Source of the DNA: Verrucomicrobiota bacterium
GTDB taxonomy: Bacteria > Verrucomicrobiota > Verrucomicrobiia > Limisphaerales > JANNEF01
Assembly (NCBI GenBank): GCA_031378375.1
Contig: JANNEF010000288.1
Coordinates: forward strand, 24,186-88,185
Direction: 5' to 3'
Length of the DNA stretch: 64,000 bases
Positions 1 through 64,000 of the stretch are shown piece after piece. The position numbers and the translations under genes were made by a program. Numbering within the stretch: the stretch's first letter is position 1; each line of letters begins with the position of its first letter. The notes beneath the pieces were generated by a model. It was not told the origin of the DNA. It ran no database searches and was given only the letters and a program-made list of their open reading frames with translations.

Positions 1-2071
1 AAACGATGTTGGTCTTTGGCTCCGGGGGCAGGAGACCGGGAAGATCCACGTTCTTGAGCGTGACTTCAAACACCTTGCCCGGGGGCGGTGGCCGTGAAGC
101 GAGTTCTTTCTTGCGAGCCTTGGCGCGGTCATCGGCTTCCTTCTTCTCCTTCAATCGCTGGGCTTCATTGAGCGAAATGCTTTTCTCCGCCTTGTTCTTT
201 TTGTAGCGCTCGACCTCCTCGCGGACAAAAACAAAATCACGCTCGCCGGCCACGCGCGCTTGCGAGCGACGTTTCAATTCGGGCAGGAGCGGCTGGATGC
301 GGTTCAAGTTATCGTAGTTGGCACTGGTGATGACGTCCCACTCCATCGCGTTGTCCAGCGAGGCTTCGCCAACCTCAAAATGATTGTTCACGGAATCCAG
401 GATGACGTCGGGCACCACTCCCTTGAGTTGGGTGGATGAACCGCTGGCGCGATAGAATTTGCGAATGGTTACTTTCACCGCGCCGGGATTGTTGGTAAAC
501 GCCACGCCGCTCTGCCGCAGGATGGGGCCGAGTTGAATGAGCGATTGCACGGTGCCTTTGCCATGCGTGGAAGAATCACCCACGATGAGCGCGCGACCAT
601 AGTCCTGCAACGCGCCCGCCAGAATCTCCGAGGCTGACGCGCTGAACCGTCCGGTCAGCACCACGAGCGGGCCGTCGTACCAAACCGCCGGGTCCGGATC
701 GTTGTCCACGAAAACCCGACCGGTCGAGTCCTTCACCTGCACCACCGGGCCTTCCTTGATAAAGAGACCGGTAAGATTGATGGCTTCTTCAAGCGAGCCG
801 CCCCCGTTGCGCCGCAAATCCAAGACAATGCCGGCGACTTTTTCCTGCGTCAGCTTCTTGAGCAACCGCGCGACGTCCGTGGTGGTGCTCTTCTGCTCCC
901 CGCCATTCTTGCGCCCTTCCAGTTCAAACCCGGAGTAAAACGAAGGCAGGTCAATCACGCCGAGGCGCACCGTCTGCCCCTTGCCGGAGGGGATTTCGTA
1001 AACACTGGCTTTGGCCGCCTTTTCTTCGAGTTTGATTTCATCCCGGATCAAAGTGACGACCTGCCGGTCGGAGAGGTCCGTGGCGTCGGCGGCAACAACC
1101 GTCAACCGAACCTCCGTGCCTTTGGGTCCGCGAATCTGCTCGACCACCTTGTTAAGTTTCCATTCCATCACATCCACGGGCGGCAGATTGCTTTGCGCCA
1201 CGGCGATGATCTTGTCGTTGGCCTTCAGTTTGCGGCTCATCGCAGCGGGGCTGCCGGGGACCAGTTCGACAATCTTGCAAATCCCATCCTCGGAACGGAG
1301 CGTCGCCCCGATGCCGAAGAGCGAGAGCTTCATATCAATGGAAAAATTCTCCAGGCCCGACTTGCCCATGTAATCGGAGTGCGGATCGTAAACATGCGCC
1401 AGCGCCGTCAGATAGATTTGCAGCACATCGTCATTGTCGTAGTCGCGAATGGTGCGGCGTATCTGATTGTAGCGGTGGGTGAGTTTGCGGACGATCTCGG
1501 CGGCTGGCTCCTTGTTCAACTTTTCCTGAAGATATTCAAAACGAAGACGGTCACGCCAGAGCTGCCGGGCTTCGTCGATATCTTTGGGACGCGGAAGCGT
1601 GCGGCGATTGAGAGTGAAACGGTCGTCACCGGTAAAGTCGAACTTGCCGGCTTGCAGCAAATTCGTGACGTACTGGTACTGCTGCTCCACCCGCTCGCGG
1701 AAGCGGGTGAAGATGACGCGCGCGGGCACGGTGTCGCCCTTCTCGATCAGGAGATTGTCGAGAACAGTGCGGTACTGCTCGAACTCGTTCAGGTCGGCCT
1801 GGATGAAGTAGAGGTGAAGGTTGTCCAGCGCGTCGAGGTAGCGGTCGAGAAACTTGCTCGAAGTCTCGTCGTTGATCGCCCGTCGGAGGTAATGCTGGCG
1901 TCGCAGTATCTCGGCCGTGAGTTTGACAATGTTGTTATCGTTCGGCCCTTCGACCAGCACCACGGGTGCATTGGTCTGCCGGGCTGAATTCGGGGTTGAC
2001 TGACCGGTGTCCTGCGCGACGACCAGCAACAGCGTCAACGGCCAGGTGAGAAGAAAAGTTATTAGTCTCAT
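1..2071 (-). CDS. prc: C-terminal processing / tail-specific peptidase (S41 family), 3' end runs off the window
   Basis: My own minus-strand translation from the ATG at 2071-2069 stays open to position 1 (about 690 codons). It is absent from the ORF track because there is no stop in the window. Signal peptide MRLITFLLTWPLTLLLVVAQ. PDZ-like segment GIGATLRSEDGICKIVELVPGSPA. S41 core motifs LDLRRNGGGSL and GRFSASASEILAGALQDYGRALIVGDSSTHGKGTVQ. Confidence 0.85.
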   Translation of the reverse strand, partial: MRLITFLLTWPLTLLLVVAQDTGQSTPNSARQTNAPVVLVEGPNDNNIVKLTAEILRRQHYLRRAINDETSSKFLDRYLDALDNLHLYFIQADLNEFEQYRTVLDNLLIEKGDTVPARVIFTRFRERVEQQYQYVTNLLQAGKFDFTGDDRFTLNRRTLPRPKDIDEARQLWRDRLRFEYLQEKLNKEPAAEIVRKLTHRYNQIRRTIRDYDNDDVLQIYLTALAHVYDPHSDYMGKSGLENFSIDMKLSLFGIGATLRSEDGICKIVELVPGSPAAMSRKLKANDKIIAVAQSNLPPVDVMEWKLNKVVEQIRGPKGTEVRLTVVAADATDLSDRQVVTLIRDEIKLEEKAAKASVYEIPSGKGQTVRLGVIDLPSFYSGFELEGRKNGGEQKSTTTDVARLLKKLTQEKVAGIVLDLRRNGGGSLEEAINLTGLFIKEGPVVQVKDSTGRVFVDNDPDPAVWYDGPLVVLTGRFSASASEILAGALQDYGRALIVGDSSTHGKGTVQSLIQLGPILRQSGVAFTNNPGAVKVTIRKFYRASGSSTQLKGVVPDVILDSVNNHFEVGEASLDNAMEWDVITSANYDNLNRIQPLLPELKRRSQARVAGERDFVFVREEVERYKKNKAEKSISLNEAQRLKEKKEADDRAKARKKELASRPPPPGKVFEVTLKNVDLPGLLPPEPKTNIV

Positions 2072-2369
2072 GTCGTTTTTTTCAGCCTGCATACTTTCCG
2101 AACCACCGAACAGCACAAAATCACGCCACTACCTTTCCACATCCGAGCCTTTCGGCAACCTGCGCCACGCTTCGCACTGGTGCGCGGTATCAGCTTGAAA
2201 TTCGGACTCAGACACGAACGCGACTTCGTTCAACATCCCAGCCTGCTCATGTCTAAAGCTCCCAAAGCGTGCTCGCTGGTTGGGTCGCAAGAGTCCCCCT
2301 GGTCAAGTGGATCCGTCGCCAAGCCGATGGAAGAACTATGGTTGTCAAAAAACAAATGTTACGGAACGT

Positions 2370-2981
2370 ATGATGAACAATCCCCAATCCACCGCTTTGG
2401 AGAATGGCGAATGGCTGACCGCGCCAGGGCGGGAGGTGAACATGGTTCCGACCTTGTCCGCCACCGGCCTGGCAGATGCGGAGTCCACGCTGGGCAACGC
2501 GATCACTTTCACGCAGGCGCAAGACGAGCTGTTGCAAAAGTTTCAATCGGCGCTGGAACGAGTGCAGGCATTGGCCGCGTCCAGCCCGAACGTCATTGGA
2601 AGCAATCACACCGCCGCTCCCGGCGAAGTGCAAACCTTGGTCAACTACCTGCGCAACCTCACCGCCGTCGAGTTGGGCGGGCGCCCTTTGTTCGACGGCG
2701 CCACGTTGGCCGTTGAAGCGGACGGCACCGGCAATAAACTAATCATGGCCGGTGTCAATCTGCGGACGGGCAGCCTGGCTCCATGGAACCTGGCTGCTGC
2801 GATGCCACCTCTGGACACGACGCAAAGCCGGGTTCGGGCCCAAACGGCGCTTCAACGACTCGCCGTGGAACGATCCATTGTCGCCGCCAACCTTTCTCGG
2901 CTGAACTTTTTGAATCAACAACTCGACACCGTAAAGGATGGTCTGGTGGAAAGTGCCGGACGCGGTGCCCACCTCAAATAG
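2370..2981 (+). CDS. Hypothetical protein with flagellin/FlgL-like central helices (short, lacks the terminal D0 segments)
   Basis: ORF 2280..2981; I prefer the ATG pair at 2370/2373 (MMNNPQ...). LLQKFQSALERVQALAASSPN...EVQTLVNYLRNLTAVELGGRPLFDG resembles the flagellin N-terminal D1 helices. AQTALQRLAVERSIVAANLSRLNFLNQQLDTVKD resembles the flagellin C-terminal D1 helix. It lies directly upstream of flgM on the same strand. Confidence 0.5.
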   Translation: MMNNPQSTALENGEWLTAPGREVNMVPTLSATGLADAESTLGNAITFTQAQDELLQKFQSALERVQALAASSPNVIGSNHTAAPGEVQTLVNYLRNLTAVELGGRPLFDGATLAVEADGTGNKLIMAGVNLRTGSLAPWNLAAAMPPLDTTQSRVRAQTALQRLAVERSIVAANLSRLNFLNQQLDTVKDGLVESAGRGAHLK

Positions 2982-3112
2982 CATCCGGGATCAATAGTTG
3001 CCTCACTCCTCGTGATTCGGTAAGAATTTCAAAGCGGTGCCGGAGCATTGCCGCGTTGTCGTCGCGACAGCGAAAGGTTTTCCCGCACGCGGCCCGACCG
3101 CAGAATTAAGTT

Positions 3113-3394
3113 ATGCCACAGAACCGGAAACGAAATACGGCGAACCAGCTTGAGCGAACCGACCGCGCGCTGCGGGTCAAAGGCTCGGCGGCGGTTCTAG
3201 GCGCCAAGTCCGCCGTAGTGGAAACGGCCTCCCAGTTGTCCGTCGATCCAACTCCAGTGCCCGCAGTCCGTCGGGAAAAAGTCGCCCGCGCCAAGCGTTT
3301 GATCCAAGACCCCGGTTATCCCCCTCGGCAAGTACTCCAAGCAGTCGCCCGCCGGCTGGCGCGCGACTGGACCAAAGGCCCCACGGCATCTTGA
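3113..3394 (+). CDS. flgM: Anti-sigma-28 factor FlgM
   Basis: 93-aa ORF. The C-terminal VRREKVARAKRLIQDPGYPPRQVLQAVARRLA matches the FlgM signature (V-R-x-E-K-V-x-x-hydrophobic-K-x-x-I-x-x-G-x-Y, followed by an amphipathic helix). The N-terminal half is disordered and low-complexity, as is typical of FlgM. Confidence 0.7.
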   Translation: MPQNRKRNTANQLERTDRALRVKGSAAVLGAKSAVVETASQLSVDPTPVPAVRREKVARAKRLIQDPGYPPRQVLQAVARRLARDWTKGPTAS

Positions 3395-3469
3395 AAACGG
3401 GAGGCTACGTTGCGGGGTTGGTCGGTCCTCCGTTCACACACTCCGCTCTGTCCCCCATCACTGGCCTGG

Positions 3470-3826
3470 CTACTTTTTGGGCGGCGGCGACACGGGGCGT
3501 CCGTACTTGTCCACGATAATTTCTTCGGGCACCTGGATAGTCCTGCCGTCGGGAGTTGTTTCCGTGCGCCAGCGCCGGACCACGTGCGTGGTGTTGTCAA
3601 ACGGCGCCTTGACGCCGGCCGCCACGCCCTCGCCAACACCCACCACCGCGCCCGCCACGTTCCCGCCAACAGCGCCGACTGCCGCGCCGACTCCGCGCCC
3701 CACGGCCGGCCCGGGTTGACGGGGATTCGTGACACCCATGCTGTCCGCGCTTGAGGCGCAGCCGACGGCGAACAGTGCCAGTGCTCCCAAACCGACAGTT
3801 CCAAAAAAGAAGGGGATAATTTTCAT
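3470..3826 (-). CDS. Small lipoprotein with a glycine-zipper segment
   Basis: Signal peptide plus lipobox (LALFAVGC). Gly/Val/Ala-rich zipper GRGVGAAVGAVGGNVAGAVVGVGEGVAAGV. Confidence 0.7.
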   Translation of the reverse strand: MKIIPFFFGTVGLGALALFAVGCASSADSMGVTNPRQPGPAVGRGVGAAVGAVGGNVAGAVVGVGEGVAAGVKAPFDNTTHVVRRWRTETTPDGRTIQVPEEIIVDKYGRPVSPPPKK

Positions 3827-4240
3827 GACAAAAAAGTAATTTTCCGGCCAGACATTCTCTTGCTCAGGAACCTTAAACCCGGCGCATCGAATCCCACAAC
3901 GAGTTTTTCCATCGCCTCACGCGCAACTGATTCTGGTGCGGAGGCCTTGTTCCCGGCACAGAACGGGAGAGATTGACCAGGCTCGATCCGACACCGCCCA
4001 ATTGATGACAGAACCGACATGGAGCAGGCTCCCGGCACAATGACCGACAAGCCACACCTTGCATTGCAAGCGCATGTGCGTTATTTGTCTCTTGTTCCTC
4101 CTGGATATCTGGTGCGTTCCCTTCGCTCCGCGCGAATGGAGCAGTTTTGATTTCGATTCGCCGGATCAATGACTGCCATGGAACTTCGACGGATGGCGCC
4201 CCGGTTTTCTGAAACCGTTCATGTCAGTGAGTTGTCTTGA

Positions 4241-7200
4241 GTGCCTATGAAAGATTGTTCTGTTTGGGAAACCGCCTCCAGGCTGGGAACGCAGTTTCTT
4301 TTTTTGTTGTCGTTGTTCGCTGCCTTCGGTGTCCAGGCCCAGTTCAGCCTCGACCGTGAGCCGCCCGGACCATCGAGTCGCAAGACGGGGTTGGTGATTA
4401 CGGAGATCATGTACAACCCGCGCCCGGTTCCGGGCTTGTCCACCAACTTCACTTACGAATTTGTCGAACTCTTGAACACCAAGCCATGGACTGAGGACAT
4501 CAGCGGCTTCGCCATCGCTGGATCCGTCCACTACGCTTTCCCGCCGGGCACAGTGCTGGGTGCCGGCGCTTACCTTGTCGTGGCCCGCGTGCCGGGGTTG
4601 ATCCAGACCAATTACGCCATCACGAACGTGGTCGGTCCATGGGACGGCGCAACCACCAATCGCTTGCCGACGGATCGGGGCATAGTGCGCCTGCTCAATC
4701 GCCAGGGCGCGGTGCTCCTGGAAGTGAATTATGCGGATTCCCCGCCCTGGCCGGAGGCGGCTGACGGTACGGGCCATTCGCTTTCGCTGGCCAGACCGTC
4801 GTTTGGCGAGGACAACGACCGCGCCTGGTCGGAAAGCGACAGCGTCGGCGGCTCGCCAGGCGGGCCGGACCCGCTCACGCCCGATCCCATGGCGACCGTG
4901 TACATCAACGAATGGCAGAACCACAGCGACCCGCTGGATTGGATCGAGCTGTACAATCACAGCAACAGCGACGTGGACCTGTCCGGTGCCTGGCTCAGTG
5001 ATGACCCGACGACGAACAAGTTCCGCATCCCCAATGGAACAATGATCCCGGCCCGCGGCTTCCGCAGTTGGGATCAAAACCAACTCGGCTTCGAGTTGTT
5101 TGCCGGAGGCGAAACCATCCTGTTGTGGAATTCCAACCAAACGCGCGTCATTGACGTGATCGATTTCCGCGGAGCCTCCAATAACGTCGCGCAAGGGCGC
5201 TGGCCCGACGGCGGACCCAACATTTACGGCATGTCAGTCAACACGCGTGGCGGACCAAACGCGCCGCCAGTGCGCTATCCCATCGTGATCAACGAGATCA
5301 TGTTCAACCCGATTTCCGGCAGCATCGAGGACGAGTACGTCGAGATCTACAATCGCGGCAGCCAACCGGTGAACCTGGAGGCCTGGGAGTTCATCATCGG
5401 CATCACCTATGTGTTCCCGACCAACGGCATGACGACCCTTCCCCCCGGCGGCTATTTCGTGGTCGCGCGCAATCCCAGCAACCTGTTCTCGATCTACCCA
5501 AACCTGAACACAAACAACACCTTCGGCCCTTACAGCGGCACGCTGGCCAACGGCGGCGAACGCCTTGCCCTGGCGGCGCCGGATTACGACCGGGTGACCG
5601 GCACGAATGGCCAGCAGGTGGATGAGAAACTCCAGGTTCCGGCCAGCGATTTGGTTTACGGCGACGGCGGCAAGTGGGGCAACTGGAGCGACGGACTCGG
5701 CAGCAGTCTGGAACTGATTGACCCGGACGGCGACGTCCACTTTCCGTCCAACTGGGCAGACAGCAATGACACCGGAGAAAGCTTATGGACGGACATCGAA
5801 TGGAACGGGCCTGTCGGAGAAACGCTCGGCTCGCCCGTCAACGACCGCCTCATCATCATGCTCCAGGGCATCGGCGAGTGTCTGGTGGATGAAGTCGAAG
5901 TGCGCGTGAACAACGGGCCGAACCTCGTCGTCAATGGCGGATTCGAATCCGGCCTCACGGACTGGGCGCTGCAAGGCTCGCACGATTTCTCCACCATCGA
6001 GAACGAAGGTTTCGCCGGCAGCAAAAGTATTCATGTGCGCGCTGGATCGCGCGGCGATAACCAGTCCAACCGCATTCTCTCCGCGCCGCTCACCACCCCG
6101 GTACCGGTGAACGCGCAAAACGTTTCCCTGCGCGCGAAGGTCCGCTGGCTGCGCGGTTTCCCGGAACTCCTGTTGCGCCTGCACGGCAGCGCCACCGAAG
6201 CCTACGGTCGGATGTCCCTGCCGCGCAAACTGGGCACACCTGGCGTGGTCAACAGCCGTCGCGTTTCCAACGCCGGCCCGGCCATTCACCATGTGAAGCA
6301 CTCCCCCATACTCCCGGCCGCCAATCAAGCCGTCGTGGTCACAGCGCAGGCAGACGACCGCCAGGTCCCGTTGGCCTTGACGCTTCGTTACCGTGTGGAT
6401 CCCACCCCAGGCTACCTCAACCTGACGATGACCGACAACGGCTCTGGTGCTGACGAGATCGCCAACGACGGCATTTACAGCGCCGCGATTCCCGGTCAGG
6501 CCACCGGCAACCTGGTCGCCTTCTACGTGGAAGGACGCGACAACCTCAATGCCATTGGCGCCTTTCCGCAGGACGTTTTCCCGCCCCCGGGGCTGACACG
6601 CTGCTGGCCCAACGACGCCGTAGCCCGTGAGTGCGTGGTGCGGTGGGGCGAGCCGCAGATGCCCGGTGATTTCGCCACCTATCATCTCTGGGTCACCTCC
6701 GCCAATTCCAACCGCTGGCACACCCGCGACACTCAGAACAACACCTCGATGGACGCCACCTTCGTGTACAACCAGACGCGGGTGATGTATAACGCGCTCC
6801 CGCTTTACTCCGGCAGCCCGTGGCATCGCACCAACGCCACCACCGGACCCGCCGGCCCCAACCGCGTGGACTTCGAGATGAATTTCCCGGACGACGACGC
6901 GCTGCTCGGCTCGACCGACTTCGTGCTGAACAATCCGGGCAACCCGGACATCCTCACCATCAGCGACCTCAGCGCGGTGGCGGAACAGACGGTTTACAAA
7001 ATCTTCGAGGGTCTGGGCCTGGTGCATAATCACCGGCGCTACATTCACATGTTCGTCAATGGCAGCCAGCGCAGCACCGCCCATGAGCGGCCGGGCAATT
7101 TCATCTTCGAGGACTCGCAGCAGCCCAACGGCGACATGTCCGCGCAGTGGTTTCCCAACGATGCCGGCGGCCAGTTGTTCAAGGTCGAGGACTGGTTCGA

Positions 7201-10102
7201 ATTCGACAACAACGGCTTCGACATCACCGCCAACAACGACGCCGATCTGACGCGGAACACCATCCTGCTTGGCGGCCTGCCCACGCAGGTGCCCGCGCCA
7301 TACCGGTTCAAGTTCCGCAAGCGCAGCGTGGGCGTCGGCAATTCGGCGAACGACTACTCGACGCTCTTCCAGCTCATTGACGCCGTCAGCCCGGCGGACA
7401 ACCCAACCAACGCGGTGATGGACCTCGCCGCGCTGAGCACGGTGGTGGATTGGGAGGCGTGGATGCGGCACTTCGCCATCCAGCGCACCGTCGGCAACTG
7501 GGACAGCTACGGCTGGCAGCGCGGCAAGAACGACTATTTGTACCGCACGACCAACGGGTTCGTCCACATGCCGTGGGACATTGACTACAGCCTGGGTCTG
7601 GGCCGGCCGGCCAACGAGCCGCTCTTTGACACGAACGACCCGCGCGTGCGCGCGATGTTCAACACGCCGGCCATCGTGCGGGCTTACTGGCGCGCCTTCT
7701 CGGACGTGGTGAGCGGGCCGCTCAACAACACGATTCTTGATCCGTTCATTGACTCGCGCGTGGGCGCGCTCACGGCCAACGCCGTCAACGTGGATCTCGA
7801 CGCCGTTGCCAACATCAAAGCTTTCATCGCCGACCGGCGGGTGTTCTTGCAGGAACAACTGGCGACCGTAAATGCGCCCTTCGCTGTGGAGGGGCCGGCC
7901 AGTTTCAGCGTCACCGAGAACCTCATCGAACTCACCGGCACCGCGCCCGTGGAGGTGAAGGACATCACCATCAATGGTGTCGCATATCCGATCACGTGGA
8001 CGAGCGCGACGAATTTCACCTTCCGTTTCGTGCTGCACCCGGGCGTCAACACCATCACGCTCCAAGGCGTGGACCGCTTCGGCATCGCAATCGGCGCCGC
8101 GAACTATGTGGTGACCGCAGACTACATCGGCCCAGTAGTGGCCCCGGCGGGAGCGCTCATCCTCAGCGAAATCATGTATGCACCGACGGCTTCCGGAGGG
8201 CAGTTCGTCGAGATCGTAAACCGCTCGGCGGCGAGCTTCGACTTGTGGGGCTGGCGTCTCGACGGCTTGAACCTCACGTTCCCGCCCGGCTCCATCGTCA
8301 CCAACGGCCAGACCATCGTGCTCGCGCAGAACCGCACGGCGTTTCGCGCCGCATACGGAGCAACGCCGGTGTTCGCCACTTTTGGCGCGACGCTGTCGTC
8401 TCAAGGGCAGGTGCTCGCGCTCGTCATTCCCGGGGCCTTCGGCGGCGATGCGCTGGTGGACGGCGTGCGGTACGAGTCAACGGCACCGTGGGCGCGCGGC
8501 GTGACCGGTGCTTCGCTGCAATTGATGGACGCGACACAGGACAACAGCCGGTCGAGCAACTGGGCGATGGACGCCACCACGCTGGCAACGCCGGGCGCAT
8601 CGAACTCGGTTGCCCGCGCCGTGACGCCTTACGATCCCCTGTGGTTGAACGAAGTGCAGATCGAGAGTCTCAACGGTCCGTTGGATAACTTGAGCGAACC
8701 GGAACCCTGGCTGGAACTCTACAACTCCGGCGCGGTGCCCATGAGCCTCGATGGCTATTATCTGGCGAACAATTACGTCAGCAACCTGACCAGCGAGCCG
8801 TTTCCGCCCGGCACGATGATCGCTCCCGGCGGACACCTGCTCGTGTGGGCTGACGGCGAGTCGGGCGAAACCGACGGCACCAACATTCACACCAGTTTCC
8901 GCCTGGATAGCAGCGGTCAACTCGCGCTCGTGCGCATCGTCGGCGGCCAGTCGCAGATCAGCGATCACCTCACCTGGACATCGCTGTTGGTGAACTTGAG
9001 TTATGGCAGTTCCCCCGACGGCCAGGCTGTTTACCGCTTCCCTCTGCACCGGCCCAGTCCCGGCGCCACCAATGTCGAACCGCCCTTGCGTGTGTTCATC
9101 AACGAATGGATGACCCGGAACAACACCGGCATCCGCGACCTGGCCGACAACGATCAGGACGACTGGTTTGAAATCTTCAACGCCGAATCGCGCACCGTGG
9201 ACCTGGCGGGCTATTACGTTTCGGACGATGCGGGCTTCCCAAATAAGTCCCGCATCCCCACCAACGGGCAATACCGCATTCCTCCCGGCGGCTACCTCCT
9301 GGTGTGGGCGGACAACGAAACCAATCAAAACACCGGCACCCGCGTCGATCTGCACGCGAAATTCCAACTGGGAAGCAGCGCGGGCTTCATCGGTCTCTAT
9401 GCTCCGGATGGCAGCAACGCGGTGGATTTTGTGAACTACGGCCAGCAATCCGACAACATCAGCGAGGGCCGGTTCTCCGACGGCGGGGCGGCGCTGCACC
9501 TCATGACCAACTCCACGCCGCGCACGGCGAATCGGATTTTTGGCTACAACAACCAGCCCAGATTTCCGTTCATTGCGCAACAATTCGTCCTCCCCGGCGA
9601 GACGCGCACCATCACCGTCCGCGCCTCCGATCCGGAAGCGCAGGCAGTGCCCCCACAACAGTCTTTGACACATTCGATTGTCTCGGCACCAACCGGCTCG
9701 CTGATCAACCCGAGCGGTATCTACCGTTGGGTCGTGCCGGCCGCGCAGCCGGTCGGCGATTATCCAGTCACGCTCCGGGTCGTTGACAATGGCACACCAC
9801 CGCGGAGCGACGTCACAACCTTTCTCATGACCGTCACCACCAATGACGTGCCGGTCGTCGTGCCGCCCTCAACCGGGCCGGTCATCTATACGATTTCCCG
9901 CGGCGAAGCAGAGTCCACGCTCGCATTCGACACGACTCCCGGACGCACCTACCGCGTCCTCTACAACGACGATCTCAACACGACGGGGTGGCTGCCGCTC
10001 CATCGTGATTTCGTCGCCGCCAATGTCACCGCGAGCATCACGGACTTCGTGACCACGCCACCGCGCTACCAACGGTTCTACCGCGCGTTGCGGTTGGATT
10101 AG
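4241..10102 (+). CDS. Giant secreted protein A: six lamin-tail-domain (LTD) repeats, a CBM-like module, a CotH kinase-like domain, an Ig/cadherin-like module and a C-terminal beta-sandwich
   Basis: 1953-aa ORF with signal peptide (FLFLLSLFAAFGVQAQ). Six LTD signatures: LVITEIMYNP..FVELLN; VYINEWQ..WIELYN; IVINEIMFNP..YVEIYN; LILSEIMYAP..FVEIVN; LWLNEVQ..WLELYN; VFINEWM..WFEIFN. CBM-like NLVVNGGFESGLTDWALQG. CotH-like core ending WDSYGWQRGKNDYLYRTTNGFVHMPWDIDYSLG. C-terminal TYRVLYNDDLNTTGWLPL...QRFYRALRLD. Confidence 0.9.
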   Translation: MPMKDCSVWETASRLGTQFLFLLSLFAAFGVQAQFSLDREPPGPSSRKTGLVITEIMYNPRPVPGLSTNFTYEFVELLNTKPWTEDISGFAIAGSVHYAFPPGTVLGAGAYLVVARVPGLIQTNYAITNVVGPWDGATTNRLPTDRGIVRLLNRQGAVLLEVNYADSPPWPEAADGTGHSLSLARPSFGEDNDRAWSESDSVGGSPGGPDPLTPDPMATVYINEWQNHSDPLDWIELYNHSNSDVDLSGAWLSDDPTTNKFRIPNGTMIPARGFRSWDQNQLGFELFAGGETILLWNSNQTRVIDVIDFRGASNNVAQGRWPDGGPNIYGMSVNTRGGPNAPPVRYPIVINEIMFNPISGSIEDEYVEIYNRGSQPVNLEAWEFIIGITYVFPTNGMTTLPPGGYFVVARNPSNLFSIYPNLNTNNTFGPYSGTLANGGERLALAAPDYDRVTGTNGQQVDEKLQVPASDLVYGDGGKWGNWSDGLGSSLELIDPDGDVHFPSNWADSNDTGESLWTDIEWNGPVGETLGSPVNDRLIIMLQGIGECLVDEVEVRVNNGPNLVVNGGFESGLTDWALQGSHDFSTIENEGFAGSKSIHVRAGSRGDNQSNRILSAPLTTPVPVNAQNVSLRAKVRWLRGFPELLLRLHGSATEAYGRMSLPRKLGTPGVVNSRRVSNAGPAIHHVKHSPILPAANQAVVVTAQADDRQVPLALTLRYRVDPTPGYLNLTMTDNGSGADEIANDGIYSAAIPGQATGNLVAFYVEGRDNLNAIGAFPQDVFPPPGLTRCWPNDAVARECVVRWGEPQMPGDFATYHLWVTSANSNRWHTRDTQNNTSMDATFVYNQTRVMYNALPLYSGSPWHRTNATTGPAGPNRVDFEMNFPDDDALLGSTDFVLNNPGNPDILTISDLSAVAEQTVYKIFEGLGLVHNHRRYIHMFVNGSQRSTAHERPGNFIFEDSQQPNGDMSAQWFPNDAGGQLFKVEDWFEFDNNGFDITANNDADLTRNTILLGGLPTQVPAPYRFKFRKRSVGVGNSANDYSTLFQLIDAVSPADNPTNAVMDLAALSTVVDWEAWMRHFAIQRTVGNWDSYGWQRGKNDYLYRTTNGFVHMPWDIDYSLGLGRPANEPLFDTNDPRVRAMFNTPAIVRAYWRAFSDVVSGPLNNTILDPFIDSRVGALTANAVNVDLDAVANIKAFIADRRVFLQEQLATVNAPFAVEGPASFSVTENLIELTGTAPVEVKDITINGVAYPITWTSATNFTFRFVLHPGVNTITLQGVDRFGIAIGAANYVVTADYIGPVVAPAGALILSEIMYAPTASGGQFVEIVNRSAASFDLWGWRLDGLNLTFPPGSIVTNGQTIVLAQNRTAFRAAYGATPVFATFGATLSSQGQVLALVIPGAFGGDALVDGVRYESTAPWARGVTGASLQLMDATQDNSRSSNWAMDATTLATPGASNSVARAVTPYDPLWLNEVQIESLNGPLDNLSEPEPWLELYNSGAVPMSLDGYYLANNYVSNLTSEPFPPGTMIAPGGHLLVWADGESGETDGTNIHTSFRLDSSGQLALVRIVGGQSQISDHLTWTSLLVNLSYGSSPDGQAVYRFPLHRPSPGATNVEPPLRVFINEWMTRNNTGIRDLADNDQDDWFEIFNAESRTVDLAGYYVSDDAGFPNKSRIPTNGQYRIPPGGYLLVWADNETNQNTGTRVDLHAKFQLGSSAGFIGLYAPDGSNAVDFVNYGQQSDNISEGRFSDGGAALHLMTNSTPRTANRIFGYNNQPRFPFIAQQFVLPGETRTITVRASDPEAQAVPPQQSLTHSIVSAPTGSLINPSGIYRWVVPAAQPVGDYPVTLRVVDNGTPPRSDVTTFLMTVTTNDVPVVVPPSTGPVIYTISRGEAESTLAFDTTPGRTYRVLYNDDLNTTGWLPLHRDFVAANVTASITDFVTTPPRYQRFYRALRLD

Positions 10103-10125
10103 CGGCCGGCAAGATCATGGCCAGA

Positions 10126-10330
10126 GCTGCTCTAAAGTCCGAAGGCCGAAATCCGAATTCCGAAAGAAATCCGAAACCCGAACTCCGGGACGCGTTCCGT
10201 GACCGCTTGAGTTTCCATCCGCCGGCGGGGGGGGGCTTTTCGGATTTCGGTCTTCGGCCTTCTTTCGGATTTCGGGTTTCGGGTTTCGGATTTTATCCTC
10301 CGCGCAGAGTCACGCGGACTTTAGCGCAGC
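10126..10330. repeat. About 205-bp imperfect palindrome (REP-like) built from short TCCGAAA / TTTCGGA units, just downstream of LTD-CotH A
   Basis: Left arm gctgctctaaagtccgaaggccgaaatccgaattccgaaagaaatccgaaacccgaa. Right arm ttcggatttcggtcttcggccttctttcggatttcgggtttcgggtttcgga...cggactttagcgcagc. The outer ends (gctgc-ctaaagtccg / cggactttag-gcagc) are reverse complements. G-run centre. Confidence 0.8.
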
Positions 10331-10390
10331 CGTGTTTCATGGCGCGCTCCGGCGCTTCCCGCTTTGCAGAAGCGGCACGGCGCTGTTTAA

Positions 10391-11332
10391 TTGCGCCCTA
10401 TGCAAACTCGCTTACTCGGCAGGACCGGACTGCGACTGCCGGTGCTCGGTTTTGGCGCCTCGTCGCTCGGTCAGGAATTCCGCCCCGTGTCCCTCGACGA
10501 AGCCCTGCGCAGCGTGCGCACGGCGCTGGACTGCGGGCTGAACTTCATTGACACCTCACCGTTCTACGGGCGCGGCATGAGTGAAGTGTTGCTGGGCATC
10601 GCGCTGCGTGACGTGCCCCGCGAGACCTACACGCTCTGCACCAAACTCGGCCGCTACGACCTGACGCACTTCGACTTCTCCGCCAAACGTGTCGCCGAGA
10701 GCGTGGACGTGAGCCTGCACCGCCTCGGCACCGACCATCTGGACATCTGCCTCTGCCACGACATCGAGTTCGTGGACATGCAGCAAATCGTTGACGAAAC
10801 GCTCCCCGCGCTGCGGAAGATTCAGCAAGCCGGCAAGGTGCGCTTCATCGGCTTTAGCGGCTACCCGATGAAAGTTTTCAAATTCATCCTCGATCAGACA
10901 ACCGTGGATTGCGCGTTGAGCTACAACCAATACACGCTGCAAAACACGCGCTACGCTGACGAAATGGTCCCTTATCTCGAAGCCAAAGGTGTGGGAGTCC
11001 TCAACGCCGGTCCCTTCAGCGCCCGCCTGCTTACCAACGCGCCGCTCCCCCAGTGGCTCAAAGAACCGGAGGTCGTGAAAGCCGCCGCGCGCCACGCCGC
11101 CGCACATTGCGCGAAACGCGGCGTGGACATTGCCAAACTCGCGCTCCAATTCTCGCTGGCCAACCCCGCCATCACGAGCACTGTGGCCGGCAGCGCGAAT
11201 CCGGAGAACATCCGCAAGTGGGCGCAATGGGCCGCCGAACCGCTCGACACGCAATTGCTTGCCGAAGTGCTGGAGATTTTCCAACCGGTGAAAAACCTCG
11301 GTCACACGGAGGGACTGGCGGTGAACAATTGA
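10391..11332 (+). CDS. Aldo/keto reductase family oxidoreductase
   Basis: MQTRLLGRTGLRLPVLGFGASSLG, FIDTSPFYGRG, HLDICLCHDIE and VRFIGFSGY are typical AKR motifs. The start could be the second ATG at 10400. Confidence 0.85.
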   Translation: MRPMQTRLLGRTGLRLPVLGFGASSLGQEFRPVSLDEALRSVRTALDCGLNFIDTSPFYGRGMSEVLLGIALRDVPRETYTLCTKLGRYDLTHFDFSAKRVAESVDVSLHRLGTDHLDICLCHDIEFVDMQQIVDETLPALRKIQQAGKVRFIGFSGYPMKVFKFILDQTTVDCALSYNQYTLQNTRYADEMVPYLEAKGVGVLNAGPFSARLLTNAPLPQWLKEPEVVKAAARHAAAHCAKRGVDIAKLALQFSLANPAITSTVAGSANPENIRKWAQWAAEPLDTQLLAEVLEIFQPVKNLGHTEGLAVNN

Positions 11333-11509
11333 TCCCTGGCCGTCCGCCGGAAATGTGACCATACCCGGAATCATCGCCGGGGTCCGCCGACCTCCACTCA
11401 AATTCAAATTCCTGCCAGCAACGCCAACTGCGAAAACCATGCGCTGGCTTCCACCTGACTGGACGCGGCCAGCGTAAAGATCTCGAGCCAGCGCAAGGCG
11501 GCTCGGCCC

Positions 11510-12793
11510 TCAATCCTTCACCCAGCGTTTTGCCTTCATCTCAAAACGCGGCAGGCTGCCGGAAGGAACGGCGGTCACCGGCACCCGCAACGCCAGGGCG
11601 TGGTGCAGAGCACGCTCCAATTGTCGCACCAACGCGATCACGTCACCGCAGTTCACCGCCGGCTCGATTTTCAAAACCAGTTCTGTCAACGCCCGTCCGG
11701 CGCTGACACAGACCTGATATTCAGCGACGCCACCGACTGCGCGGATGATTTCCTCCACCGCGGCTGGATAAACATTCACACCGCGCACCACCACCATGTC
11801 GTCGGTGCGTCCGAGAATGCCGCCTTCGAGCGCCAGTTCGCTGCTCCCGCAGTCACAGACTTCACGCGCGGCTGATTGCACCAAATCCCCGGTACGATAG
11901 CGGAGCAGCGGCGATCCGGTGCGCCCCAGGTTGGTCAAAACCAGTTCCCCGTTGTGTCCGGGCGCGATGGCCCGCCCATTCACCGGATCGATCACCTCGG
12001 CGATGAATGCGTCTTCGAGCACGTGCAAGACGCCCGGCCGTACAGGGCATTCGTATGTCACCGGCCCGATTTCCGTCATGCCGTGATGGTCAAAGACGCG
12101 CGCGCCGCCCCAGGCTTCGCCAAGCCGCTGGCGGGTGGCGGGGATGCTGCCGCCAGGCTCGCCGGCGACATTGAGAATCCGCACCCGTGACGCGGACAAA
12201 TCGATCTGCTCGGCAACGGCCACTTCCGCCAGATGTAAGGCGTAGGTCGGCGTGCAGCAAAGCACGGTGGCGCCGTGATCAAGAATCGCGCGCACCCGCG
12301 CCACGCTCCCCATGCCGCCACCGGGCAGGCAGAGACAACCCAATCGCGCCCCCGCTTCGAATGCCAGCCAGAAGCCAAGAAACGGCCCGAACGAGAAGGC
12401 GAAAAAAATCCGATCTGCACTCGTCGTGCCGGCGAGACGATGAACCCGCTCCCAGTTGCGTACCATCCAGTCCCAACTTTCCGGCGTGTCGAGCCAGCGC
12501 AACGGCGCACCGCTGGTGCCGCTGGTCTGATGGCAGCGCGTGTAGCACGCAAGCGGGTAAGTCAGGTTCGTACCATAAGGCGGATTAGACAATTGGTCGG
12601 CGACCAGTTCGGATTTGAGCGTGAAAGGAATCTCTGCCGCGAACCCTTCCAGGGTGGAGAATTTCCCCGCCAAACCGTCGGGGATTTTTCGAGCGTAGAA
12701 GGAATTCGTCGGCAACACCTCCGCCAGTAACGCGCGCAGCCGACCGAATTGTGCGCGCGCGATGGCCGGACGTGTCGGCAAGACTTCGGGCAT
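11510..12793 (-). CDS. Phenylacetate-CoA ligase-like (PaaK/CapK/F390 synthetase family) adenylate-forming enzyme
   Basis: 427 aa. CHQTSGTSGAPLRW (AMP-binding P-loop-like), HHGMTEIGPV, YRTGDLV, GRTDDMVVVRGVNVYP. Confidence 0.8.
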   Translation of the reverse strand: MPEVLPTRPAIARAQFGRLRALLAEVLPTNSFYARKIPDGLAGKFSTLEGFAAEIPFTLKSELVADQLSNPPYGTNLTYPLACYTRCHQTSGTSGAPLRWLDTPESWDWMVRNWERVHRLAGTTSADRIFFAFSFGPFLGFWLAFEAGARLGCLCLPGGGMGSVARVRAILDHGATVLCCTPTYALHLAEVAVAEQIDLSASRVRILNVAGEPGGSIPATRQRLGEAWGGARVFDHHGMTEIGPVTYECPVRPGVLHVLEDAFIAEVIDPVNGRAIAPGHNGELVLTNLGRTGSPLLRYRTGDLVQSAAREVCDCGSSELALEGGILGRTDDMVVVRGVNVYPAAVEEIIRAVGGVAEYQVCVSAGRALTELVLKIEPAVNCGDVIALVRQLERALHHALALRVPVTAVPSGSLPRFEMKAKRWVKD

Positions 12794-12799
12794 GAGCCT

Positions 12800-13363
12800 T
12801 CAGCGTCCGTCGGGGCGCCCGGTGGAAACGGTCTGCGCGACGGCGGCGTTGGGTTTGGCGGGCGCGGGCGGGGCGGGCTTGTAGAACGTCACCAGGCACC
12901 CCCCCAACGCCGCCAGCGCGATGCCGAGGAAAAATTGCGGCTTGATCCCGCCCCACCCGCCGGCGGGCGGATGCGCGAGAATCGCGTACAGCGCGTTCAC
13001 CACTGGTGCGCCCGCGAACACGATGGACATGACGACCGCCGGGGTGCCTTTGGCACCGAAGGCCAGCAGCACACCCAGCGCGCCAATCGCACCGACGGTG
13101 CCGGCGATGAGCGACCACCACAATCCTTTGGCCGGAAAGGTCCAACTCGCGCCCTTCGCCGCGAGAATCGCCAGCGGCGCGAGCACGGCGGTGAGAAAAT
13201 AGGCGACCCCCACGAACAGAAACGCCTTGATCCGCCCGTTGACTGGATCGGCCATGCCCATCGTCCCCGTATGCAGGAACACGCCATAGACGCCCCACGA
13301 CACGACGGTGAGCAACGCAAAAGCCAGCCAGGTTGAACCCGGTGAATGAGGATTGTCAGCCAT
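12800..13363 (-). CDS. Small polytopic membrane protein (DMT/EamA-like half-size)
   Basis: 187 aa with about 5 hydrophobic helices. Sits 7 nt upstream of the PaaK-like gene on the same strand. Pro/Ala-rich C-terminal tail. Confidence 0.65.
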   Translation of the reverse strand: MADNPHSPGSTWLAFALLTVVSWGVYGVFLHTGTMGMADPVNGRIKAFLFVGVAYFLTAVLAPLAILAAKGASWTFPAKGLWWSLIAGTVGAIGALGVLLAFGAKGTPAVVMSIVFAGAPVVNALYAILAHPPAGGWGGIKPQFFLGIALAALGGCLVTFYKPAPPAPAKPNAAVAQTVSTGRPDGR

Positions 13364-13487
13364 AAGTGCGACGACCTTAACGGCGAGCCGGCTTTACTTC
13401 AACCGGTTTGTCAGACTACGCTCACTCCATGCTGTGCGCAGTGAAGTGGAAGTGGACGGCCTGCGTCGAACTTGCGTGGCGCACAGT

Positions 13488-13940
13488 ATGAATCATTTCC
13501 TTATGAAACCTTTCACGGGATTGCTCTTTTTGCTGGCCGGCCTGTTGGTGACCGGCTGCACCAGGAGCACCGTTCAAACCCGCAAGCAGGAGCGGCCCGA
13601 TGCCTATGCCGGGCTGGCCGCTGATTTCAAGGGCGCAGTGGACGCCGGCAGGATCAGAGTGGGCATGCCGGCGGACGCGGTTTATCTCGCCTGGGGCAAG
13701 CCTGCGCAAATTCTCACCGGCGAATCTTCCAAGGGCGCGACCACCACCTGGCTCTACCACGGCACACACCTCGTCTCCTACCGCTACTGGAGCCAGCGCA
13801 GTTACTGCGTCGGGGATCGCTGGTATTCCCAGCCGTACCTGGAGCACGACTATCTGCCGCGCGCCTACGTGCGGGCGGAAGTGGTCTTTGAAAACGGCGC
13901 GGTGAAAGAGTGGCGAAGCCTGCCACAACCGAGCGACTGA
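13488..13940 (+). CDS. Lipoprotein (SmpA/OmlA-like motif)
   Basis: Internal ATG of ORF 13353..13940 gives MNHFLMKPFTGLLFLLAGLLVTGC (signal peptide plus lipobox). GMPADAVYLAWGKP motif. Confidence 0.7.
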   Translation: MNHFLMKPFTGLLFLLAGLLVTGCTRSTVQTRKQERPDAYAGLAADFKGAVDAGRIRVGMPADAVYLAWGKPAQILTGESSKGATTTWLYHGTHLVSYRYWSQRSYCVGDRWYSQPYLEHDYLPRAYVRAEVVFENGAVKEWRSLPQPSD

Positions 13941-13963
13941 ACCGGATTCGACGCCAGCTCGCG

Positions 13964-14371
13964 CTACTTGCGCCGGCGTCGCTTTACATTCAGTTGCGTC
14001 AGCGAATGGGCCAGGGCAGCACTGACCATCGCGGATTCCTCGTCGGACAACTTCTCCTGGAGGCGGGCTTCAGCTCGCTTGCGGGCTTCCTCCGCCTTCA
14101 TCTCGTCGATGTCATCAGCCTTAATCGCCATGTCGGTCAGCACGGCGACACGGTTGCCGGTGATTTCCACAAAGCCTTCGCCGATGGCGAGAAAGTGGTC
14201 CTGGCCGTTCTTGCGTGCGACGAGTTCACCGGAGCTGATTTGGGTCATCAGCGGGACGTGCATCGGGTAGATACCCATCTCGCCTTCGACCCCGGGAAGC
14301 GTGACCATGTCCACATCTTCGGAGTAAATCTTTGCCTCCGGCGTGACAATTTCTAGTTTGAGTGTGGCCAT
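13964..14371 (-). CDS. atpC: F1 ATP synthase subunit epsilon
   Basis: MATLKLEIVTPEAKIYSEDVDMVTLPGVEGEMGIYPMHVPLMT. Last gene of the atp operon. Confidence 0.95.
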   Translation of the reverse strand: MATLKLEIVTPEAKIYSEDVDMVTLPGVEGEMGIYPMHVPLMTQISSGELVARKNGQDHFLAIGEGFVEITGNRVAVLTDMAIKADDIDEMKAEEARKRAEARLQEKLSDEESAMVSAALAHSLTQLNVKRRRRK

Positions 14372-14385
14372 GGTTCAGCGATGGA

Positions 14386-15852
<1,467 letters not shown>

Positions 15853-16731
15853 TTAGCCCATCGCCATCTGGGCGGTGGTGATTTCCAAAAGTTCCTTGGT
15901 GATGTTCGCCTGCCGCAGTTTGTTGTATTCGAGCGTCAGGTCTTTGATGAGCTGCTTGGCGTTGTCGGTGGCGTTCTTCATCGCGACCATGCGCGAGCTG
16001 TGCTCGGAGGCCTTGGCTTCGAGCAAGAACTGGAAGACCTGGAAGTTGACGTAATGCGGGAGCAGGTTGCCAAGCACATCCGCCGCATTCGGCTCAAAGA
16101 GATATTCCACGTCACTCTTGCCGAGTTCGCCGCCAGCGCTTTCACCCGTCAAATCCGCCTCCAGCGCCGCAAGCTTGCCAATCGGCAGAATCTGGCGAAC
16201 CTCCGGCTTCTGCGAAAGCGTGTTGATGAAATTGGTATAAAGCACGTCCACGCGATCCACTTCCCCCTTCAGGAACAGATCCTGGGCGAATTTCGAAATG
16301 GCCCGCGCTTCGGCGAACTGTGGGTTGTCCTTGTAGCTGAATTCCGCAGCCAGGTTGCGCTTGGTGCGATGAACAAACTGAGCGCCCTTCTTGCCCGCGC
16401 AGACGTAAACGGTGGTGTCCAAGTCGAACCGGCCCGCCTCGCGGAGCAAGTTCGAGTTGAGCGCGCCACACAGCCCCTTGTCGGTGCTGACGACAATCAC
16501 TGCGCGCTTTTTGCCCTCGCGCTTCTCGATCAGCGGATGGGTGAAGTCGCCCGCCCCCGCGCTTACCGCCGCGAGCACATCATTCATCAACATCGCATAG
16601 GGCCGCCCCGCCAGGGCGGCGAGCTGCGCCTTGCGCATCTTCGACGACGCGACCATCTGCATCGCCCGCGTGATTTGCGCCGTGTTCTTGACCGACTTGA
16701 TGCGTCGGCGGATGTCGCGTGTGCTGGCCAT
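15853..16731 (-). CDS. atpG: F1 ATP synthase subunit gamma
   Basis: MASTRDIRRRIKSVKNTAQITRAMQMVASSKMRKAQ ... ITKELLEITTAQMAMG. Confidence 0.95.
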   Translation of the reverse strand: MASTRDIRRRIKSVKNTAQITRAMQMVASSKMRKAQLAALAGRPYAMLMNDVLAAVSAGAGDFTHPLIEKREGKKRAVIVVSTDKGLCGALNSNLLREAGRFDLDTTVYVCAGKKGAQFVHRTKRNLAAEFSYKDNPQFAEARAISKFAQDLFLKGEVDRVDVLYTNFINTLSQKPEVRQILPIGKLAALEADLTGESAGGELGKSDVEYLFEPNAADVLGNLLPHYVNFQVFQFLLEAKASEHSSRMVAMKNATDNAKQLIKDLTLEYNKLRQANITKELLEITTAQMAMG

Positions 16732-16759
16732 GGATGGTTACGCGTTGGCGTGGCTCCGA

Positions 16760-18286
16760 TTACCGATACGTCTGTTTGAACTCGCCCACCGCAGCCTTCA
16801 GGTCGGCGGCCAGCGCGTCGTTGATCGCACCCTCTTTGCGCACCCGATCGAGCAACGCCTGCTTGCGGGTGGAAAGAAACTCGGTGAGCTTGTTCCGAAA
16901 ATCCTTCACCTTCTCGACCGCCACATCGTCGAGGAAAGCGTTCTGCATCGCCCAGAGCACGGTGGCCTGCACCTCGACCGGCAGCGGTTTGTATTGGTTC
17001 TGCTTGAACAGTTCGACGATGCGTTTGCCGCGCTCAAGGATCGACTGCGTCTTCGCGTCGAGGTCGGATCCGAACTGCGCGAACGCCGCCAACTCACGGT
17101 ATTGCGCCAGGTCACCCTTGATACGACCGGCAACCTGCTTCATCGCCTTGATCTGCGCGGCGGAACCGACACGAGAGACGGAGAGACCGACGGAAATAGC
17201 CGGCCGCACACCCTGGTAGAACAAATCGGTTTCGAGATAAATCTGCCCGTCGGTGATCGAGATGACGTTCGTCGGAATGTAGGCCGAAACGTCGCCGGCC
17301 TGCGTTTCGATGATGGGCAGCGCGGTGAGCGAGCCGTTGCCGTTCTTCTCGTTCACCCGCGCCGAGCGCTCGAGCAGACGGCTGTGCAAATAAAACACGT
17401 CGCCCGGATACGCTTCGCGGCCAGACGGACGCTTGAGCACCAGCGACACCTGACGATAGGCGACCGCCTGCTTGGAAAGATCGTCGTAGATGATGAGCGC
17501 GTCCATGCCGTTATCCATGAACCATTCGCCCATCGAAGCCCCGGAGAACGGAGCGAGATACTGCGCAGCAGCGGGAGAGTCCGCGCCGGCGGCAACCACG
17601 ATCGTGTACTCCATCGCCCCAGCTTTCTCCAACTCGGCGATGACGCGCGCGATGTTCGACTGCTTCTGACCGATCGCCACGTAGATGTTATAGACCGGAC
17701 GAAAACCCGGTTCGTTGGCATTCTGTTTGTTGATGAGGGCCTGGTTGATCATCGTGTCCACGCCGATGGTCGTCTTGCCCGTCGAACGGTCGCCGATGAT
17801 CAACTCGCGCTGGCCGCGCCCAATCGGAATCATCGCGTCAATGGCCATGATGCCGGTTTGAATCGGCTGGCTGACCGATTTGCGTTTGATGATGCCCGGC
17901 GCGATTTTCTCGACCGGATAAAAGGCGGTTTCCTTGATTGGCCCCTTGCCATCCACAGGCTGGCCGAGCGTGTCCACGACGCGGCCGAGCAGGCCCTTGC
18001 CCACGGGCACGGAGAGCAGCTTGCCGGTCGTCTTGACCTCGGTGCCTTCGCGGATGGCGAGATAATCGCCCAGCACGATGGCGCCAACCTCGGTTTCTTC
18101 GAGGTTCAGAGCGATGCCGATGACCCCGTTGCCGAAGTCGAGCATCTCATTGAGCATCGCGTCGGTGAGGCCCTCGATTTTGGCCACGCCGTCGGAGATT
18201 TCGCGGACGGTGCCGACGTTCTGTTTCGCCACCGACGTTTTCACGCCGGCGATCTGGGCTTCGATTTCCTGGAGAATTGAACTCAT
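16760..18286 (-). CDS. atpA: F1 ATP synthase subunit alpha
   Basis: GDRSTGKT Walker A; conserved alpha-subunit sequence throughout. Confidence 0.98.
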
Positions 18287-18318
18287 AATCTGTCTGGAAT
18301 TATCAAATCACTGCGGTG

Positions 18319-18711
18319 CTAAAAACTCTCGGCCAATGCGTTGAGGCGTGCCTGCACGCTGCCATCGAACACGTCGCTTCCAACCTTGATGCGCATCCCG
18401 CCAAGCAGCGCGGCGTTCTGCGAATACGAAAGAATCAATCCGGCTCCGTAACGTCCCACAAGGTTCGCCTCGACTGATGCCTGCTGCGCCGCCGACAGCT
18501 GCACCGCGCTCTCGACGCGCGCCGTGCGGCGGTCGAGGTCGAGCTTCACCAGTCGCTGGAAATGCGACAGGATGCCGAAGTAGCCGCGCGGCTTCTGCGC
18601 AATGACGGCCCGTACGGTCTGGCTGACCTTTGCCCCGTCGAGCAGTCCGTTGACGCGGCAGATCTGAAAAAGCTGCTTGGCGTCGCGGCGGGCTTGTTTG
18701 GAAATCTTCAC
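18319..18711 (-). CDS. atpH: F1 ATP synthase subunit delta (OSCP), unusually short at 130 aa
   Basis: ARRDAKQLFQ N-terminal motif and LLGGMRIKVGSDVFDGSVQARLNAL C-terminal OSCP motif. Only 26 nt separate it from the atpF stop, so no longer form is possible. Confidence 0.85.
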   Translation of the reverse strand: MKISKQARRDAKQLFQICRVNGLLDGAKVSQTVRAVIAQKPRGYFGILSHFQRLVKLDLDRRTARVESAVQLSAAQQASVEANLVGRYGAGLILSYSQNAALLGGMRIKVGSDVFDGSVQARLNALAESF

Positions 18712-18737
18712 GAGGCGTGAAACGTGATGCGCGGCGA

Positions 18738-19292
18738 TTAGGCGGCCACCTGGCGGTTGGCTTCCTCGGCAAGACGCTGTTGATCGTCGGGGGTAAGCAC
18801 TTTGCCGGCGACTTTGCTGGTGGTGGAAACGACGAGTCGCCCGACTTCGCGGCGCAAATCGACCAACATGCGGACGTGCTCGGCGTCAGCGGCCTGACGG
18901 GCTTTGGCCATGATGTCGGCAGCCTGGGCGACGGCTTTCTGCGTTTCGGCCTCCTGCACCTTGGCGGCGGCGGCGCGGGCGTCTTCGATCATTTTATTCG
19001 CCTGCGCGTTGGCCTGGTTGAGAATTTCCTGAACCTTCACCTGCGCGCTGGCGAGTTCCAGGCGGGCCTTCTCGGCGCTGGCCAACCCTTCGACGATGCG
19101 CTGCTTGCGCTCGTCAAGAACTTTGAGCAGCGGGCCATAGGCGAATTTTTTCAACGCCACGGCGACGATCACAAACGTGATCACCTGCGAGAAGAACAGG
19201 GTGGGAGTCCAGCCGAATTGACGGGTGATCTGCTGAACAGTGCCTTCACCAGCAGGAGCGGCGGCGGCGGCGAGCATCAGGAACTGGGTCAT
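18738..19292 (-). CDS. atpF: Fo ATP synthase subunit b
   Basis: One N-terminal TM helix followed by a long Ala/Glu/Lys/Gln-rich helix. Positioned between atpE and atpH. Confidence 0.9.
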   Translation of the reverse strand: MTQFLMLAAAAAPAGEGTVQQITRQFGWTPTLFFSQVITFVIVAVALKKFAYGPLLKVLDERKQRIVEGLASAEKARLELASAQVKVQEILNQANAQANKMIEDARAAAAKVQEAETQKAVAQAADIMAKARQAADAEHVRMLVDLRREVGRLVVSTTSKVAGKVLTPDDQQRLAEEANRQVAA

Positions 19293-19316
19293 AAACTTAA
19301 ACGATCGTTAGCGAAG

Positions 19317-19343
19317 AAGGCGGGGCCGAAACGACCCCGCCTT
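19317..19343 (-). other. Intercistronic GC-rich stem-loop between atpE and atpF
   Basis: aaggcgggg / ccccgcctt 9-bp stem, 5 nt after the atpE stop. Weak T tract, so more likely an mRNA-stability or attenuation element than a full terminator. Confidence 0.4.
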
Positions 19344-19348
19344 CCAGG

Positions 19349-19567
19349 TTACTGTCCTTTTGCAAGGAAGATGGCGAAGAACACAACGCCTTCCGCCAGG
19401 GCGGCGAAGATGATTGCCATGTTCCGGATTTCACCGGCGGCGCCCGGATTGCGTCCGGTCGCTTCGGCGGCCTTCATGCCGATGATGCCCACACCGATGG
19501 CCGAGCCGACGGCGGCCAGACCGATGTGCAGACTTCCCGACATTTCAGCGAGCATAGGTGCCAACAT
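19349..19567 (-). CDS. atpE: Fo ATP synthase subunit c
   Basis: Internal ATG of ORF 19349..19663 gives a 72-aa hairpin protein MLAPMLAEMSGSLHIGLAAVGSAIGVGIIGMKAAEATGRNPGAAGEIRNMAIIFAALAEGVVFFAIFLAKGQ (GxGxGxG helix 1, carboxylate E in helix 2). GAAAGG RBS upstream. Confidence 0.9.
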   Translation of the reverse strand: MLAPMLAEMSGSLHIGLAAVGSAIGVGIIGMKAAEATGRNPGAAGEIRNMAIIFAALAEGVVFFAIFLAKGQ

Positions 19568-19638
19568 ATTTTTACCTTTCGTTTTGTTTTCCCCGACAGC
19601 CCCCGCGGTTTGCCCACGATCCGGCTGCCGAAATCGTT

Positions 19639-20589
19639 CTAATGTTTGTGATCGTGCGCGCAATCTCCGTGGCCATGATCATCGCCGTGTTGCTGGCACA
19701 TGAGCGCGGTAAAGACCGCCGTCAACAGCGTGAAAACCAGTGCCTGCACGAGGCCGACCAAGAGTTCCAAAAAATAGAAGGGCAGCGGCAGCAGCCAGCC
19801 AAACCAAGTTCCGCCGAGATGCGCCATCGCTTCCAAGATGTTTTCACCGGCGAAGATATTGCCGAACAAACGGAAACTCAGCGACACCGGCCGGAACAGA
19901 ATGGAAATGACCTCGATCACGCCGACGAAGAAAAACACGGCGATCATGAACAGTTTCATGAACCCGCTCCCCCCGCCCTGCGCGCCGAAGATGTGTTTGA
20001 GAAAGCCGCCCACGCCCAGCGCCTGCAACGCCCACACCGTCCACAGCACGAAGAACAGCAGCGCCATCGCCGAAGTCATGTTCAGATCCGCGTTGCCGCC
20101 GCGCAACAGCGGTTCGGTCAGGTGGAAATGGCCCGCCGCGTCCGAATGCCCCCAACCCACCGTGCCGACACCCGGGATCAGCCCGAACCAGTTCGTGAAC
20201 AAAATGAAAATGAACAGCGACGCGAAGAACCAGAACGTCTTCTTGACCAACCCGTGACCCAGCAAGCCTTCCAGAAAATTGTAGAGGCTCTCGACCAGAT
20301 ACTCCCAGAAATTCTGCCCGCCGTCCGGCACCAACTTCACGTTCCGGGTCGCCAACTGCGCAAACACGATCAGCAGCAACGCGACCGACACGGTCACGAC
20401 CATCGAACTGCTGATTTGGAAGAGGCCGAAATCCTTGATGATCGGCGCCGCCGGAGGCAGGCCGCTGCTCGCGTGCGCGGCAACAACCTTATCGGCGTCC
20501 GCCCCGAGCGCCGGCATGTCAGCCGCCCCGCCGGAAAAAGCCGCGCCAGCCAACAACGCCATCACGAAAATTGTTTTTATGAATCGCAT
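19639..20589 (-). CDS. atpB: Fo ATP synthase subunit a, with a His/Asp/Cys-rich C-terminal tail
   Basis: Conserved SLSFRLFGNIFAGE (essential Arg) motif. Start taken at MRFIKT (20589); the ORF track start at 20610 is also possible. Ends ...MCQQHGDDHGHGDCAHDHKH. Confidence 0.9.
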   Translation of the reverse strand: MRFIKTIFVMALLAGAAFSGGAADMPALGADADKVVAAHASSGLPPAAPIIKDFGLFQISSSMVVTVSVALLLIVFAQLATRNVKLVPDGGQNFWEYLVESLYNFLEGLLGHGLVKKTFWFFASLFIFILFTNWFGLIPGVGTVGWGHSDAAGHFHLTEPLLRGGNADLNMTSAMALLFFVLWTVWALQALGVGGFLKHIFGAQGGGSGFMKLFMIAVFFFVGVIEVISILFRPVSLSFRLFGNIFAGENILEAMAHLGGTWFGWLLPLPFYFLELLVGLVQALVFTLLTAVFTALMCQQHGDDHGHGDCAHDHKH

Positions 20590-20689
20590 CGCGATACTAC
20601 CGCAAACCAACCGCAGGAACGCCAGTCCCCGCTCTGAAAACCTTTCCCGCCTGGGTGGGACCGGAAAAGCGGACGAGAAATTGACCGAA

Positions 20690-20705
20690 CGTGAAATTTT
20701 TCACA
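20690..20705. promoter_or_regulatory. CRP/FNR-type palindrome cGTGA-N6-TCACA upstream of atpB
   Basis: cgtgaaatttttcaca, 15 of 16 positions symmetric. Centre is about 90-110 bp upstream of the atpB start, in the 188-bp gap after the upstream gene. Confidence 0.4.
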
Positions 20706-20798
20706 AGGGTTTTTTGCAAATAATTTCCGAGGTCGGCGCGCGGCGATGTAACGCCCTGCAAACCGTGTTTTTATGGCTCGACGACGACAGAAAACACC

Positions 20799-21635
20799 TC
20801 ATCGTTCGCCCATGCGAGCGCTGCGGATCTTGGCCACGATGCCGCCCACGAGCAGCAACGCGCCTAACGCGCAGACGATGGCCGCGCCCGTTGGCAGATC
20901 CAGTTGGTAGGAGGCATACAAGCCGCCGATGCCTCCCAGTGTGGCGGTTATCCAGCCCACCACCAGCGCCGCCCCGAGGGAACGCGTGAGGAGTGTGGCG
21001 CATACCGCCGGCACGATCAGATAGGAGAATGTCAGCAACACCCCGCCAATCTGCACGAAACTCGTCACCACCAGTCCAAACAGCGCGTAGAACAGAAAAT
21101 CCCACCGGCGCACTGCCACCCCCTCGGCCCGAGCCCGGTCTGGATCAAATGAGATGGCCAAAAACTGCTTCCGAAACAGGAGGTGAACGACGGCCACGAC
21201 CGCGTAGAGCGCGAACGATTTCCAGATCTGATCCCACGTCACGGTCAGCACATCGCCGACGAGGGTTTTCTTCAGTTCCTCGTTGCCTTCCGACGAGCGG
21301 CTCAACAGCAGGATGGCTGCGGCCGCCGCCACGACATAGACGATGCCGATGAGGGCTTCCTGCGGAACGCGGTGCGGCTTCGGCGTGCGGGTCAGGGTGA
21401 AGATGAGCGCGCCGATGAGGGTGAAACCCACCGACCACCAATAAGTATGCGCCTCGCGCGCGTCGTGGCCGAGCATCAGGCACAGGCAAATCCCCAGCGC
21501 CGACACCTGCGCGAGCGCCAGATCCACGAAAATAATTTCGCGCCGGATGATGTGGAGTCCGTAGTAAACCAGAATTCCGGGCAGCAACAGGCACGCGACC
21601 AGCGGCCATTTCATGACTGTGAAAGCGATATCCAT
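20799..21635 (-). CDS. znuB: Metal (Zn/Mn) ABC transporter permease, ABC-3 family
   Basis: 278 aa, 8-9 TM helices, typical ZnuB/MntB/TroCD-like sequence (IIFVDLALAQVSALG, FDPDRARAEGV). Confidence 0.85.
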   Translation of the reverse strand: MDIAFTVMKWPLVACLLLPGILVYYGLHIIRREIIFVDLALAQVSALGICLCLMLGHDAREAHTYWWSVGFTLIGALIFTLTRTPKPHRVPQEALIGIVYVVAAAAAILLLSRSSEGNEELKKTLVGDVLTVTWDQIWKSFALYAVVAVVHLLFRKQFLAISFDPDRARAEGVAVRRWDFLFYALFGLVVTSFVQIGGVLLTFSYLIVPAVCATLLTRSLGAALVVGWITATLGGIGGLYASYQLDLPTGAAIVCALGALLLVGGIVAKIRSARMGER

Positions 21636-21680
21636 GCGATGGTCGTTTAACCGGAGTCTCTGGTACGAGTGGTGTTCAAG

Positions 21681-22616
21681 TCAACGCGGAGACACAACTT
21701 GACTGGCTGCCGCCGTCGTCCCCCCGAACGCAACGGCCAGCGAACGAACCAGATGATCGAACAATTGCAGATAGCCGCCCTCGGTTCCTTTCACGCCACC
21801 GGGGAAGTGCGCCACGTCCAGGACCGTCGCCCCGGTGTTTCGCGCCACCGTCTCGGCGCTCCTCCGGTTCAGATACGGCTCAACAAAAATGACGCGGACT
21901 TTCTCCGCCTTCATCCGGGCGATGACTTCGGCCAGATGCGCCGGGGACGGCGGAATGCCCGGTTTGGGTTCGAGGAACAAATCAATCTTCACGCCGAAGC
22001 GATGGGCGAAGTAGGGCCAGGAGTCGTGGTAAGCCAGGATGCGCTGGCCGGCGAAAGGCGCGAGCAACTTCAGCCACTCGGCGAGGCGCACGTCCAACTG
22101 ACTGGAAAACTTTTTCAAGTTCGCGCGGAAGATCTCGCATGACCCGTCGTCCAGCGCGCAAAATGCCTCCGCGATGTTCCCGGCGACAATCTTCGCGTTC
22201 GCCGGATCCAGCAGATAATGCGGGTTGCCCGCCGCGTGAATGTCCCCTTTGGCCCGGTCCAGCGTGGCCGGCACGTCCAGAAAATGGATGCCCCGGCTGC
22301 ACACAACGCGCCCGGGCCCGCCGGCGTCCAGCTTCGGATTGCGCGCACCGGTGAGCAACGACGCCAGCCAGCCAGCCTCAAGTTCCGCGCCGCCCTCGAT
22401 CAGGGCATCCGCGCGATTCAGCTTCACGATGAAACTGGGTTTGGCGTCCACGAAATGCGGGTCCTCCGTGGGCCGCGCCAGCGTGGTCACTTCAACTTTG
22501 TCGCCGCCGATTTCGCGGGCGAGCGCGCCGAGGTCCGGCGTGGTCGCGACGACTTTGAGTTTTGCTTCGGCCAGAAACGGCGCCAAGCAGAGCAAAAATG
22601 TGAACAGTGATTTCAT
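21681..22616 (-). CDS. znuA: Periplasmic metal-binding protein (ZnuA/TroA family)
   Basis: Internal ATG gives MKSLFTFLLCLAPFLAEA signal peptide. KLKVVATTPDLGALAREIGGDKVEVTTLARPTEDPHFVDAKPS and DIHAAGNPHYLLDP metal-ligand motifs. Confidence 0.85.
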   Translation of the reverse strand: MKSLFTFLLCLAPFLAEAKLKVVATTPDLGALAREIGGDKVEVTTLARPTEDPHFVDAKPSFIVKLNRADALIEGGAELEAGWLASLLTGARNPKLDAGGPGRVVCSRGIHFLDVPATLDRAKGDIHAAGNPHYLLDPANAKIVAGNIAEAFCALDDGSCEIFRANLKKFSSQLDVRLAEWLKLLAPFAGQRILAYHDSWPYFAHRFGVKIDLFLEPKPGIPPSPAHLAEVIARMKAEKVRVIFVEPYLNRRSAETVARNTGATVLDVAHFPGGVKGTEGGYLQLFDHLVRSLAVAFGGTTAAASQVVSPR

Positions 22617-22620
22617 GTCA

Positions 22621-24081
22621 TTAAAATGGGTGTGCCCCGTGTGCGCCAAGCGAGAACTCCAATTGCACCCACACCGAATGTGCGATGCCAAAGTACTGGC
22701 CATGGTCATGGTTATATTGCAGCCGCACTTTGGAAAACTCGCTGATGAGCCACGTCAGATTCGGTGACACCCGCGAGCGGTCGCCGCGAAAAATATCCAT
22801 CGCATCGAACGCGCCCGTGCTGCCCGTGACGTATTCGCCGCGCAACCCGGCAATCCAGCGCGGTTTGAAGCCCCACATCACCTGCGAGTAAAACCCGTAG
22901 TCGCGCAGCGTCTCGGCGGGCAGCGGCATCACGGCCGGCAAATCCTCTCCCGCCTCGAAGCGGCGATACAGTGCCTCCGTCTGCCACGAGACGAACGGGA
23001 AGCCGCCGTGCGCCCGCGCCGGCTTCCATTTCCAGTAGGCGTCCGCGCCGTAAATCTGCGTCCGGCGGCCCGGCCCGGTATCGTTCGGCCCGAACGCGGC
23101 GGAAGCGCCCAGCACGAGCGTCTGCTGATCCGTCAACTCAAACGATGACGCGGCGCGCGGCACGAACAGCAGATCGCCCGGCCCGCGCAATTCGCGGTGT
23201 GTCGTCATGCGTCCGTGGAAACGGTCCACGCCTGCGGCGTCCGGTTCACCCGGATTGCGGAAACTAAACGCCTGCCCGCTCTGGCCGTTGAACACCCCGA
23301 GGAAAAGTTCCGAGTAGAACGGCGTCGGCGCGAGCCACGAAAGCTGGCCGCCGATGTTGCGCAAGCCGTCCGGCCCGAAAGCGCGGTTCAACACGAGCGG
23401 CTGATCCACGAACCCCCACGCGTGCGGGTGCTGCGGGTTCTGCCGTCCGAAGGCGGCGTAGAACTGTCCGCCCTTGAGTTGCAGGTTCGCCGGCAGCGAC
23501 GTGGATTGCAGGAACACTTCCTCCAGCTCGACTCCGGTGCCCTGGTCCTTATCGAGTTTGAACACGATGTTCGCCGCGCCCTTGAAGTACGGGTCCACCG
23601 CGCCGTCGAACGCAATCTCGGCGTTGCGCAGCAAGAAACCGCGCTGAATGGGATCGTGATCGCCCAGGTTCAACTGCGCCGACGGATCGGATGCGGTGGA
23701 CCAGCCGGCGTTGACGAGCGCACCAAAGCTGATGTTCATGTAGGCGGGGCCGGATCGGGCCAGCGTGATCGGCTGGCTGGCTGACCAAGGCGACTTTCCG
23801 GCAGCCGCCGCGCCGGAGACCGCCGGGGAAGTTCCCGACAGTCTGGCGGTGGCCGGTGGCGCAGCCGTCACGACTCCACCCTGACTTGCCTGCACCGCTT
23901 CGAGCCGGCGAAAGAGTCCGTTTATCACCTGTCGGTGTTGCTCGACCGCTTTCTCGAATGCTTCCTGTGACTGTCGGAGTTGCCGCTTGATGAGTTCCAC
24001 CTCATTGGTCGCCTGGGCTTGGAGCAATGTTACGCTCACACCCAGGGCAGCCGACCACCGAATCAGATTATTGGTTTTCAT
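22621..24081 (-). CDS. Outer-membrane beta-barrel porin (OprO/P-like) with an N-terminal coiled coil
   Basis: Signal peptide (MKTNNLIRWSAALGVSVTLLQAQA), a coiled-coil stretch, then alternating beta-strand sequence ending in an aromatic residue (…LEFSLGAHGAHPF). Stop lies 5 nt from the znuA start. Confidence 0.75.
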   Translation of the reverse strand: MKTNNLIRWSAALGVSVTLLQAQATNEVELIKRQLRQSQEAFEKAVEQHRQVINGLFRRLEAVQASQGGVVTAAPPATARLSGTSPAVSGAAAAGKSPWSASQPITLARSGPAYMNISFGALVNAGWSTASDPSAQLNLGDHDPIQRGFLLRNAEIAFDGAVDPYFKGAANIVFKLDKDQGTGVELEEVFLQSTSLPANLQLKGGQFYAAFGRQNPQHPHAWGFVDQPLVLNRAFGPDGLRNIGGQLSWLAPTPFYSELFLGVFNGQSGQAFSFRNPGEPDAAGVDRFHGRMTTHRELRGPGDLLFVPRAASSFELTDQQTLVLGASAAFGPNDTGPGRRTQIYGADAYWKWKPARAHGGFPFVSWQTEALYRRFEAGEDLPAVMPLPAETLRDYGFYSQVMWGFKPRWIAGLRGEYVTGSTGAFDAMDIFRGDRSRVSPNLTWLISEFSKVRLQYNHDHGQYFGIAHSVWVQLEFSLGAHGAHPF

Positions 24082-24231
24082 TTTTTCTTCAACTCGCGCC
24101 ACTGCTGGGCAACGGCGCAAAACTTCACTACTCATTTTCACGGAAGGAAATGGTTGTGAGCCGGAAGTTGACTGCCTTGAACCTGAACAGGAAGGCAGCG
24201 GGATCGAGAGTCCTGCGACCCGCTCCCGAAC

Positions 24232-24573
24232 TCACAACTGCGGGTGAAGAAAAAACAGCGGGGGCGCGCGGCTGGGAGCCAGCCGGACATCGGCGACGGC
24301 GGGAGCAACAAATTCAAACGGCACCCGCCAGCCCAAACCGACCGCCGCCACGACGAGCAGCACGCCACCCAGCACGCCACCGACCAGATGGCTTTTGCTG
24401 ATGAGGGTGACCACGCATTCGTGCCCGCCTGCGTCGGAGTCCTGATGCAGCCAGTGATGCAACGCCGGTGACGTCGCAAGGGCCGCGACGCCCAGCCATA
24501 AACCCAGCATCAGTCCGGCCACGGCCTTGCGGAGGGTGGCGTGCTGGCAATTGGCTCGAATTTTCGGCTGCAA
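24232..24573 (-). CDS. Small membrane protein with a His/Cys motif (LHHWLHQDSDAGGHEC)
   Basis: 113-aa ORF with two hydrophobic helices flanking SPALHHWLHQDSDAGGHECVVTL. First gene of the porin-znuA-znuB string. No family assignment possible by eye. Confidence 0.5.
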   Translation of the reverse strand: MQPKIRANCQHATLRKAVAGLMLGLWLGVAALATSPALHHWLHQDSDAGGHECVVTLISKSHLVGGVLGGVLLVVAAVGLGWRVPFEFVAPAVADVRLAPSRAPPLFFLHPQL

Positions 24574-24728
24574 GCGACCTCATCAAACAAGACTGCCGGG
24601 ACAATGCAACCCTGTATTTTTGCCGAAGCGAGTCAACTCACCTTGAAAGTCTCCGGGACGGGCGGCAGATGAGTCAGCCGCAATCCCCGTTTAGCCTCTT
24701 GGATTGCGGGAAACGAATTCGGTCAATA

Positions 24729-26270
24729 ATGTCCTGCGGAATGAAAGTGAAAGGCATTGTTTATCTCGTCGGCGCGGGACCGGGAGACGCGGGATTGCTG
24801 ACGTTGCGCGGCGCGGAGCTGCTCGGTCGCGCGGAGGTGGTGGTCTATGACACACTCGTCAATCCGGCACTGCTCCGACTGGCACCGCGCACGGCGGAGT
24901 TAATCTCCCGCGGCAAACGCGCCAGTGCCGAGGTGATGTCCCAAGCGGAGTTGAATGCGCTGATGATCGCGCGGGCACGCGCGGGCAAGTGCGTGGTGCG
25001 GCTCAAGGGCGGCGACCCCTACATCTTCGGACGCGGCGGCGAAGAGGCGGCGGAACTGGCGGCGGCGCGTATCCCGTTCGAGGTGGTGCCGGGCGTGTCG
25101 AGCATCGTGGCGGGACCAAATTACGCGGGCATTCCGCTGACACATCGGGAGCATTGTTCGAGCTTCACCGTGTTCACGGGGCACGACGATCCGGAGGCGT
25201 CGGAGACGGCTTTGCATTACGAGCAGATCGCCCACATTCCGGGCACGAAAGTGGTGCTGATGGGATTGAAGCGGCTGCGGGAGATGGCCGCGTCACTCGT
25301 GGCGCATGGATTGGCGGCGGACATGCCGATTGCGGTGGTGAGTTGGGGCACGACCGGGCGCCAGCAGTCGGTGGCAGGCACGCTCACCACCATCGCGGAT
25401 CTCGTGGCGGCGAAAAACTTTTCCGCACCCACGCTGGCGGTGATTGGCCAAGTGGTGACATTGCGGAAACACTTGAATTGGTTCGAACGACGACCGTTGT
25501 TCGGTCAGCGCATCGTGGTGACGCGGACGCGCGAACAGGCCGGTGAACTGGGAGGCCGGCTGTCGGATCTGGGTGCGGACGTGCTGGAGATTCCCACCAT
25601 CCGGCTCGCGCCGCCGGAAAAGAAGCAGCCGCTGGCGGACGCGCTGCTGACGATTGGCGAATATGAGTGGCTGATCTTCACCAGTCCCAACGGCGTGACG
25701 GCGTTCTTCGATTATTTTTTCAAGGCCTACGGCGACATGCGTTGCCTCGGCGGGGCGCGCATCGCGGCAGTGGGGCCGGGCACGGCGGCAAAGTTACAGG
25801 AGCTGCACTTGAAGGTGGACGTGATGCCGGAGGAATCCCTGTCGGTCAAGATCGCCAGCGCCCTGGCAAAGTTCGAGAGCATGGAAAATCTCAAACTCAT
25901 GCTCCCGCGCGCGGAAGTGGCCAACCCGGAACTGCCCCGCGCACTGGAAGCGCTGGGCGCAATCGTGGACGACATCCCCTGCTATCGCACCGTGCCGGAA
26001 ACCGAGGATCGCGACGGTGCGGCGGCGCGACTGCTGGCAGAGGGCGCGGATTGGATCACGTTCACAAGCGCCTCAACGGTGGAAAACTTCCATGCACGTT
26101 TTGACCTGCCGAAGCTGATCCAGCAATTCCCCCGAATGCAACTTGCGTCCATCGGGCCGGAGACGAGCAAGGCCATCGTCGCGCTGGGTTTGACCCCGGC
26201 GGTGGAAGCCAAGATGCATAATCTTGACGGATTGGTGCGGGTGTTGGAAGCCAACGCGAAGCCCGGGTGA
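24729..26270 (+). CDS. cobA: Uroporphyrinogen-III C-methyltransferase / uroporphyrinogen-III synthase fusion (CobA-HemD)
   Basis: Start chosen inside ORF 24468..26270 (MSCGMKVKGIVYLVGAGPGDAGLLTLRG). SAM-methyltransferase motifs GGDPYIFGRGGEE and VPGVSS. The C-terminal half is HemD-like (RIVVTRTREQAGEL..., LASIGPETS). Confidence 0.85.
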   Translation: MSCGMKVKGIVYLVGAGPGDAGLLTLRGAELLGRAEVVVYDTLVNPALLRLAPRTAELISRGKRASAEVMSQAELNALMIARARAGKCVVRLKGGDPYIFGRGGEEAAELAAARIPFEVVPGVSSIVAGPNYAGIPLTHREHCSSFTVFTGHDDPEASETALHYEQIAHIPGTKVVLMGLKRLREMAASLVAHGLAADMPIAVVSWGTTGRQQSVAGTLTTIADLVAAKNFSAPTLAVIGQVVTLRKHLNWFERRPLFGQRIVVTRTREQAGELGGRLSDLGADVLEIPTIRLAPPEKKQPLADALLTIGEYEWLIFTSPNGVTAFFDYFFKAYGDMRCLGGARIAAVGPGTAAKLQELHLKVDVMPEESLSVKIASALAKFESMENLKLMLPRAEVANPELPRALEALGAIVDDIPCYRTVPETEDRDGAAARLLAEGADWITFTSASTVENFHARFDLPKLIQQFPRMQLASIGPETSKAIVALGLTPAVEAKMHNLDGLVRVLEANAKPG

Positions 26271-26339
26271 ACCGGGGCACTCCGCCAGCCTGGGCGGAAA
26301 TTGATGCGATGCCGCCGGCGCAACGGCACGCGGACTTCC

Positions 26340-26765
26340 TTACTTGCCGCTGCCGGACTCGATCTGATGTTTCACCGCATCCAGCACGGATTGAACTCTC
26401 CGGTAAGCTTTGGCGGAAGCGTCGCTTTCGTGGGCCGTTTCAATGACCACCGCGAAGACACTCGAGATCGGACGTTCAGCAGTGCCCAGTTGGAGCATCG
26501 TGAAATGAACCCGCTTGAAGGGTGCCCCGTCGGCCGCCGGATAAAGCCCGGTGGTGCCATCTCGTTCGAAAGCCAAAACCATCGGGTCAGAACCGCGCGA
26601 GACGTAACCCTGCTTGAGCATTTCACCGACGAGCGCGCGTTTGACCTGCTCAGTCGTAACGCCGGAGATGATCACTTCGGGCCGATTGGCAGCGGTGTGA
26701 GTGGGCTGCGTGGCGCATCCGGCCAGCAGGGCGAAAGCAACCGTTACTGTGAAGAAGGTTTTCAT
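26340..26765 (-). CDS. Lipoprotein, function unknown
   Basis: Internal ATG gives MKTFFTVTVAFALLAGC (lipobox). 141 aa. Confidence 0.65.
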   Translation of the reverse strand: MKTFFTVTVAFALLAGCATQPTHTAANRPEVIISGVTTEQVKRALVGEMLKQGYVSRGSDPMVLAFERDGTTGLYPAADGAPFKRVHFTMLQLGTAERPISSVFAVVIETAHESDASAKAYRRVQSVLDAVKHQIESGSGK

Positions 26766-27009
26766 CGTCGGATCATTACCAGTCAAGCGGCCACTGAACA
26801 CCCGCAAACGCATGGACAGCGCGATGAGTTTCGACCCCAAGGTCGATTGTACCCCAATCGACTTTCAGTCCCTGCTCTCCGGTGCTCGGAGTTGCTGCGT
26901 GTACACTACCCATGCCCCACAAATAGGGCGCGAACCCATCGGGTGCAATCAATTTCTGACACCCTACCAGTAGCCGCCGGAAAGGAACTCTGCACAAACT
27001 GGCAGCGGA

Positions 27010-30000
27010 TCACGGCACCTTGGTGCCAGTGTTCGTCCTGACAATGGACAGCCGACTTTCTTGCAGAAGCCTCCCGCCTTCGTCCACACCCCGCACGACG
27101 AAGACATTCGTGCCGGGCGACACGGGCACGTCCGCAAATTTCCACGTTTGAACATCCTTCCACTCCGGTTTCGCCTTGGGCTGTGGCGCCAGTTCCAGTG
27201 TGTAAATGGTGCAGGGTGCCATGCCCGTCAGCGTGACCGTGTGGTTGGTGACCGTGTTCGCCGTGTTCACGGGATTGATTTTGAACACGGCTTTGTAGCT
27301 CGCGCCCAGTTCACGCAGCACGGCGGCTTCGCGGTTGTTGCACCAGTTCAGGTAAACGGACGGGTTGGGCGAATACGAATTGCTCGCGTCTTCGTCCGCT
27401 TGTAACCACGCCTGGAAGCGCGCGGAGTTCTTTGTGTAACGCTCGTGCAACTCGGCGAGATAGTAGTTGAACAAGCGCCGGATGTGCGGCCGTTCCAGCC
27501 AGCCTTGCACGCGCCCGCCGTAGAAGCCGGAGTTGGCATCGCCCAGCGCGAGGTCGCTGTCCCATTGAAGGAACTGGAACTTCCCGTCCGTCGCGCGCTG
27601 GAAGAAGAACGCGTTCTTCCCCCGCCCCATCGTGAAGGTGTCCCAGTCGGCGATGTAGCCGCGCACCACCGTGTATTTCAGCACGGCGTCCACGTCGAGG
27701 AGTTGATCCACGTCGGTGAACTTGCCGGCGGAGATCGTTTTGAAGAATGCGATGAGGTCGGTGAAGTCGTCTTCGGTCTCGTTGCTGCGCTTCATCCATT
27801 CGGTGCGGTAGCGGCCCGGATTATCGCTGCCCTTGTAGCCGAAGTCGGCGTCGCGCTGATCGCGGTCCCAGTTGTCGGTAAACCACCACTCGTCATCAAT
27901 GCGATAAAGCTGGCCCTTGCTGCCGTAGGCGAAATTCCGGTTGAGCAGATCGTTGTGGACCGGCTCGGTGTCTTCGCGCAGGTCAATGCCGAAGTTGTTG
28001 ACGACGACGCGGATGATTTCATTTTCGCCGACGGGATGGCCGAGGAGGTAAAGCCAGTAGCGGGTGACACGGTTGTGGAAGTTGCCGCCTGCCGGATCGT
28101 TGTCGTAGTAAAAATGCTCGTGCGAGCGGAAGCGGCGGTCGTTAGGCAGCTTGAACTTGGGCCGGTCCAATCCGCCGCCGCGCGTCCACGGGCTGCCGCT
28201 GTTGCGGATTTCGCCACCGTAGTAAATCTCCTCCTCGTTCGTGATGAACGTGCTGTTGAAGTAATGGTTCGAGTGGCGCGGGTACTTGAACCCGTGCCGG
28301 GGCGTGTTGCCATCGGCGATGGCGTTGAGGTCGCGCGCGGAAACGATGAACCGCGTCGTCCGCAAGTCGAGCGGCACGGCGCGGTCGTCCACCACGTACA
28401 GCGCGGGCCGCACCGCGCCGCCGCGGGGCAGCAGGCAGGACTGGCCGTTCGTCGCCGTGGCTTGGACGAAGAACTGGATGACCTGTCCGCTGTTCCGGCG
28501 CGGAAGCTCGCCCGTGAAAATGGCGTCGCCCGCCATCGCGTCGCCTGCCAACCCGTCATCGCGCATGGCTGTGTTGGTCCAGACGCCGTCGGCCTTGTCG
28601 TTGTCCAACCGGTGAAAGACCTGCACCGACGTCAGCGGTGCGATGGAGAAAACCTTCGCGGTGACGGCCACGGTATTGGTCGAGCGCGGCACGGCCGGGC
28701 TGTGCGACAGGCTGCCCACTTGGGGCGGAGGCACGGCGATGAAGCGTGAATTCACCGCGCCCGGCGAGCCGAGGTTCTGTGGCACCTGGACGAGGAACGA
28801 GCCGGCGATGCTGTGTTCCCACGTCTGCGCGATCAGGCGCGGTTTGCCGGACACCCAGAGCGCGTTGAACTTCAATTCGCATGTCTCGCCCTTGGTCATC
28901 CCCGTCACGTCAATTTCCACGCGGTTGGCCCGACTGTCGCCGTGCCCGTCGGAAACGATGTGCAACTGGCCGTTGGTGATGAAACTTTGCGCATGATTGC
29001 CCTGGGCCAGCCAGCCTTTGACGCTCGCGCCGTCTTCTGACATCCGCCCCCCGTTGAGGACGTAATTCTTGTCCGAACCTTTTTTGCCGAACCAGATGTT
29101 CTCCAACACGACATGTCCGTCGCCCACGAGATGAAAGTGCAGTTCCTTGAAATCCGAGGGCGCGCCTTTGACGTGCAGTTCCTCGTACTTGCCCTCGCAG
29201 GAATACGCGTGCGGTGACGCTTTGCCGCGCTCGTCGCTGTCACGCCAGGCCGAGGCGCGCGAGTTATCCATCCCTGGATTGATTAGCTCCATGCTGCTGC
29301 CCAGGCCGGCGGCCAACTCCGGCCAGTCGCCGCCGGAGTGGTATTCCACCTGGTTGACCAGATTGCCCGCGCGGTCCACGAGCCGAATCAATTCACCGCC
29401 ATGACTGAGCTTGCCTTTGAAATTCCCCACCAGCGGCAGGTTGCCGCAGGCCGCGCGCAGGCGATTGGTATCCGCCGCGATGACGAGGTAGCTGCCGGCC
29501 GCAAGCTTCACGCCGTTCGGAAACTTGAACTGCACGGCTTCCTCGAACTGCCAGCCGGAGAGGTCCACCGGCTTCTTCCCGCGATTGAACAGCTCGATGA
29601 ACTGACTGGCATTCGTCAGCGCGGATGGTGGGTCGAACATAATTTCGTTGATCACGATGTCCGTATTGTGCGGCGGGTTGTTGGTCTCATTGCGACTGGG
29701 CTTGCTCGCCGAAAACCATTCACCGCCACCGTCGGGAAACGCCTGCCAGCACTCGCCAGACACGGGCGGGGTGAAGACCCGGCCATCCAGCACCACGCCC
29801 GCCGCGTTCACCACGTAGAGCGTGACCTCTCTGTCTCGGACTGGAAACGAAACGTTCCAACTGGCGCAACCTCCGGCCGCCAACGGCGCGTTCAACGGCT
29901 CCTTGTCCGAAAAATCCCGCCGCGATGACAGGAACAACCCCTGCGTCGTGCCGCCGGTTCTCAGCGGATTGAACAACTCAACCCAATCCACCTTGTCCTT

Positions 30001-31542
30001 TTTGAAATGAACTTCATTCAAGCGCGCGGCCTCGCCGGAAAGCCCCACATTCGGCAAGCCCCGGCTTGGTTCCGGGAAGCGAAACCACGACCTGCCGCCG
30101 GCCGGCTTGCGGCCAAGCGCGCGGGGGTCGCTGGAGAAATTCACCATCACGGCATTCTCCACCGTGGCACCGTCCGGGTTGACCAGGAAGACCGCCGCTG
30201 GATTGGTCACAGCAAACGCGGCATCGCCGAAACCAATCGCGCCCAGTCCGCCGGGCGGCAGCAACACGTCCCCCCGGATGGGAAACTTGCGCAAGTGGCC
30301 GGCGTCATCAGTCAGGAACCAGCCACGCAGGTTCGCCATGTTTGTGGTCGCGTTGAAGAACTCCACAAAGCCGGAATTTACCGGGTCGGGAAAGATTTCG
30401 TTGATGACTATGCCCGCCTGAAATGGCGTGGACACGCGCAGTCTCGCGCCGAACACCAAGTCCAAACTGGTCGCGCTGGACTGATGCACTTCCACGGCGA
30501 GCACATTGGTCCCTGGCAGGAACAGCGCGCCGCTGATGGGGAACACGCTCAATTCCTCCGTGGCGTCCGGGACGCTGGTGAGTGCGGGCGTGTTGTAGTT
30601 GAACACGCCTCCGGTCGCCATGCGCGAGCGGCCGATTTCCTTTCCATTGAGGTAATACACCGCGCCGTCGTCCACGATTTGATCCAATGCGAAGCGGGCA
30701 TTCTTCAAGTCCCCGTTGAAAACAAAGCGAGTGCGGAAGTAGCAGGTCATTTGCCCGCGCCGTGACAACGGTGTCTGGATGCCCGGCGTCGGCAGGGGCG
30801 CATCCTCGAAGCCCAGCAGCCCGCGTCCGCTCGCCCATTTGCTGTCATCAAAAGTTGTTTCGCGCCACGACGCGCCAAGTTCCCTTCCGCTGGCTTCGTA
30901 GCGCCACGACGACCCGTAATCCACCAGCGGGATACCGAGGTTCAAATCCACTTCAGGACTGGCGGCGGGTGTTTCTCTGGCCGGTAACGACACGGTGCCG
31001 GGGGTGCCGCCGGGCAGTTCGCTCGCCGTCCAGTTACGCCAGTCGTCCACGGAGCGGTTGGAATCGCGCAACACCAGCGAGTGTCCCGCGCCGTCTGCCG
31101 CCACGGGCCAATGGCCGCGCGTCCCAAACTTGACCGTGCAGGCTGTCACGCCGTTCTTGTCCTTGAGCGTGATGCGCTCGCCGCTGTTGCTCAGTTTGCC
31201 GGTCCACGGTCCGTAAACGCGGACGGATTCCGGCATCCGGTAGGCGGCCCGCAGCGCCGCCGCGTTTGCGCCACAAAGCACGATGCGTTCGAAGGGTTTG
31301 AGAAATGTAAGCCCCGGCGCGTTTGTGGAAAAATCCGGAAATTCATAACTCACCCCGCCAGCCAGCCGCCAACGGGCGATGTCGAGCGGCGTGACCGTCT
31401 GGTTGTAAAGCTCGACGAACTCCGGCCTGGTCGCTGGCGGATGATACATGATCTCGCTGATCACCACCTGTTCAGCGCGCACGGTCGCAACTGAAAGCAG
31501 GCACCATAACCAACCCAAATATCCAGCGCAGCGAAGCGTCAT
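27010..31542 (-). CDS. Giant secreted protein B: four LTD repeats, galactose-binding-like and CBM-like modules, CotH kinase-like domain (paralog of protein A)
   Basis: Start chosen at MTLRCAGYLGWLWCLLSVATVRAEQ (signal peptide) inside ORF 27010..31722. LTD signatures VVISEIMYHPP..FVELYN; IVINEIFPDP..FVEFFN; ARLNEVHF..WVELFN; IVINEIMFDPP..FIELFN. CotH-like core ...DWDTFTMGRGKNAFFFQRATDGKFQFLQWDSDLALG. Confidence 0.9.
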   Translation of the reverse strand: MTLRCAGYLGWLWCLLSVATVRAEQVVISEIMYHPPATRPEFVELYNQTVTPLDIARWRLAGGVSYEFPDFSTNAPGLTFLKPFERIVLCGANAAALRAAYRMPESVRVYGPWTGKLSNSGERITLKDKNGVTACTVKFGTRGHWPVAADGAGHSLVLRDSNRSVDDWRNWTASELPGGTPGTVSLPARETPAASPEVDLNLGIPLVDYGSSWRYEASGRELGASWRETTFDDSKWASGRGLLGFEDAPLPTPGIQTPLSRRGQMTCYFRTRFVFNGDLKNARFALDQIVDDGAVYYLNGKEIGRSRMATGGVFNYNTPALTSVPDATEELSVFPISGALFLPGTNVLAVEVHQSSATSLDLVFGARLRVSTPFQAGIVINEIFPDPVNSGFVEFFNATTNMANLRGWFLTDDAGHLRKFPIRGDVLLPPGGLGAIGFGDAAFAVTNPAAVFLVNPDGATVENAVMVNFSSDPRALGRKPAGGRSWFRFPEPSRGLPNVGLSGEAARLNEVHFKKDKVDWVELFNPLRTGGTTQGLFLSSRRDFSDKEPLNAPLAAGGCASWNVSFPVRDREVTLYVVNAAGVVLDGRVFTPPVSGECWQAFPDGGGEWFSASKPSRNETNNPPHNTDIVINEIMFDPPSALTNASQFIELFNRGKKPVDLSGWQFEEAVQFKFPNGVKLAAGSYLVIAADTNRLRAACGNLPLVGNFKGKLSHGGELIRLVDRAGNLVNQVEYHSGGDWPELAAGLGSSMELINPGMDNSRASAWRDSDERGKASPHAYSCEGKYEELHVKGAPSDFKELHFHLVGDGHVVLENIWFGKKGSDKNYVLNGGRMSEDGASVKGWLAQGNHAQSFITNGQLHIVSDGHGDSRANRVEIDVTGMTKGETCELKFNALWVSGKPRLIAQTWEHSIAGSFLVQVPQNLGSPGAVNSRFIAVPPPQVGSLSHSPAVPRSTNTVAVTAKVFSIAPLTSVQVFHRLDNDKADGVWTNTAMRDDGLAGDAMAGDAIFTGELPRRNSGQVIQFFVQATATNGQSCLLPRGGAVRPALYVVDDRAVPLDLRTTRFIVSARDLNAIADGNTPRHGFKYPRHSNHYFNSTFITNEEEIYYGGEIRNSGSPWTRGGGLDRPKFKLPNDRRFRSHEHFYYDNDPAGGNFHNRVTRYWLYLLGHPVGENEIIRVVVNNFGIDLREDTEPVHNDLLNRNFAYGSKGQLYRIDDEWWFTDNWDRDQRDADFGYKGSDNPGRYRTEWMKRSNETEDDFTDLIAFFKTISAGKFTDVDQLLDVDAVLKYTVVRGYIADWDTFTMGRGKNAFFFQRATDGKFQFLQWDSDLALGDANSGFYGGRVQGWLERPHIRRLFNYYLAELHERYTKNSARFQAWLQADEDASNSYSPNPSVYLNWCNNREAAVLRELGASYKAVFKINPVNTANTVTNHTVTLTGMAPCTIYTLELAPQPKAKPEWKDVQTWKFADVPVSPGTNVFVVRGVDEGGRLLQESRLSIVRTNTGTKVP

Positions 31543-31850
31543 TGCGCCGAAGGTAAAGCGTCGGTTGAATTGGAAAAGGCGAAACTCCCGTGACGGCCGC
31601 CGGATATTTGCGGGCGGTGACCGTTCCAGCACCGAAAGCGCAGAAAACTTATTGCGCCATTGCGGATAGAGCGGACTTCGTTCTGGTTCTGCGCACAGCT
31701 CATCGCCTCGCACGACCCACAACCAGCCGGGTGGGATCGATCACGGTGGATCGGGAGCGGTTCGGTGCGGTATGCTCCGGTGGTCGGGCGAACTTTGCGC
31801 GGTGTTTGACTCGACCATTGATGGCGCTTGCTTCTACCTTTCACCCAGCC

Positions 31851-33140
31851 ATGCAATCGCCAGTCCATGCAATCTCACCGGATATTTCCCGTCGCACGTT
31901 TCTGAAAGCCTCCGCCGTGCTCGCTGGAAGCACGCCGCTTCTGGCGGCAGTGGTCAAGGCGCAGTCAGCCGGAAGGAAAGCACCGCTCATCGCCTACGTG
32001 GGCACCTTCAGTTCTCCGCTCCACAACGTGCTGCCGACTCAGGTGGATCTGCCGCCGGGCAATGGCCGGGGCATCCACCTGTATCAAGTGGATCGCACCA
32101 CCGGGGCCATGACGCCGAGCGGTGTGTATGAACTGGGCACCAGCCCGAACTGCCTCGCTTTGAATGCCGCCGGCACGCGCCTTTATTCTTCCAACGAGAC
32201 GGACCGCGTAGGCGAACGCAACGAAGGCACGGTCAGCGCCTTTGCGATTAACCGGGCCGACGGGCAGTTGACCCTGCTCAACAGCGTCCGTTCCGGCGGG
32301 GCGGGTCCCACCTACGTGAGCATTCATCCGTCGGGGAAGTTCGTGCTGGTGGCCAATTATTTTGGCGGCTCCGTGGCGGTGCTGCCGATTCTGCCGGACG
32401 GTCACCTGGGGGCTGCTACCGACACCAAACAGGATCAGGGAACGGTGGGACCGCAGAAGGCGACCCATGCTCCGCCGGGAAGTTTCGCCTTCAGCGGACA
32501 CGACCGGACCCACGCGCACATGATTCAAGCGGATGCCTCGGGGCGCTTTGTACTGCACGTCGATTTGGGATTGGATCAGATTTTCATCTGGAAGTTTGAT
32601 GAGCACACGGGAGTTTTGACCGCGAATGACCCGCCCACCGTCGCGCTGCCACCGGGGGATGGGCCACGGCATTTCTCCTTCCATCCCAACGGACGCTGGT
32701 GCTACTCCCTCCAGGAGGAAGGCTCCAACATCGTCCTGTTCGACTACGATTCTGCGAAAGGCCGGCTCGTCTCGCGGCAGACTATCTCCAGCCTGCCGCC
32801 CGGATTCGCCGGTAGTAATTTCTGCTCCGAAATCCTAGTTTCTGACGATGGCCGGTTCGTCTATGCCGGCAACCGTTTGCATGACAGCATTGGCATTTTC
32901 TCGGTTGGCAAGACCGGGGAGTTGACCTTCCTCGGTGAGGAATGGACCCGAGGAAACTATCCACGCAGCTTCAATTTCGATCCCACCGGCCAGTTCCTGT
33001 ATTCCTGCAACCAGCGGGGCGACAACATCGCGGTGTTCCGCGTGGATCGCAGAACAGGCAAGCTCGCTTTCACCGGGCACTATACCCCGGTCGGGAATCC
33101 ATCGAGCATCGTTTTTCTCGACCTGGCAAAGGCGAAGTAA
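31851..33140 (+). CDS. Lactonase, 7-bladed beta-propeller family (6-phosphogluconolactonase-like), TAT signal
   Basis: Start chosen inside ORF 31590..33140: MQSPVHAISPDISRRTFLKASAVLAGS (twin-arginine motif). Repeated GxGPRH/F-type blades (GAGPTYVSIHPSGKF, GDGPRHFSFHPNGRW, GNYPRSFNFDPTGQF). Confidence 0.85.
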   Translation: MQSPVHAISPDISRRTFLKASAVLAGSTPLLAAVVKAQSAGRKAPLIAYVGTFSSPLHNVLPTQVDLPPGNGRGIHLYQVDRTTGAMTPSGVYELGTSPNCLALNAAGTRLYSSNETDRVGERNEGTVSAFAINRADGQLTLLNSVRSGGAGPTYVSIHPSGKFVLVANYFGGSVAVLPILPDGHLGAATDTKQDQGTVGPQKATHAPPGSFAFSGHDRTHAHMIQADASGRFVLHVDLGLDQIFIWKFDEHTGVLTANDPPTVALPPGDGPRHFSFHPNGRWCYSLQEEGSNIVLFDYDSAKGRLVSRQTISSLPPGFAGSNFCSEILVSDDGRFVYAGNRLHDSIGIFSVGKTGELTFLGEEWTRGNYPRSFNFDPTGQFLYSCNQRGDNIAVFRVDRRTGKLAFTGHYTPVGNPSSIVFLDLAKAK

Positions 33141-33267
33141 TGCCACCCGGCGCTGGCTGCCAGACATGCCATCACGAGCGGGTCTTCAGAAATCCAACTC
33201 CCTGCTGATTGCGCATGACGCTCGTGTGTGGACATCCGTCTGGCATGCCGCTATGGTGGCTCCTTCG

Positions 33268-33343
33268 GGGCCCATAGCTCAGCGGTTAGAGCAGGCGACT
33301 CATAATCGCTTGGTCACAGGTTCAAATCCTGTTGGGCCCACCA
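33268..33343 (+). tRNA. tRNA with anticodon CAT, most likely tRNA-Ile2 (lysidine-modified) rather than elongator or initiator Met
   Basis: Folds by hand into a cloverleaf: acceptor GGGCCCA/TGGGCCC, D arm GCTC-AGCGGTTA-GAGC, anticodon arm GGCGA-CTCATAA-TCGCT, T arm ACAGG-TTCAAAT-CCTGT, encoded CCA. No 1:72 mismatch and no GGG/CCC anticodon stem, so not an initiator. The anticodon arm is identical to what I recall for E. coli ileX. Confidence 0.9.
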
Positions 33344-33375
33344 CCTTACCGGTGCAAAAGGGAATGCCAGACAGT

Positions 33376-34533
33376 TCAGGCCAACTGAGCCAGGGCCAAT
33401 TGTCGCGCCTCATGCCACGCCTGAATCTCGGCCATGAGGCGCTCAGCCGCCCGCTCCAGTTCTTGTTTCAACTCATGAAGGCGTTCCCGCGAAGCTTCGA
33501 TTTTCTTCTCGGTGGCCTTGACGTATTCCTGTTTGCGCGATTCCCAGTTTTGCGCGGCCTTGTGGAGTCGTTCCTGAGCGGAGCGGAGCAGGACTTGGGT
33601 CTGATCGCAAAGTTGGTGGCGGCTGCTGGCCAGGTGAGCGTCGAGCCGGCGCTGCTTTTCCGCGATTTCACTGAGCAGAATTCGCTCGGCCGGAACCCGG
33701 CGCAACTGGCTGGTCAAGCCGAGGCAACTGAGACTCCAGATGGCCCATTTGGTGGGGTCGAATTGCCAGGGTTTCACGCCGTTACGATAGTCATGCTGGA
33801 ACTCGTGGTGGTAATTATGGTAGCCCTCGCCAAAGGTCAGCAGTGCCATGAGCCAACTGTCGCGCGCGCTGCACCGGCTGGAATATGGCCGGCTACCCAG
33901 CGTGTGGCACATGGAGTTGATGAAAAACGTCGTGTGCTGCACGCAGAATACTCGCGCCACGCCGGCCAGCAAAAAACTGCCCAGCGCCGCCTTTGGCCCG
34001 CCCCAGAGCCACCCCAGCAGTGGAGGAAAGACGAAGCTGAGGAGCGCGCCGATTATATGCCAGTAACGATGCTGCCAAACAAGGAGACGGTCCTGGCGGA
34101 GGTCGTTGACGTTGTCCATCGGCGGCCACGGGCGCAGCTTGAAAAGCAGCCAGCCCATGTGTGCGTGAAAGAAACCCTTGGTGATGTCGTAAGGGTCATC
34201 GTCTTGATCGACATGCTTGTGGTGACGGCGATGGTCCGAGCACCAATCCAGCGCAGAACCTTCAAACGCCGTCGAACCGAACACCAACACCCCCAGGCGC
34301 ACCGGCCACCGGGCCTTCAACGCCAGATGTGAAAACAAGCGGTGGTAGCCCAAGGTGATGCTCATTGATGACGCGGCGAAGAAGACGAGGAAAAAGACCG
34401 CTTGAAACCAGTCCAAACCGTTGTGCCAAAGGTAAACCGGCACCGCAGTGACGGTGAGGAACGCAGTGATCATGAGGAAAGCACTGGTGGGCCAGTTGAC
34501 GCGTTGCCATGGTATTCGTGTCATATCATTCAA
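33376..34533 (-). CDS. Acyl-CoA (stearoyl-CoA delta-9-type) fatty acid desaturase with a C-terminal coiled-coil extension
   Basis: Three His boxes: HRLFSH, HRRHHKHVD, HNYHHEF. Four N-terminal TM helices. About 90-aa helical tail. Confidence 0.9.
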   Translation of the reverse strand: MNDMTRIPWQRVNWPTSAFLMITAFLTVTAVPVYLWHNGLDWFQAVFFLVFFAASSMSITLGYHRLFSHLALKARWPVRLGVLVFGSTAFEGSALDWCSDHRRHHKHVDQDDDPYDITKGFFHAHMGWLLFKLRPWPPMDNVNDLRQDRLLVWQHRYWHIIGALLSFVFPPLLGWLWGGPKAALGSFLLAGVARVFCVQHTTFFINSMCHTLGSRPYSSRCSARDSWLMALLTFGEGYHNYHHEFQHDYRNGVKPWQFDPTKWAIWSLSCLGLTSQLRRVPAERILLSEIAEKQRRLDAHLASSRHQLCDQTQVLLRSAQERLHKAAQNWESRKQEYVKATEKKIEASRERLHELKQELERAAERLMAEIQAWHEARQLALAQLA

Positions 34534-34707
34534 ATAATGCGAGTGGGCCGGGGGTTTTTGCGCCAGCCAGTCAGACCGCTACATTAAGGCACTCAAGCGA
34601 AGGTTAATGCAATCGCAAAATGCCGATAACCAGGGCGCCGGCAATCCGTCGCAGAGCGCGACGTGTATAGCGCCGGTTGCGTCGGAAGCCACACGCAACC
34701 CGTCTCG

Positions 34708-35919
34708 CTATTTCTGCGGGTTGATGATGTCGCTCATCTTGAAGATCGGCAGGAACATGCAGATGGCGATGCCGCCAACCGTCACGCCCAGAAACACAAT
34801 GAGCAGGGGTTCAATGAGCGAAGTCAGGCCGGAGAGAGTCGTCTCAATTTCCTCATCCAGAAAATCAGAAATGCGTTCGAGCATGGATTCGATTTTGCCC
34901 GTCTGTTCCCCGGCAGTGATCATCCGGATAATCATGGACGGGAAAACGGGGTGTTTGCCCAGCGCGACGGAGATGCCTTCTCCGCGCTCGATGTCCGAGG
35001 AAGCAACCCGCACGGCTTTTTCCATGACGACGTTGCCCACGGTGTTGGAGACAATTTGAAGCACTTCAAGAATCGGCACGCCGCTGCGGATGAGCGAACT
35101 AAGCGTCCGTGTGAATCGAGCCAGGCAAATCTTATGCGCGATGACGCCGAAGATAGGGAGACGGATTCGCACACTGTCCCAGAATTCGCGGCCGCGGTCG
35201 GTCTTGATGTAAGCCAGCCAGCCATAAACCGCCCCCACCGTGCCAGCGATGAGATAGACGATGTACGCCTGCACCCAGGTGCTGACGGTCAGCAAAGCCA
35301 GGGTCGGACCGGGCAGTTTCTGACCGAACCCTTTGTAAACATCGCCGAAGACTGGCACCACTTTCAGAAGGAGGAAAATCGTGATGCCAATGGCAACAAT
35401 GGTGACCGCCGTGGGATACATCATCGCGGATTTCACCTTCTTGCGCAGCCGGGCAGAGTTTTCCAAGTAGGTGGCCAACCGGGAAAGAATTTCCGCAAGC
35501 AAGCCGCCGCGCTCCCCGGCCGCAACCATGCAAACGTAGAGGCGATTGAACACTTTGGGATGCTTGGCGAGTGCCTCGGAGAAACTGTCACCGCCCTCCA
35601 CGCGCGTGCAAACGTCACGAATAACATCGCGCATAATCTTGTTCGTGGTCTGCTCCGCGAGTGCCTGAAGCGACTGCACCATCGCCAAACCGGCATCCAC
35701 CATGGTGGCTAATTGCCGCGTAAACACCACCAAATCAGCAAGATTAACCTTGCCGCCCGAAGTTTTTCCACGCTTGCCGACTTTCTCCTGAATGGAGACA
35801 ACCAGCAAGTTGCGATTCAACAGGGAACCAACCGCAGCCTGCTCGGACGTAGCGTCCAACGTGCTGCGAATTTCACGCCCGCTACCCGCTTCGCGTGCGA
35901 CATAAGTAAAGGAAGGCAT
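34708..35919 (-). CDS. Type II secretion / type IV pilus platform protein (GspF/PilC family)
   Basis: Internal ATG gives MPSFTYVAREAGSGREIRSTLDATSEQAAV..., typical of PilC. Duplicated T2SSF domains (LATMVDAGLAMVQSL ; LSSLIRSGVPILEVL). Confidence 0.85.
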   Translation of the reverse strand: MPSFTYVAREAGSGREIRSTLDATSEQAAVGSLLNRNLLVVSIQEKVGKRGKTSGGKVNLADLVVFTRQLATMVDAGLAMVQSLQALAEQTTNKIMRDVIRDVCTRVEGGDSFSEALAKHPKVFNRLYVCMVAAGERGGLLAEILSRLATYLENSARLRKKVKSAMMYPTAVTIVAIGITIFLLLKVVPVFGDVYKGFGQKLPGPTLALLTVSTWVQAYIVYLIAGTVGAVYGWLAYIKTDRGREFWDSVRIRLPIFGVIAHKICLARFTRTLSSLIRSGVPILEVLQIVSNTVGNVVMEKAVRVASSDIERGEGISVALGKHPVFPSMIIRMITAGEQTGKIESMLERISDFLDEEIETTLSGLTSLIEPLLIVFLGVTVGGIAICMFLPIFKMSDIINPQK

Positions 35920-36129
35920 ACGTTTTTTTTGACCGTCAACAACTTCTAAGCAGGTGATGGGCCAGCGAGAATCGGGCGCCACAGGAAATTTCGACACCAA
36001 TGCGGATTCACTCAAACATCCGGCCGTGCCTCCCCATTCTCACGAGACGTTCGAGGTCAAATTCCTCGAACCATCCATGAGTCGCTCCGCAAGTTGCGTC
36101 TTTCCCCGTGTCCTGATATAGCTCATCCC

Positions 36130-37500
36130 ATGCAAGCCGTCCTTGACTACCTGAAGCGCAACCAAACACGTTTCGTCCACGAACTGTGCGCCTACGTGCG
36201 CTTCCCCAGCGTCTCCGCCCAGCCCAAACACCGGAAAGACCTGGCCGATTGCGCCCGCTGGCTGGAACAGCACTGCCGACAGATTGGAATGAATGCGCGC
36301 CTCCACCCCACCGCCGGCAATCCGATCCTCGTCGCCACCACTCCGCGGAAGAGTGGTGCCCGCCGGCCGCACTTCGTGGTTTACGGGCACTACGATGTGC
36401 AGCCGCCGGAGCCGTTTGAACTGTGGAAATCGCCGCCGTTCGAGGCGCGCATTGATGGCCGCTCGCTCTTCGGACGTGGTGCCAGCGACAACAAAGGCCA
36501 GAACTTCGCCCACCTCAAAGCCGTCGAAGCGTATCTTAAGACCGGAACTCCCCTGCCCTGCGACCTCACGTTTGTCATCGAGGGTGAGGAGGAGGTCGGC
36601 AGTTCGCATCTCGCGCAGTTTCTTCAAAAAAACCGCGCCGCCCTTCGCTGCGACGCCGTCGTCATCTCGGACAACGGCATCCCCGGCCCCAAACATCCCG
36701 CGCTCACCTACGCCCTGCGCGGCATCCTGGCACTCGAAGTCGAACTGCGCGGCCCCTCGCGCGATCTCCATTCCGGCATCTACGGCGGCTCGCTCGACAA
36801 TCCCGCGATGGCCCTCTGCCAGCTTCTAGCCCGACTCCGCGACAAAAACGGACGCCTCACCATTCCCGGACTTTACGACGACGTCGCACCGCTCTCCGCC
36901 TACGAGCGCAAACAACTCGCCCGCCTGCCGCACAACGACACCGCCTATAAAAAGTTCCTCGGTGTGCCGGAACTTTTTGGCGAGCGCGGCTTCACTTCCA
37001 CCGAACAGCGCACCGCCCGGCCCACGCTCGAAATCAACGGCCTCACCAGCGGCTACCAGGGCGACGGCAGCAAAACCATCGTCCCCGCCTGGGCCAAGGC
37101 GAAACTGACCCTCCGCCTCGTGCCCGACCAGAAGCCGGAAAAAATCTGCCGGCTCGTGACGCGCCACCTGCGTCGCCTGTGCCCGCCCACGGTGCGCATG
37201 ACCATCAAATCCGGCCACGGCGGCGAACCGTATCTCGTCTCGCCCAGGAGCGCCCACGCCGAAGCGGCCTTGCGCGCGCTGCAAACCGCGTTCGGACACA
37301 AGCCGCTGCTCATGCGCGAAGGCGGCTCCATTCCCATCGTGACCGACTTCAAAAAAATCCTCGGTGCCGACACGCTGCTGCTCGGCCTGGCCCTGCCGGA
37401 CGACAATCCGCACTCGCCCAATGAAAAGTTCGACCTCGACTGTTTCGCGCGCGGCATGGTGATGAGCGCGCACCTGTGGCAAGAGTTGAGTGGGACGTGA
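36130..37500 (+). CDS. M20-family dipeptidase / metallopeptidase
   Basis: MQAVLDYLKRNQTRFVHELCAYVRFPSVSAQP, HYDVQP, GRGASDNKGQ, IEGEEEVGS and NPHSPNEKF are M20 metal-ligand and catalytic motifs. Confidence 0.85.
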   Translation: MQAVLDYLKRNQTRFVHELCAYVRFPSVSAQPKHRKDLADCARWLEQHCRQIGMNARLHPTAGNPILVATTPRKSGARRPHFVVYGHYDVQPPEPFELWKSPPFEARIDGRSLFGRGASDNKGQNFAHLKAVEAYLKTGTPLPCDLTFVIEGEEEVGSSHLAQFLQKNRAALRCDAVVISDNGIPGPKHPALTYALRGILALEVELRGPSRDLHSGIYGGSLDNPAMALCQLLARLRDKNGRLTIPGLYDDVAPLSAYERKQLARLPHNDTAYKKFLGVPELFGERGFTSTEQRTARPTLEINGLTSGYQGDGSKTIVPAWAKAKLTLRLVPDQKPEKICRLVTRHLRRLCPPTVRMTIKSGHGGEPYLVSPRSAHAEAALRALQTAFGHKPLLMREGGSIPIVTDFKKILGADTLLLGLALPDDNPHSPNEKFDLDCFARGMVMSAHLWQELSGT

Positions 37501-37506
37501 GGCAGG

Positions 37507-37549
37507 GGTGCGTGAACTGATGTCACGCGCCCCTCGGAGTTCACGCACC
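37507..37549. terminator. Perfect 12-bp inverted repeat between convergent genes (candidate bidirectional terminator)
   Basis: ggtgcgtgaact-N19-agttcacgcacc, between the peptidase stop (37500) and the DUF420 stop (37559). No clear U tract. Confidence 0.5.
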
Positions 37550-37558
37550 ACGACCGAT

Positions 37559-38002
37559 CTACCGTTGCGGGAAAATGTGGTAGAGCAGGAAGTAAATCAG
37601 CACGCCCGTCACCGAGACATACATCCAGACCGGCCAGGTCCAGCGGGCGATGCGTTTGTGCGCGTCGAACCGCTCCCGCAGCGCTCGGCTCACGGTGATG
37701 AGCACCATCGGCACGTTCACGATGGCCGCCACCAGGTGAGTGAACAGAAGCGTAAGGTAGATGGGGCGAAACCAGGCGGGTTCCAGGAAGCGCGTGTGCG
37801 CCTCGCCGTATTTCTGCTTCATGCCGATGTGGTAGGTCACGTAGCAGGTCAGAAAGAAAACGGTCGTGACGCACGCCGAGATCATGCAGTTGCGGTGGGC
37901 GATCTTGTTCTCCCGCTTGATGAAGATGTAGCCGCACACGAGGAACACCGCGCTCAGGGTGTTGAGGCTGGCGTTGACGGCGGGCAAATCGGAGAGGGTC
38001 AT
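37559..38002 (-). CDS. DUF420-family membrane protein (oxidase-associated)
   Basis: 147 aa, 4 TM helices, LPAVNASLNTLSAVFLVCGYIFIKR. ATGA start/stop overlap with sco. Confidence 0.8.
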   Translation of the reverse strand: MTLSDLPAVNASLNTLSAVFLVCGYIFIKRENKIAHRNCMISACVTTVFFLTCYVTYHIGMKQKYGEAHTRFLEPAWFRPIYLTLLFTHLVAAIVNVPMVLITVSRALRERFDAHKRIARWTWPVWMYVSVTGVLIYFLLYHIFPQR

Positions 38003-38625
38003 TTCTCGCGCAAGAGTTGTTTCACCGCCGCCACAATTCGCTCGTGCGCCTCCGGCTGGTCGCTCTCGAAGATGCCGCGCACGCGGGCCTGCTTGTCCAC
38101 CAGGACAAAAATCGTGCTGTGGATGAACATGTCCATGTCGTTGGTGCGTTCCTCCGGCTTCTTCTCGACGGCGGCGAGCTTGAGGCCGTCACCCGCCAGC
38201 CGCGCGATGTGCGGTTTCGTCCCGGTCAGGAACCACCATCGCCCCGGCGAAGCGCCGTGCCGCTGGCCGTAAGCCGCCAGCACCGCCGGCGTGTCGAACT
38301 CCGGGTCGGTGGTCAGGGTCACGAATTTGAGCGGCTTGCCCGCCGGCAAGGCCGCTTGCAACGCGCTCATCTTGCGCGTCATCTCCGGGCACGGCCCGGC
38401 GCAGCGAGTAAAGACGATGTCAGCCAGCCAGACCTGCCCGCGCAAATCCGCCAGCGTCACCGCGTGGTTGTTCTGGTTGGTAAGCGTGAAGTCGGGAACC
38501 TGGTAGAGCACCGGCAGTGTGGACGCGGCGCGCTGTGACACGACGAACGCCGCGACGATGACCGCCATCGTCACACCCAGCCCGCCCCAGACCAGCCACT
38601 CGATCTGCTTTTTCGGCTTATCCAT
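37999..38625 (-). CDS. SCO1/SenC copper chaperone (thioredoxin fold)
   Basis: Internal ATG gives MDKPKKQIEWLVWGGLGVTMAVIVAAF (TM anchor). CAGPCPEM CxxxC copper motif; downstream H in FIHSTIFVLVD. Confidence 0.85.
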   Translation of the reverse strand: MDKPKKQIEWLVWGGLGVTMAVIVAAFVVSQRAASTLPVLYQVPDFTLTNQNNHAVTLADLRGQVWLADIVFTRCAGPCPEMTRKMSALQAALPAGKPLKFVTLTTDPEFDTPAVLAAYGQRHGASPGRWWFLTGTKPHIARLAGDGLKLAAVEKKPEERTNDMDMFIHSTIFVLVDKQARVRGIFESDQPEAHERIVAAVKQLLREK

Positions 38626-38696
38626 GCGCGGAGAACAGGCTGACAAAGGGCGGTTGCTCAGGAACGCGGCCGGCTCGTCCGCGCGCCGTTCCACCG

Positions 38697-39497
38697 TTAC
38701 TCAAAGCTGACGGGACCAGCCGTGCTCTTGGACTTGAGCCACTGGTCAAATTCGGCCTGGGGCAAAACTTTGAACAGCCCCTTCATGTTTGAGTGGCCGT
38801 TGCCGCAAAGTTGCGCGCAGTTGATCTGGTAGGTGTTGGTCTTGGTCGGCTTGAAATGAATCGGGATGGCCATGCCCGGGATCGCGTCCTGCGTGACGCG
38901 CAGCGAGAGCACTTTGAAGGAATGAATCACGTCCAGCGAACTGATGTAGGTGATGACGTGTTTGTCCACCGGCACCGCGATCTCGGAGCTTTCCACCATC
39001 ACGTCATCTTTGCCGGGCGCGTCGGTGTCCTTCAATTTCGGGTCGCGGGCGATGACGCCCGTGGGGTTGGCGGCGGTGACGAGTTTGATGTCCTGCTTGC
39101 CAAACTGGCCGTCGGCGCCGGGGTAGCGGGCCATCCAGTTGAACTGGCGCGCGATCACGCGGATGACCGTGGCGTCCTTTTCCGCCGGAAACTTGTCCGC
39201 TGACTTGGCCCAGAGCGGAATGGCGAAGCCGATGAGCAGCACGCCTTCCACGAAGGCAATGGCCACCTCAACGTAGCTGGAGGCGTGGCTGGTGACGCCG
39301 ACATAATCGGCCTTGGGATTCTTCGACGCACGGAAGCGCCAGATCGTGTAGATGAAAAACGCCGCCCAGCCGACGAACAACGCCGCCATGAGCCAGTGCA
39401 GATAGACGATGAGGTTGTCCACCTCGCGCCCGTGTTCGGACGCCAGTTCCGGCAGCCGGAGCAGAGTGTGTTTGACGAAGCTATCGAAGGATTCCAT
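38697..39497 (-). CDS. ctaC: Cytochrome c oxidase subunit II (CuA, no fused cytochrome c)
   Basis: Two TM helices. CuA ligands in DVIHSF ... CAQLCGNGHSNM. Confidence 0.92.
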   Translation of the reverse strand: MESFDSFVKHTLLRLPELASEHGREVDNLIVYLHWLMAALFVGWAAFFIYTIWRFRASKNPKADYVGVTSHASSYVEVAIAFVEGVLLIGFAIPLWAKSADKFPAEKDATVIRVIARQFNWMARYPGADGQFGKQDIKLVTAANPTGVIARDPKLKDTDAPGKDDVMVESSEIAVPVDKHVITYISSLDVIHSFKVLSLRVTQDAIPGMAIPIHFKPTKTNTYQINCAQLCGNGHSNMKGLFKVLPQAEFDQWLKSKSTAGPVSFE

Positions 39498-39500
39498 GAA

Positions 39501-39764
39501 TCAGACCTTTTCTGTGGGTTGGGGCAACGGCGCGTTGACCGCCATCGCGGATCGTTTGGCGAGGTAAATGAAAAACGCCGCCACCCCGCCAAGAACGCAG
39601 GTGATGACGGCCAGCAGACTGAAGATTCCCATGTTCATGCCCTCGGCCATCCTCGAATCGGAGCGGCCAAAACAGGCGGCGCAGGCCAGCGCAGGTGGCG
39701 GCAGCGTGATGAGCAACAGCGCCAGCGGGACGGCAATCAGTTGAGTTAATTTGAGGAGTTTCAC
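39501..39764 (-). CDS. Small membrane protein (87 aa, GTG start) with a CAACFG motif
   Basis: In-frame GTG at 39764 forms a GTGA overlap with the stop of the upstream 68-aa ORF. VKLLKLTQLIAVPLALLLITLPPPALACAACFGRSDSRMAEGMNMGIFSLLAVITCVLGGVAAFFIYL has two hydrophobic helices. The longer ATG-started ORF (39501..40031) would overlap two other genes. Confidence 0.5.
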   Translation of the reverse strand: MKLLKLTQLIAVPLALLLITLPPPALACAACFGRSDSRMAEGMNMGIFSLLAVITCVLGGVAAFFIYLAKRSAMAVNAPLPQPTEKV

Positions 39765-39967
39765 AGGTAGCTGATGTGCTTGAGTTTCTTCAGGAAGTAT
39801 TTCCCGTAGATGATCAGCCCCACCCCGCAGGCCGCCGACGCAAGGCCGAAAATCAATTCGCGCACCGACCCGCCGCCAAAGTAGCTGTCCAGCCCCCAAG
39901 CGGTCACCCCGAACGCCAGCAGCGTCGAAGCAGTGATGAACACCAGATGAAAGGCTTTGAGGGACAT
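39761..39967 (-). CDS. Small 2-TM membrane protein (68 aa)
   Basis: MSLKAFHLVFITASTLLAFGVTAWGL...LIFGLASAACGVGLIIYGKYFLKKL. Starts 2 nt after the subunit IV stop. Confidence 0.6.
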   Translation of the reverse strand: MSLKAFHLVFITASTLLAFGVTAWGLDSYFGGGSVRELIFGLASAACGVGLIIYGKYFLKKLKHISYL

Positions 39968-39969
39968 GT

Positions 39970-40332
39970 TTACTGGGAGGAGATGGCCGGTGTGGACGAG
40001 CTGTTGTGGCTGCCAAAGAAGCTGCTGCCACGGGGCAGTTGGTCGCGGCCCCAGATTACCAGGAACATCATGCCGACGAGGAAAAATACCGTCGTCAGCA
40101 GAATGGCGTAAATCATCTTCTTCTCGGACAGCAAGTGCATGAAATAGCCGGCGACCAGAAAGGCTTTTACGGTGGCAACGAACATGGCAATACCAATCGT
40201 CAGCGCCAGACTGTCGAAATGCATGTAGTTCAATCCTACCGTGACCGCCGTGCCGACCAGCAAGGCAAAGAAAACCACCCAGTAAACTTTGATGTGCTTG
40301 GCGAGGTCGTGATGAGAATGGGATTCGCTCAT
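39970..40332 (-). CDS. ctaF: Cytochrome c oxidase subunit IV (prokaryotic CtaF/CoxD type)
   Basis: Internal ATG gives MSESHSHHDLAKHIKVYWVVFFALLVGTAVTV... with 3 TM helices, typical of bacterial subunit IV. Confidence 0.8.
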   Translation of the reverse strand: MSESHSHHDLAKHIKVYWVVFFALLVGTAVTVGLNYMHFDSLALTIGIAMFVATVKAFLVAGYFMHLLSEKKMIYAILLTTVFFLVGMMFLVIWGRDQLPRGSSFFGSHNSSSTPAISSQ

Positions 40333-40339
40333 AAATTGG

Positions 40340-41203
40340 TCACAGCAGATACAGCACCGGGAACAGGAATATCCAGACGAGGTCAACGAAATGCCAGAAC
40401 AGACCGGAGACCTCGACGCGGTTGATGTAGCGCTCCGGCTCGGTCTTCCACATCTTGGTGTTCGCCCAAATGTAGAAAATGACAATCGCCCCGCCGAGAA
40501 CGTGCAGGGCATGCAGCGCCGTGAGGGTGAAGTAAATGGCGAAGTACGGCCCGTGCCCCGGAACGAACGCCGAGAGGCGGCGGATGTCGGCGGTCTTGAT
40601 TTCGATCTCGGCGTGCGGCTGGCCGTGCGCCTCCTTCTTGGCGTGGGCCATTTCCCTGGCCGTCATCGAGTAATGGATGGGGTCGGGAGAGAACTTGATG
40701 GCCTCAACTTTTTTCTCGGCAAGCGTCTCGGTTTTCCAAAAGAGCGGGTGCGAACCGTTGTGCGTGAAGTGACCAAGCAACCGGTCGGTCTGCACGTCCT
40801 TGCCGGCGTGTTTCACGGTGATGGGCTGGTTGAGCCAGACTTCGTAGTGACCGAACTTCTCACGATATTCGTACGACTTGATGCCCAGAAAGCCCAGCGC
40901 GCACAACAGCGTGATCGCCTGACATTTCCGATAGCGGGCAAAGTTCCCGGCTTGCAACGCCGCCCAGCCGAGCACCACGGTGACGCTGGAAGAGATGAGT
41001 ACGGCGGTGTTGAAGGTGCCGATGGGGATGTTCAACAAGCCGTGCGGCCAGTCACCCGGCAGGGCGCCGACGCGCAGCAGGATGTAGGCGGAAAACAGCG
41101 CGCCGAAGAGCATCACTTCGGAGGCCAGGAACAGCCAGATGCCGACCTTGGCGTTGAACAGGCCGGTGTCCCGGCGGGCTTCGACTGTGTACGGGATTTC
41201 CAT
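40340..41203 (-). CDS. ctaE: Cytochrome c oxidase subunit III
   Basis: GIWLFLASEVMLFGALFSAY, YFTLTALHALHVLGG, GLFWHFVDLVWIFLFPVLYL. Confidence 0.92.
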   Translation of the reverse strand: MEIPYTVEARRDTGLFNAKVGIWLFLASEVMLFGALFSAYILLRVGALPGDWPHGLLNIPIGTFNTAVLISSSVTVVLGWAALQAGNFARYRKCQAITLLCALGFLGIKSYEYREKFGHYEVWLNQPITVKHAGKDVQTDRLLGHFTHNGSHPLFWKTETLAEKKVEAIKFSPDPIHYSMTAREMAHAKKEAHGQPHAEIEIKTADIRRLSAFVPGHGPYFAIYFTLTALHALHVLGGAIVIFYIWANTKMWKTEPERYINRVEVSGLFWHFVDLVWIFLFPVLYLL

Positions 41204-41209
41204 GAATGA

Positions 41210-43033
41210 TTAGCGCTTGGTGGATTTTTCGGGTTCGTTCTGCGGCGTGAAGTCCGTCGCGTGTCCGGGCACGCTGTATTCATAGGGGCCGCGATGCACT
41301 TCGATGGGCTTGGTGAAATTGCCGTGGGGCGGCGGCGTGGGCGTCTGCCACTCAACGGTGGTGGAGTTCCACGGATTGTCGGAAGCCTTCTTGCCCTTCT
41401 TAATGCTCCAGAAAAAGTTGATAATGAATGGAATCTGCGCCAGCCCCAACGCCCAGGCCGCGTGGGTGATGTTCACGTTCATCTTGAGGATGTCCGCAGG
41501 CAGGCCGACCTCTGTGTCGGTGCCGGCGTAGGTCGCGCCGCCGTTGTACATGCGGCGGATCATGCCGGCCATGCCTTGCACGAACATCGGCTGGAACACC
41601 AGGTTCATGAAAATCAACGACAGCCAGAAGTGAATCTTGCCCAGTCGCTCGCTCATGAATCGCCCGGTGATCTTCGGATACCAATGGTAGATGCCCGCGA
41701 ACAGCGCGAAGATCGTCCCCGGTGCCACCACGTAATGGAAATGCGCGATGACGTAGTAGGTGTCGTGCAGGTGCAGGTCGGTGAAGTTCAACCCCAGCGG
41801 CAGGCCCGTCAGTCCGCCGATGCCGAACATCGGCAGGAATGCCAGCGCGAAGAGCATCGCCGTGTTGAAGCGCATCGAGCCGCCCCACAACGAGAGGAAC
41901 AGACACGTCAGAATGATCACCGAAGGAATCGAAATGATCATCGTCGTCGTCTGAAAGAACGTGCTGATCTTCGTGCCCATGCCCGTCAGATACATGTGAT
42001 GCGCCCATACGATGAAGGAGAGGAAGCCAATCGCGAGCACCGAATAGACGAGCGACTTGTAGCCCCAAATCGGCTTGCGAGTGTTGGTGGCGATGATTTC
42101 CGCGACCATGCCCATCGCCGGTAGAATCAGCACGTAAACCTCCGGATGACCAAGGAACCAGAACAGATGCTGCCACAGCAACGGACTGCCGCCGCCGCTG
42201 ATCGTCGCCGGTTGGCCCGCCACAACGAGGCCGGACGGCAGGAAAAAGCTCGTGTCGAGCAGGTTGTCCATCAACTGCATCACGCCGGCGGCTTCCAGCG
42301 GCGGGAACGCCAACAACAGCAGGAACGCCGTGACAAACTGGGCCCACACAAAAAACGGCAGACGCATCCACGTCATGCCCGGCGCGCGCAATTGGATGAT
42401 GGTGGCGATGAAGTTCACCGCCCCCAACAGTGACGACGTGATCAGCAGCACCATGCCGAGGAGCCAGAGCGTTTGCCCATCCACGCGATGGGCCATGTCG
42501 GCAAAAGTCGCCAGTGGTGAATACGAAGTCCACCCGCTCTTGGCCGCGCCGCCGGGTGCGAAAAAACTGAAAAACATCACCACACCACCCATGAAATAAG
42601 CCTGGTAGCTGACCATGTTTATGCGCGGGAAAGCCATGTCCGGCGCGCCGATTTGCAGCGGCACCACGTAGTTGCCGAAGGCCGCGAACGCCAGCGGCAC
42701 GATGGCGAGGAAGACCATGATGGTGCCGTGCATCGCGCCGAAGGAATTGTAGAGGTCGGGCGACATCACGCCGCCGGACGCCACGTCCGCGCCGAGGATT
42801 TTTTCCAACAACCCGCCCACCATGGGAATCGGCTTGTCCGGATAGGCCATGGACCAGCGCATCATGGTCATCAGCAGAAAGCCGAACATCAAAAAGCACA
42901 GCGCCGTGAAGCCGTATTGGATGCCGATGACCTTGTGGTCGGTGGAGAAGATGTATTTGCGCCAGAAGCCCAATTCCTCGTGGTGGGCTTCGTGCGCTTC
43001 ATGCGTATGTGCAGCGTGGGTCGTTGCGTCCAT
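41210..43033 (-). CDS. ctaD: Cytochrome c oxidase subunit I (heme-copper oxidase, A-type)
   Basis: WFLGHPEVYVLILP, HHMYLTG, HFHYVVAPG and other canonical heme a/a3-CuB ligand motifs. Confidence 0.97.
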   Translation of the reverse strand: MDATTHAAHTHEAHEAHHEELGFWRKYIFSTDHKVIGIQYGFTALCFLMFGFLLMTMMRWSMAYPDKPIPMVGGLLEKILGADVASGGVMSPDLYNSFGAMHGTIMVFLAIVPLAFAAFGNYVVPLQIGAPDMAFPRINMVSYQAYFMGGVVMFFSFFAPGGAAKSGWTSYSPLATFADMAHRVDGQTLWLLGMVLLITSSLLGAVNFIATIIQLRAPGMTWMRLPFFVWAQFVTAFLLLLAFPPLEAAGVMQLMDNLLDTSFFLPSGLVVAGQPATISGGGSPLLWQHLFWFLGHPEVYVLILPAMGMVAEIIATNTRKPIWGYKSLVYSVLAIGFLSFIVWAHHMYLTGMGTKISTFFQTTTMIISIPSVIILTCLFLSLWGGSMRFNTAMLFALAFLPMFGIGGLTGLPLGLNFTDLHLHDTYYVIAHFHYVVAPGTIFALFAGIYHWYPKITGRFMSERLGKIHFWLSLIFMNLVFQPMFVQGMAGMIRRMYNGGATYAGTDTEVGLPADILKMNVNITHAAWALGLAQIPFIINFFWSIKKGKKASDNPWNSTTVEWQTPTPPPHGNFTKPIEVHRGPYEYSVPGHATDFTPQNEPEKSTKR

Positions 43034-43151
43034 TTTTCGTTTGGTTCGTTAAGTTGTTGCCGCTTGCCGGAGCTTCGTCAAATTTTCGAGAAGCGGAAAA
43101 CTATCGAGGCTCGTTTATTCATGTCAACGGCAGAATCATTTTTTGCGTGGT

Positions 43152-44057
43152 TCAATGCCTGATCTTATCGAAAACCATCAAGCCCAGCAGCAGCGGCAGA
43201 TACAGGATGGAAATGAAAAATAATTGGCGCGCCCGCTGCAGCGTCAGTTGCCGCGAAAACAACATCGCCGCGCCGAGGAAAACCAAACCCAGCACCAACG
43301 CACCCGCCAGATACACCGGCCCGGCCAGCCGAAAGAGAAACGGCAGCAGACTGATCGGCAGCAACCCCAGCGTGTGGCTCACCGCTTGATGGCCCGTGCG
43401 ATGGCCGTCGGGGTCCACCGACGGCAACATCACGAAGCCGGCCTGCGCGTAATCCTCCCGATACATCCACGCGATGGCCAGGAAGTGCGGGATTTGCCAG
43501 CAGAACAAAATCGCGAACAGCGACCACCCCTCGCCGCTCAGTTCGCCGCGCGCGGCGGTCCAACCCATGAGCGGCGGCAACGCGCCCGGGATTGCACCGA
43601 TAGCCGTGTTCATCCACGTCACGCGTTTGAGCGGTGTGTAGATGAACAGATAACTGATGAGCGTGATCGCGCCCAGCAGGCTCGTCAGTAGATTCACGCC
43701 GAGCGCCAGATACACCAACCCCAGCGCCGAACACGCGCCGCCAAAAATTAGCACGGTGTCCGGCTGCAAGCGCCCTGACGGCAGCGGGCGATCCTGCGTA
43801 CGCCGCATCTTCGCATCGAGGTCGCGCTCCCACAATTGATTCAGCGCCGCCGCGCCGCACGCGACCAGCGCGGTGCCGAGCAGCGTGTGCGTCATCAGCG
43901 CATAATCCACCGGCCCCCGCACCCCGACGTAGAAACCCACCAGCGTCGTCAACAGAACGAGAAAAGTAAGCCGCGCCTTGACCAGTTCACTGTAAACCGC
44001 GAACCACGATTTCTCCGCGATAGAACCTGCGGTGAGGGATTGCGCGGTGGCTTTCAT
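43152..44057 (-). CDS. ctaB: Protoheme IX farnesyltransferase (heme O synthase)
   Basis: Internal ATG (MKATAQSL...) gives an ATGA overlap with the ctaA stop. UbiA-family motifs NQLWERDLDAKMRRTQDRPLPSG. Confidence 0.9.
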   Translation of the reverse strand: MKATAQSLTAGSIAEKSWFAVYSELVKARLTFLVLLTTLVGFYVGVRGPVDYALMTHTLLGTALVACGAAALNQLWERDLDAKMRRTQDRPLPSGRLQPDTVLIFGGACSALGLVYLALGVNLLTSLLGAITLISYLFIYTPLKRVTWMNTAIGAIPGALPPLMGWTAARGELSGEGWSLFAILFCWQIPHFLAIAWMYREDYAQAGFVMLPSVDPDGHRTGHQAVSHTLGLLPISLLPFLFRLAGPVYLAGALVLGLVFLGAAMLFSRQLTLQRARQLFFISILYLPLLLGLMVFDKIRH

Positions 44058-45097
44058 GCCGGAAGTTCGGCCTCTCTTTCGGAACGCCCTGCTTGCGCGA
44101 GGGCGTTCACCGCCGACGGCGCCGCCACCAGGCAACGATACGCCGCCAACGTCAACAATACGCCCGTGACCAAGGTCAACGCGCCGACCCCGACATGCGC
44201 CGTGGCGATGTCGGCGGATTTATTGGTCCAAATTGTCGCCGCGCCCAAGGCGGCCTGCGCAACAATCAACGCCAGCCAGGCCAGCGAAAGTTTCGTCAGT
44301 GGTGAACCCATACCCAGCGCCCGCCAGCTCGCCCGTGCCGCCCACAATACCACGAGCAGAATCAAAACGGCACCGAGGCGATGCGCCATTTGCAGGCCGA
44401 TCTGCGCGGCGGTGATGGGATTCGCCGCCACGACTTCGCTGCGCAGCTGGTTGTAACGCGCCACCGACTCCACATCCATCGCAGGCCAGACTTTGCCATA
44501 AGCCGCCGGGAAATCGGGGATCGCCAACCCGGCGTGTTGATGACGCATCGTGGCACCCAGGACCAACTGCGTCACAATCATGGCTGTGGCCATCGCGAAG
44601 ACCTGCCGCAACCCGGTGCCATCACGACCCGGGGTTGCCTCCCGCCACCACCGCGACGTGAACAGCGCCACCGCGCTGACCAACACAAAGAACATCTGCG
44701 CCAGCGTCGCGTGAAAAATCCCCAACTCGTCCTTCAACGCCGTAACCCGCAAACCGCCCAGCACGCCCTGCAACACAACCAAGACCACCGCCGCCACGCC
44801 CAGCCAGCGCAGCCACGCCCGCGCTTCCTTCATCCACAGCCAGACCGCCAGCGCCACCGTCATCAACCCGACAAGCGACGCCACCAACCGGTGCGAGTGT
44901 TCATAAAAAATCCCGCCCACCCACTTGGAGAACGGGAAGAAGAACATGTTGTAGCCGTAGGTCGTCGGCCAGTCCGGCACGGACATGCCGGCTCCGCGAC
45001 TCGTGACCACGCCGCCCACACAGATCAACACCAGCGTCACCGCCGCCGTCAGTGTGGCGTAGCGGCTCAACCAGCGATTGTCTGTGCTTCGGGTCAT
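44054..45097 (-). CDS. ctaA: Heme A synthase (COX15/CtaA)
   Basis: 347 aa, 8 TM helices, conserved His pairs (EHSHRLVAS ; QMAHRLGAV). Confidence 0.88.
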   Translation of the reverse strand: MTRSTDNRWLSRYATLTAAVTLVLICVGGVVTSRGAGMSVPDWPTTYGYNMFFFPFSKWVGGIFYEHSHRLVASLVGLMTVALAVWLWMKEARAWLRWLGVAAVVLVVLQGVLGGLRVTALKDELGIFHATLAQMFFVLVSAVALFTSRWWREATPGRDGTGLRQVFAMATAMIVTQLVLGATMRHQHAGLAIPDFPAAYGKVWPAMDVESVARYNQLRSEVVAANPITAAQIGLQMAHRLGAVLILLVVLWAARASWRALGMGSPLTKLSLAWLALIVAQAALGAATIWTNKSADIATAHVGVGALTLVTGVLLTLAAYRCLVAAPSAVNALAQAGRSEREAELPA

Positions 45098-45111
45098 CTA
45101 CGAAAACCAGA

Positions 45112-45138
45112 GCCGCTGCGGCTTGGGACCGCAGCGGC
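45112..45138 (-). terminator. 10-bp GC hairpin between the cupredoxin gene and ctaA (attenuator or partial terminator)
   Basis: gccgctgcgg-cttggga-ccgcagcggc. On the transcribed strand it is followed by TCTGGTTTTCG, then the ctaA ATG. Confidence 0.45.
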
Positions 45139-45159
45139 GGGATCTAAAACGAACGGCGT

Positions 45160-45861
45160 CTATTGTGCCGCCGGAACGGATAACGTGAAGTTGGCTTCCT
45201 TCTTGTCGCTGTCGGTGACGGTGATTTCCTGAGTGCTCTTGCCCGCCTTCAGGTGGTAGGCCTCGACCGTGTACTTGCCTGCCGGCAGGCCGGCGATTTT
45301 GAAATTCCCGTCCTTGTCGGTCACGGAGAAGAACCCGTGGTCCACCACGCCGACGTAGGCGAACATCCATGGATGCACGTCGCACTTGAAGCGCACCAGC
45401 ACCTCCTGCTTGTCGAACGTCTTCTCGTTCACCTGTCCCTTGGTGACCTGCGCAAAATTGAAACCCTTGTTTACGACGGCCGTCGCGTTGACGTTGTGCA
45501 TCAGGGGATCTGAGTTGCGAACCTTGAACTTCTGCCCCACCTGCACGCCCAACACGTACGGTTGATACTCGCAGCCCGCCTGGTCGAGCAACGGCCCATC
45601 GGCAGGCGCGTCGCCCTTCTTGGTCACGCCTTCCTTGATCCACACGAACACATTGGCCAGCCCGCTGTCCGCGCCGACAACGTAATGGCGCGTGGTGATT
45701 TTTTTCGGCTGCACCTTGCCGCAATTGGCGTCGAGGGGAATATCCTTCTCCGCCGGCGCCGTGCCGGTGAGTTTCACTTTGCCGGTGATTTCGGCGGCGG
45801 AAAGCGTCTGCAACGCACCAATCACAACCGCCATTGTCAGGGTTTTTACAGTCATTTTCAT
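45160..45861 (-). CDS. Secreted cupredoxin (type-1 copper ligand set) with a C-terminal carboxypeptidase-regulatory-like beta-sandwich
   Basis: Signal peptide MKMTVKTLTMAVVIGALQTLSA. Candidate T1Cu ligands H (DPLMHNV) and C-x2-H-x2-M (KCDVHPWM). C-terminal FFSVTDKDGNFKIAGLPAGKYTVEAYH. Confidence 0.75.
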   Translation of the reverse strand: MKMTVKTLTMAVVIGALQTLSAAEITGKVKLTGTAPAEKDIPLDANCGKVQPKKITTRHYVVGADSGLANVFVWIKEGVTKKGDAPADGPLLDQAGCEYQPYVLGVQVGQKFKVRNSDPLMHNVNATAVVNKGFNFAQVTKGQVNEKTFDKQEVLVRFKCDVHPWMFAYVGVVDHGFFSVTDKDGNFKIAGLPAGKYTVEAYHLKAGKSTQEITVTDSDKKEANFTLSVPAAQ

Positions 45862-45929
45862 AAGTTCAAGCTCAGTTAGAAACGAATAATGGGGCGGAGC
45901 GTAACAGCCGCCGTTTTTCTGGCAAGCGA

Positions 45930-45949
45930 TTTGTGAAACTTTTCACAAA
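45930..45949. promoter_or_regulatory. Perfect CRP/FNR-family palindrome TGTGA-N6-TCACA upstream of the cupredoxin / oxidase cluster
   Basis: tttgtgaaacttttcacaaa is a perfect 9+9 inverted repeat. Centre is about 78 bp upstream of the cupredoxin ATG (45861), in a 136-bp intergenic gap. Confidence 0.6.
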
Positions 45950-45997
45950 GTCTTACGAAAGCTTTTGACGGGCAGCCAACTTCCTTATTCACGACCG

Positions 45998-47155
45998 CTA
46001 CGGCGCCTTCCGCAGCGACGCCAGATACTCCACCAGGTCCACCAGTTCCTGCGCCGTCATCGTCTGCTGCAACCCCAGCGGCATGATGGAGATCTTCGCC
46101 TGCTCGCGCCGGACGATGTCGCTCTTCTTGAAGCGCGCGATGATGCCGTTGGACGATTTGATCGCCACCTCCTCCGCCGAGTCGCTGACCATGAGGCCAT
46201 ACGGTTCGTCGCCGTTCTTGAGGACGAGTTGCCACGCCTCGTAGCCGAAAGAAATACCGGCGCTCGGGTCCAAAATTGACTCGATGAGTGCGTCCTTGCC
46301 CAGCTTGCTCCCGATCTCCGTTAAGTTCGGGCCGAAGTCCGTCCCCTGCCCTTTGACCTGGTGACAATTCGCGCAAGCCGTGTTCGCGCTGGAAAAAATC
46401 TTGGCACCATTGGCCGGGTCACCCGTCATTTTCAACAACTCCGACAGCGGTGGCAACGGCTGCGCGTTCTGCCCCTGCGGCAGCGGCAGCAACCGGGCCG
46501 CTTCGCTCTTGATCTCCGGCCACCGCACATGGCTCAACTCCGAACTGGTGGTGAACTTCAAATCCTCCGCCAGCTTGGCTTCGCGGGCGATCTGCAGCAA
46601 AGCAGTCGCGCCCTCGGCCGTTTGCACCAGGGCACGCACGACCTGCTTGCGCAAAGCCACCTCACGACCCGCATGAGCCAGCAGCGGCAACAGCAACGCC
46701 ACTGCGCGCCGGTCGCCGGAGTTGCCCAGCGCCTCGGCCGTCTTGATGGCAACGGCGGTGTTTGTTCCCTCCAACGCGCCCTGCAACAACGCGCTCTCCT
46801 GGCTCGCGAGCAACAGCCGCATCGCCTCCGCGCCGGTGTCGTTGGCAGAATTCCGCACCGCCACTTCCAGCAGACCCGCGCCCTGGCCCGTGAGTTTGAA
46901 CTGCCGCACCAGCTTCAAAAAGTTCTCCGTGCCGCGCGTTTTCTCCAGGAGTTTGAAAACTGTCTCCTTGAGCTTCTCATTCTGGTTGAGGTCCACGCCT
47001 TGGAGGCGGCTGAGCGCCTCAACCGCCAGGGCCGTGCGGTCCGCTGCCACGGATTCAGCGGGCACCGCAGGCGCAGCCACGCCCGCCGCAAGCCAACCCA
47101 TCACCATGACAAGCACGCCAAACCGCGCGCCGTCTCGAAAATAGTTACGGAACAT
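45998..47155 (-). CDS. HEAT-repeat protein with a C-terminal c-type cytochrome domain (PVC-type heme-binding domain)
   Basis: Start chosen at MFRNYF...GVLVMVMGWLAAGVAAPA (signal/anchor) inside the 761-aa ORF. Leu/Ala-rich HEAT-like repeats, then CANCH heme motif and distal IMPLG Met. Confidence 0.8.
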   Translation of the reverse strand: MFRNYFRDGARFGVLVMVMGWLAAGVAAPAVPAESVAADRTALAVEALSRLQGVDLNQNEKLKETVFKLLEKTRGTENFLKLVRQFKLTGQGAGLLEVAVRNSANDTGAEAMRLLLASQESALLQGALEGTNTAVAIKTAEALGNSGDRRAVALLLPLLAHAGREVALRKQVVRALVQTAEGATALLQIAREAKLAEDLKFTTSSELSHVRWPEIKSEAARLLPLPQGQNAQPLPPLSELLKMTGDPANGAKIFSSANTACANCHQVKGQGTDFGPNLTEIGSKLGKDALIESILDPSAGISFGYEAWQLVLKNGDEPYGLMVSDSAEEVAIKSSNGIIARFKKSDIVRREQAKISIMPLGLQQTMTAQELVDLVEYLASLRKAP

Positions 47156-47275
47156 TCTGCGGGGTTCGTAGCGAAAACCACCGCCGCTGGCCAGCAGGAA
47201 AAGTCCATCGCTACGCAAAGCCCCGGCTGCGCTTCGCCGTTGAAACGCTTTGCTGCAGATGGCAGGCTGGCGCGC

Positions 47276-48247
47276 GTGAGTCATCTTGCCCGCGCCCGTG
47301 AAGTGTTCGATGTGGAACTGGCCGCCCTCAAAGCGGTGCGCAGCCGTCTCGACGCGGCGTTCGACCGGGCGGTGGATTTGTTCGTCGCGTCCTTGCGGCA
47401 GCGCGGCAAGATCATCGTCACCGGCATCGGCAAGTCGGGCAACATCGGCGGCAAGATCGCGGCCACTCTCACCAGCACCGGCTCGACCGCCGTGGTGTTG
47501 AACAGCGTGGACGCGCTGCACGGCGACCTCGGCGTGGTGAGCGACGGCGACGTGGTGCTGGCGCTGAGTTACTCCGGCGAGTCGGACGAGTTGCTCAACC
47601 TGCTGCCCGCGTTCAAACGGTTTGCGATCAAACTCGTCGCGCTCACGTCCGCTCCCCGCTCCACTCTGGCCCGGCACAGCGACGCCGTGCTCGACGTGAA
47701 GGTGCCGAAGGAAGCCTGCCCATTCAACCTCGCGCCAACCGCCAGCACCACCGCGATGCTCGTGATGGGCGACGCGCTGGCGATGGCCGTCCTGCAGGCG
47801 CGCGGCTTCAAGCGGCAGGACTTCGCGCGGCATCATCCCTCCGGCGCGATAGGCCGGGCGCTGCTGCTGCGGGTGCGCGACATCATGCGCGCGGACGCCC
47901 GCAACGCCATCGCGGCGGAGACGTTGACCGTGAAGGAGGCACTGCTGGTGATGACCCGTGCGAAGTCCGGCAGCGTCAGCGTCGTCAACGCGCACGGCAA
48001 ACTGGCGGGCGTGTTCACCGACGGCGACCTGCGGCGGCACATGGCGGCCAACAGCGACGTGCTGGCGCTGCCGCTCACGAAAGTAATGACGCGGAACCCG
48101 GTTTGCGTGCGCGACGAGGCGCTGGCGGTGGAGGCGCTGAAGATTTTCAACGAGCGAAACATTGACGACCTGATCGTCGTCAACGCCAGGCGCGAGCCGG
48201 TCGGTCTGGTGGACTCGCAGGACTTGCCGAAACTGAAACTGATGTGA
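47276..48247 (+). CDS. kpsF: Arabinose-5-phosphate isomerase (KpsF/GutQ: SIS + tandem CBS)
   Basis: GTG start chosen inside ORF 46361..48247. GKIIVTGIGKSGNIGGKIAATLTSTG SIS motif, then two CBS domains. Confidence 0.88.
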   Translation: MSHLARAREVFDVELAALKAVRSRLDAAFDRAVDLFVASLRQRGKIIVTGIGKSGNIGGKIAATLTSTGSTAVVLNSVDALHGDLGVVSDGDVVLALSYSGESDELLNLLPAFKRFAIKLVALTSAPRSTLARHSDAVLDVKVPKEACPFNLAPTASTTAMLVMGDALAMAVLQARGFKRQDFARHHPSGAIGRALLLRVRDIMRADARNAIAAETLTVKEALLVMTRAKSGSVSVVNAHGKLAGVFTDGDLRRHMAANSDVLALPLTKVMTRNPVCVRDEALAVEALKIFNERNIDDLIVVNARREPVGLVDSQDLPKLKLM

Positions 48248-48288
48248 ACCACCGCGGCGGCTTGCTGGCCGCCGCCCAATCAAAACTC

Positions 48289-49053
48289 ATGCGAACCAAA
48301 CTCATCGCCCTCGCCGGCGCGCTCGGCCTCGCGGCCCTGCCGGGCTATTCCCAGGATGCCATGCCCAAAACCAACCAGACCGCGCAGGTGCTCGACAAAC
48401 AGATCACCAAACGAATCCAGGCGAAGTATCTCCTGTCGCTGCCCGAGGGTTACGACGCCAAGTCCGCGAAGCGATGGCCGCTGATCCTGTTTCTACATGG
48501 CATCGGCGAGCGCGGCAGCGACCCGTGGAAGGTGAAGGTTCACGGCCCGCCGAAGGTGGCCGGCAAGATGACCAATTTCCCGTTCATCGTCGTCTCGCCG
48601 CAGTGCCCCGATGGCGAATGGTGGTCGGACGACGTCCTGGAAACGCTGCTCGACGAGGCCATCGCCAAACACAACGTGGATGCCAGCCGCGTCTATCTCA
48701 CCGGCCTGAGCATGGGCGGGTTCGGCGCGTTCAGTCTGGCGCTGCGTTCGCCGGAGCGGTTCGCGGCGGTCGCGCCCGTTTGCGGCGGCGGCGATCCGTT
48801 CCGGCCGCACGGCTTCGACAAGAAGCGCAAAGCGGCTTTGCAGTCGCTGCCCTTCTGGGTGTTTCACGGAGACAAGGATGCCTCGGTGGCGCTCGCGGAA
48901 TCGGAGCGCATGGTCGCGGCGTTGAAGAAGCAGGGATGCGACGTGACGTTCACCGTGTATCCCGGCGTGGGCCACGATTCGTGGACGCAGACTTACAACA
49001 ACCCGGAGTTGTACGAGTGGTTTCTCCAGCACGAACGACCGGCGGCGAAGTGA
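48289..49053 (+). CDS. Secreted alpha/beta hydrolase (phospholipase/carboxylesterase family)
   Basis: MRTKLIALAGALGLAALPGYSQ signal peptide. WPLILFLHGIGERG, nucleophile elbow GLSMGG, FHGDKD, GVGHDSW. Confidence 0.85.
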   Translation: MRTKLIALAGALGLAALPGYSQDAMPKTNQTAQVLDKQITKRIQAKYLLSLPEGYDAKSAKRWPLILFLHGIGERGSDPWKVKVHGPPKVAGKMTNFPFIVVSPQCPDGEWWSDDVLETLLDEAIAKHNVDASRVYLTGLSMGGFGAFSLALRSPERFAAVAPVCGGGDPFRPHGFDKKRKAALQSLPFWVFHGDKDASVALAESERMVAALKKQGCDVTFTVYPGVGHDSWTQTYNNPELYEWFLQHERPAAK

Positions 49054-49074
49054 ATGGAGCGCGCGGTGCCGCGG

Positions 49075-50937
49075 TTACTTGCGGACCTTGCCTTCCTTGA
49101 CGAGTCGTTGCAGGCCGGCGTTGGCAGTGACGGTCCATTGCAGGTCGAGCGACTTGCGGTATTGCTCGGCGGCGGCGGCGTAACGACCGGCACGCTGCAA
49201 ATGCCCCGCATACAACATGCGCACATGCGCGGAGTTCGGCTCCCATTCCAACGCCTTCAGATAGAAAGCTTCGGCGGCGCTGAACCGCGCCAGCGTGTCC
49301 AGAATCCAGCCCATGCCCAAAAGCAGGTAGCGGTCTTGCGGAAATAATTCCAGACCCTTCTGAAACGATTCACCGGCGGCCGTCAGCAACGCGCCGCCCA
49401 GCGCGCGGTTGCCGCCGGCTTCGGCGAGCATGGACTGGGCTTCGCCGAGATAGAAATAGAGGTAGGGATTTTTCTTCTCCCACGCGATGGCCTTTTCAGC
49501 GAACGCGACGGACTCGGCGAACTTCTCGTCACGGAGCGCGACGCGGGCGCGTTCGCCGAAGAATTCGCCGGGCAGTTTGAGCACCGACGCCACGAGCAGC
49601 CACAGGGCCAGCGCGGGCAGGGCGAATTGAAACGCGCGCGGCAGCGGGCCGAACTCCTTCACCTCATTCGGGCGTTCCACGCCGGGGTTGGCGAGCACGC
49701 CGAAGACAAACGCCATCACGAGCGTGTTGGCGGGGATGTGCAGGTTGAAATCAAAAATGGAGTGGACCATGTAGGCGGCCACCGCGCTCATCGCGCCGAT
49801 GTTCAACGCCATCGAGTCGCTGCGGATGCGGCCCAACTCCGCCTGCCGCTCGGAGACAAACCATTTGAAGGATCGCCCGCCCGCCCAGAGGTGGCTCACC
49901 AGAAAAAACAGAAACGCCGCCGCGCCGATGACGCCGAATTCGGCCAGCAGTTGCAGATAATCGTTATGGGCATAGACGGGATCGGCGATGATGTGGGGCG
50001 CGCGGTGTTGCCGTCCGTAGTAGAGATAGGTGCCGCTGCCAGTGCCAACGACGGGGCTGGTCTTGAACTGCTGGATCGCCGCCTGCCACAGTTCAATCCG
50101 CGCGTCCTTTTCATCGAACAACCGGCCCGCGCGAGCTTCGAGCGTGCGTTCCTGCGAGATGAGGTAAAAAATCCCCGCGCCGACATGCGCGGCGAGGATG
50201 ACCGCCCCGAGCGTCACCTGCCATGAACGTCCGGGCATTCCCTTGAGAATCGCGATCAGGCTGAACACCGCGAACACCGACAACCCCGCCATCGTGCTCA
50301 GATAACCGCCGCGGCTGCCCGTGATGATGATGCCGCCCAGGCACACCAGCGCGCCATAGCCGACGATGAGTTTGAGCCACAGCTTCCACCGGCTCCAGCA
50401 CGCCAGGCTCAGGCCCATCACCGTGGCGATTTCCAGGAAGCCGGCCATGTGGTTCGGGCAGATGTACAGACCCGTCGCGCGCCGCCCATAGTTCGCCGGT
50501 TGCAGGAAGGAAAACACCAGGAACGTCTCCCCCCGCGCGATTTGAAACGTGCCAATCACGACGTGAACCAGCCCCAACACCAGCAGCGCGGCGACCAGCC
50601 ACAAACGGAACTTGCGCGCCGTGAGATAAAACGCGACCACGAAATAAATCACCAGCGCCGCCAGCACCATGAACAGGTCCGGGCGGGCCAGATAGGCGAC
50701 CGGCGAAAAGAGAATGCGCGCCAGCACATAGCCGAAGAATAATCCGGTGGCCAGCAGGCAGCGCGCGTTGGGCGGTGCCTGCGGCTGGCGAAACGCCAGC
50801 GCACTCAGGATGCCGGCCACCGACAGCAGCGCGTAGGAGGGGAGACTGAAAACCAGCCGCGTGCCCCCAATGAGGAATTCGATCACCACCCACGCGGCGA
50901 TGATCAGTCCGACAAAATAATGATTCCAGTTCGCCAA
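49075..50937 (-). CDS. O-antigen ligase/polymerase-like (Wzy_C) membrane protein with C-terminal TPR repeats
   Basis: About 12 TM helices. ITGSRGGYL and ELWQAAIQQFKTSPVVGTGSGTY...HNDYLQLLAEFGVIG motifs. TPR-like C-terminus. Confidence 0.8.
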   Translation of the reverse strand: MANWNHYFVGLIIAAWVVIEFLIGGTRLVFSLPSYALLSVAGILSALAFRQPQAPPNARCLLATGLFFGYVLARILFSPVAYLARPDLFMVLAALVIYFVVAFYLTARKFRLWLVAALLVLGLVHVVIGTFQIARGETFLVFSFLQPANYGRRATGLYICPNHMAGFLEIATVMGLSLACWSRWKLWLKLIVGYGALVCLGGIIITGSRGGYLSTMAGLSVFAVFSLIAILKGMPGRSWQVTLGAVILAAHVGAGIFYLISQERTLEARAGRLFDEKDARIELWQAAIQQFKTSPVVGTGSGTYLYYGRQHRAPHIIADPVYAHNDYLQLLAEFGVIGAAAFLFFLVSHLWAGGRSFKWFVSERQAELGRIRSDSMALNIGAMSAVAAYMVHSIFDFNLHIPANTLVMAFVFGVLANPGVERPNEVKEFGPLPRAFQFALPALALWLLVASVLKLPGEFFGERARVALRDEKFAESVAFAEKAIAWEKKNPYLYFYLGEAQSMLAEAGGNRALGGALLTAAGESFQKGLELFPQDRYLLLGMGWILDTLARFSAAEAFYLKALEWEPNSAHVRMLYAGHLQRAGRYAAAAEQYRKSLDLQWTVTANAGLQRLVKEGKVRK

Positions 50938-50988
50938 GCGTAGGGGTGGAAGCGGCCCGGTCGGGCGCTTACTTCCAGTTACAACGTA

Positions 50989-53010
50989 TTACTCTTCTGT
51001 GCTGGTCAGCTTCGCCAGCACACTGAAGTCTTCCAGCGTCGTGGTGTCGCCTTTGATCTCCGTGCCGGCGGCGACCTGTTTGAGCAGGCGGCGCATGATT
51101 TTCCCGGAGCGCGTCTTGGGCAGCATCTCGGCGAAGCGGATGTCATCAGGCTTGGCCACGGGGCCGATTTCCTTGGCGACGTGGCGGCGCAGCGCTTCGC
51201 GCAATTCCGAACTCGCCTGGATGCCGGTCTTGAGCGTGACGAACGCCACGAGCGCCTGCCCCTTCAACTCATCCGGGCGGCCCACCACGGCGGCTTCGGC
51301 CACGTTCGGATTGCTTACCAGCGCGCTCTCCACTTCCGCCGTGCCGATGCGGTGACCGGCCACGTTCAGCACGTCGTCAATGCGGCCCACGATCCAGAAG
51401 TATCCGTCCTTGTCCTGGCGGCACCCGTCGCCGGTGAAGTAACTGCCGGGCACTTCGCTCCAGTAAACTTCCTTGTATCGCTGCGGGTCGCCCCAGATGC
51501 CGCGCAACATGCCCGGCCACGGCTTGCGGATGACCAGCTTGCCGCCGCAATTCTTCGGCACGGGTTTGCCATTGTCGTCCACGACTTCCGGCAGCACGCC
51601 AAAGAACGGCAGCGTGGCGGTGCCGGGTTTTGTCGGCGTCGCGCCGGGCAACGGCGTGATCATCATCGCGCCGGTCTCGGTCTGCCACCAGGTGTCCACG
51701 ATGGGACAGTGTTTGCCCCCGATAACTTCGTGATACCACATCCACGCCTCCGGATTGATTGGCTCGCCCACGGTGCCCAGCAGGCGCAGCGAGCGCAGGT
51801 CGTGCTTCTCCGGCCATTGCACGCCCCACTTCATGAACGCGCGAATCGCCGTCGGTGCGGTGTAAAGAATCGTCACGCCGTATTTCGCCACGATGCGCCA
51901 GAAGCGGTCCGGCTCCGGCCAGTTCGGCGCGCCCTCATACATCACGCTGGTGGCGCCGTTGACCAGCGGGCCATACACCACGTAGCTGTGGCCCGTGACC
52001 CAACCGACGTCGGCGGTACACCAGTAAACATCCGTGGGGCGCAAATCGAAGACGTGTTTCGTCGTCAGCGTCGCCATGAGCAGGTAACCGCCCGTGGTGT
52101 GGAGGATGCCCTTGGGTTTGCCGGTCGAACCGCTCGTGTAGAGGATGAAGAGCGGCGCTTCGCTGTCCATCTTCTCCGCCGGACAATCCGCCGTGACGTG
52201 TTGCAACTCGCGGTGCCACCACACGTCGCGTCCTGCGGTGATCTGAATCTCGTTACACGCGCGGCGCAGGACGACGACTTTCTCGATGGTCTTCGCCAGC
52301 AACTCCCCGCCGGCGTCCTTGATCACGAGCGCGTCGTCCACGTTCTTCTTCAACTGCACCACCGCGCCGCGGCGAAACCCGCCATCCGCCGTGATGACCA
52401 TCTTCGCCTGGCAATCGTGGATCCGATCCGCCACCGACTGCGCGCTGTAGCCGCCGAACACCACCGAATGCACCGCGCCGATGCGCGTGCAGGCGAGCAT
52501 CGCAATGGCCGCCTCCGGCACCATCGGCAGATAGATGATGACGCGGTCGCCGCGCTTGATGCCGTTTCGCTTGAGCACATTGGCGAAGCGGCAGACCTCG
52601 TGATGCAACTGCCGGTAAGTCAGCACGCGCTCCTCGCCCGTCTGGCCGTCACCCGCCGGCTCGCCCTCCCAGATCAACGCGGCCTGGTTGGCCGTGGCGG
52701 TGCCGAGATGCCGGTCCAGACAGTTGTAACTGACGTTGAGCTGGCCGCCGACGAACCACTTGGCGAACGGCGTCTTCCACTGCAAAACTTTCTTCCACGG
52801 CTTGAACCACACCAGTTCGTTCTTCGCCATGCGGCCCCAGAATTTTTCCGGCGACTGGATGGACTCGCGATAGAGCTTCCGATACTCGGCCATCGTCTTG
52901 ATGTGCGCGCCACGGGAAAACTCCTTCGACGGCGCGAAGACGCGATGCTCCTGCATCACGCTGGTGATGTTCACTGAGGCGGTGGCGGGCTGCTTTGTTT
53001 TCGTGCTCAT
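50989..53010 (-). CDS. acs: Acetyl-CoA synthetase
   Basis: 673 aa. [36 protein letters not shown]. Confidence 0.97.
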
Positions 53011-53039
53011 CGGATTAGATTAGCGGCGCATTGTAAGGA

Positions 53040-53400
53040 CGCGTGGAGGCGCGTCAAGGATCACGCGGACTTTCGGCGGGTCGTGCCGCGCGGAGCGTGG
53101 GGAGCGCGGGCCTCCGGCCCGCTTTGACCGTCCGCCAGCCGATGCGGGAAGCATACCCGGCGGTGCGCGGATGTTCCACGCCCAAAGCGGGCTGGAAGCC
53201 CGCGCTCCGTTTGGAGTGCGGAGACTGGTCTCCGCTTTTCCGGCGGCGCGGCGCAGAACGGGCGCGGGCCTCGTTGGGTGTACGGCGCGTCCTTCCAAAA
53301 GCACCGACGAGTCGGCGCACTCCGTACGCTCCGCGCGGTGCGGGCGCGGCAAATGCATTGACGCGTGATACCGCGCGGAGCATTGGGCGGGCGGAGTCGG
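53040..53400. repeat. Cluster of GC-rich REP-like hairpins upstream of acs
   Basis: For example gcgggc-tggaa-gcccgc (53187-53203) and gcggagac-tg-gtctccgc (53218-53235), plus repeated gctccgcgcggtgcg / ataccgcgcggagc. Shares the 12-mer cacgcggacttt with the palindrome at 10310-10321. Confidence 0.6.
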
Positions 53401-53435
53401 GTCTTCGCGGTTCCCGCCGTGCCGCACGCGGACGA

Positions 53436-53845
53436 TTCCATGTGGATCGGAGCCGCTTCCGCGTGGATCGGCGGCGGTTCCACGAGGATCGCCACCGCTT
53501 CCATGTGGATCGCGGACGGTTCCGTGTGGATCGGAGGCGTTTCCCCGGTGTAAATGGACACTTCCCCATGTTTTTGGACACTTCCCCGGTATTTGGGCGC
53601 GTTTCCCCTGCAAGTGCGGACCATTCCCCGGAGGAATCGGCGGGTTTTGTCGGGGAATCAGCGCTAGATCACGGGGAAATGCCCTTCGATCACGGGGAAT
53701 CACTGCCAAAACACGGGGAAGTGTCCACCGATCACGGGGAAGTGGACACTGGTGAGACAGTCGCGGCGAAAATACACGGGGAATCGGAAATTATACACGG
53801 GGAAACGGCGATCGCACGCGGGAAACCGGTGGCGACACACGGGCG
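53436..53845. repeat. Mirror-symmetric array of about 20 phased 21-bp repeats (TTCC[CC] core forward x10, GG[GG]AA core reverse x about 10)
   Basis: TTCC at 53436, 457, 478, 499, 520, 541, 562, 582, 603, 624. GGAA at 53633, 654, 675, 696, 717, 738, (759 degenerate), 780, 801, 821. Left units ttccNNgtggatcgg; right units gatcacggggaa, the reverse complement of ttccccgtgatc. Symmetry centre at ttccccggaggaa, about 53630. Confidence 0.85.
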
Positions 53846-54012
53846 GTGTCCCGCGATCAGGCAGTGGTGTTCCGAAATGCGACAGTCGCGGGCGCGGGCG
53901 CGGTGGAAATTCGGCCACACCTTGCAAAAGGCCGGAGTGCTCCCGTTCGGCAGGCAGCATTCGAGATGGACAGGGCGCGGCCAAATCTGCTTTCTACCAC
54001 CAAAACCATCCC

Positions 54013-55500
54013 ATGAAATATATTCTGGCCCTGGACCAGGGCACCACCAGTTCGCGCGCCATCATCTTTGATCACGCCGGCGCGATCCAAGCCGTCGCGC
54101 AAAAAGAATTCCCGCAACTCTTTCCCCAGCCCGGCTGGGTCGAACATCACCCCGCCGACATCTGGAACAGCCAGTGGCAGGTGGCCAGACAAGCACTCGC
54201 CCGCGCGCGGCTCACCGCCCGCGACCTCGCGGCCATCGGCATCACCAACCAGCGCGAGACCACGCTCGTGTGGGATCGCGACACCGGAAAGCCGCTCGGC
54301 AACGCCATCGTGTGGCAGGACCGCCGCACCGCCGCGATGTGCGACCGCCTGAAAGCGCGCGGCCTGGAACAGGTCATCCGCCGCAAGACCGGCCTCGTGC
54401 TCGACGCGTATTTCTCGGCGACAAAGCTCCAATGGATTCTTCAACACGTCAAAGGCGCGCGGGAAAAGGCCCGCACCGGCGCGCTTGCCTTCGGCACAGT
54501 GGACTCGTGGCTCGTCTGGAACCTCACCGGCGGCAAGCAGCACGTCACCGACGTGAGCAACGCCTCGCGTACCATGCTGTTCAACATTCGCACGGGCGAT
54601 TGGGACGATGAGTTGCTCGCGCTCTTCGACGTGCCGCGTTCGGTGCTGCCCGAGGTGCGTTCCTCCAGCGAGGTCTATGGCGAGACTTCACTGTTCGGCC
54701 AGCCGGTGCCGATTGCCGGCATCGCGGGCGACCAGCAGGCCGCGCTGTTTGGCCAGGTCTGCACGCGGCCCGGCATGGTCAAGAACACGTACGGCACCGG
54801 CTGTTTCATGCTCATGAACACCGGCGCGAAACCCATTGCGTCAAAGAATAATCTGCTCACCACGGTCGCGTGGCGCATCGGCGACCGCACGGAGTACGCG
54901 CTCGAAGGCAGCATCTTCATCGCGGGCGCGGTCGTGCAATGGCTGCGCGACGGACTGGGCATCATCAAGCATTCCCGCGACATCGAGACGCTCGCGGCGC
55001 GGGTGCCGGACACCGGCGGCGTGTATCTCGTGCCCGCGTTTGCCGGACTCGGAGCGCCGCATTGGGATCAATACGCGCGCGGCCTCCTCGCCGGAATCAC
55101 GCGCGGCACCACCGCCGCGCACATCGCCCGCGCCGCACTCGAAGGCATCGCCCTTCAGGTGATGGATGTGTTGCACGCGATGGAGGCCGACGCGGGCATC
55201 CGCCTGAAGGAATTGCGCGTGGACGGCGGCGCGTGCGCGAACAATCTGCTGATGCAATTCCAGTCCGACCTGCTGGACGTGCCGGTGGTGCGCCCGCAGG
55301 TGTCCGAGACGACGGCGCTGGGCGCGGCTTATCTCGCGGGACTCGCGGTGGGTTTTTGGAAGAACCGGTCCGAAATCGCCGCGCAATGGCGGGCCGACCG
55401 CCGCTTCACACCGGCGATGAAGCCGGCGATCCGGAAGACGATTTGCGCCGGGTGGGCGAAGGCGCTCGCGCGGGCCAAGTCGTGGGAACAGCCTGATTGA
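54013..55500 (+). CDS. glpK: Glycerol kinase
   Basis: Start chosen at [20 protein letters not shown] inside ORF 53752..55500. Canonical FGGY kinase motifs ([19 protein letters not shown]). Confidence 0.97.
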
Positions 55501-55542
55501 GCGAGCGGGGGAGTGGTTTGAACTACCGCCGTTCGGCGATCC

Positions 55543-56865
55543 TCATTCATGCCGCAGTGCCTCCACGGGGTCCATGTTCGCCGCGCGGATGGCCGGATAC
55601 AGTCCGAACACGATTCCCACCAACCCGGAGATGGTGAACGCCAGCAGGGGCGACCAGAAGGTCACGATGGTCAGCATGTCCGCGAAGTGCGTGACGAGAA
55701 ACGGAATCCCCACGCCCAGCGCCACGCCGATGAGGCCGCCCGCGCCGGAGAGCATCACCGCCTCGACCACGAATTGCGTGATGATGTCGCGGCGACGGGC
55801 GCCCAGCGCGCGGCGGATGCCGATCTCGCGCGTGCGCTCGGTGACGTTGGCGAGCATGATGTTCATGATGCCGATGCCGCCGACGAGCAGCGAGATGGCG
55901 GCGATGGAACCGAGCACGATGTTGAAGATTTGCTTGGTGCGTTCGGCGCGCTTGAGCAGTTCGAGCGGCACGATGATGTCGAAATCCTGTTTCTTGTGGT
56001 TGCGGTCGAGCACGTCCTTGATCGCGAGCGAAATGTCCACGACGGCGGCGGGGTCGTGGACTTTGACGGTGACTTCGTGCAGCGCGACTTTCTCGGCCTC
56101 GAAACTGCCGCTGCGTTGCTTGACGAGAATTTCACCGTAGCGGGTGCGCGCGGTGGACAGGGGAATGAACATGCGGTTGGCGGGCGGCGCGGCGACGCCC
56201 TGCGTGTCGTCGGTCTTGGAATTTTTCACCAGCGGTTCCATGACGCCGATGACGCGGTAGTAGGCGCTGCCCACGCGCACGTCGCGGCCCAGCGGCACTT
56301 CGAGCGGGAAAAGTTTGGCGGCCATCTCCGCGCCGAGCACGCAGACGTTGACGGCGCGCTCCATCTCGCGCTCGGTGAAGAACCGGCCGGTGGCCACGCG
56401 CTGGTTGCGCATCTGCGGATACCACGGCACGGTGGCCAACACTTCGCAGTCCGCGCGGCGGCTGATGTGCCAGACGTATTCGCGCAGGACGCGGCCCGGC
56501 ACGACGACGGTCACGCCGGGGATGGTGGCCTTGATGCGTTTGATGTCGGCGTATTGCAGTCCGTAGTCGAGGATGCGGTCGCCCGGACTGGCGGAGATTT
56601 TCTGGTCGTCGGGTGGTTTGACGCTGCGGAGGATGATGTTCTGGCTGCCGAGATTCTTGATCTGTTCCTGCGCCTCGAAGCTCGCGCCCTCGCCGATGGC
56701 CAGCATCGCGATGACGGAACAAACCCCGAACACGATGCCCAGCACCGTGAGCAGTGAGCGCAGACGGTGCAGCCAGAGGCTTTTGACGCCGAGGCGGAAG
56801 GATCGCTTGATCCGGGAAAAGGCCAGGCCGCTGCCGGAGGATGGAGGCGTGGAAGGAGGGTTCAT
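55543..56865 (-). CDS. ABC transporter permease, MacB/FtsX type
   Basis: N-terminal TM helix, large periplasmic MacB_PCD-like domain, then C-terminal FtsX 3-TM bundle (TREIGIRRALGARRRDI). Confidence 0.88.
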   Translation of the reverse strand: MNPPSTPPSSGSGLAFSRIKRSFRLGVKSLWLHRLRSLLTVLGIVFGVCSVIAMLAIGEGASFEAQEQIKNLGSQNIILRSVKPPDDQKISASPGDRILDYGLQYADIKRIKATIPGVTVVVPGRVLREYVWHISRRADCEVLATVPWYPQMRNQRVATGRFFTEREMERAVNVCVLGAEMAAKLFPLEVPLGRDVRVGSAYYRVIGVMEPLVKNSKTDDTQGVAAPPANRMFIPLSTARTRYGEILVKQRSGSFEAEKVALHEVTVKVHDPAAVVDISLAIKDVLDRNHKKQDFDIIVPLELLKRAERTKQIFNIVLGSIAAISLLVGGIGIMNIMLANVTERTREIGIRRALGARRRDIITQFVVEAVMLSGAGGLIGVALGVGIPFLVTHFADMLTIVTFWSPLLAFTISGLVGIVFGLYPAIRAANMDPVEALRHE

Positions 56866-56866
56866 C

Positions 56867-57559
56867 CTAGTTCCGCTTCACGTCGCTTTCCACGACGCCG
56901 TCGCGCAGGCGGATGGCCCGGCGGGTGCGCTGACCGATGTGCTCGTCATGCGTGACCATGATGATGGTCTTGCCCTGCTGGTGCAGTTCGTCGAAGAGTT
57001 TCAGGATGTCCGCGCCGGAGGTGGAGTCGAGGTTGCCGGTGGGTTCATCGGCGAGGATGACCAGCGGATCGTTCACCAGCGCGCGGGCGATCGCCACCCG
57101 TTGCTGCTGGCCGCCGGAGAGTTCGTAAGGCTTGTGGTCGAGACGCTTTTCCAGTCCGACGCGCGCGGCCAGTTTCGTCGCCATGGCGCGGCTCTCCGCC
57201 TCGGGCCAGCCCAGGTAGTAAAGCGGGATTTCGATGTTCTCCACCACGGAGAGTTGCTGGATGAGATTGTAGGATTGGAAAATGAAACCCAGCCGGCTCC
57301 CGCGCACCATCGAGAGCGCGTCGTCATCCATCTGCGACACGTCCTGTTCGCCGAGCCAGTAACGCCCGGTCGTGGGCCGGTCGAGACAGCCGAGCAAGTT
57401 CAGCAGCGTGGATTTACCACAGCCCGACGGTCCCATGATGCTGATGTACTCGCCTTGATGGATATCCAGCGTCAAGCCGCGCAACGCTTCCACGATGACG
57501 AGGCCCATCTGGTAGGTCTTGCGGACGTTGTCGAGTCGGGCGATGGGGGCGGCGGGCAT
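56867..57559 (-). CDS. ABC transporter ATP-binding protein (MacB/LolD-like)
   Basis: Walker [10 protein letters not shown], signature [15 protein letters not shown], Walker [12 protein letters not shown]. Confidence 0.95.
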
Positions 57560-57594
57560 TGAGTCACTCGCGTTCTCTGGGGGCAGTTTGAGGA

Positions 57595-59529
57595 TTACCT
57601 CGGCCCGCGATTGGATGATGGTTGCGGGGCACGCGGCGCAGGGGCGGCGGGCGCGGCTGTCGGCGGGGCGGCAGGCTTGGCTTTCTTATCGCCGTTCGCG
57701 CGGGGCTCTCCCGTCGGCTCCGGCTCTTCGCCGGCCTGCTGGCTGCCTTCGGGCGCACGCAGCAAAACTTTTTCACCTTCCTTCAACCCGCTTTTGATCT
57801 CGATGAACTCATCGTTGAAATCGCCCGCCTCCACCTCCCGCTCCTCCGCCTTGCGCCCAGTGACGACGTAACAAATCTGTTTGCCCTGACTGAGTGAGAC
57901 CGCCTGGATGGGAACGTGGACGACGTCGGGCAATTGCCGGACCATGATTTCCACCTTGGCGCTCATGCCGGGCTTGACCCAATCGTGCGCCCCGGTGATG
58001 CCCACGGTGGTGACGTACACCTTGAGGTCGGGGTTCATCCAGCGGTTTTGCGAATCGGGCAGCACGCCCACCTTGGTAACTTCGCCCGTCAGTTTCTCGT
58101 CGGGGAAGGCGTCCACCTGGATGCGCGCAGGCAGGCCCCGCTTCACCTTCTTGATGTGCGACTCGTGGATCTTGACCTTCACCGCCATCTGCGTCATGTC
58201 CGGGATGGTGACAATGCGCTGACGCTCGCGCACCGTCGCGCCCTCACGAACCTGTTCCGAGCCGCCGTAGTAGCGGTCGTCGCCGCCTCCGCCATAAATC
58301 ACCAGCCCGGTCTTCTTGGCGCGGATGATGCATTTCTCCAGTTGGTCCTGGAGTTCATCGCGCAACGCGACGTCAATTTTGTAGCGACCCTCCGCCGCCT
58401 TCAGTTTGGCCTGCGCCTGCGCCAGCTTGGAAACCGCCTCCTTGCGCGCCCGCTCCAACGCCCGCAACGCCTCGTCATACTTCGACAGGAACTCCTCCGC
58501 CGATTTCACAAACTCGTACTTGATGAACAGGTCCAGAGCGGTTTCCGCCGTGCGCACCTTCAGCGCGGCCTTGTCGTAGTTCACCACGTCACTGTCCACC
58601 TCGGACTTGGTGACGAAGCCCTTGGCAAAGAGCCGCTTGGTCCCGTCGATCTTTGTCAGCGCCAAACCCAATTCCGTCTTGCCGACGAGCAAATCGTCTT
58701 CGAGTTTGCGCAACAGTTGCTTGGCCGCGCCATCGGCGAGCAATTCGGCCTTCGCGTAACGGGTGAAGTCCACCGTGGGCGCTGGTACCGGTGGTGTGGC
58801 CGGTGGCGGGCTGGCGACCGTGGAACCGCCGTCGCCTTTGGTCCCACCCGTGGGTGGAGCCTTCGCGTCCGCATCCTCACCGGCGTCCCCGCCGTGGCTG
58901 GAGTGGATGACGATGCGCCCGTTCTTGTCCTCCTCCGGCGTAAGCAGAGGCACCTCGGCGGCCGTGGAATTGGCGGCGCTGGCCGGCGACTGTTCGCGCA
59001 TTCCGAGCTTGCTGATGATTTCATCCGCGACCTTTTCGCTCATGTACTTTTCAAAGTCCATCAGGGCGAACTTCGCCTTCTGCTCCGCAGCCTTCACGTC
59101 CGTCTTATTTTGGTTGAACTGGATGTCGTACGCCTGTTGCGCCTCGGTGAGCGCGGCGAGCGTGGATTGAAACAGGATTTCTTGCTGGAGGATGCGTTGC
59201 TTCAAATCCGACGAGTCCAGTTCGACCAGCACCTTGCCGCTCTTCACGTCCTCCTCGGTCACCGCGTAGCCTTCCTCGACGATCTTCAAAATCTTCGTGC
59301 CCTGCATCCCTTTCACCTCGGAGCGGATCTCCTGCGATTCCAGCGCCTCAATGCTCCCGCCTTCGAGCACGTTGATGTCGAGCGGCCCGCGCCGCGCGGT
59401 GAACGTGGTGCCGTTCACCACCGCCCGCCCATCGCGCAGCCACAACCAGGCGCCGACGGCGAGCACGACGACCACTGTGGCCGTTTTCCAGCGCGGCTGC
59501 CCACGGATGAATTGGATGAATCTGGTCAT
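57595..59529 (-). CDS. HlyD/MacA-family periplasmic adaptor with low-complexity insertions
   Basis: ATG at 59529 gives an ATGA overlap with the TolC stop. TM anchor, long coiled-coil hairpin, lipoyl and beta-barrel domains. Pro/Ala/Gly-rich insert (GDAGEDADAKAPPTGG...PPPATPPVPAPT) and Pro/Ala tail. Confidence 0.85.
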   Translation of the reverse strand: MTRFIQFIRGQPRWKTATVVVVLAVGAWLWLRDGRAVVNGTTFTARRGPLDINVLEGGSIEALESQEIRSEVKGMQGTKILKIVEEGYAVTEEDVKSGKVLVELDSSDLKQRILQQEILFQSTLAALTEAQQAYDIQFNQNKTDVKAAEQKAKFALMDFEKYMSEKVADEIISKLGMREQSPASAANSTAAEVPLLTPEEDKNGRIVIHSSHGGDAGEDADAKAPPTGGTKGDGGSTVASPPPATPPVPAPTVDFTRYAKAELLADGAAKQLLRKLEDDLLVGKTELGLALTKIDGTKRLFAKGFVTKSEVDSDVVNYDKAALKVRTAETALDLFIKYEFVKSAEEFLSKYDEALRALERARKEAVSKLAQAQAKLKAAEGRYKIDVALRDELQDQLEKCIIRAKKTGLVIYGGGGDDRYYGGSEQVREGATVRERQRIVTIPDMTQMAVKVKIHESHIKKVKRGLPARIQVDAFPDEKLTGEVTKVGVLPDSQNRWMNPDLKVYVTTVGITGAHDWVKPGMSAKVEIMVRQLPDVVHVPIQAVSLSQGKQICYVVTGRKAEEREVEAGDFNDEFIEIKSGLKEGEKVLLRAPEGSQQAGEEPEPTGEPRANGDKKAKPAAPPTAAPAAPAPRAPQPSSNRGPR

Positions 59530-61193
59530 TTGTTTTCGGCCACGTTCTCCCACTGGCCGTTGTCCTTGATGAACAGGATGCCCATGTTCTGCCAGAACCG
59601 CAGCCGCGCGATGGTGTGGCTCACCAGCGCGGCGGTCAGATCATTCTTTGAAGCCAGCAGGGCATTCTGTGCGTCCACCAAGTCCAGCGCCTTGCCCAGC
59701 CCCAGTTCCGCGCGCAACTGCTGTTCCTCCACTCGGCGCTCGCTCAACTTCACGCCGATCACGCTGTTGTCGTAATTGCGCCGCGCCTGGTCCAGTGTGC
59801 GCCAGTCGTTGTAAACGTCCAGCTTCACGTTGTCCACGGCGAGGTCCAGTTCGCGCGTCGCGCGCTCGCGGGCGATCAACGAAAACCGGTATGTGTTGCG
59901 CTCGCCCTTGCGGTCCAGTGGCAACTCCAGGTCCAGCCCCGCGCTCCACTGGTACCGCCGCCAATCCGGATCGGGCCATCCTCTCGTGGCGTTGCCGGGC
60001 ACACTCACGGACGTGATCAAGTCCAGGCCGGGCCTGAGCGCGTTGGCGGCGACTCCGACGAACCGCACGGCGTCCTCCACCTGCTCGCGGCGCGTGTACA
60101 AGTCCAGCCGCGTCGCCACGGCGACTTGCGCCGCTTCCTCCGCCGAGAGGGCGGGGTGCAATATTCTCAACTGCGTCAGCTCCAGGTCATCAAGCACCAA
60201 GTTTACGTCGCCGGACAGGCCCAACTGGATTTTGAACCGGTCCAGGTTCTGCCGGTACGTGCGCACCGCGTTCACCCACGCAGTCTCGGTGGTCAACTCC
60301 GCCTGCAGGATGCGGTCCAGTTCCGACTGCGCCAACCGGCCTTCCTGCGCCAGCGCGCGGCTGCGTTCGACGTTCAACCGGAAGCTCTGCAAGCTCCGCC
60401 AACTGTTCCGCACCGCGTCGCGGTTTTGCAGCACGCCGTAAAAGGCGGCGGCGATGTCCACCGAGAATTGTTTGCGGAACAGCGTGAAGTCGCGCAGGTC
60501 GTAGAGCAAATCCCGCTCGGCCTGCGTGAGGTTCTCCATCGTCACCTTGTAGCCCGCGCCGCGCAGCAACGGCTGCGTGAGCGTGGCCGCCAGTTGCGAG
60601 GATTTGTCCGGCCGCGAATCACCCGTGAAGAACCGGAAGAAAGTCGCGCTGAACTCCGTGGCCAGCCGCGCGCCGCTGCGCAACAACACGTCCATGCGCG
60701 CATTGCCCGCCGCGCTGAGGCTGCGCTCCTCGACGATGGCATCCACGCCCGCCTGCGCCTCGTGCGTCGTCGTGTGCGTCGCGCCGGCGCCGCCCGAAAA
60801 AATCGGCGTGAACTGATACCGCACCAGCGTCAGGTCCAGTGCCGCCAGGTACAACACTTCTTTGCGCGTCTGATAAGTGCGGTTGTGCTTCACCGCCAGG
60901 TCCAGCGCCGCCTCCAAGGACACCACCCGCGCGCCCTTCTCCCGCGCACCATCCGCGCCGAAGAACTCCTCCACGCGGCCGCTCACCGGCAGGTTCGTGA
61001 GCGAAGCCGCCGCCGCCGCCTCGATGGTGAAGTTGGTGTCCATGTTCGGCACGCGCGGAGTTTTTTGCGCGATGACCGCCGCCGCCTCCTTGTCCGCCGA
61101 CTGCCGATAATGCCGCGCCGTGCAACCGCTCAAGGCGGCCAGCACGGCCAGCAGACCAACCGGCACCACGGCCGGACAAAGCTTACGCATCAT
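59526..61193 (-). CDS. TolC-family outer membrane efflux protein
   Basis: Start taken at MMRKLCPAVVPVGLLAVLAALSGC (signal peptide, possible lipobox). Tandem OEP repeats with long helical segments. Confidence 0.85.
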   Translation of the reverse strand: MMRKLCPAVVPVGLLAVLAALSGCTARHYRQSADKEAAAVIAQKTPRVPNMDTNFTIEAAAAASLTNLPVSGRVEEFFGADGAREKGARVVSLEAALDLAVKHNRTYQTRKEVLYLAALDLTLVRYQFTPIFSGGAGATHTTTHEAQAGVDAIVEERSLSAAGNARMDVLLRSGARLATEFSATFFRFFTGDSRPDKSSQLAATLTQPLLRGAGYKVTMENLTQAERDLLYDLRDFTLFRKQFSVDIAAAFYGVLQNRDAVRNSWRSLQSFRLNVERSRALAQEGRLAQSELDRILQAELTTETAWVNAVRTYRQNLDRFKIQLGLSGDVNLVLDDLELTQLRILHPALSAEEAAQVAVATRLDLYTRREQVEDAVRFVGVAANALRPGLDLITSVSVPGNATRGWPDPDWRRYQWSAGLDLELPLDRKGERNTYRFSLIARERATRELDLAVDNVKLDVYNDWRTLDQARRNYDNSVIGVKLSERRVEEQQLRAELGLGKALDLVDAQNALLASKNDLTAALVSHTIARLRFWQNMGILFIKDNGQWENVAENK

Positions 61194-61455
61194 TCTGTTC
61201 AACGTTGGACACACCAAGAGAAACCGACTCACGCGTCGCGCAGCGAATTCAACTTAAACCGGCGGCTGAACCGCAAACTGATCCCCGGCTCACACTGAAA
61301 CGACGGCCCCGGCGCGTTCACGCAACCACCAGACACCAATGCTATAACGCCGCACCCGGCGAATGGTTTCAAGTAAAGGCACCATGCTCCATCGCAAATC
61401 TCAAGGCGGGACGCACTGACGGCGGGGCGCCGTCGTGCGCGCGCTGGGTTCGGGC

Positions 61456-61487
61456 AAAAAAAAGCCGCCGGCACTGAGGCCGGCGGC
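61456..61487 (-). terminator. Rho-independent terminator after the thioredoxin-like gene
   Basis: On the minus strand, gccgccggc-ctcagt-gccggcggc (9-bp GC stem) is followed by TTTTTTTT. It lies about 40 nt downstream of the stop at 61526. Confidence 0.85.
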
Positions 61488-61525
61488 GCGACAGGCGGGA
61501 TGCCTGCGAAAGGATGGGGACGACG

Positions 61526-61966
61526 CTATTTCTTCTTGGCGGCGTCGAGCTTGGCGATCATGGCCGCGGGACCGCCGGGGTGATAGCCGGGGTTCTTCCA
61601 GACTTCCTTGCCATCGGCGTTCAGCGCGAGCAGCGTGGGGAAGCCGGTGACGCCGTGCTTTTCCTGTAGCGCGGCATTGGCCTTCTTCAAGGCAGCGCTC
61701 TGTTCCTTGCGACGGGGGAAATCCAGTTCCACGAGGATCAGGTTGTCCTTGGCGTAGTCGGCGAACTCCTTGGTGTCGAAAACTTCCTTCTTCAGCTTCA
61801 CACACCAGCCGCACCAGTCGGAACCAGTGAAGTCCACGAAGACGAGCTTCTTTTCCTTCTTGGCGAGGGCCTGCGCGGCGGGCAGGTCGGTGAGCCATTT
61901 GAGTTCTTCGGCACCCGCCTGGAAGGCGAGCAGGCCGGCGATGAGTGAGAGAACGGTCTTTTTCAT
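61526..61966 (-). CDS. Secreted thioredoxin-fold protein (CGWC active site)
   Basis: Signal peptide MKKTVLSLIAGLLAFQAGA. FTGSDWCGWCVKL redox motif; cis-Pro context GFPT. Confidence 0.85.
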   Translation of the reverse strand: MKKTVLSLIAGLLAFQAGAEELKWLTDLPAAQALAKKEKKLVFVDFTGSDWCGWCVKLKKEVFDTKEFADYAKDNLILVELDFPRRKEQSAALKKANAALQEKHGVTGFPTLLALNADGKEVWKNPGYHPGGPAAMIAKLDAAKKK

Positions 61967-61993
61967 ATTTTTGGGACAGTCAATGGTTACTGT

Positions 61994-63394
61994 TTAGGTC
62001 TGGGGTTGGACGGTAGCGCACAGGTTTTGTTCACGCCAGACTATTTTTCCAGCAACCACCGTGACCACGGCGCGGCCCTTGAGCGGCCAGCCATCGAAGG
62101 GATTGTTGCGCGACTTGCTGGCGGACTCGCTGCGGCGGAACACCCACTCGCGGTCCGGGTCGAGCACCGTCACGTCCCCGTCGGCGCCGGGGGCCAGCGT
62201 GCCCTTGGCCAGGCGCAGCAGGCGGGCGGGGTTGATGGTGTACTTCGCCAGCAGATCCGTCAGCGAGAGCCGGCGTGGGTGGACCAGTTGCATGAGCGAG
62301 AGCGCCAGCTCCGTCTCCAGGCCCGTGATGCCGAAGGGCGCGTAGTCGAACTCGACCTCCTTCTCGTAGTCACAATGCGGCGCGTGGTCGCTGCACAAGA
62401 TCTCCAGCGTGCCATCGCTCAGTCCTTCGAGAATCGCCTCGCGGTCGCGGGCCGAACGCAACGGCGGGTTCATCTTGAAGTTCGTGTCGTAGTTCGGCCA
62501 CGCGGGCCGCTTCCCGTTCAACCCGCCGTAACCAGTAATCCCCTGCCCGTCCGCCGCCCAGAACCGCTCGCTGCCCGCGATCGCTGCGTCCGTCAACGTG
62601 AAGTGATGCGGGCACGCCTCGCCGGAGACCGGCAGCCCGCGCGCTTTCGCCGCGCGCAACAACGCCACGCTCCCCGCCGTGCTCAGGTGCTGGCAGTGAA
62701 CATGCCCACCGGTCAATTCCGCCAGCAGGATATTGCGCGCCACGATCATGTCCTCCCCCGCCGCCGGCCAGCCCCGCAAGCCGAGCGCCGCACTCCAATA
62801 GCCCTCGTGCATCACCCCGTCGCTCACCAGCGCGTAATCCTGGCAATGATCCATCACCGGCAGGTCGAACATCTTCGCGTATTCCAGCGCGCGCCGCATC
62901 AGCTCGTTGTTCTGCACGCAATGACCGTCATCGGTGATCGCCACCACGCCGGCTTGTTTGAGCGAGCCGATGGGCGCCAGCTCTTCGCCCGCGATGCCCT
63001 TGGTGATCGCGCCGGTGACGAACACATTGACGACGCCTTCGCGCGCGGCCTTCTCGCGGATGAGCGCCACGGTGCCGGGGTTGTCAATGACCGGCGACGT
63101 GTTGGGCATGCACACGATCGTGGTGAACCCGCCCCGCGCCGCCGCCGCCGTGCCGGTGGCCATCGTCTCCTTGGCCGTCTGGCCCGGCTCGCGCAGGTGG
63201 ACGTGCAGATCAATCAACCCCGGGCACACCACCAGCCCCGCGCAGTCCAGCGTTTCATCGGCGGAAACTTTCCCGGCCGCCGGCCCCGCGCCGACGGCGA
63301 CGACGCGGCCATCGCGGATTAAAACATCCGCCACCGCATCGAAGCGTTGCGACGGATCAATGACGCGGCCACCGGAGAGCAACAAGGAACTCAT
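61994..63394 (-). CDS. pyrC: Dihydroorotase
   Basis: Start chosen at MSSLLLSGGRVIDP inside ORF 61994..63427. GLIDLHVHLREPG metal motif; DHAPH. Confidence 0.93.
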   Translation of the reverse strand: MSSLLLSGGRVIDPSQRFDAVADVLIRDGRVVAVGAGPAAGKVSADETLDCAGLVVCPGLIDLHVHLREPGQTAKETMATGTAAAARGGFTTIVCMPNTSPVIDNPGTVALIREKAAREGVVNVFVTGAITKGIAGEELAPIGSLKQAGVVAITDDGHCVQNNELMRRALEYAKMFDLPVMDHCQDYALVSDGVMHEGYWSAALGLRGWPAAGEDMIVARNILLAELTGGHVHCQHLSTAGSVALLRAAKARGLPVSGEACPHHFTLTDAAIAGSERFWAADGQGITGYGGLNGKRPAWPNYDTNFKMNPPLRSARDREAILEGLSDGTLEILCSDHAPHCDYEKEVEFDYAPFGITGLETELALSLMQLVHPRRLSLTDLLAKYTINPARLLRLAKGTLAPGADGDVTVLDPDREWVFRRSESASKSRNNPFDGWPLKGRAVVTVVAGKIVWREQNLCATVQPQT

Positions 63395-63576
63395 GCGCGC
63401 ACAGCCTACACGGGTGCCCCCACGCAAGGCAAGCCACGCGCGCCCCGGCGGGCGGCGGGCGCACCGCTGGCGACCGGCGTCGATGGCCGCATCCGCACAC
63501 GGCCCGCCGGCGTCCGGGCCGATGGGGCGCAGCTCACATTAATGCAGGGGGTACGCCGCGTGGCGGGGTGATGTGG

Positions 63577-63690
63577 GGCAGACATCCTGTCTGCCGGTTC
63601 TGGCAGCATCCTGCTGCCAGTTCCAAGGCCGCGCGCCCTTCGGAACGCGGGGCAGGGATGCCCCGCCAACCGTCAGGCTGGAAGCCTGAC
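63577..63690. repeat. Four consecutive GC-rich REP-like hairpins upstream of pyrC
   Basis: ggcagac-atcct-gtctgcc (63577-95); ggcagc-atcct-gctgcc (63602-18); gcggggc-agggat-gccccgc (63647-66); gtcaggc-tggaa-gcctgac (63672-90). The tggaa loop type is also seen at 53187-53203. Confidence 0.7.
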
Positions 63691-63946
63691 CCACTCACCT
63701 GATCCCTTGCCAGCAACTGAGATGCGTCCGGGCCGATGCCCCGGTGCAGAATCACCTTGCAATCCCGCCCCGCTCTGGTATCACCACTGGGTAATCCAAC
63801 GCTCTGCCCGTGCTCCCGGCCAAGGATGGCGGTTACACTTGGGCGAACGATCAAACCAGGACCGGCGATAACATGCAGACGCACCTCCACCCAACGCGCT
63901 CCTTCCATTCCTGTGTCCGCTCCGACGGCGTGGCGTCCGGATTTAA

Positions 63947-63984
63947 CGCCGAGGGCGCAAAGGTTCTCGCCGAGGGCCGCAGAG
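63947..63984. repeat. Direct repeat cgccgagggcGcaAag / cgccgagggcCgcaGag, 21 bp apart, at the window edge
   Basis: Two 17-nt near-identical copies starting at 63947 and 63968. Truncated by the window end. Confidence 0.35.
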
Positions 63985-64000
63985 AACCCGCCGTCCCTCC

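Follow-up and report, generated by a model that had tools for sequence, protein, structure and literature searches.

A mirror-oriented array of about 20 phased 21-bp units between acs and glpK in an uncultured Verrucomicrobium

Direct repeats phased at two helical turns are a familiar mode of DNA recognition among bacterial regulators, which normally use them in pairs. LytTR regulators bind 9-bp direct repeats with 12 bp between them (PMC2766830), and AraC-type hybrid two-component regulators of sugar utilization bind direct repeats at a 21-bp pitch, in which sites of 12 bp are spaced by 9 bp or sites of 16 bp by 5 bp (PMC3878776). Tandem operators are also found at E. coli glpFK, where four GlpR operators lie adjacent to one another (PMC2753651). 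Regulators known to share the geometry of the array described here occupy two sites, rarely three or four, and not 20.

Here we analyse a non-coding block of an uncultured Verrucomicrobium, located at 53411-53845 of the window (the whole 64-kb stretch of DNA that was studied), in which about 20 copies of one short word lie in the spacer between acs and glpK. This is a divergent regulatory spacer in a housekeeping context (ATP synthase, cytochrome oxidase, acs, glpK), and its acs promoter is recognizable and conserved, the TTGACG box and a TAnnAT -10 element being present just upstream of acs in three relatives also.

Layout and conservation of the array

The array comprises 10-11 forward units, 8-9 reverse units and one degenerate slot, arranged as two facing arms about a mirror plane near 53630 (Table 1). 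The ten forward TTCC starts listed in the earlier note (53436, 457, 478, 499, 520, 541, 562, 582, 603 and 624) and its reverse GGAA starts (53633, 654, 675, 696, 717, 738, 780, 801 and 821) were all recovered, as was the degenerate slot at 53759, across which the phase is kept. An outlying left unit at 53411, TTCCCGCCGTG, adds to that list and is the mirror of the outermost right unit, TTCCCGCGTG. Within the left arm, each of the five outer units contains GATC, and the inner block has one 20-bp step and repeatedly carries GGACAC just 5′ of the core. On the minus strand, four units of the inner right block read TTCCCCGTG followed by ATC or a T-tract, and the innermost reads TTCCCCGAC. Further out, two units read TTCCCCGTGTAT, and the outermost (TTCCCGCGTG, GGAA end 53824) follows a 20-bp step.

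Table 1. Positions in the window of the parts of the array and of the flanking genes.
Feature	Position	Strand	Description
Outlying outermost left unit TTCCCGCCGTG	53411..53435	+	25-bp step to next unit; read from sequence
Outer-left block, five forward units	53436..53540	+	Exactly 21 bp each; TTCC-RY-G(T/A)GGATCG + G+C-rich spacer
Inner-left block, four forward units (53541, 53562, 53582, 53603)	53541..53623	+	TTCCCC(G/A/T) then A/T-rich patch
Central junction TTCCCCGGAGGAA	53624..53636	.	Innermost forward and reverse cores overlap head-to-head, TTCC-N5-GGAA
Right block, inner part, five reverse units	53637..53741	-	GGAA ends 53657, 678, 699, 720, 741
Degenerate slot	53742..53762	.	Core absent; 42-bp gap, 21-bp phase continues
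Right block, outer part, three reverse units	53763..53824	-	GGAA ends 53783, 53804, 53824
acs, acetyl-CoA synthetase	50989..53010	-	Pfam: ACAS_N, AMP-binding, AMP-binding_C
acs promoter-like site	53030..53057	-	TTGACG-16-TACAAT; shared box in relatives
glpK, glycerol kinase	54013..55500	+	Pfam: FGGY_N, FGGY_C

An autocorrelation of 53436-53845 bore out the 21-bp period claimed previously, with identities of 0.57, 0.52 and 0.47 at lags of 21, 42 and 63, compared with a highest value at any lag of 0.36 in 1000 shuffles. Each arm taken singly gave a lag-21 identity of 0.57-0.59, TRF reported periods of 21 and 42, and no other stretch of the 64-kb window reached a lag-21 identity of at least 0.45. 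Since a pitch of 21 bp is two helical turns, the sites fall on one face of the helix. The phase runs on through the degenerate slot, and it holds although the unit types differ by 1 bp in motif length, which argues that the spacing is under constraint.

Conservation within the unit is uneven. TTCC is invariant in 18 of 18 units, and no other part is. The 9-bp core (TTCCCCGTG or TTCCRYGTG) has a pairwise identity between units of 0.75, and the remainder of the unit (the spacer) one of 0.35, against a background of 0.27. Conservation falls to 61-83% at unit positions 5-9; an A/T-rich stretch covers positions 8-13, and positions 14-21 vary and are rich in G+C. Under a null model of uniform decay, at least four invariant columns arose in 0 of 5000 simulations, indicating that this position-specific conservation is not producible by uniform decay of a tandem repeat. 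These data support the conclusion that the units are conserved as a protein recognition site would be, and unlike a repeat in decay.

The right arm holds six of the seven exact copies of TTCCCCGTG in the window. That both arms carry the same word, as had been stated, is nearly but not strictly true: the outer-left units read GTGGATC and the right units GTGATC, one base apart, with the pitch still 21. The claim that many units contain GATC agrees with a count of 10 between 53445 and 53855, where about two would be expected (from 4.1 per kb), an approximately five-fold enrichment.

The block had been described as a long imperfect palindrome. The orientation of the motif is indeed mirrored, but the arms are not palindromic, since their best complementarity is 53% (centre 53641) and near-equal values are obtained at centres shifted by 10.5 bp. 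The only palindromic part of the array is the single central junction, the individual units being asymmetric. The symmetry is thus a mirror of site orientation, and cruciform extrusion, which the earlier note had offered as one possibility, is implausible for arms of about 53% complementarity in which several registers score alike. An assembly artefact (foldback chimera) was also considered and ruled out, because the arms are far from identical.

Several observations indicate that the array does not encode protein. Its GC3 is 0.62-0.64, compared with 0.84-0.86 in acs and glpK, no Pfam match was found in it, and its translations are junk-like. GC3 and the lack of a Pfam match speak against a protein-coding heptad repeat, and the block is non-coding; the mirrored orientation of the units is moreover incompatible with a single reading frame. 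A small regulator gene hidden in the spacer was ruled out as well, as every ORF there resembles high-G+C junk, and a tblastn search of the spacer for a glpF pseudogene returned none.

Within the window the units are not dispersed, and its other 63.5 kb contain no copy of the block or of its arms. At 33036 (lactonase-like gene) and 61726 (thioredoxin-like gene) there are exact 14-mers in common with array units; both lie inside coding genes and were rejected as stray units, codon usage being the best explanation for them. Nothing related to the array was found in plasmid and phage records or in viral contigs, and a literature search on the core words returned primers and CRISPR repeats only. 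Scans of a genome collection for four TTCCNNG cores at 21 bp, and of metagenomes for three TTCCNNGTG cores, yielded no homologous array among the matches listed (at least 120 in each case); both patterns were permissive, and the listed matches were generic 7-bp plus 21-bp tandem repeats, many of them coding. A single instance of the array is known. Other Verrucomicrobia (L058, L052 and L076) and a metagenome contig (L162) contain loosely similar phased 21-bp arrays built on different cores.

The nearest available relatives, with 82-86% identity in GlpK or Acs, have neither the synteny nor, upstream of glpK and acs, the array. Five glpK loci in relatives (82-84% identity) showed no 21-bp periodicity and no TTCCCCG clusters, and the acs upstream regions of the nearest Acs relatives (85-86%) likewise showed no 21-bp periodicity. 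The nearest GlpK relatives (82-85%) carry glpF-glpK beside other genes, compared with no glpF at this locus, and the nearest Acs relatives have other neighbours too. The glpFK promoters of the relatives contain quite different 11-bp repeats and lie next to OmpR-type regulator genes. With the array missing in these relatives, there is no evolutionary conservation to support a regulatory reading.

A putative cooperative operator upstream of glpK

The right edge of the array lies approximately 170 bp from the glpK start codon, and the array extends from approximately 380 to 820 bp upstream of the acs promoter-like site. No sigma-70 (weak included) or sigma-54 consensus promoter was found in the glpK upstream region, so that glpK may depend on an activator. 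The earlier note had remarked that no regulator gene is adjacent, and in fact none is recognizable anywhere in the 64-kb window.

We give a probability of roughly 0.4 to the reading that the block is a putative docking array, on which a regulator with an asymmetric site would bind cooperatively along one face of the helix and act mainly on glpK. The array would be selectively maintained as some 20 copies of one asymmetric, putative protein-recognition site of about 13 bp in all, in which TTCC is followed by CC or RY, by GTG and finally by an A/T-rich patch. Two blocks of such candidate sites point toward each other and meet in the overlapping head-to-head pair TTCCCCGGAGGAA. A sequence-specific regulator would place one subunit on each unit, and its subunits would touch their neighbours head-to-tail within the arms and head-to-head at the centre. 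The outcome would be a two-fold symmetric nucleoprotein assembly of about 400 bp in the upstream region of glpK, far upstream of the acs promoter, which looks constitutive. The array would then work as one very large cooperative operator, as an upstream activating array or as a sink that takes up the regulator, and as such would make expression of glpK, possibly also of acs, track the regulator's active concentration steeply. From the pattern of cooperative binding proposed in the earlier note, the same-face spacing and the position-specific conservation stand; the binder, and binding itself, we infer.

Judging from geometry, AraC-type and LytTR-type DNA-binding domains would be the most likely kinds of binder, as both work with 9-12 conserved bp and a 9-12-bp spacer in direct repeats at 21 bp. 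AraC/XylS operators resemble the array in being asymmetric direct repeats (sites of about 12-17 bp) at a 21-bp pitch, upstream of carbon-catabolic genes and often in divergent spacers, and they activate promoters without a good -35 box. The array has the corresponding asymmetric units, with 9-13 conserved bp and an exact 21-bp pitch. However, AraC/XylS operators have two sites (a few have four), the proximal one overlapping or adjoining the -35 box, whereas the array has about 20, and its distance to the glpK start codon is about 170 bp and to the acs promoter about 380 bp at the closest. No AraC/XylS case with a mirrored 10+10 layout has been described, the motif is unlike any described within the core-word literature search, and there is no AraC-type gene in the 64-kb window.

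LytTR sites (AgrA/AlgR/LytR family) consist of a 9-bp imperfect direct repeat with a 12-bp, often A/T-rich spacer, and the array fits this closely, with its 9-bp core and a 12-bp spacer that starts with an A/T-rich patch. A LytTR dimer occupies a pair of repeats near the promoter, with the genes of the cognate regulator and kinase adjacent, whereas the array presents about 20 in two opposed blocks, 170-600 bp from glpK. The 64-kb window contains no LytTR or histidine-kinase gene.

Tandem GlpR operators are similar to the array in that several sites of about 20 bp lie adjacent to one another with glpK as the target gene, and an oligomeric repressor binds them with cooperativity. Each GlpR operator is itself a palindrome, whereas the units of the array are asymmetric and five times more numerous. 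The GlpR/DeoR-type operators suggested earlier are thus disfavoured, both by units that are not palindromic and by the different 11-bp repeats in the glpFK promoters of relatives.

A more far-reaching reading, which we regard as doubtful, is that the locus represents a new chromosomal nucleoprotein device, in which the two convergent arms, with their roughly 20 same-face sites, would seed a long two-fold symmetric filament or a wrapped complex. The binder would be a lineage-specific DNA-binding protein, and the device might form an ultrasensitive switch, or else titrate a regulator of carbon metabolism. The L058, L052, L076 and L162 arrays would then be sister devices of diverged specificity.

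Alternative origins and functions

We consider it unlikely that the array is a relic, or a non-autonomous derivative, of a mobile element of the foldback/MITE type. On that view each arm would be a transposon end packed with subterminal repeats that bind transposase, and whatever lay between the ends would be gone. The arms are mirror-oriented and directly abut, and the array is lineage-specific, being missing in relatives whose gene order differs, so that the spacer may mark the junction of a rearrangement. The block lies between two direct copies of a 7-mer, CGGGCGG (53388 and 53840); this is the sole flanking repeat, and for G+C-rich flanks it is within chance (about 0.3 expected). Moreover, the 53% complementarity of the arms leaves no defined terminal inverted repeat of the kind that marks REP or MITE termini, there is no second copy of the block or arms within 64 kb, and no transposase gene was found in the window. 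An IS630-family element directly adjoins L162, another 21-bp array of TTCC type, but that element is bounded by terminal repeats of its own, outside which the L162 array lies, and its transposase was consequently dropped as support for a transposon-end reading.

The number of repeats in each arm is also unusual for such an element. The bacterial elements Tn7, Mu, Tn402 and IS21 have 2-4 binding sites per end, and we know of no bacterial transposon with about ten; a remnant of this kind, if that is what the array is, would be without bacterial precedent. The ends of eukaryotic foldback and CACTA transposons do consist of inverted arms of tandem short subrepeats that bind the element's protein. 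These elements are, however, eukaryotic and multi-copy, with defined termini and target-site duplications, and the array shows none of these traits.

Neutral slippage combined with an inverted duplication, which would make the array a decaying minisatellite without function, appears improbable. It would explain the 42-bp super-period of both arms (77-81% matches, TRF), which suggests past duplication of unit pairs, and the similarity of neighbouring left-unit spacers (0.48), which exceeds background. The lack of the array in relatives is consistent with it as well, as is the large number of 21-bp tandem repeats of unrelated kinds that public genomes and metagenomes contain. It does not readily account for four invariant and nine conserved columns beside near-random spacers, a combination met in 0 of 5000 uniform-decay simulations, nor for a phase that survives a dead unit and a one-base difference between unit types. 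In the right arm, furthermore, the spacers are at background similarity while the cores are perfect.

It is very unlikely that the array is a replication or segregation repeat, whether as the iterons of an integrated replicon, a partition centromere or a datA-like cluster of boxes titrating DnaA. Plasmid iterons are units of 17-22 bp at about 22 bp, and the pitch and unit size of the array match them. Five outer-left units contain TGTGGATCG, CGTGGATCG or CGAGGATCG, and the best of them agrees with the reverse-complemented DnaA box TTATCCACA at 7 of 9 positions, compared with about 4 of 9 in the other 15 or so units; the five-fold enrichment in GATC points the same way. The element common to all units is nevertheless TTCC..G and not the part resembling a DnaA box, outside which the invariant TTCC lies. 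Like the array, with its DnaA-box-like outer-left units, oriC has two opposed arrays of an asymmetric 9-bp site, which there give the growth of an oligomer its direction. Spacing in oriC is about 11 bp, with five sites per arm, compared with a pitch of 21 bp here, and oriC adjoins an unwinding element at a skew switch, neither of which is present at the array. The lowest G+C in any 40-bp window is 0.50, leaving no A/T-rich unwinding element, and there is no turn in GC skew or switch in gene orientation at 53.6 kb, cumulative skew falling on both sides of the array and genes to the right being mostly on the minus strand.

Iterons and type Ib/II partition centromeres also consist of many short phased repeats, with one protein per repeat, arranged in blocks and sometimes in both orientations, and they often double as operators. 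The parC of R1 has 2 x 5 repeats, and the heptad arrays bound by omega protein combine direct and inverted units. These elements adjoin a rep or par gene on plasmids, whereas the array is chromosomal and in a housekeeping context. The earlier suggestion of centromere-like iterons fails for the same reasons: no dnaA, dnaN, rep or par gene is present in the 64-kb window, there is no unwinding element, and the array has no similarity to plasmid or phage records.

Least probable of all is an RNA role, either as a long glpK leader or separate transcript forming an imperfect hairpin of about 400 nt or as a CsrB-type GGA sponge. The single-strand fold of the array is stronger than those of 100 of 100 shuffles (-100.4 versus -78.0 kcal/mol; z = -5.5), virtually all units show GGA on their plus strand (as GUGGAUC in the left arm and GGGGAA in the right), and no promoter is recognizable between the array and the glpK start codon, so that a transcript might start upstream of the array. 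However, the excess in folding is a trivial consequence of mirrored cores, and the predicted fold pairs TTCC with GGAA and buries GGA in stems, the opposite of the loops of CsrB-type RNAs. No promoter-like or terminator-like site brackets the block, as a CsrB/RsmZ sponge would require, and no Rfam family matched the array at gathering or permissive thresholds, scores being below one third of the gathering score apart from long-hairpin look-alikes. A strict 21-nt pitch, finally, is meaningful for duplex DNA and not for RNA.

Implications for regulation in Verrucomicrobia

If the block is the large cooperative operator that we favour, it would be ten times larger than the pairs of phased repeats that regulators normally use and would be built as two facing arms, making it an extreme natural case of cooperative or titrating transcription-factor binding. 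Such an array might be a built-in ultrasensitive switch, a sink for the factor, or a scaffold for a long protein filament. With 20 sites in 410 bp it is also a ready-made bait for its putative binder. The locus lies between two central carbon-entry genes, for acetate and for glycerol, in Verrucomicrobia, a phylum whose transcriptional regulation is almost unstudied.

Geometry and setting of the array

The 1002-bp spacer between acs and glpK carries about 20 asymmetric sites of ~13 bp, which lie on one helical face and form two convergent blocks in a regulatory position. All forward TTCC and reverse GGAA starts given in the earlier note were present, as was its coreless slot. An additional outlying forward unit, TTCCCGCCGTG, is the mirror counterpart of the outermost right unit, TTCCCGCGTG. 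Autocorrelation confirmed the proposed 21-bp period, with a base identity over 53436-53845 of 0.57 at lag 21, 0.52 at lag 42 and 0.47 at lag 63, whereas 1000 shuffles produced no identity above 0.36 at any lag. Each arm alone gave 0.57-0.59 at lag 21, and both were assigned periods of 21 and 42 by Tandem Repeats Finder. Across the whole 64-kb window a lag-21 identity of at least 0.45 was reached only at the array, and six of the window's seven exact TTCCCCGTG words sit in the right arm.

Coordinates of the array, its neighbours and the loci compared with it (window positions unless a locus is named)
Feature	Position	Strand	Remarks
acs, acetyl-CoA synthetase	50989-53010	-	Pfam ACAS_N, AMP-binding, AMP-binding_C
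acs sigma-70-type site	53057-53030	-	TTGACG-16-TACAAT; just upstream of acs
Outlying forward unit	53411	+	25-bp step
Forward-unit TTCC starts	53436, 457, 478, 499, 520, 541, 562, 582, 603, 624	+	
Reverse-unit GGAA starts	53633, 654, 675, 696, 717, 738, 780, 801, 821	-	
Degenerate slot	53759		core absent, phase unbroken across slot
glpK, glycerol kinase	54013-55500	+	Pfam FGGY_N, FGGY_C
Lamin-tail/CotH genes	4241-10102; 27010-31722	+; -	
6-phosphogluconolactonase-like beta-propeller gene	~31851-33140	+	TAT signal; contains 14-mer
Thioredoxin-like gene	61526-61966	-	contains 14-mer
acs promoter in relatives	L252 ~4950-4985; L253 ~3950-3985; L254 ~2945-2975		85-86% Acs identity
11-bp direct repeats in relatives	L122 2992-3159; L125 3043-3213; L126 1362-1693		upstream of glpF
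Geminisphaera colitermitum TAV2 array	L058 6440-6860		NZ_ABEA03000045.1; core CTCCGGGAA
Verrucomicrobiales MAG array	L052 3030-3240		CGTGGAAAGTKGACTT; between corA and dnaB 3' ends
Verrucomicrobiota MAG array	L076 4086-4340		TTCCGAGSGGTGT; upstream of GH5 cellulase gene
L051 array	L051 440-670		alternating 42-bp unit
Metagenome contig Ga0182021_10460100 array	L162 76-285		nine 21-bp units, core TTCCSGRTG

Forward units point right and reverse units left; in TTCCCCGGAGGAA (53624-53636) the innermost core of one block overlaps that of the other. The long imperfect palindrome described earlier therefore holds for site orientation but not for sequence, since the arms were at best 53% complementary (199 bp per arm, centre 53641) and 50-51% complementary with the centres displaced by 10.5 bp. 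At these values the suggested cruciform is not credible in duplex DNA, and an assembly foldback artefact is excluded.

The acs genes of three relatives share a TTGACG box with a TACAAT or TAAGAT -10 and a 16-17-bp spacer, so the acs core promoter is ancestral; this indicates an ordinary sigma-70-type acs promoter in this Verrucomicrobial lineage. The array is located 380-820 bp upstream of that promoter. Its right edge lies ~170 bp from the glpK start codon, and for glpK no sigma-70-like site above 8/12 matches and no sigma-54-like site was found. The 370 bp of the spacer nearest to acs (53060-53430) are very G+C-rich (0.68-0.80) and have repeats of their own: one inverted repeat whose 31-nt arms (53101-53131 / 53178-53208) are 87% complementary and enclose a loop of 46 nt, plus other pairs, both inverted and direct (I5, I6, D3, D4, D6). 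None of these has another copy in the window or matches an Rfam family.

Relatives and comparable arrays

The best GlpK and Acs matches, named for instance 'Verrucomicrobiota bacterium' or 'Pedosphaera sp.', were 84-86% identical; the only identical GlpK was a singleton. At the nearest glpK loci, glpF comes before glpK, with glpD or response-regulator genes alongside, and the nearest acs loci have different neighbours (nusA, DUF1501 genes, a peptidase). Conservation of the array in orthologous acs-glpK spacers, raised earlier, was not observed, as these loci have neither the juxtaposition nor any 21-bp periodicity; both juxtaposition and array thus appear specific to this lineage. One relative has a single, suggestive CACGGGGAA site ~205 bp upstream of acs. 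Instead of TTCC units, the relatives' glpF-glpK upstream regions contain direct repeats of 11 bp (for example GGTTACAATTC GGTGACAATC GGTGGCAATCC), which in L125 and L126 adjoin an OmpR-type response-regulator gene. Their glp operon looks to be under two-component control, unlike the window, which lacks glpF and has no glpF remnant in the spacer.

Two large motif scans with permissive patterns returned, among the matches listed, generic 7-bp and 21-bp tandem repeats; the pattern itself imposed TTCCNNG at 21 bp, so that the arrays retrieved serve as leads without demonstrating homology. The Geminisphaera array is ~400 bp long and degenerate, with at least 15 units at 21-bp pitch (CTCCGGGAA..CCGSAAAG), a lag-21 identity of 0.56 and two flanking ORFs without a Pfam match. 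After it comes a run of roughly 23 G (~6919-6941), possibly a phase-variable tract, which lies immediately upstream of an ORF with its start at 6909. The arrays of L052, L076 and L051 are likewise degenerate and phased at 21/42 bp, in non-coding DNA of Verrucomicrobial MAGs. On viral contig IMGVR_UViG_3300009603_001573 (L249 ~650-720), 4-5 TTCCCCGT(G/A) words in non-coding-looking DNA share the core word with the window array, but their pitch (~10-11 bp) and architecture differ.

The core of the metagenome array (L162) is close to the window's TTCCCCGGTG variant. This array is preceded by a terminator-like hairpin and cut at its right edge by a complete IS630-family element (276-1418; 34-nt terminal repeats 276-309 / 1385-1418; DDE transposase of 358-369 aa), and it lies outside that element's own terminal repeats. 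BLAST against plasmids and phages found nothing similar to the window array. Its descent from a mobile element is unlikely, and the 64-kb window encodes no transposase. Nor does it encode dnaA, rep, par or any recognisable DNA-binding regulator, which extends to the whole window the earlier remark that no regulator gene is adjacent. Besides two giant LTD/CotH proteins, it encodes ATP synthase, cytochrome oxidase and a MacAB-type efflux system, along with further housekeeping genes. At 33036-33049 and 61726-61739, inside coding genes, two 14-mers (TTCCGCGTGGATCG and GTTCCACGAGGATC) match array units exactly; they are probably a codon-driven coincidence (FRVDR motif), though slightly above chance expectation.

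The two giant proteins, 1953 and 1570 aa long and of secreted type, each combine multiple Lamin-tail domains with a CotH kinase domain. Short repeats, both tandem and inverted (GAAATCCGAAACCCGAAA x1.9 followed by TTTCGGATTTCGG x4), occupy 10148-10289, between the first of their genes and an aldo-keto reductase gene.

Position-specific constraint on the units

Eighteen units were aligned, each oriented along its TTCC strand. The TTCC itself never varies, conservation at positions 5-9 is 61-83% (CCGTG, or RYGTG in the five outer-left units), positions 8-13 are A/T-rich (0.56-0.89 at positions 10-13, as ATC, yielding GATC, or as T-/A-tracts), and positions 14-20 are variable and G+C-rich. Pairwise identity averaged 0.75 over positions 1-9 and 0.35 over positions 10-21, against 0.27 for random 12-mers from the window. 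A neutral minisatellite is improbable: when a common ancestor was made to decay uniformly, with the model tuned to match the overall identity of the units, four invariant columns arose in 0/5000 simulations. The sites are thus subject to position-specific constraint. The right-arm word GTGATC is a base shorter than its outer-left counterpart GTGGATC, and the pitch is 21 in both despite this difference and a dead unit; spacing therefore appears constrained and not merely inherited.

An iteron or DnaA-titration site is very unlikely. As a replication origin the array was rejected, having no A/T-rich unwinding element (minimum G+C 0.50 in any 40-bp window), no GC-skew turn and no dnaA, rep or par gene within the window; genes right of glpK are back on the minus strand. 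Least probable is an element acting as RNA: the single-strand fold does beat shuffles (z = -5.5), because TTCC pairs with GGAA, and Rfam gave no family at gathering thresholds and only long-hairpin look-alikes, far sub-threshold, at permissive ones. A coding array was also rejected, as open frames across it have a GC3 (third-codon-position G+C) of 0.62-0.64 versus 0.84-0.86 in acs and glpK, their Arg/Pro/Gly-rich junk translations have no Pfam match, and a mirrored repeat is unreadable in a single frame.

A putative site-recognising assembly

We favour, tentatively (probability about 0.4), an array bound by a site-recognising protein assembly that controls glpK and perhaps acs. One subunit would recognise one site and make lateral contacts every two helical turns, with the central overlapping core pair supplying the dyad axis of the complex; glpK, the nearest gene and one with no consensus promoter, would be the principal target. 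The GlpR operators of E. coli glpFK are palindromic, in contrast to the asymmetric sites here. Four of them are adjacent at that promoter (PMC2753651), against ~20 sites in the window. The geometry of the window array is shared by LytTR regulators, with 9-bp repeats and a 12-bp, often A/T-rich spacer (PMC2766830), and by the AraC-type domains of sugar-utilisation regulators, with 12-bp sites and a 9-bp spacer or 16-bp sites and a 5-bp spacer (PMC3878776), but these normally have two sites. In oriC, DnaA oligomers grow directionally along two arrays (PMC4285127) opposed like the arms described here, but at half the pitch.

As a kind of element, direct-repeat binding sites phased at two turns are already known, and the scale and 10+10 convergent architecture are, as far as could be established, without known precedent. 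The case is one instance in one uncultured genome and the binding protein is hypothetical; the array would be an excellent bait for finding it.
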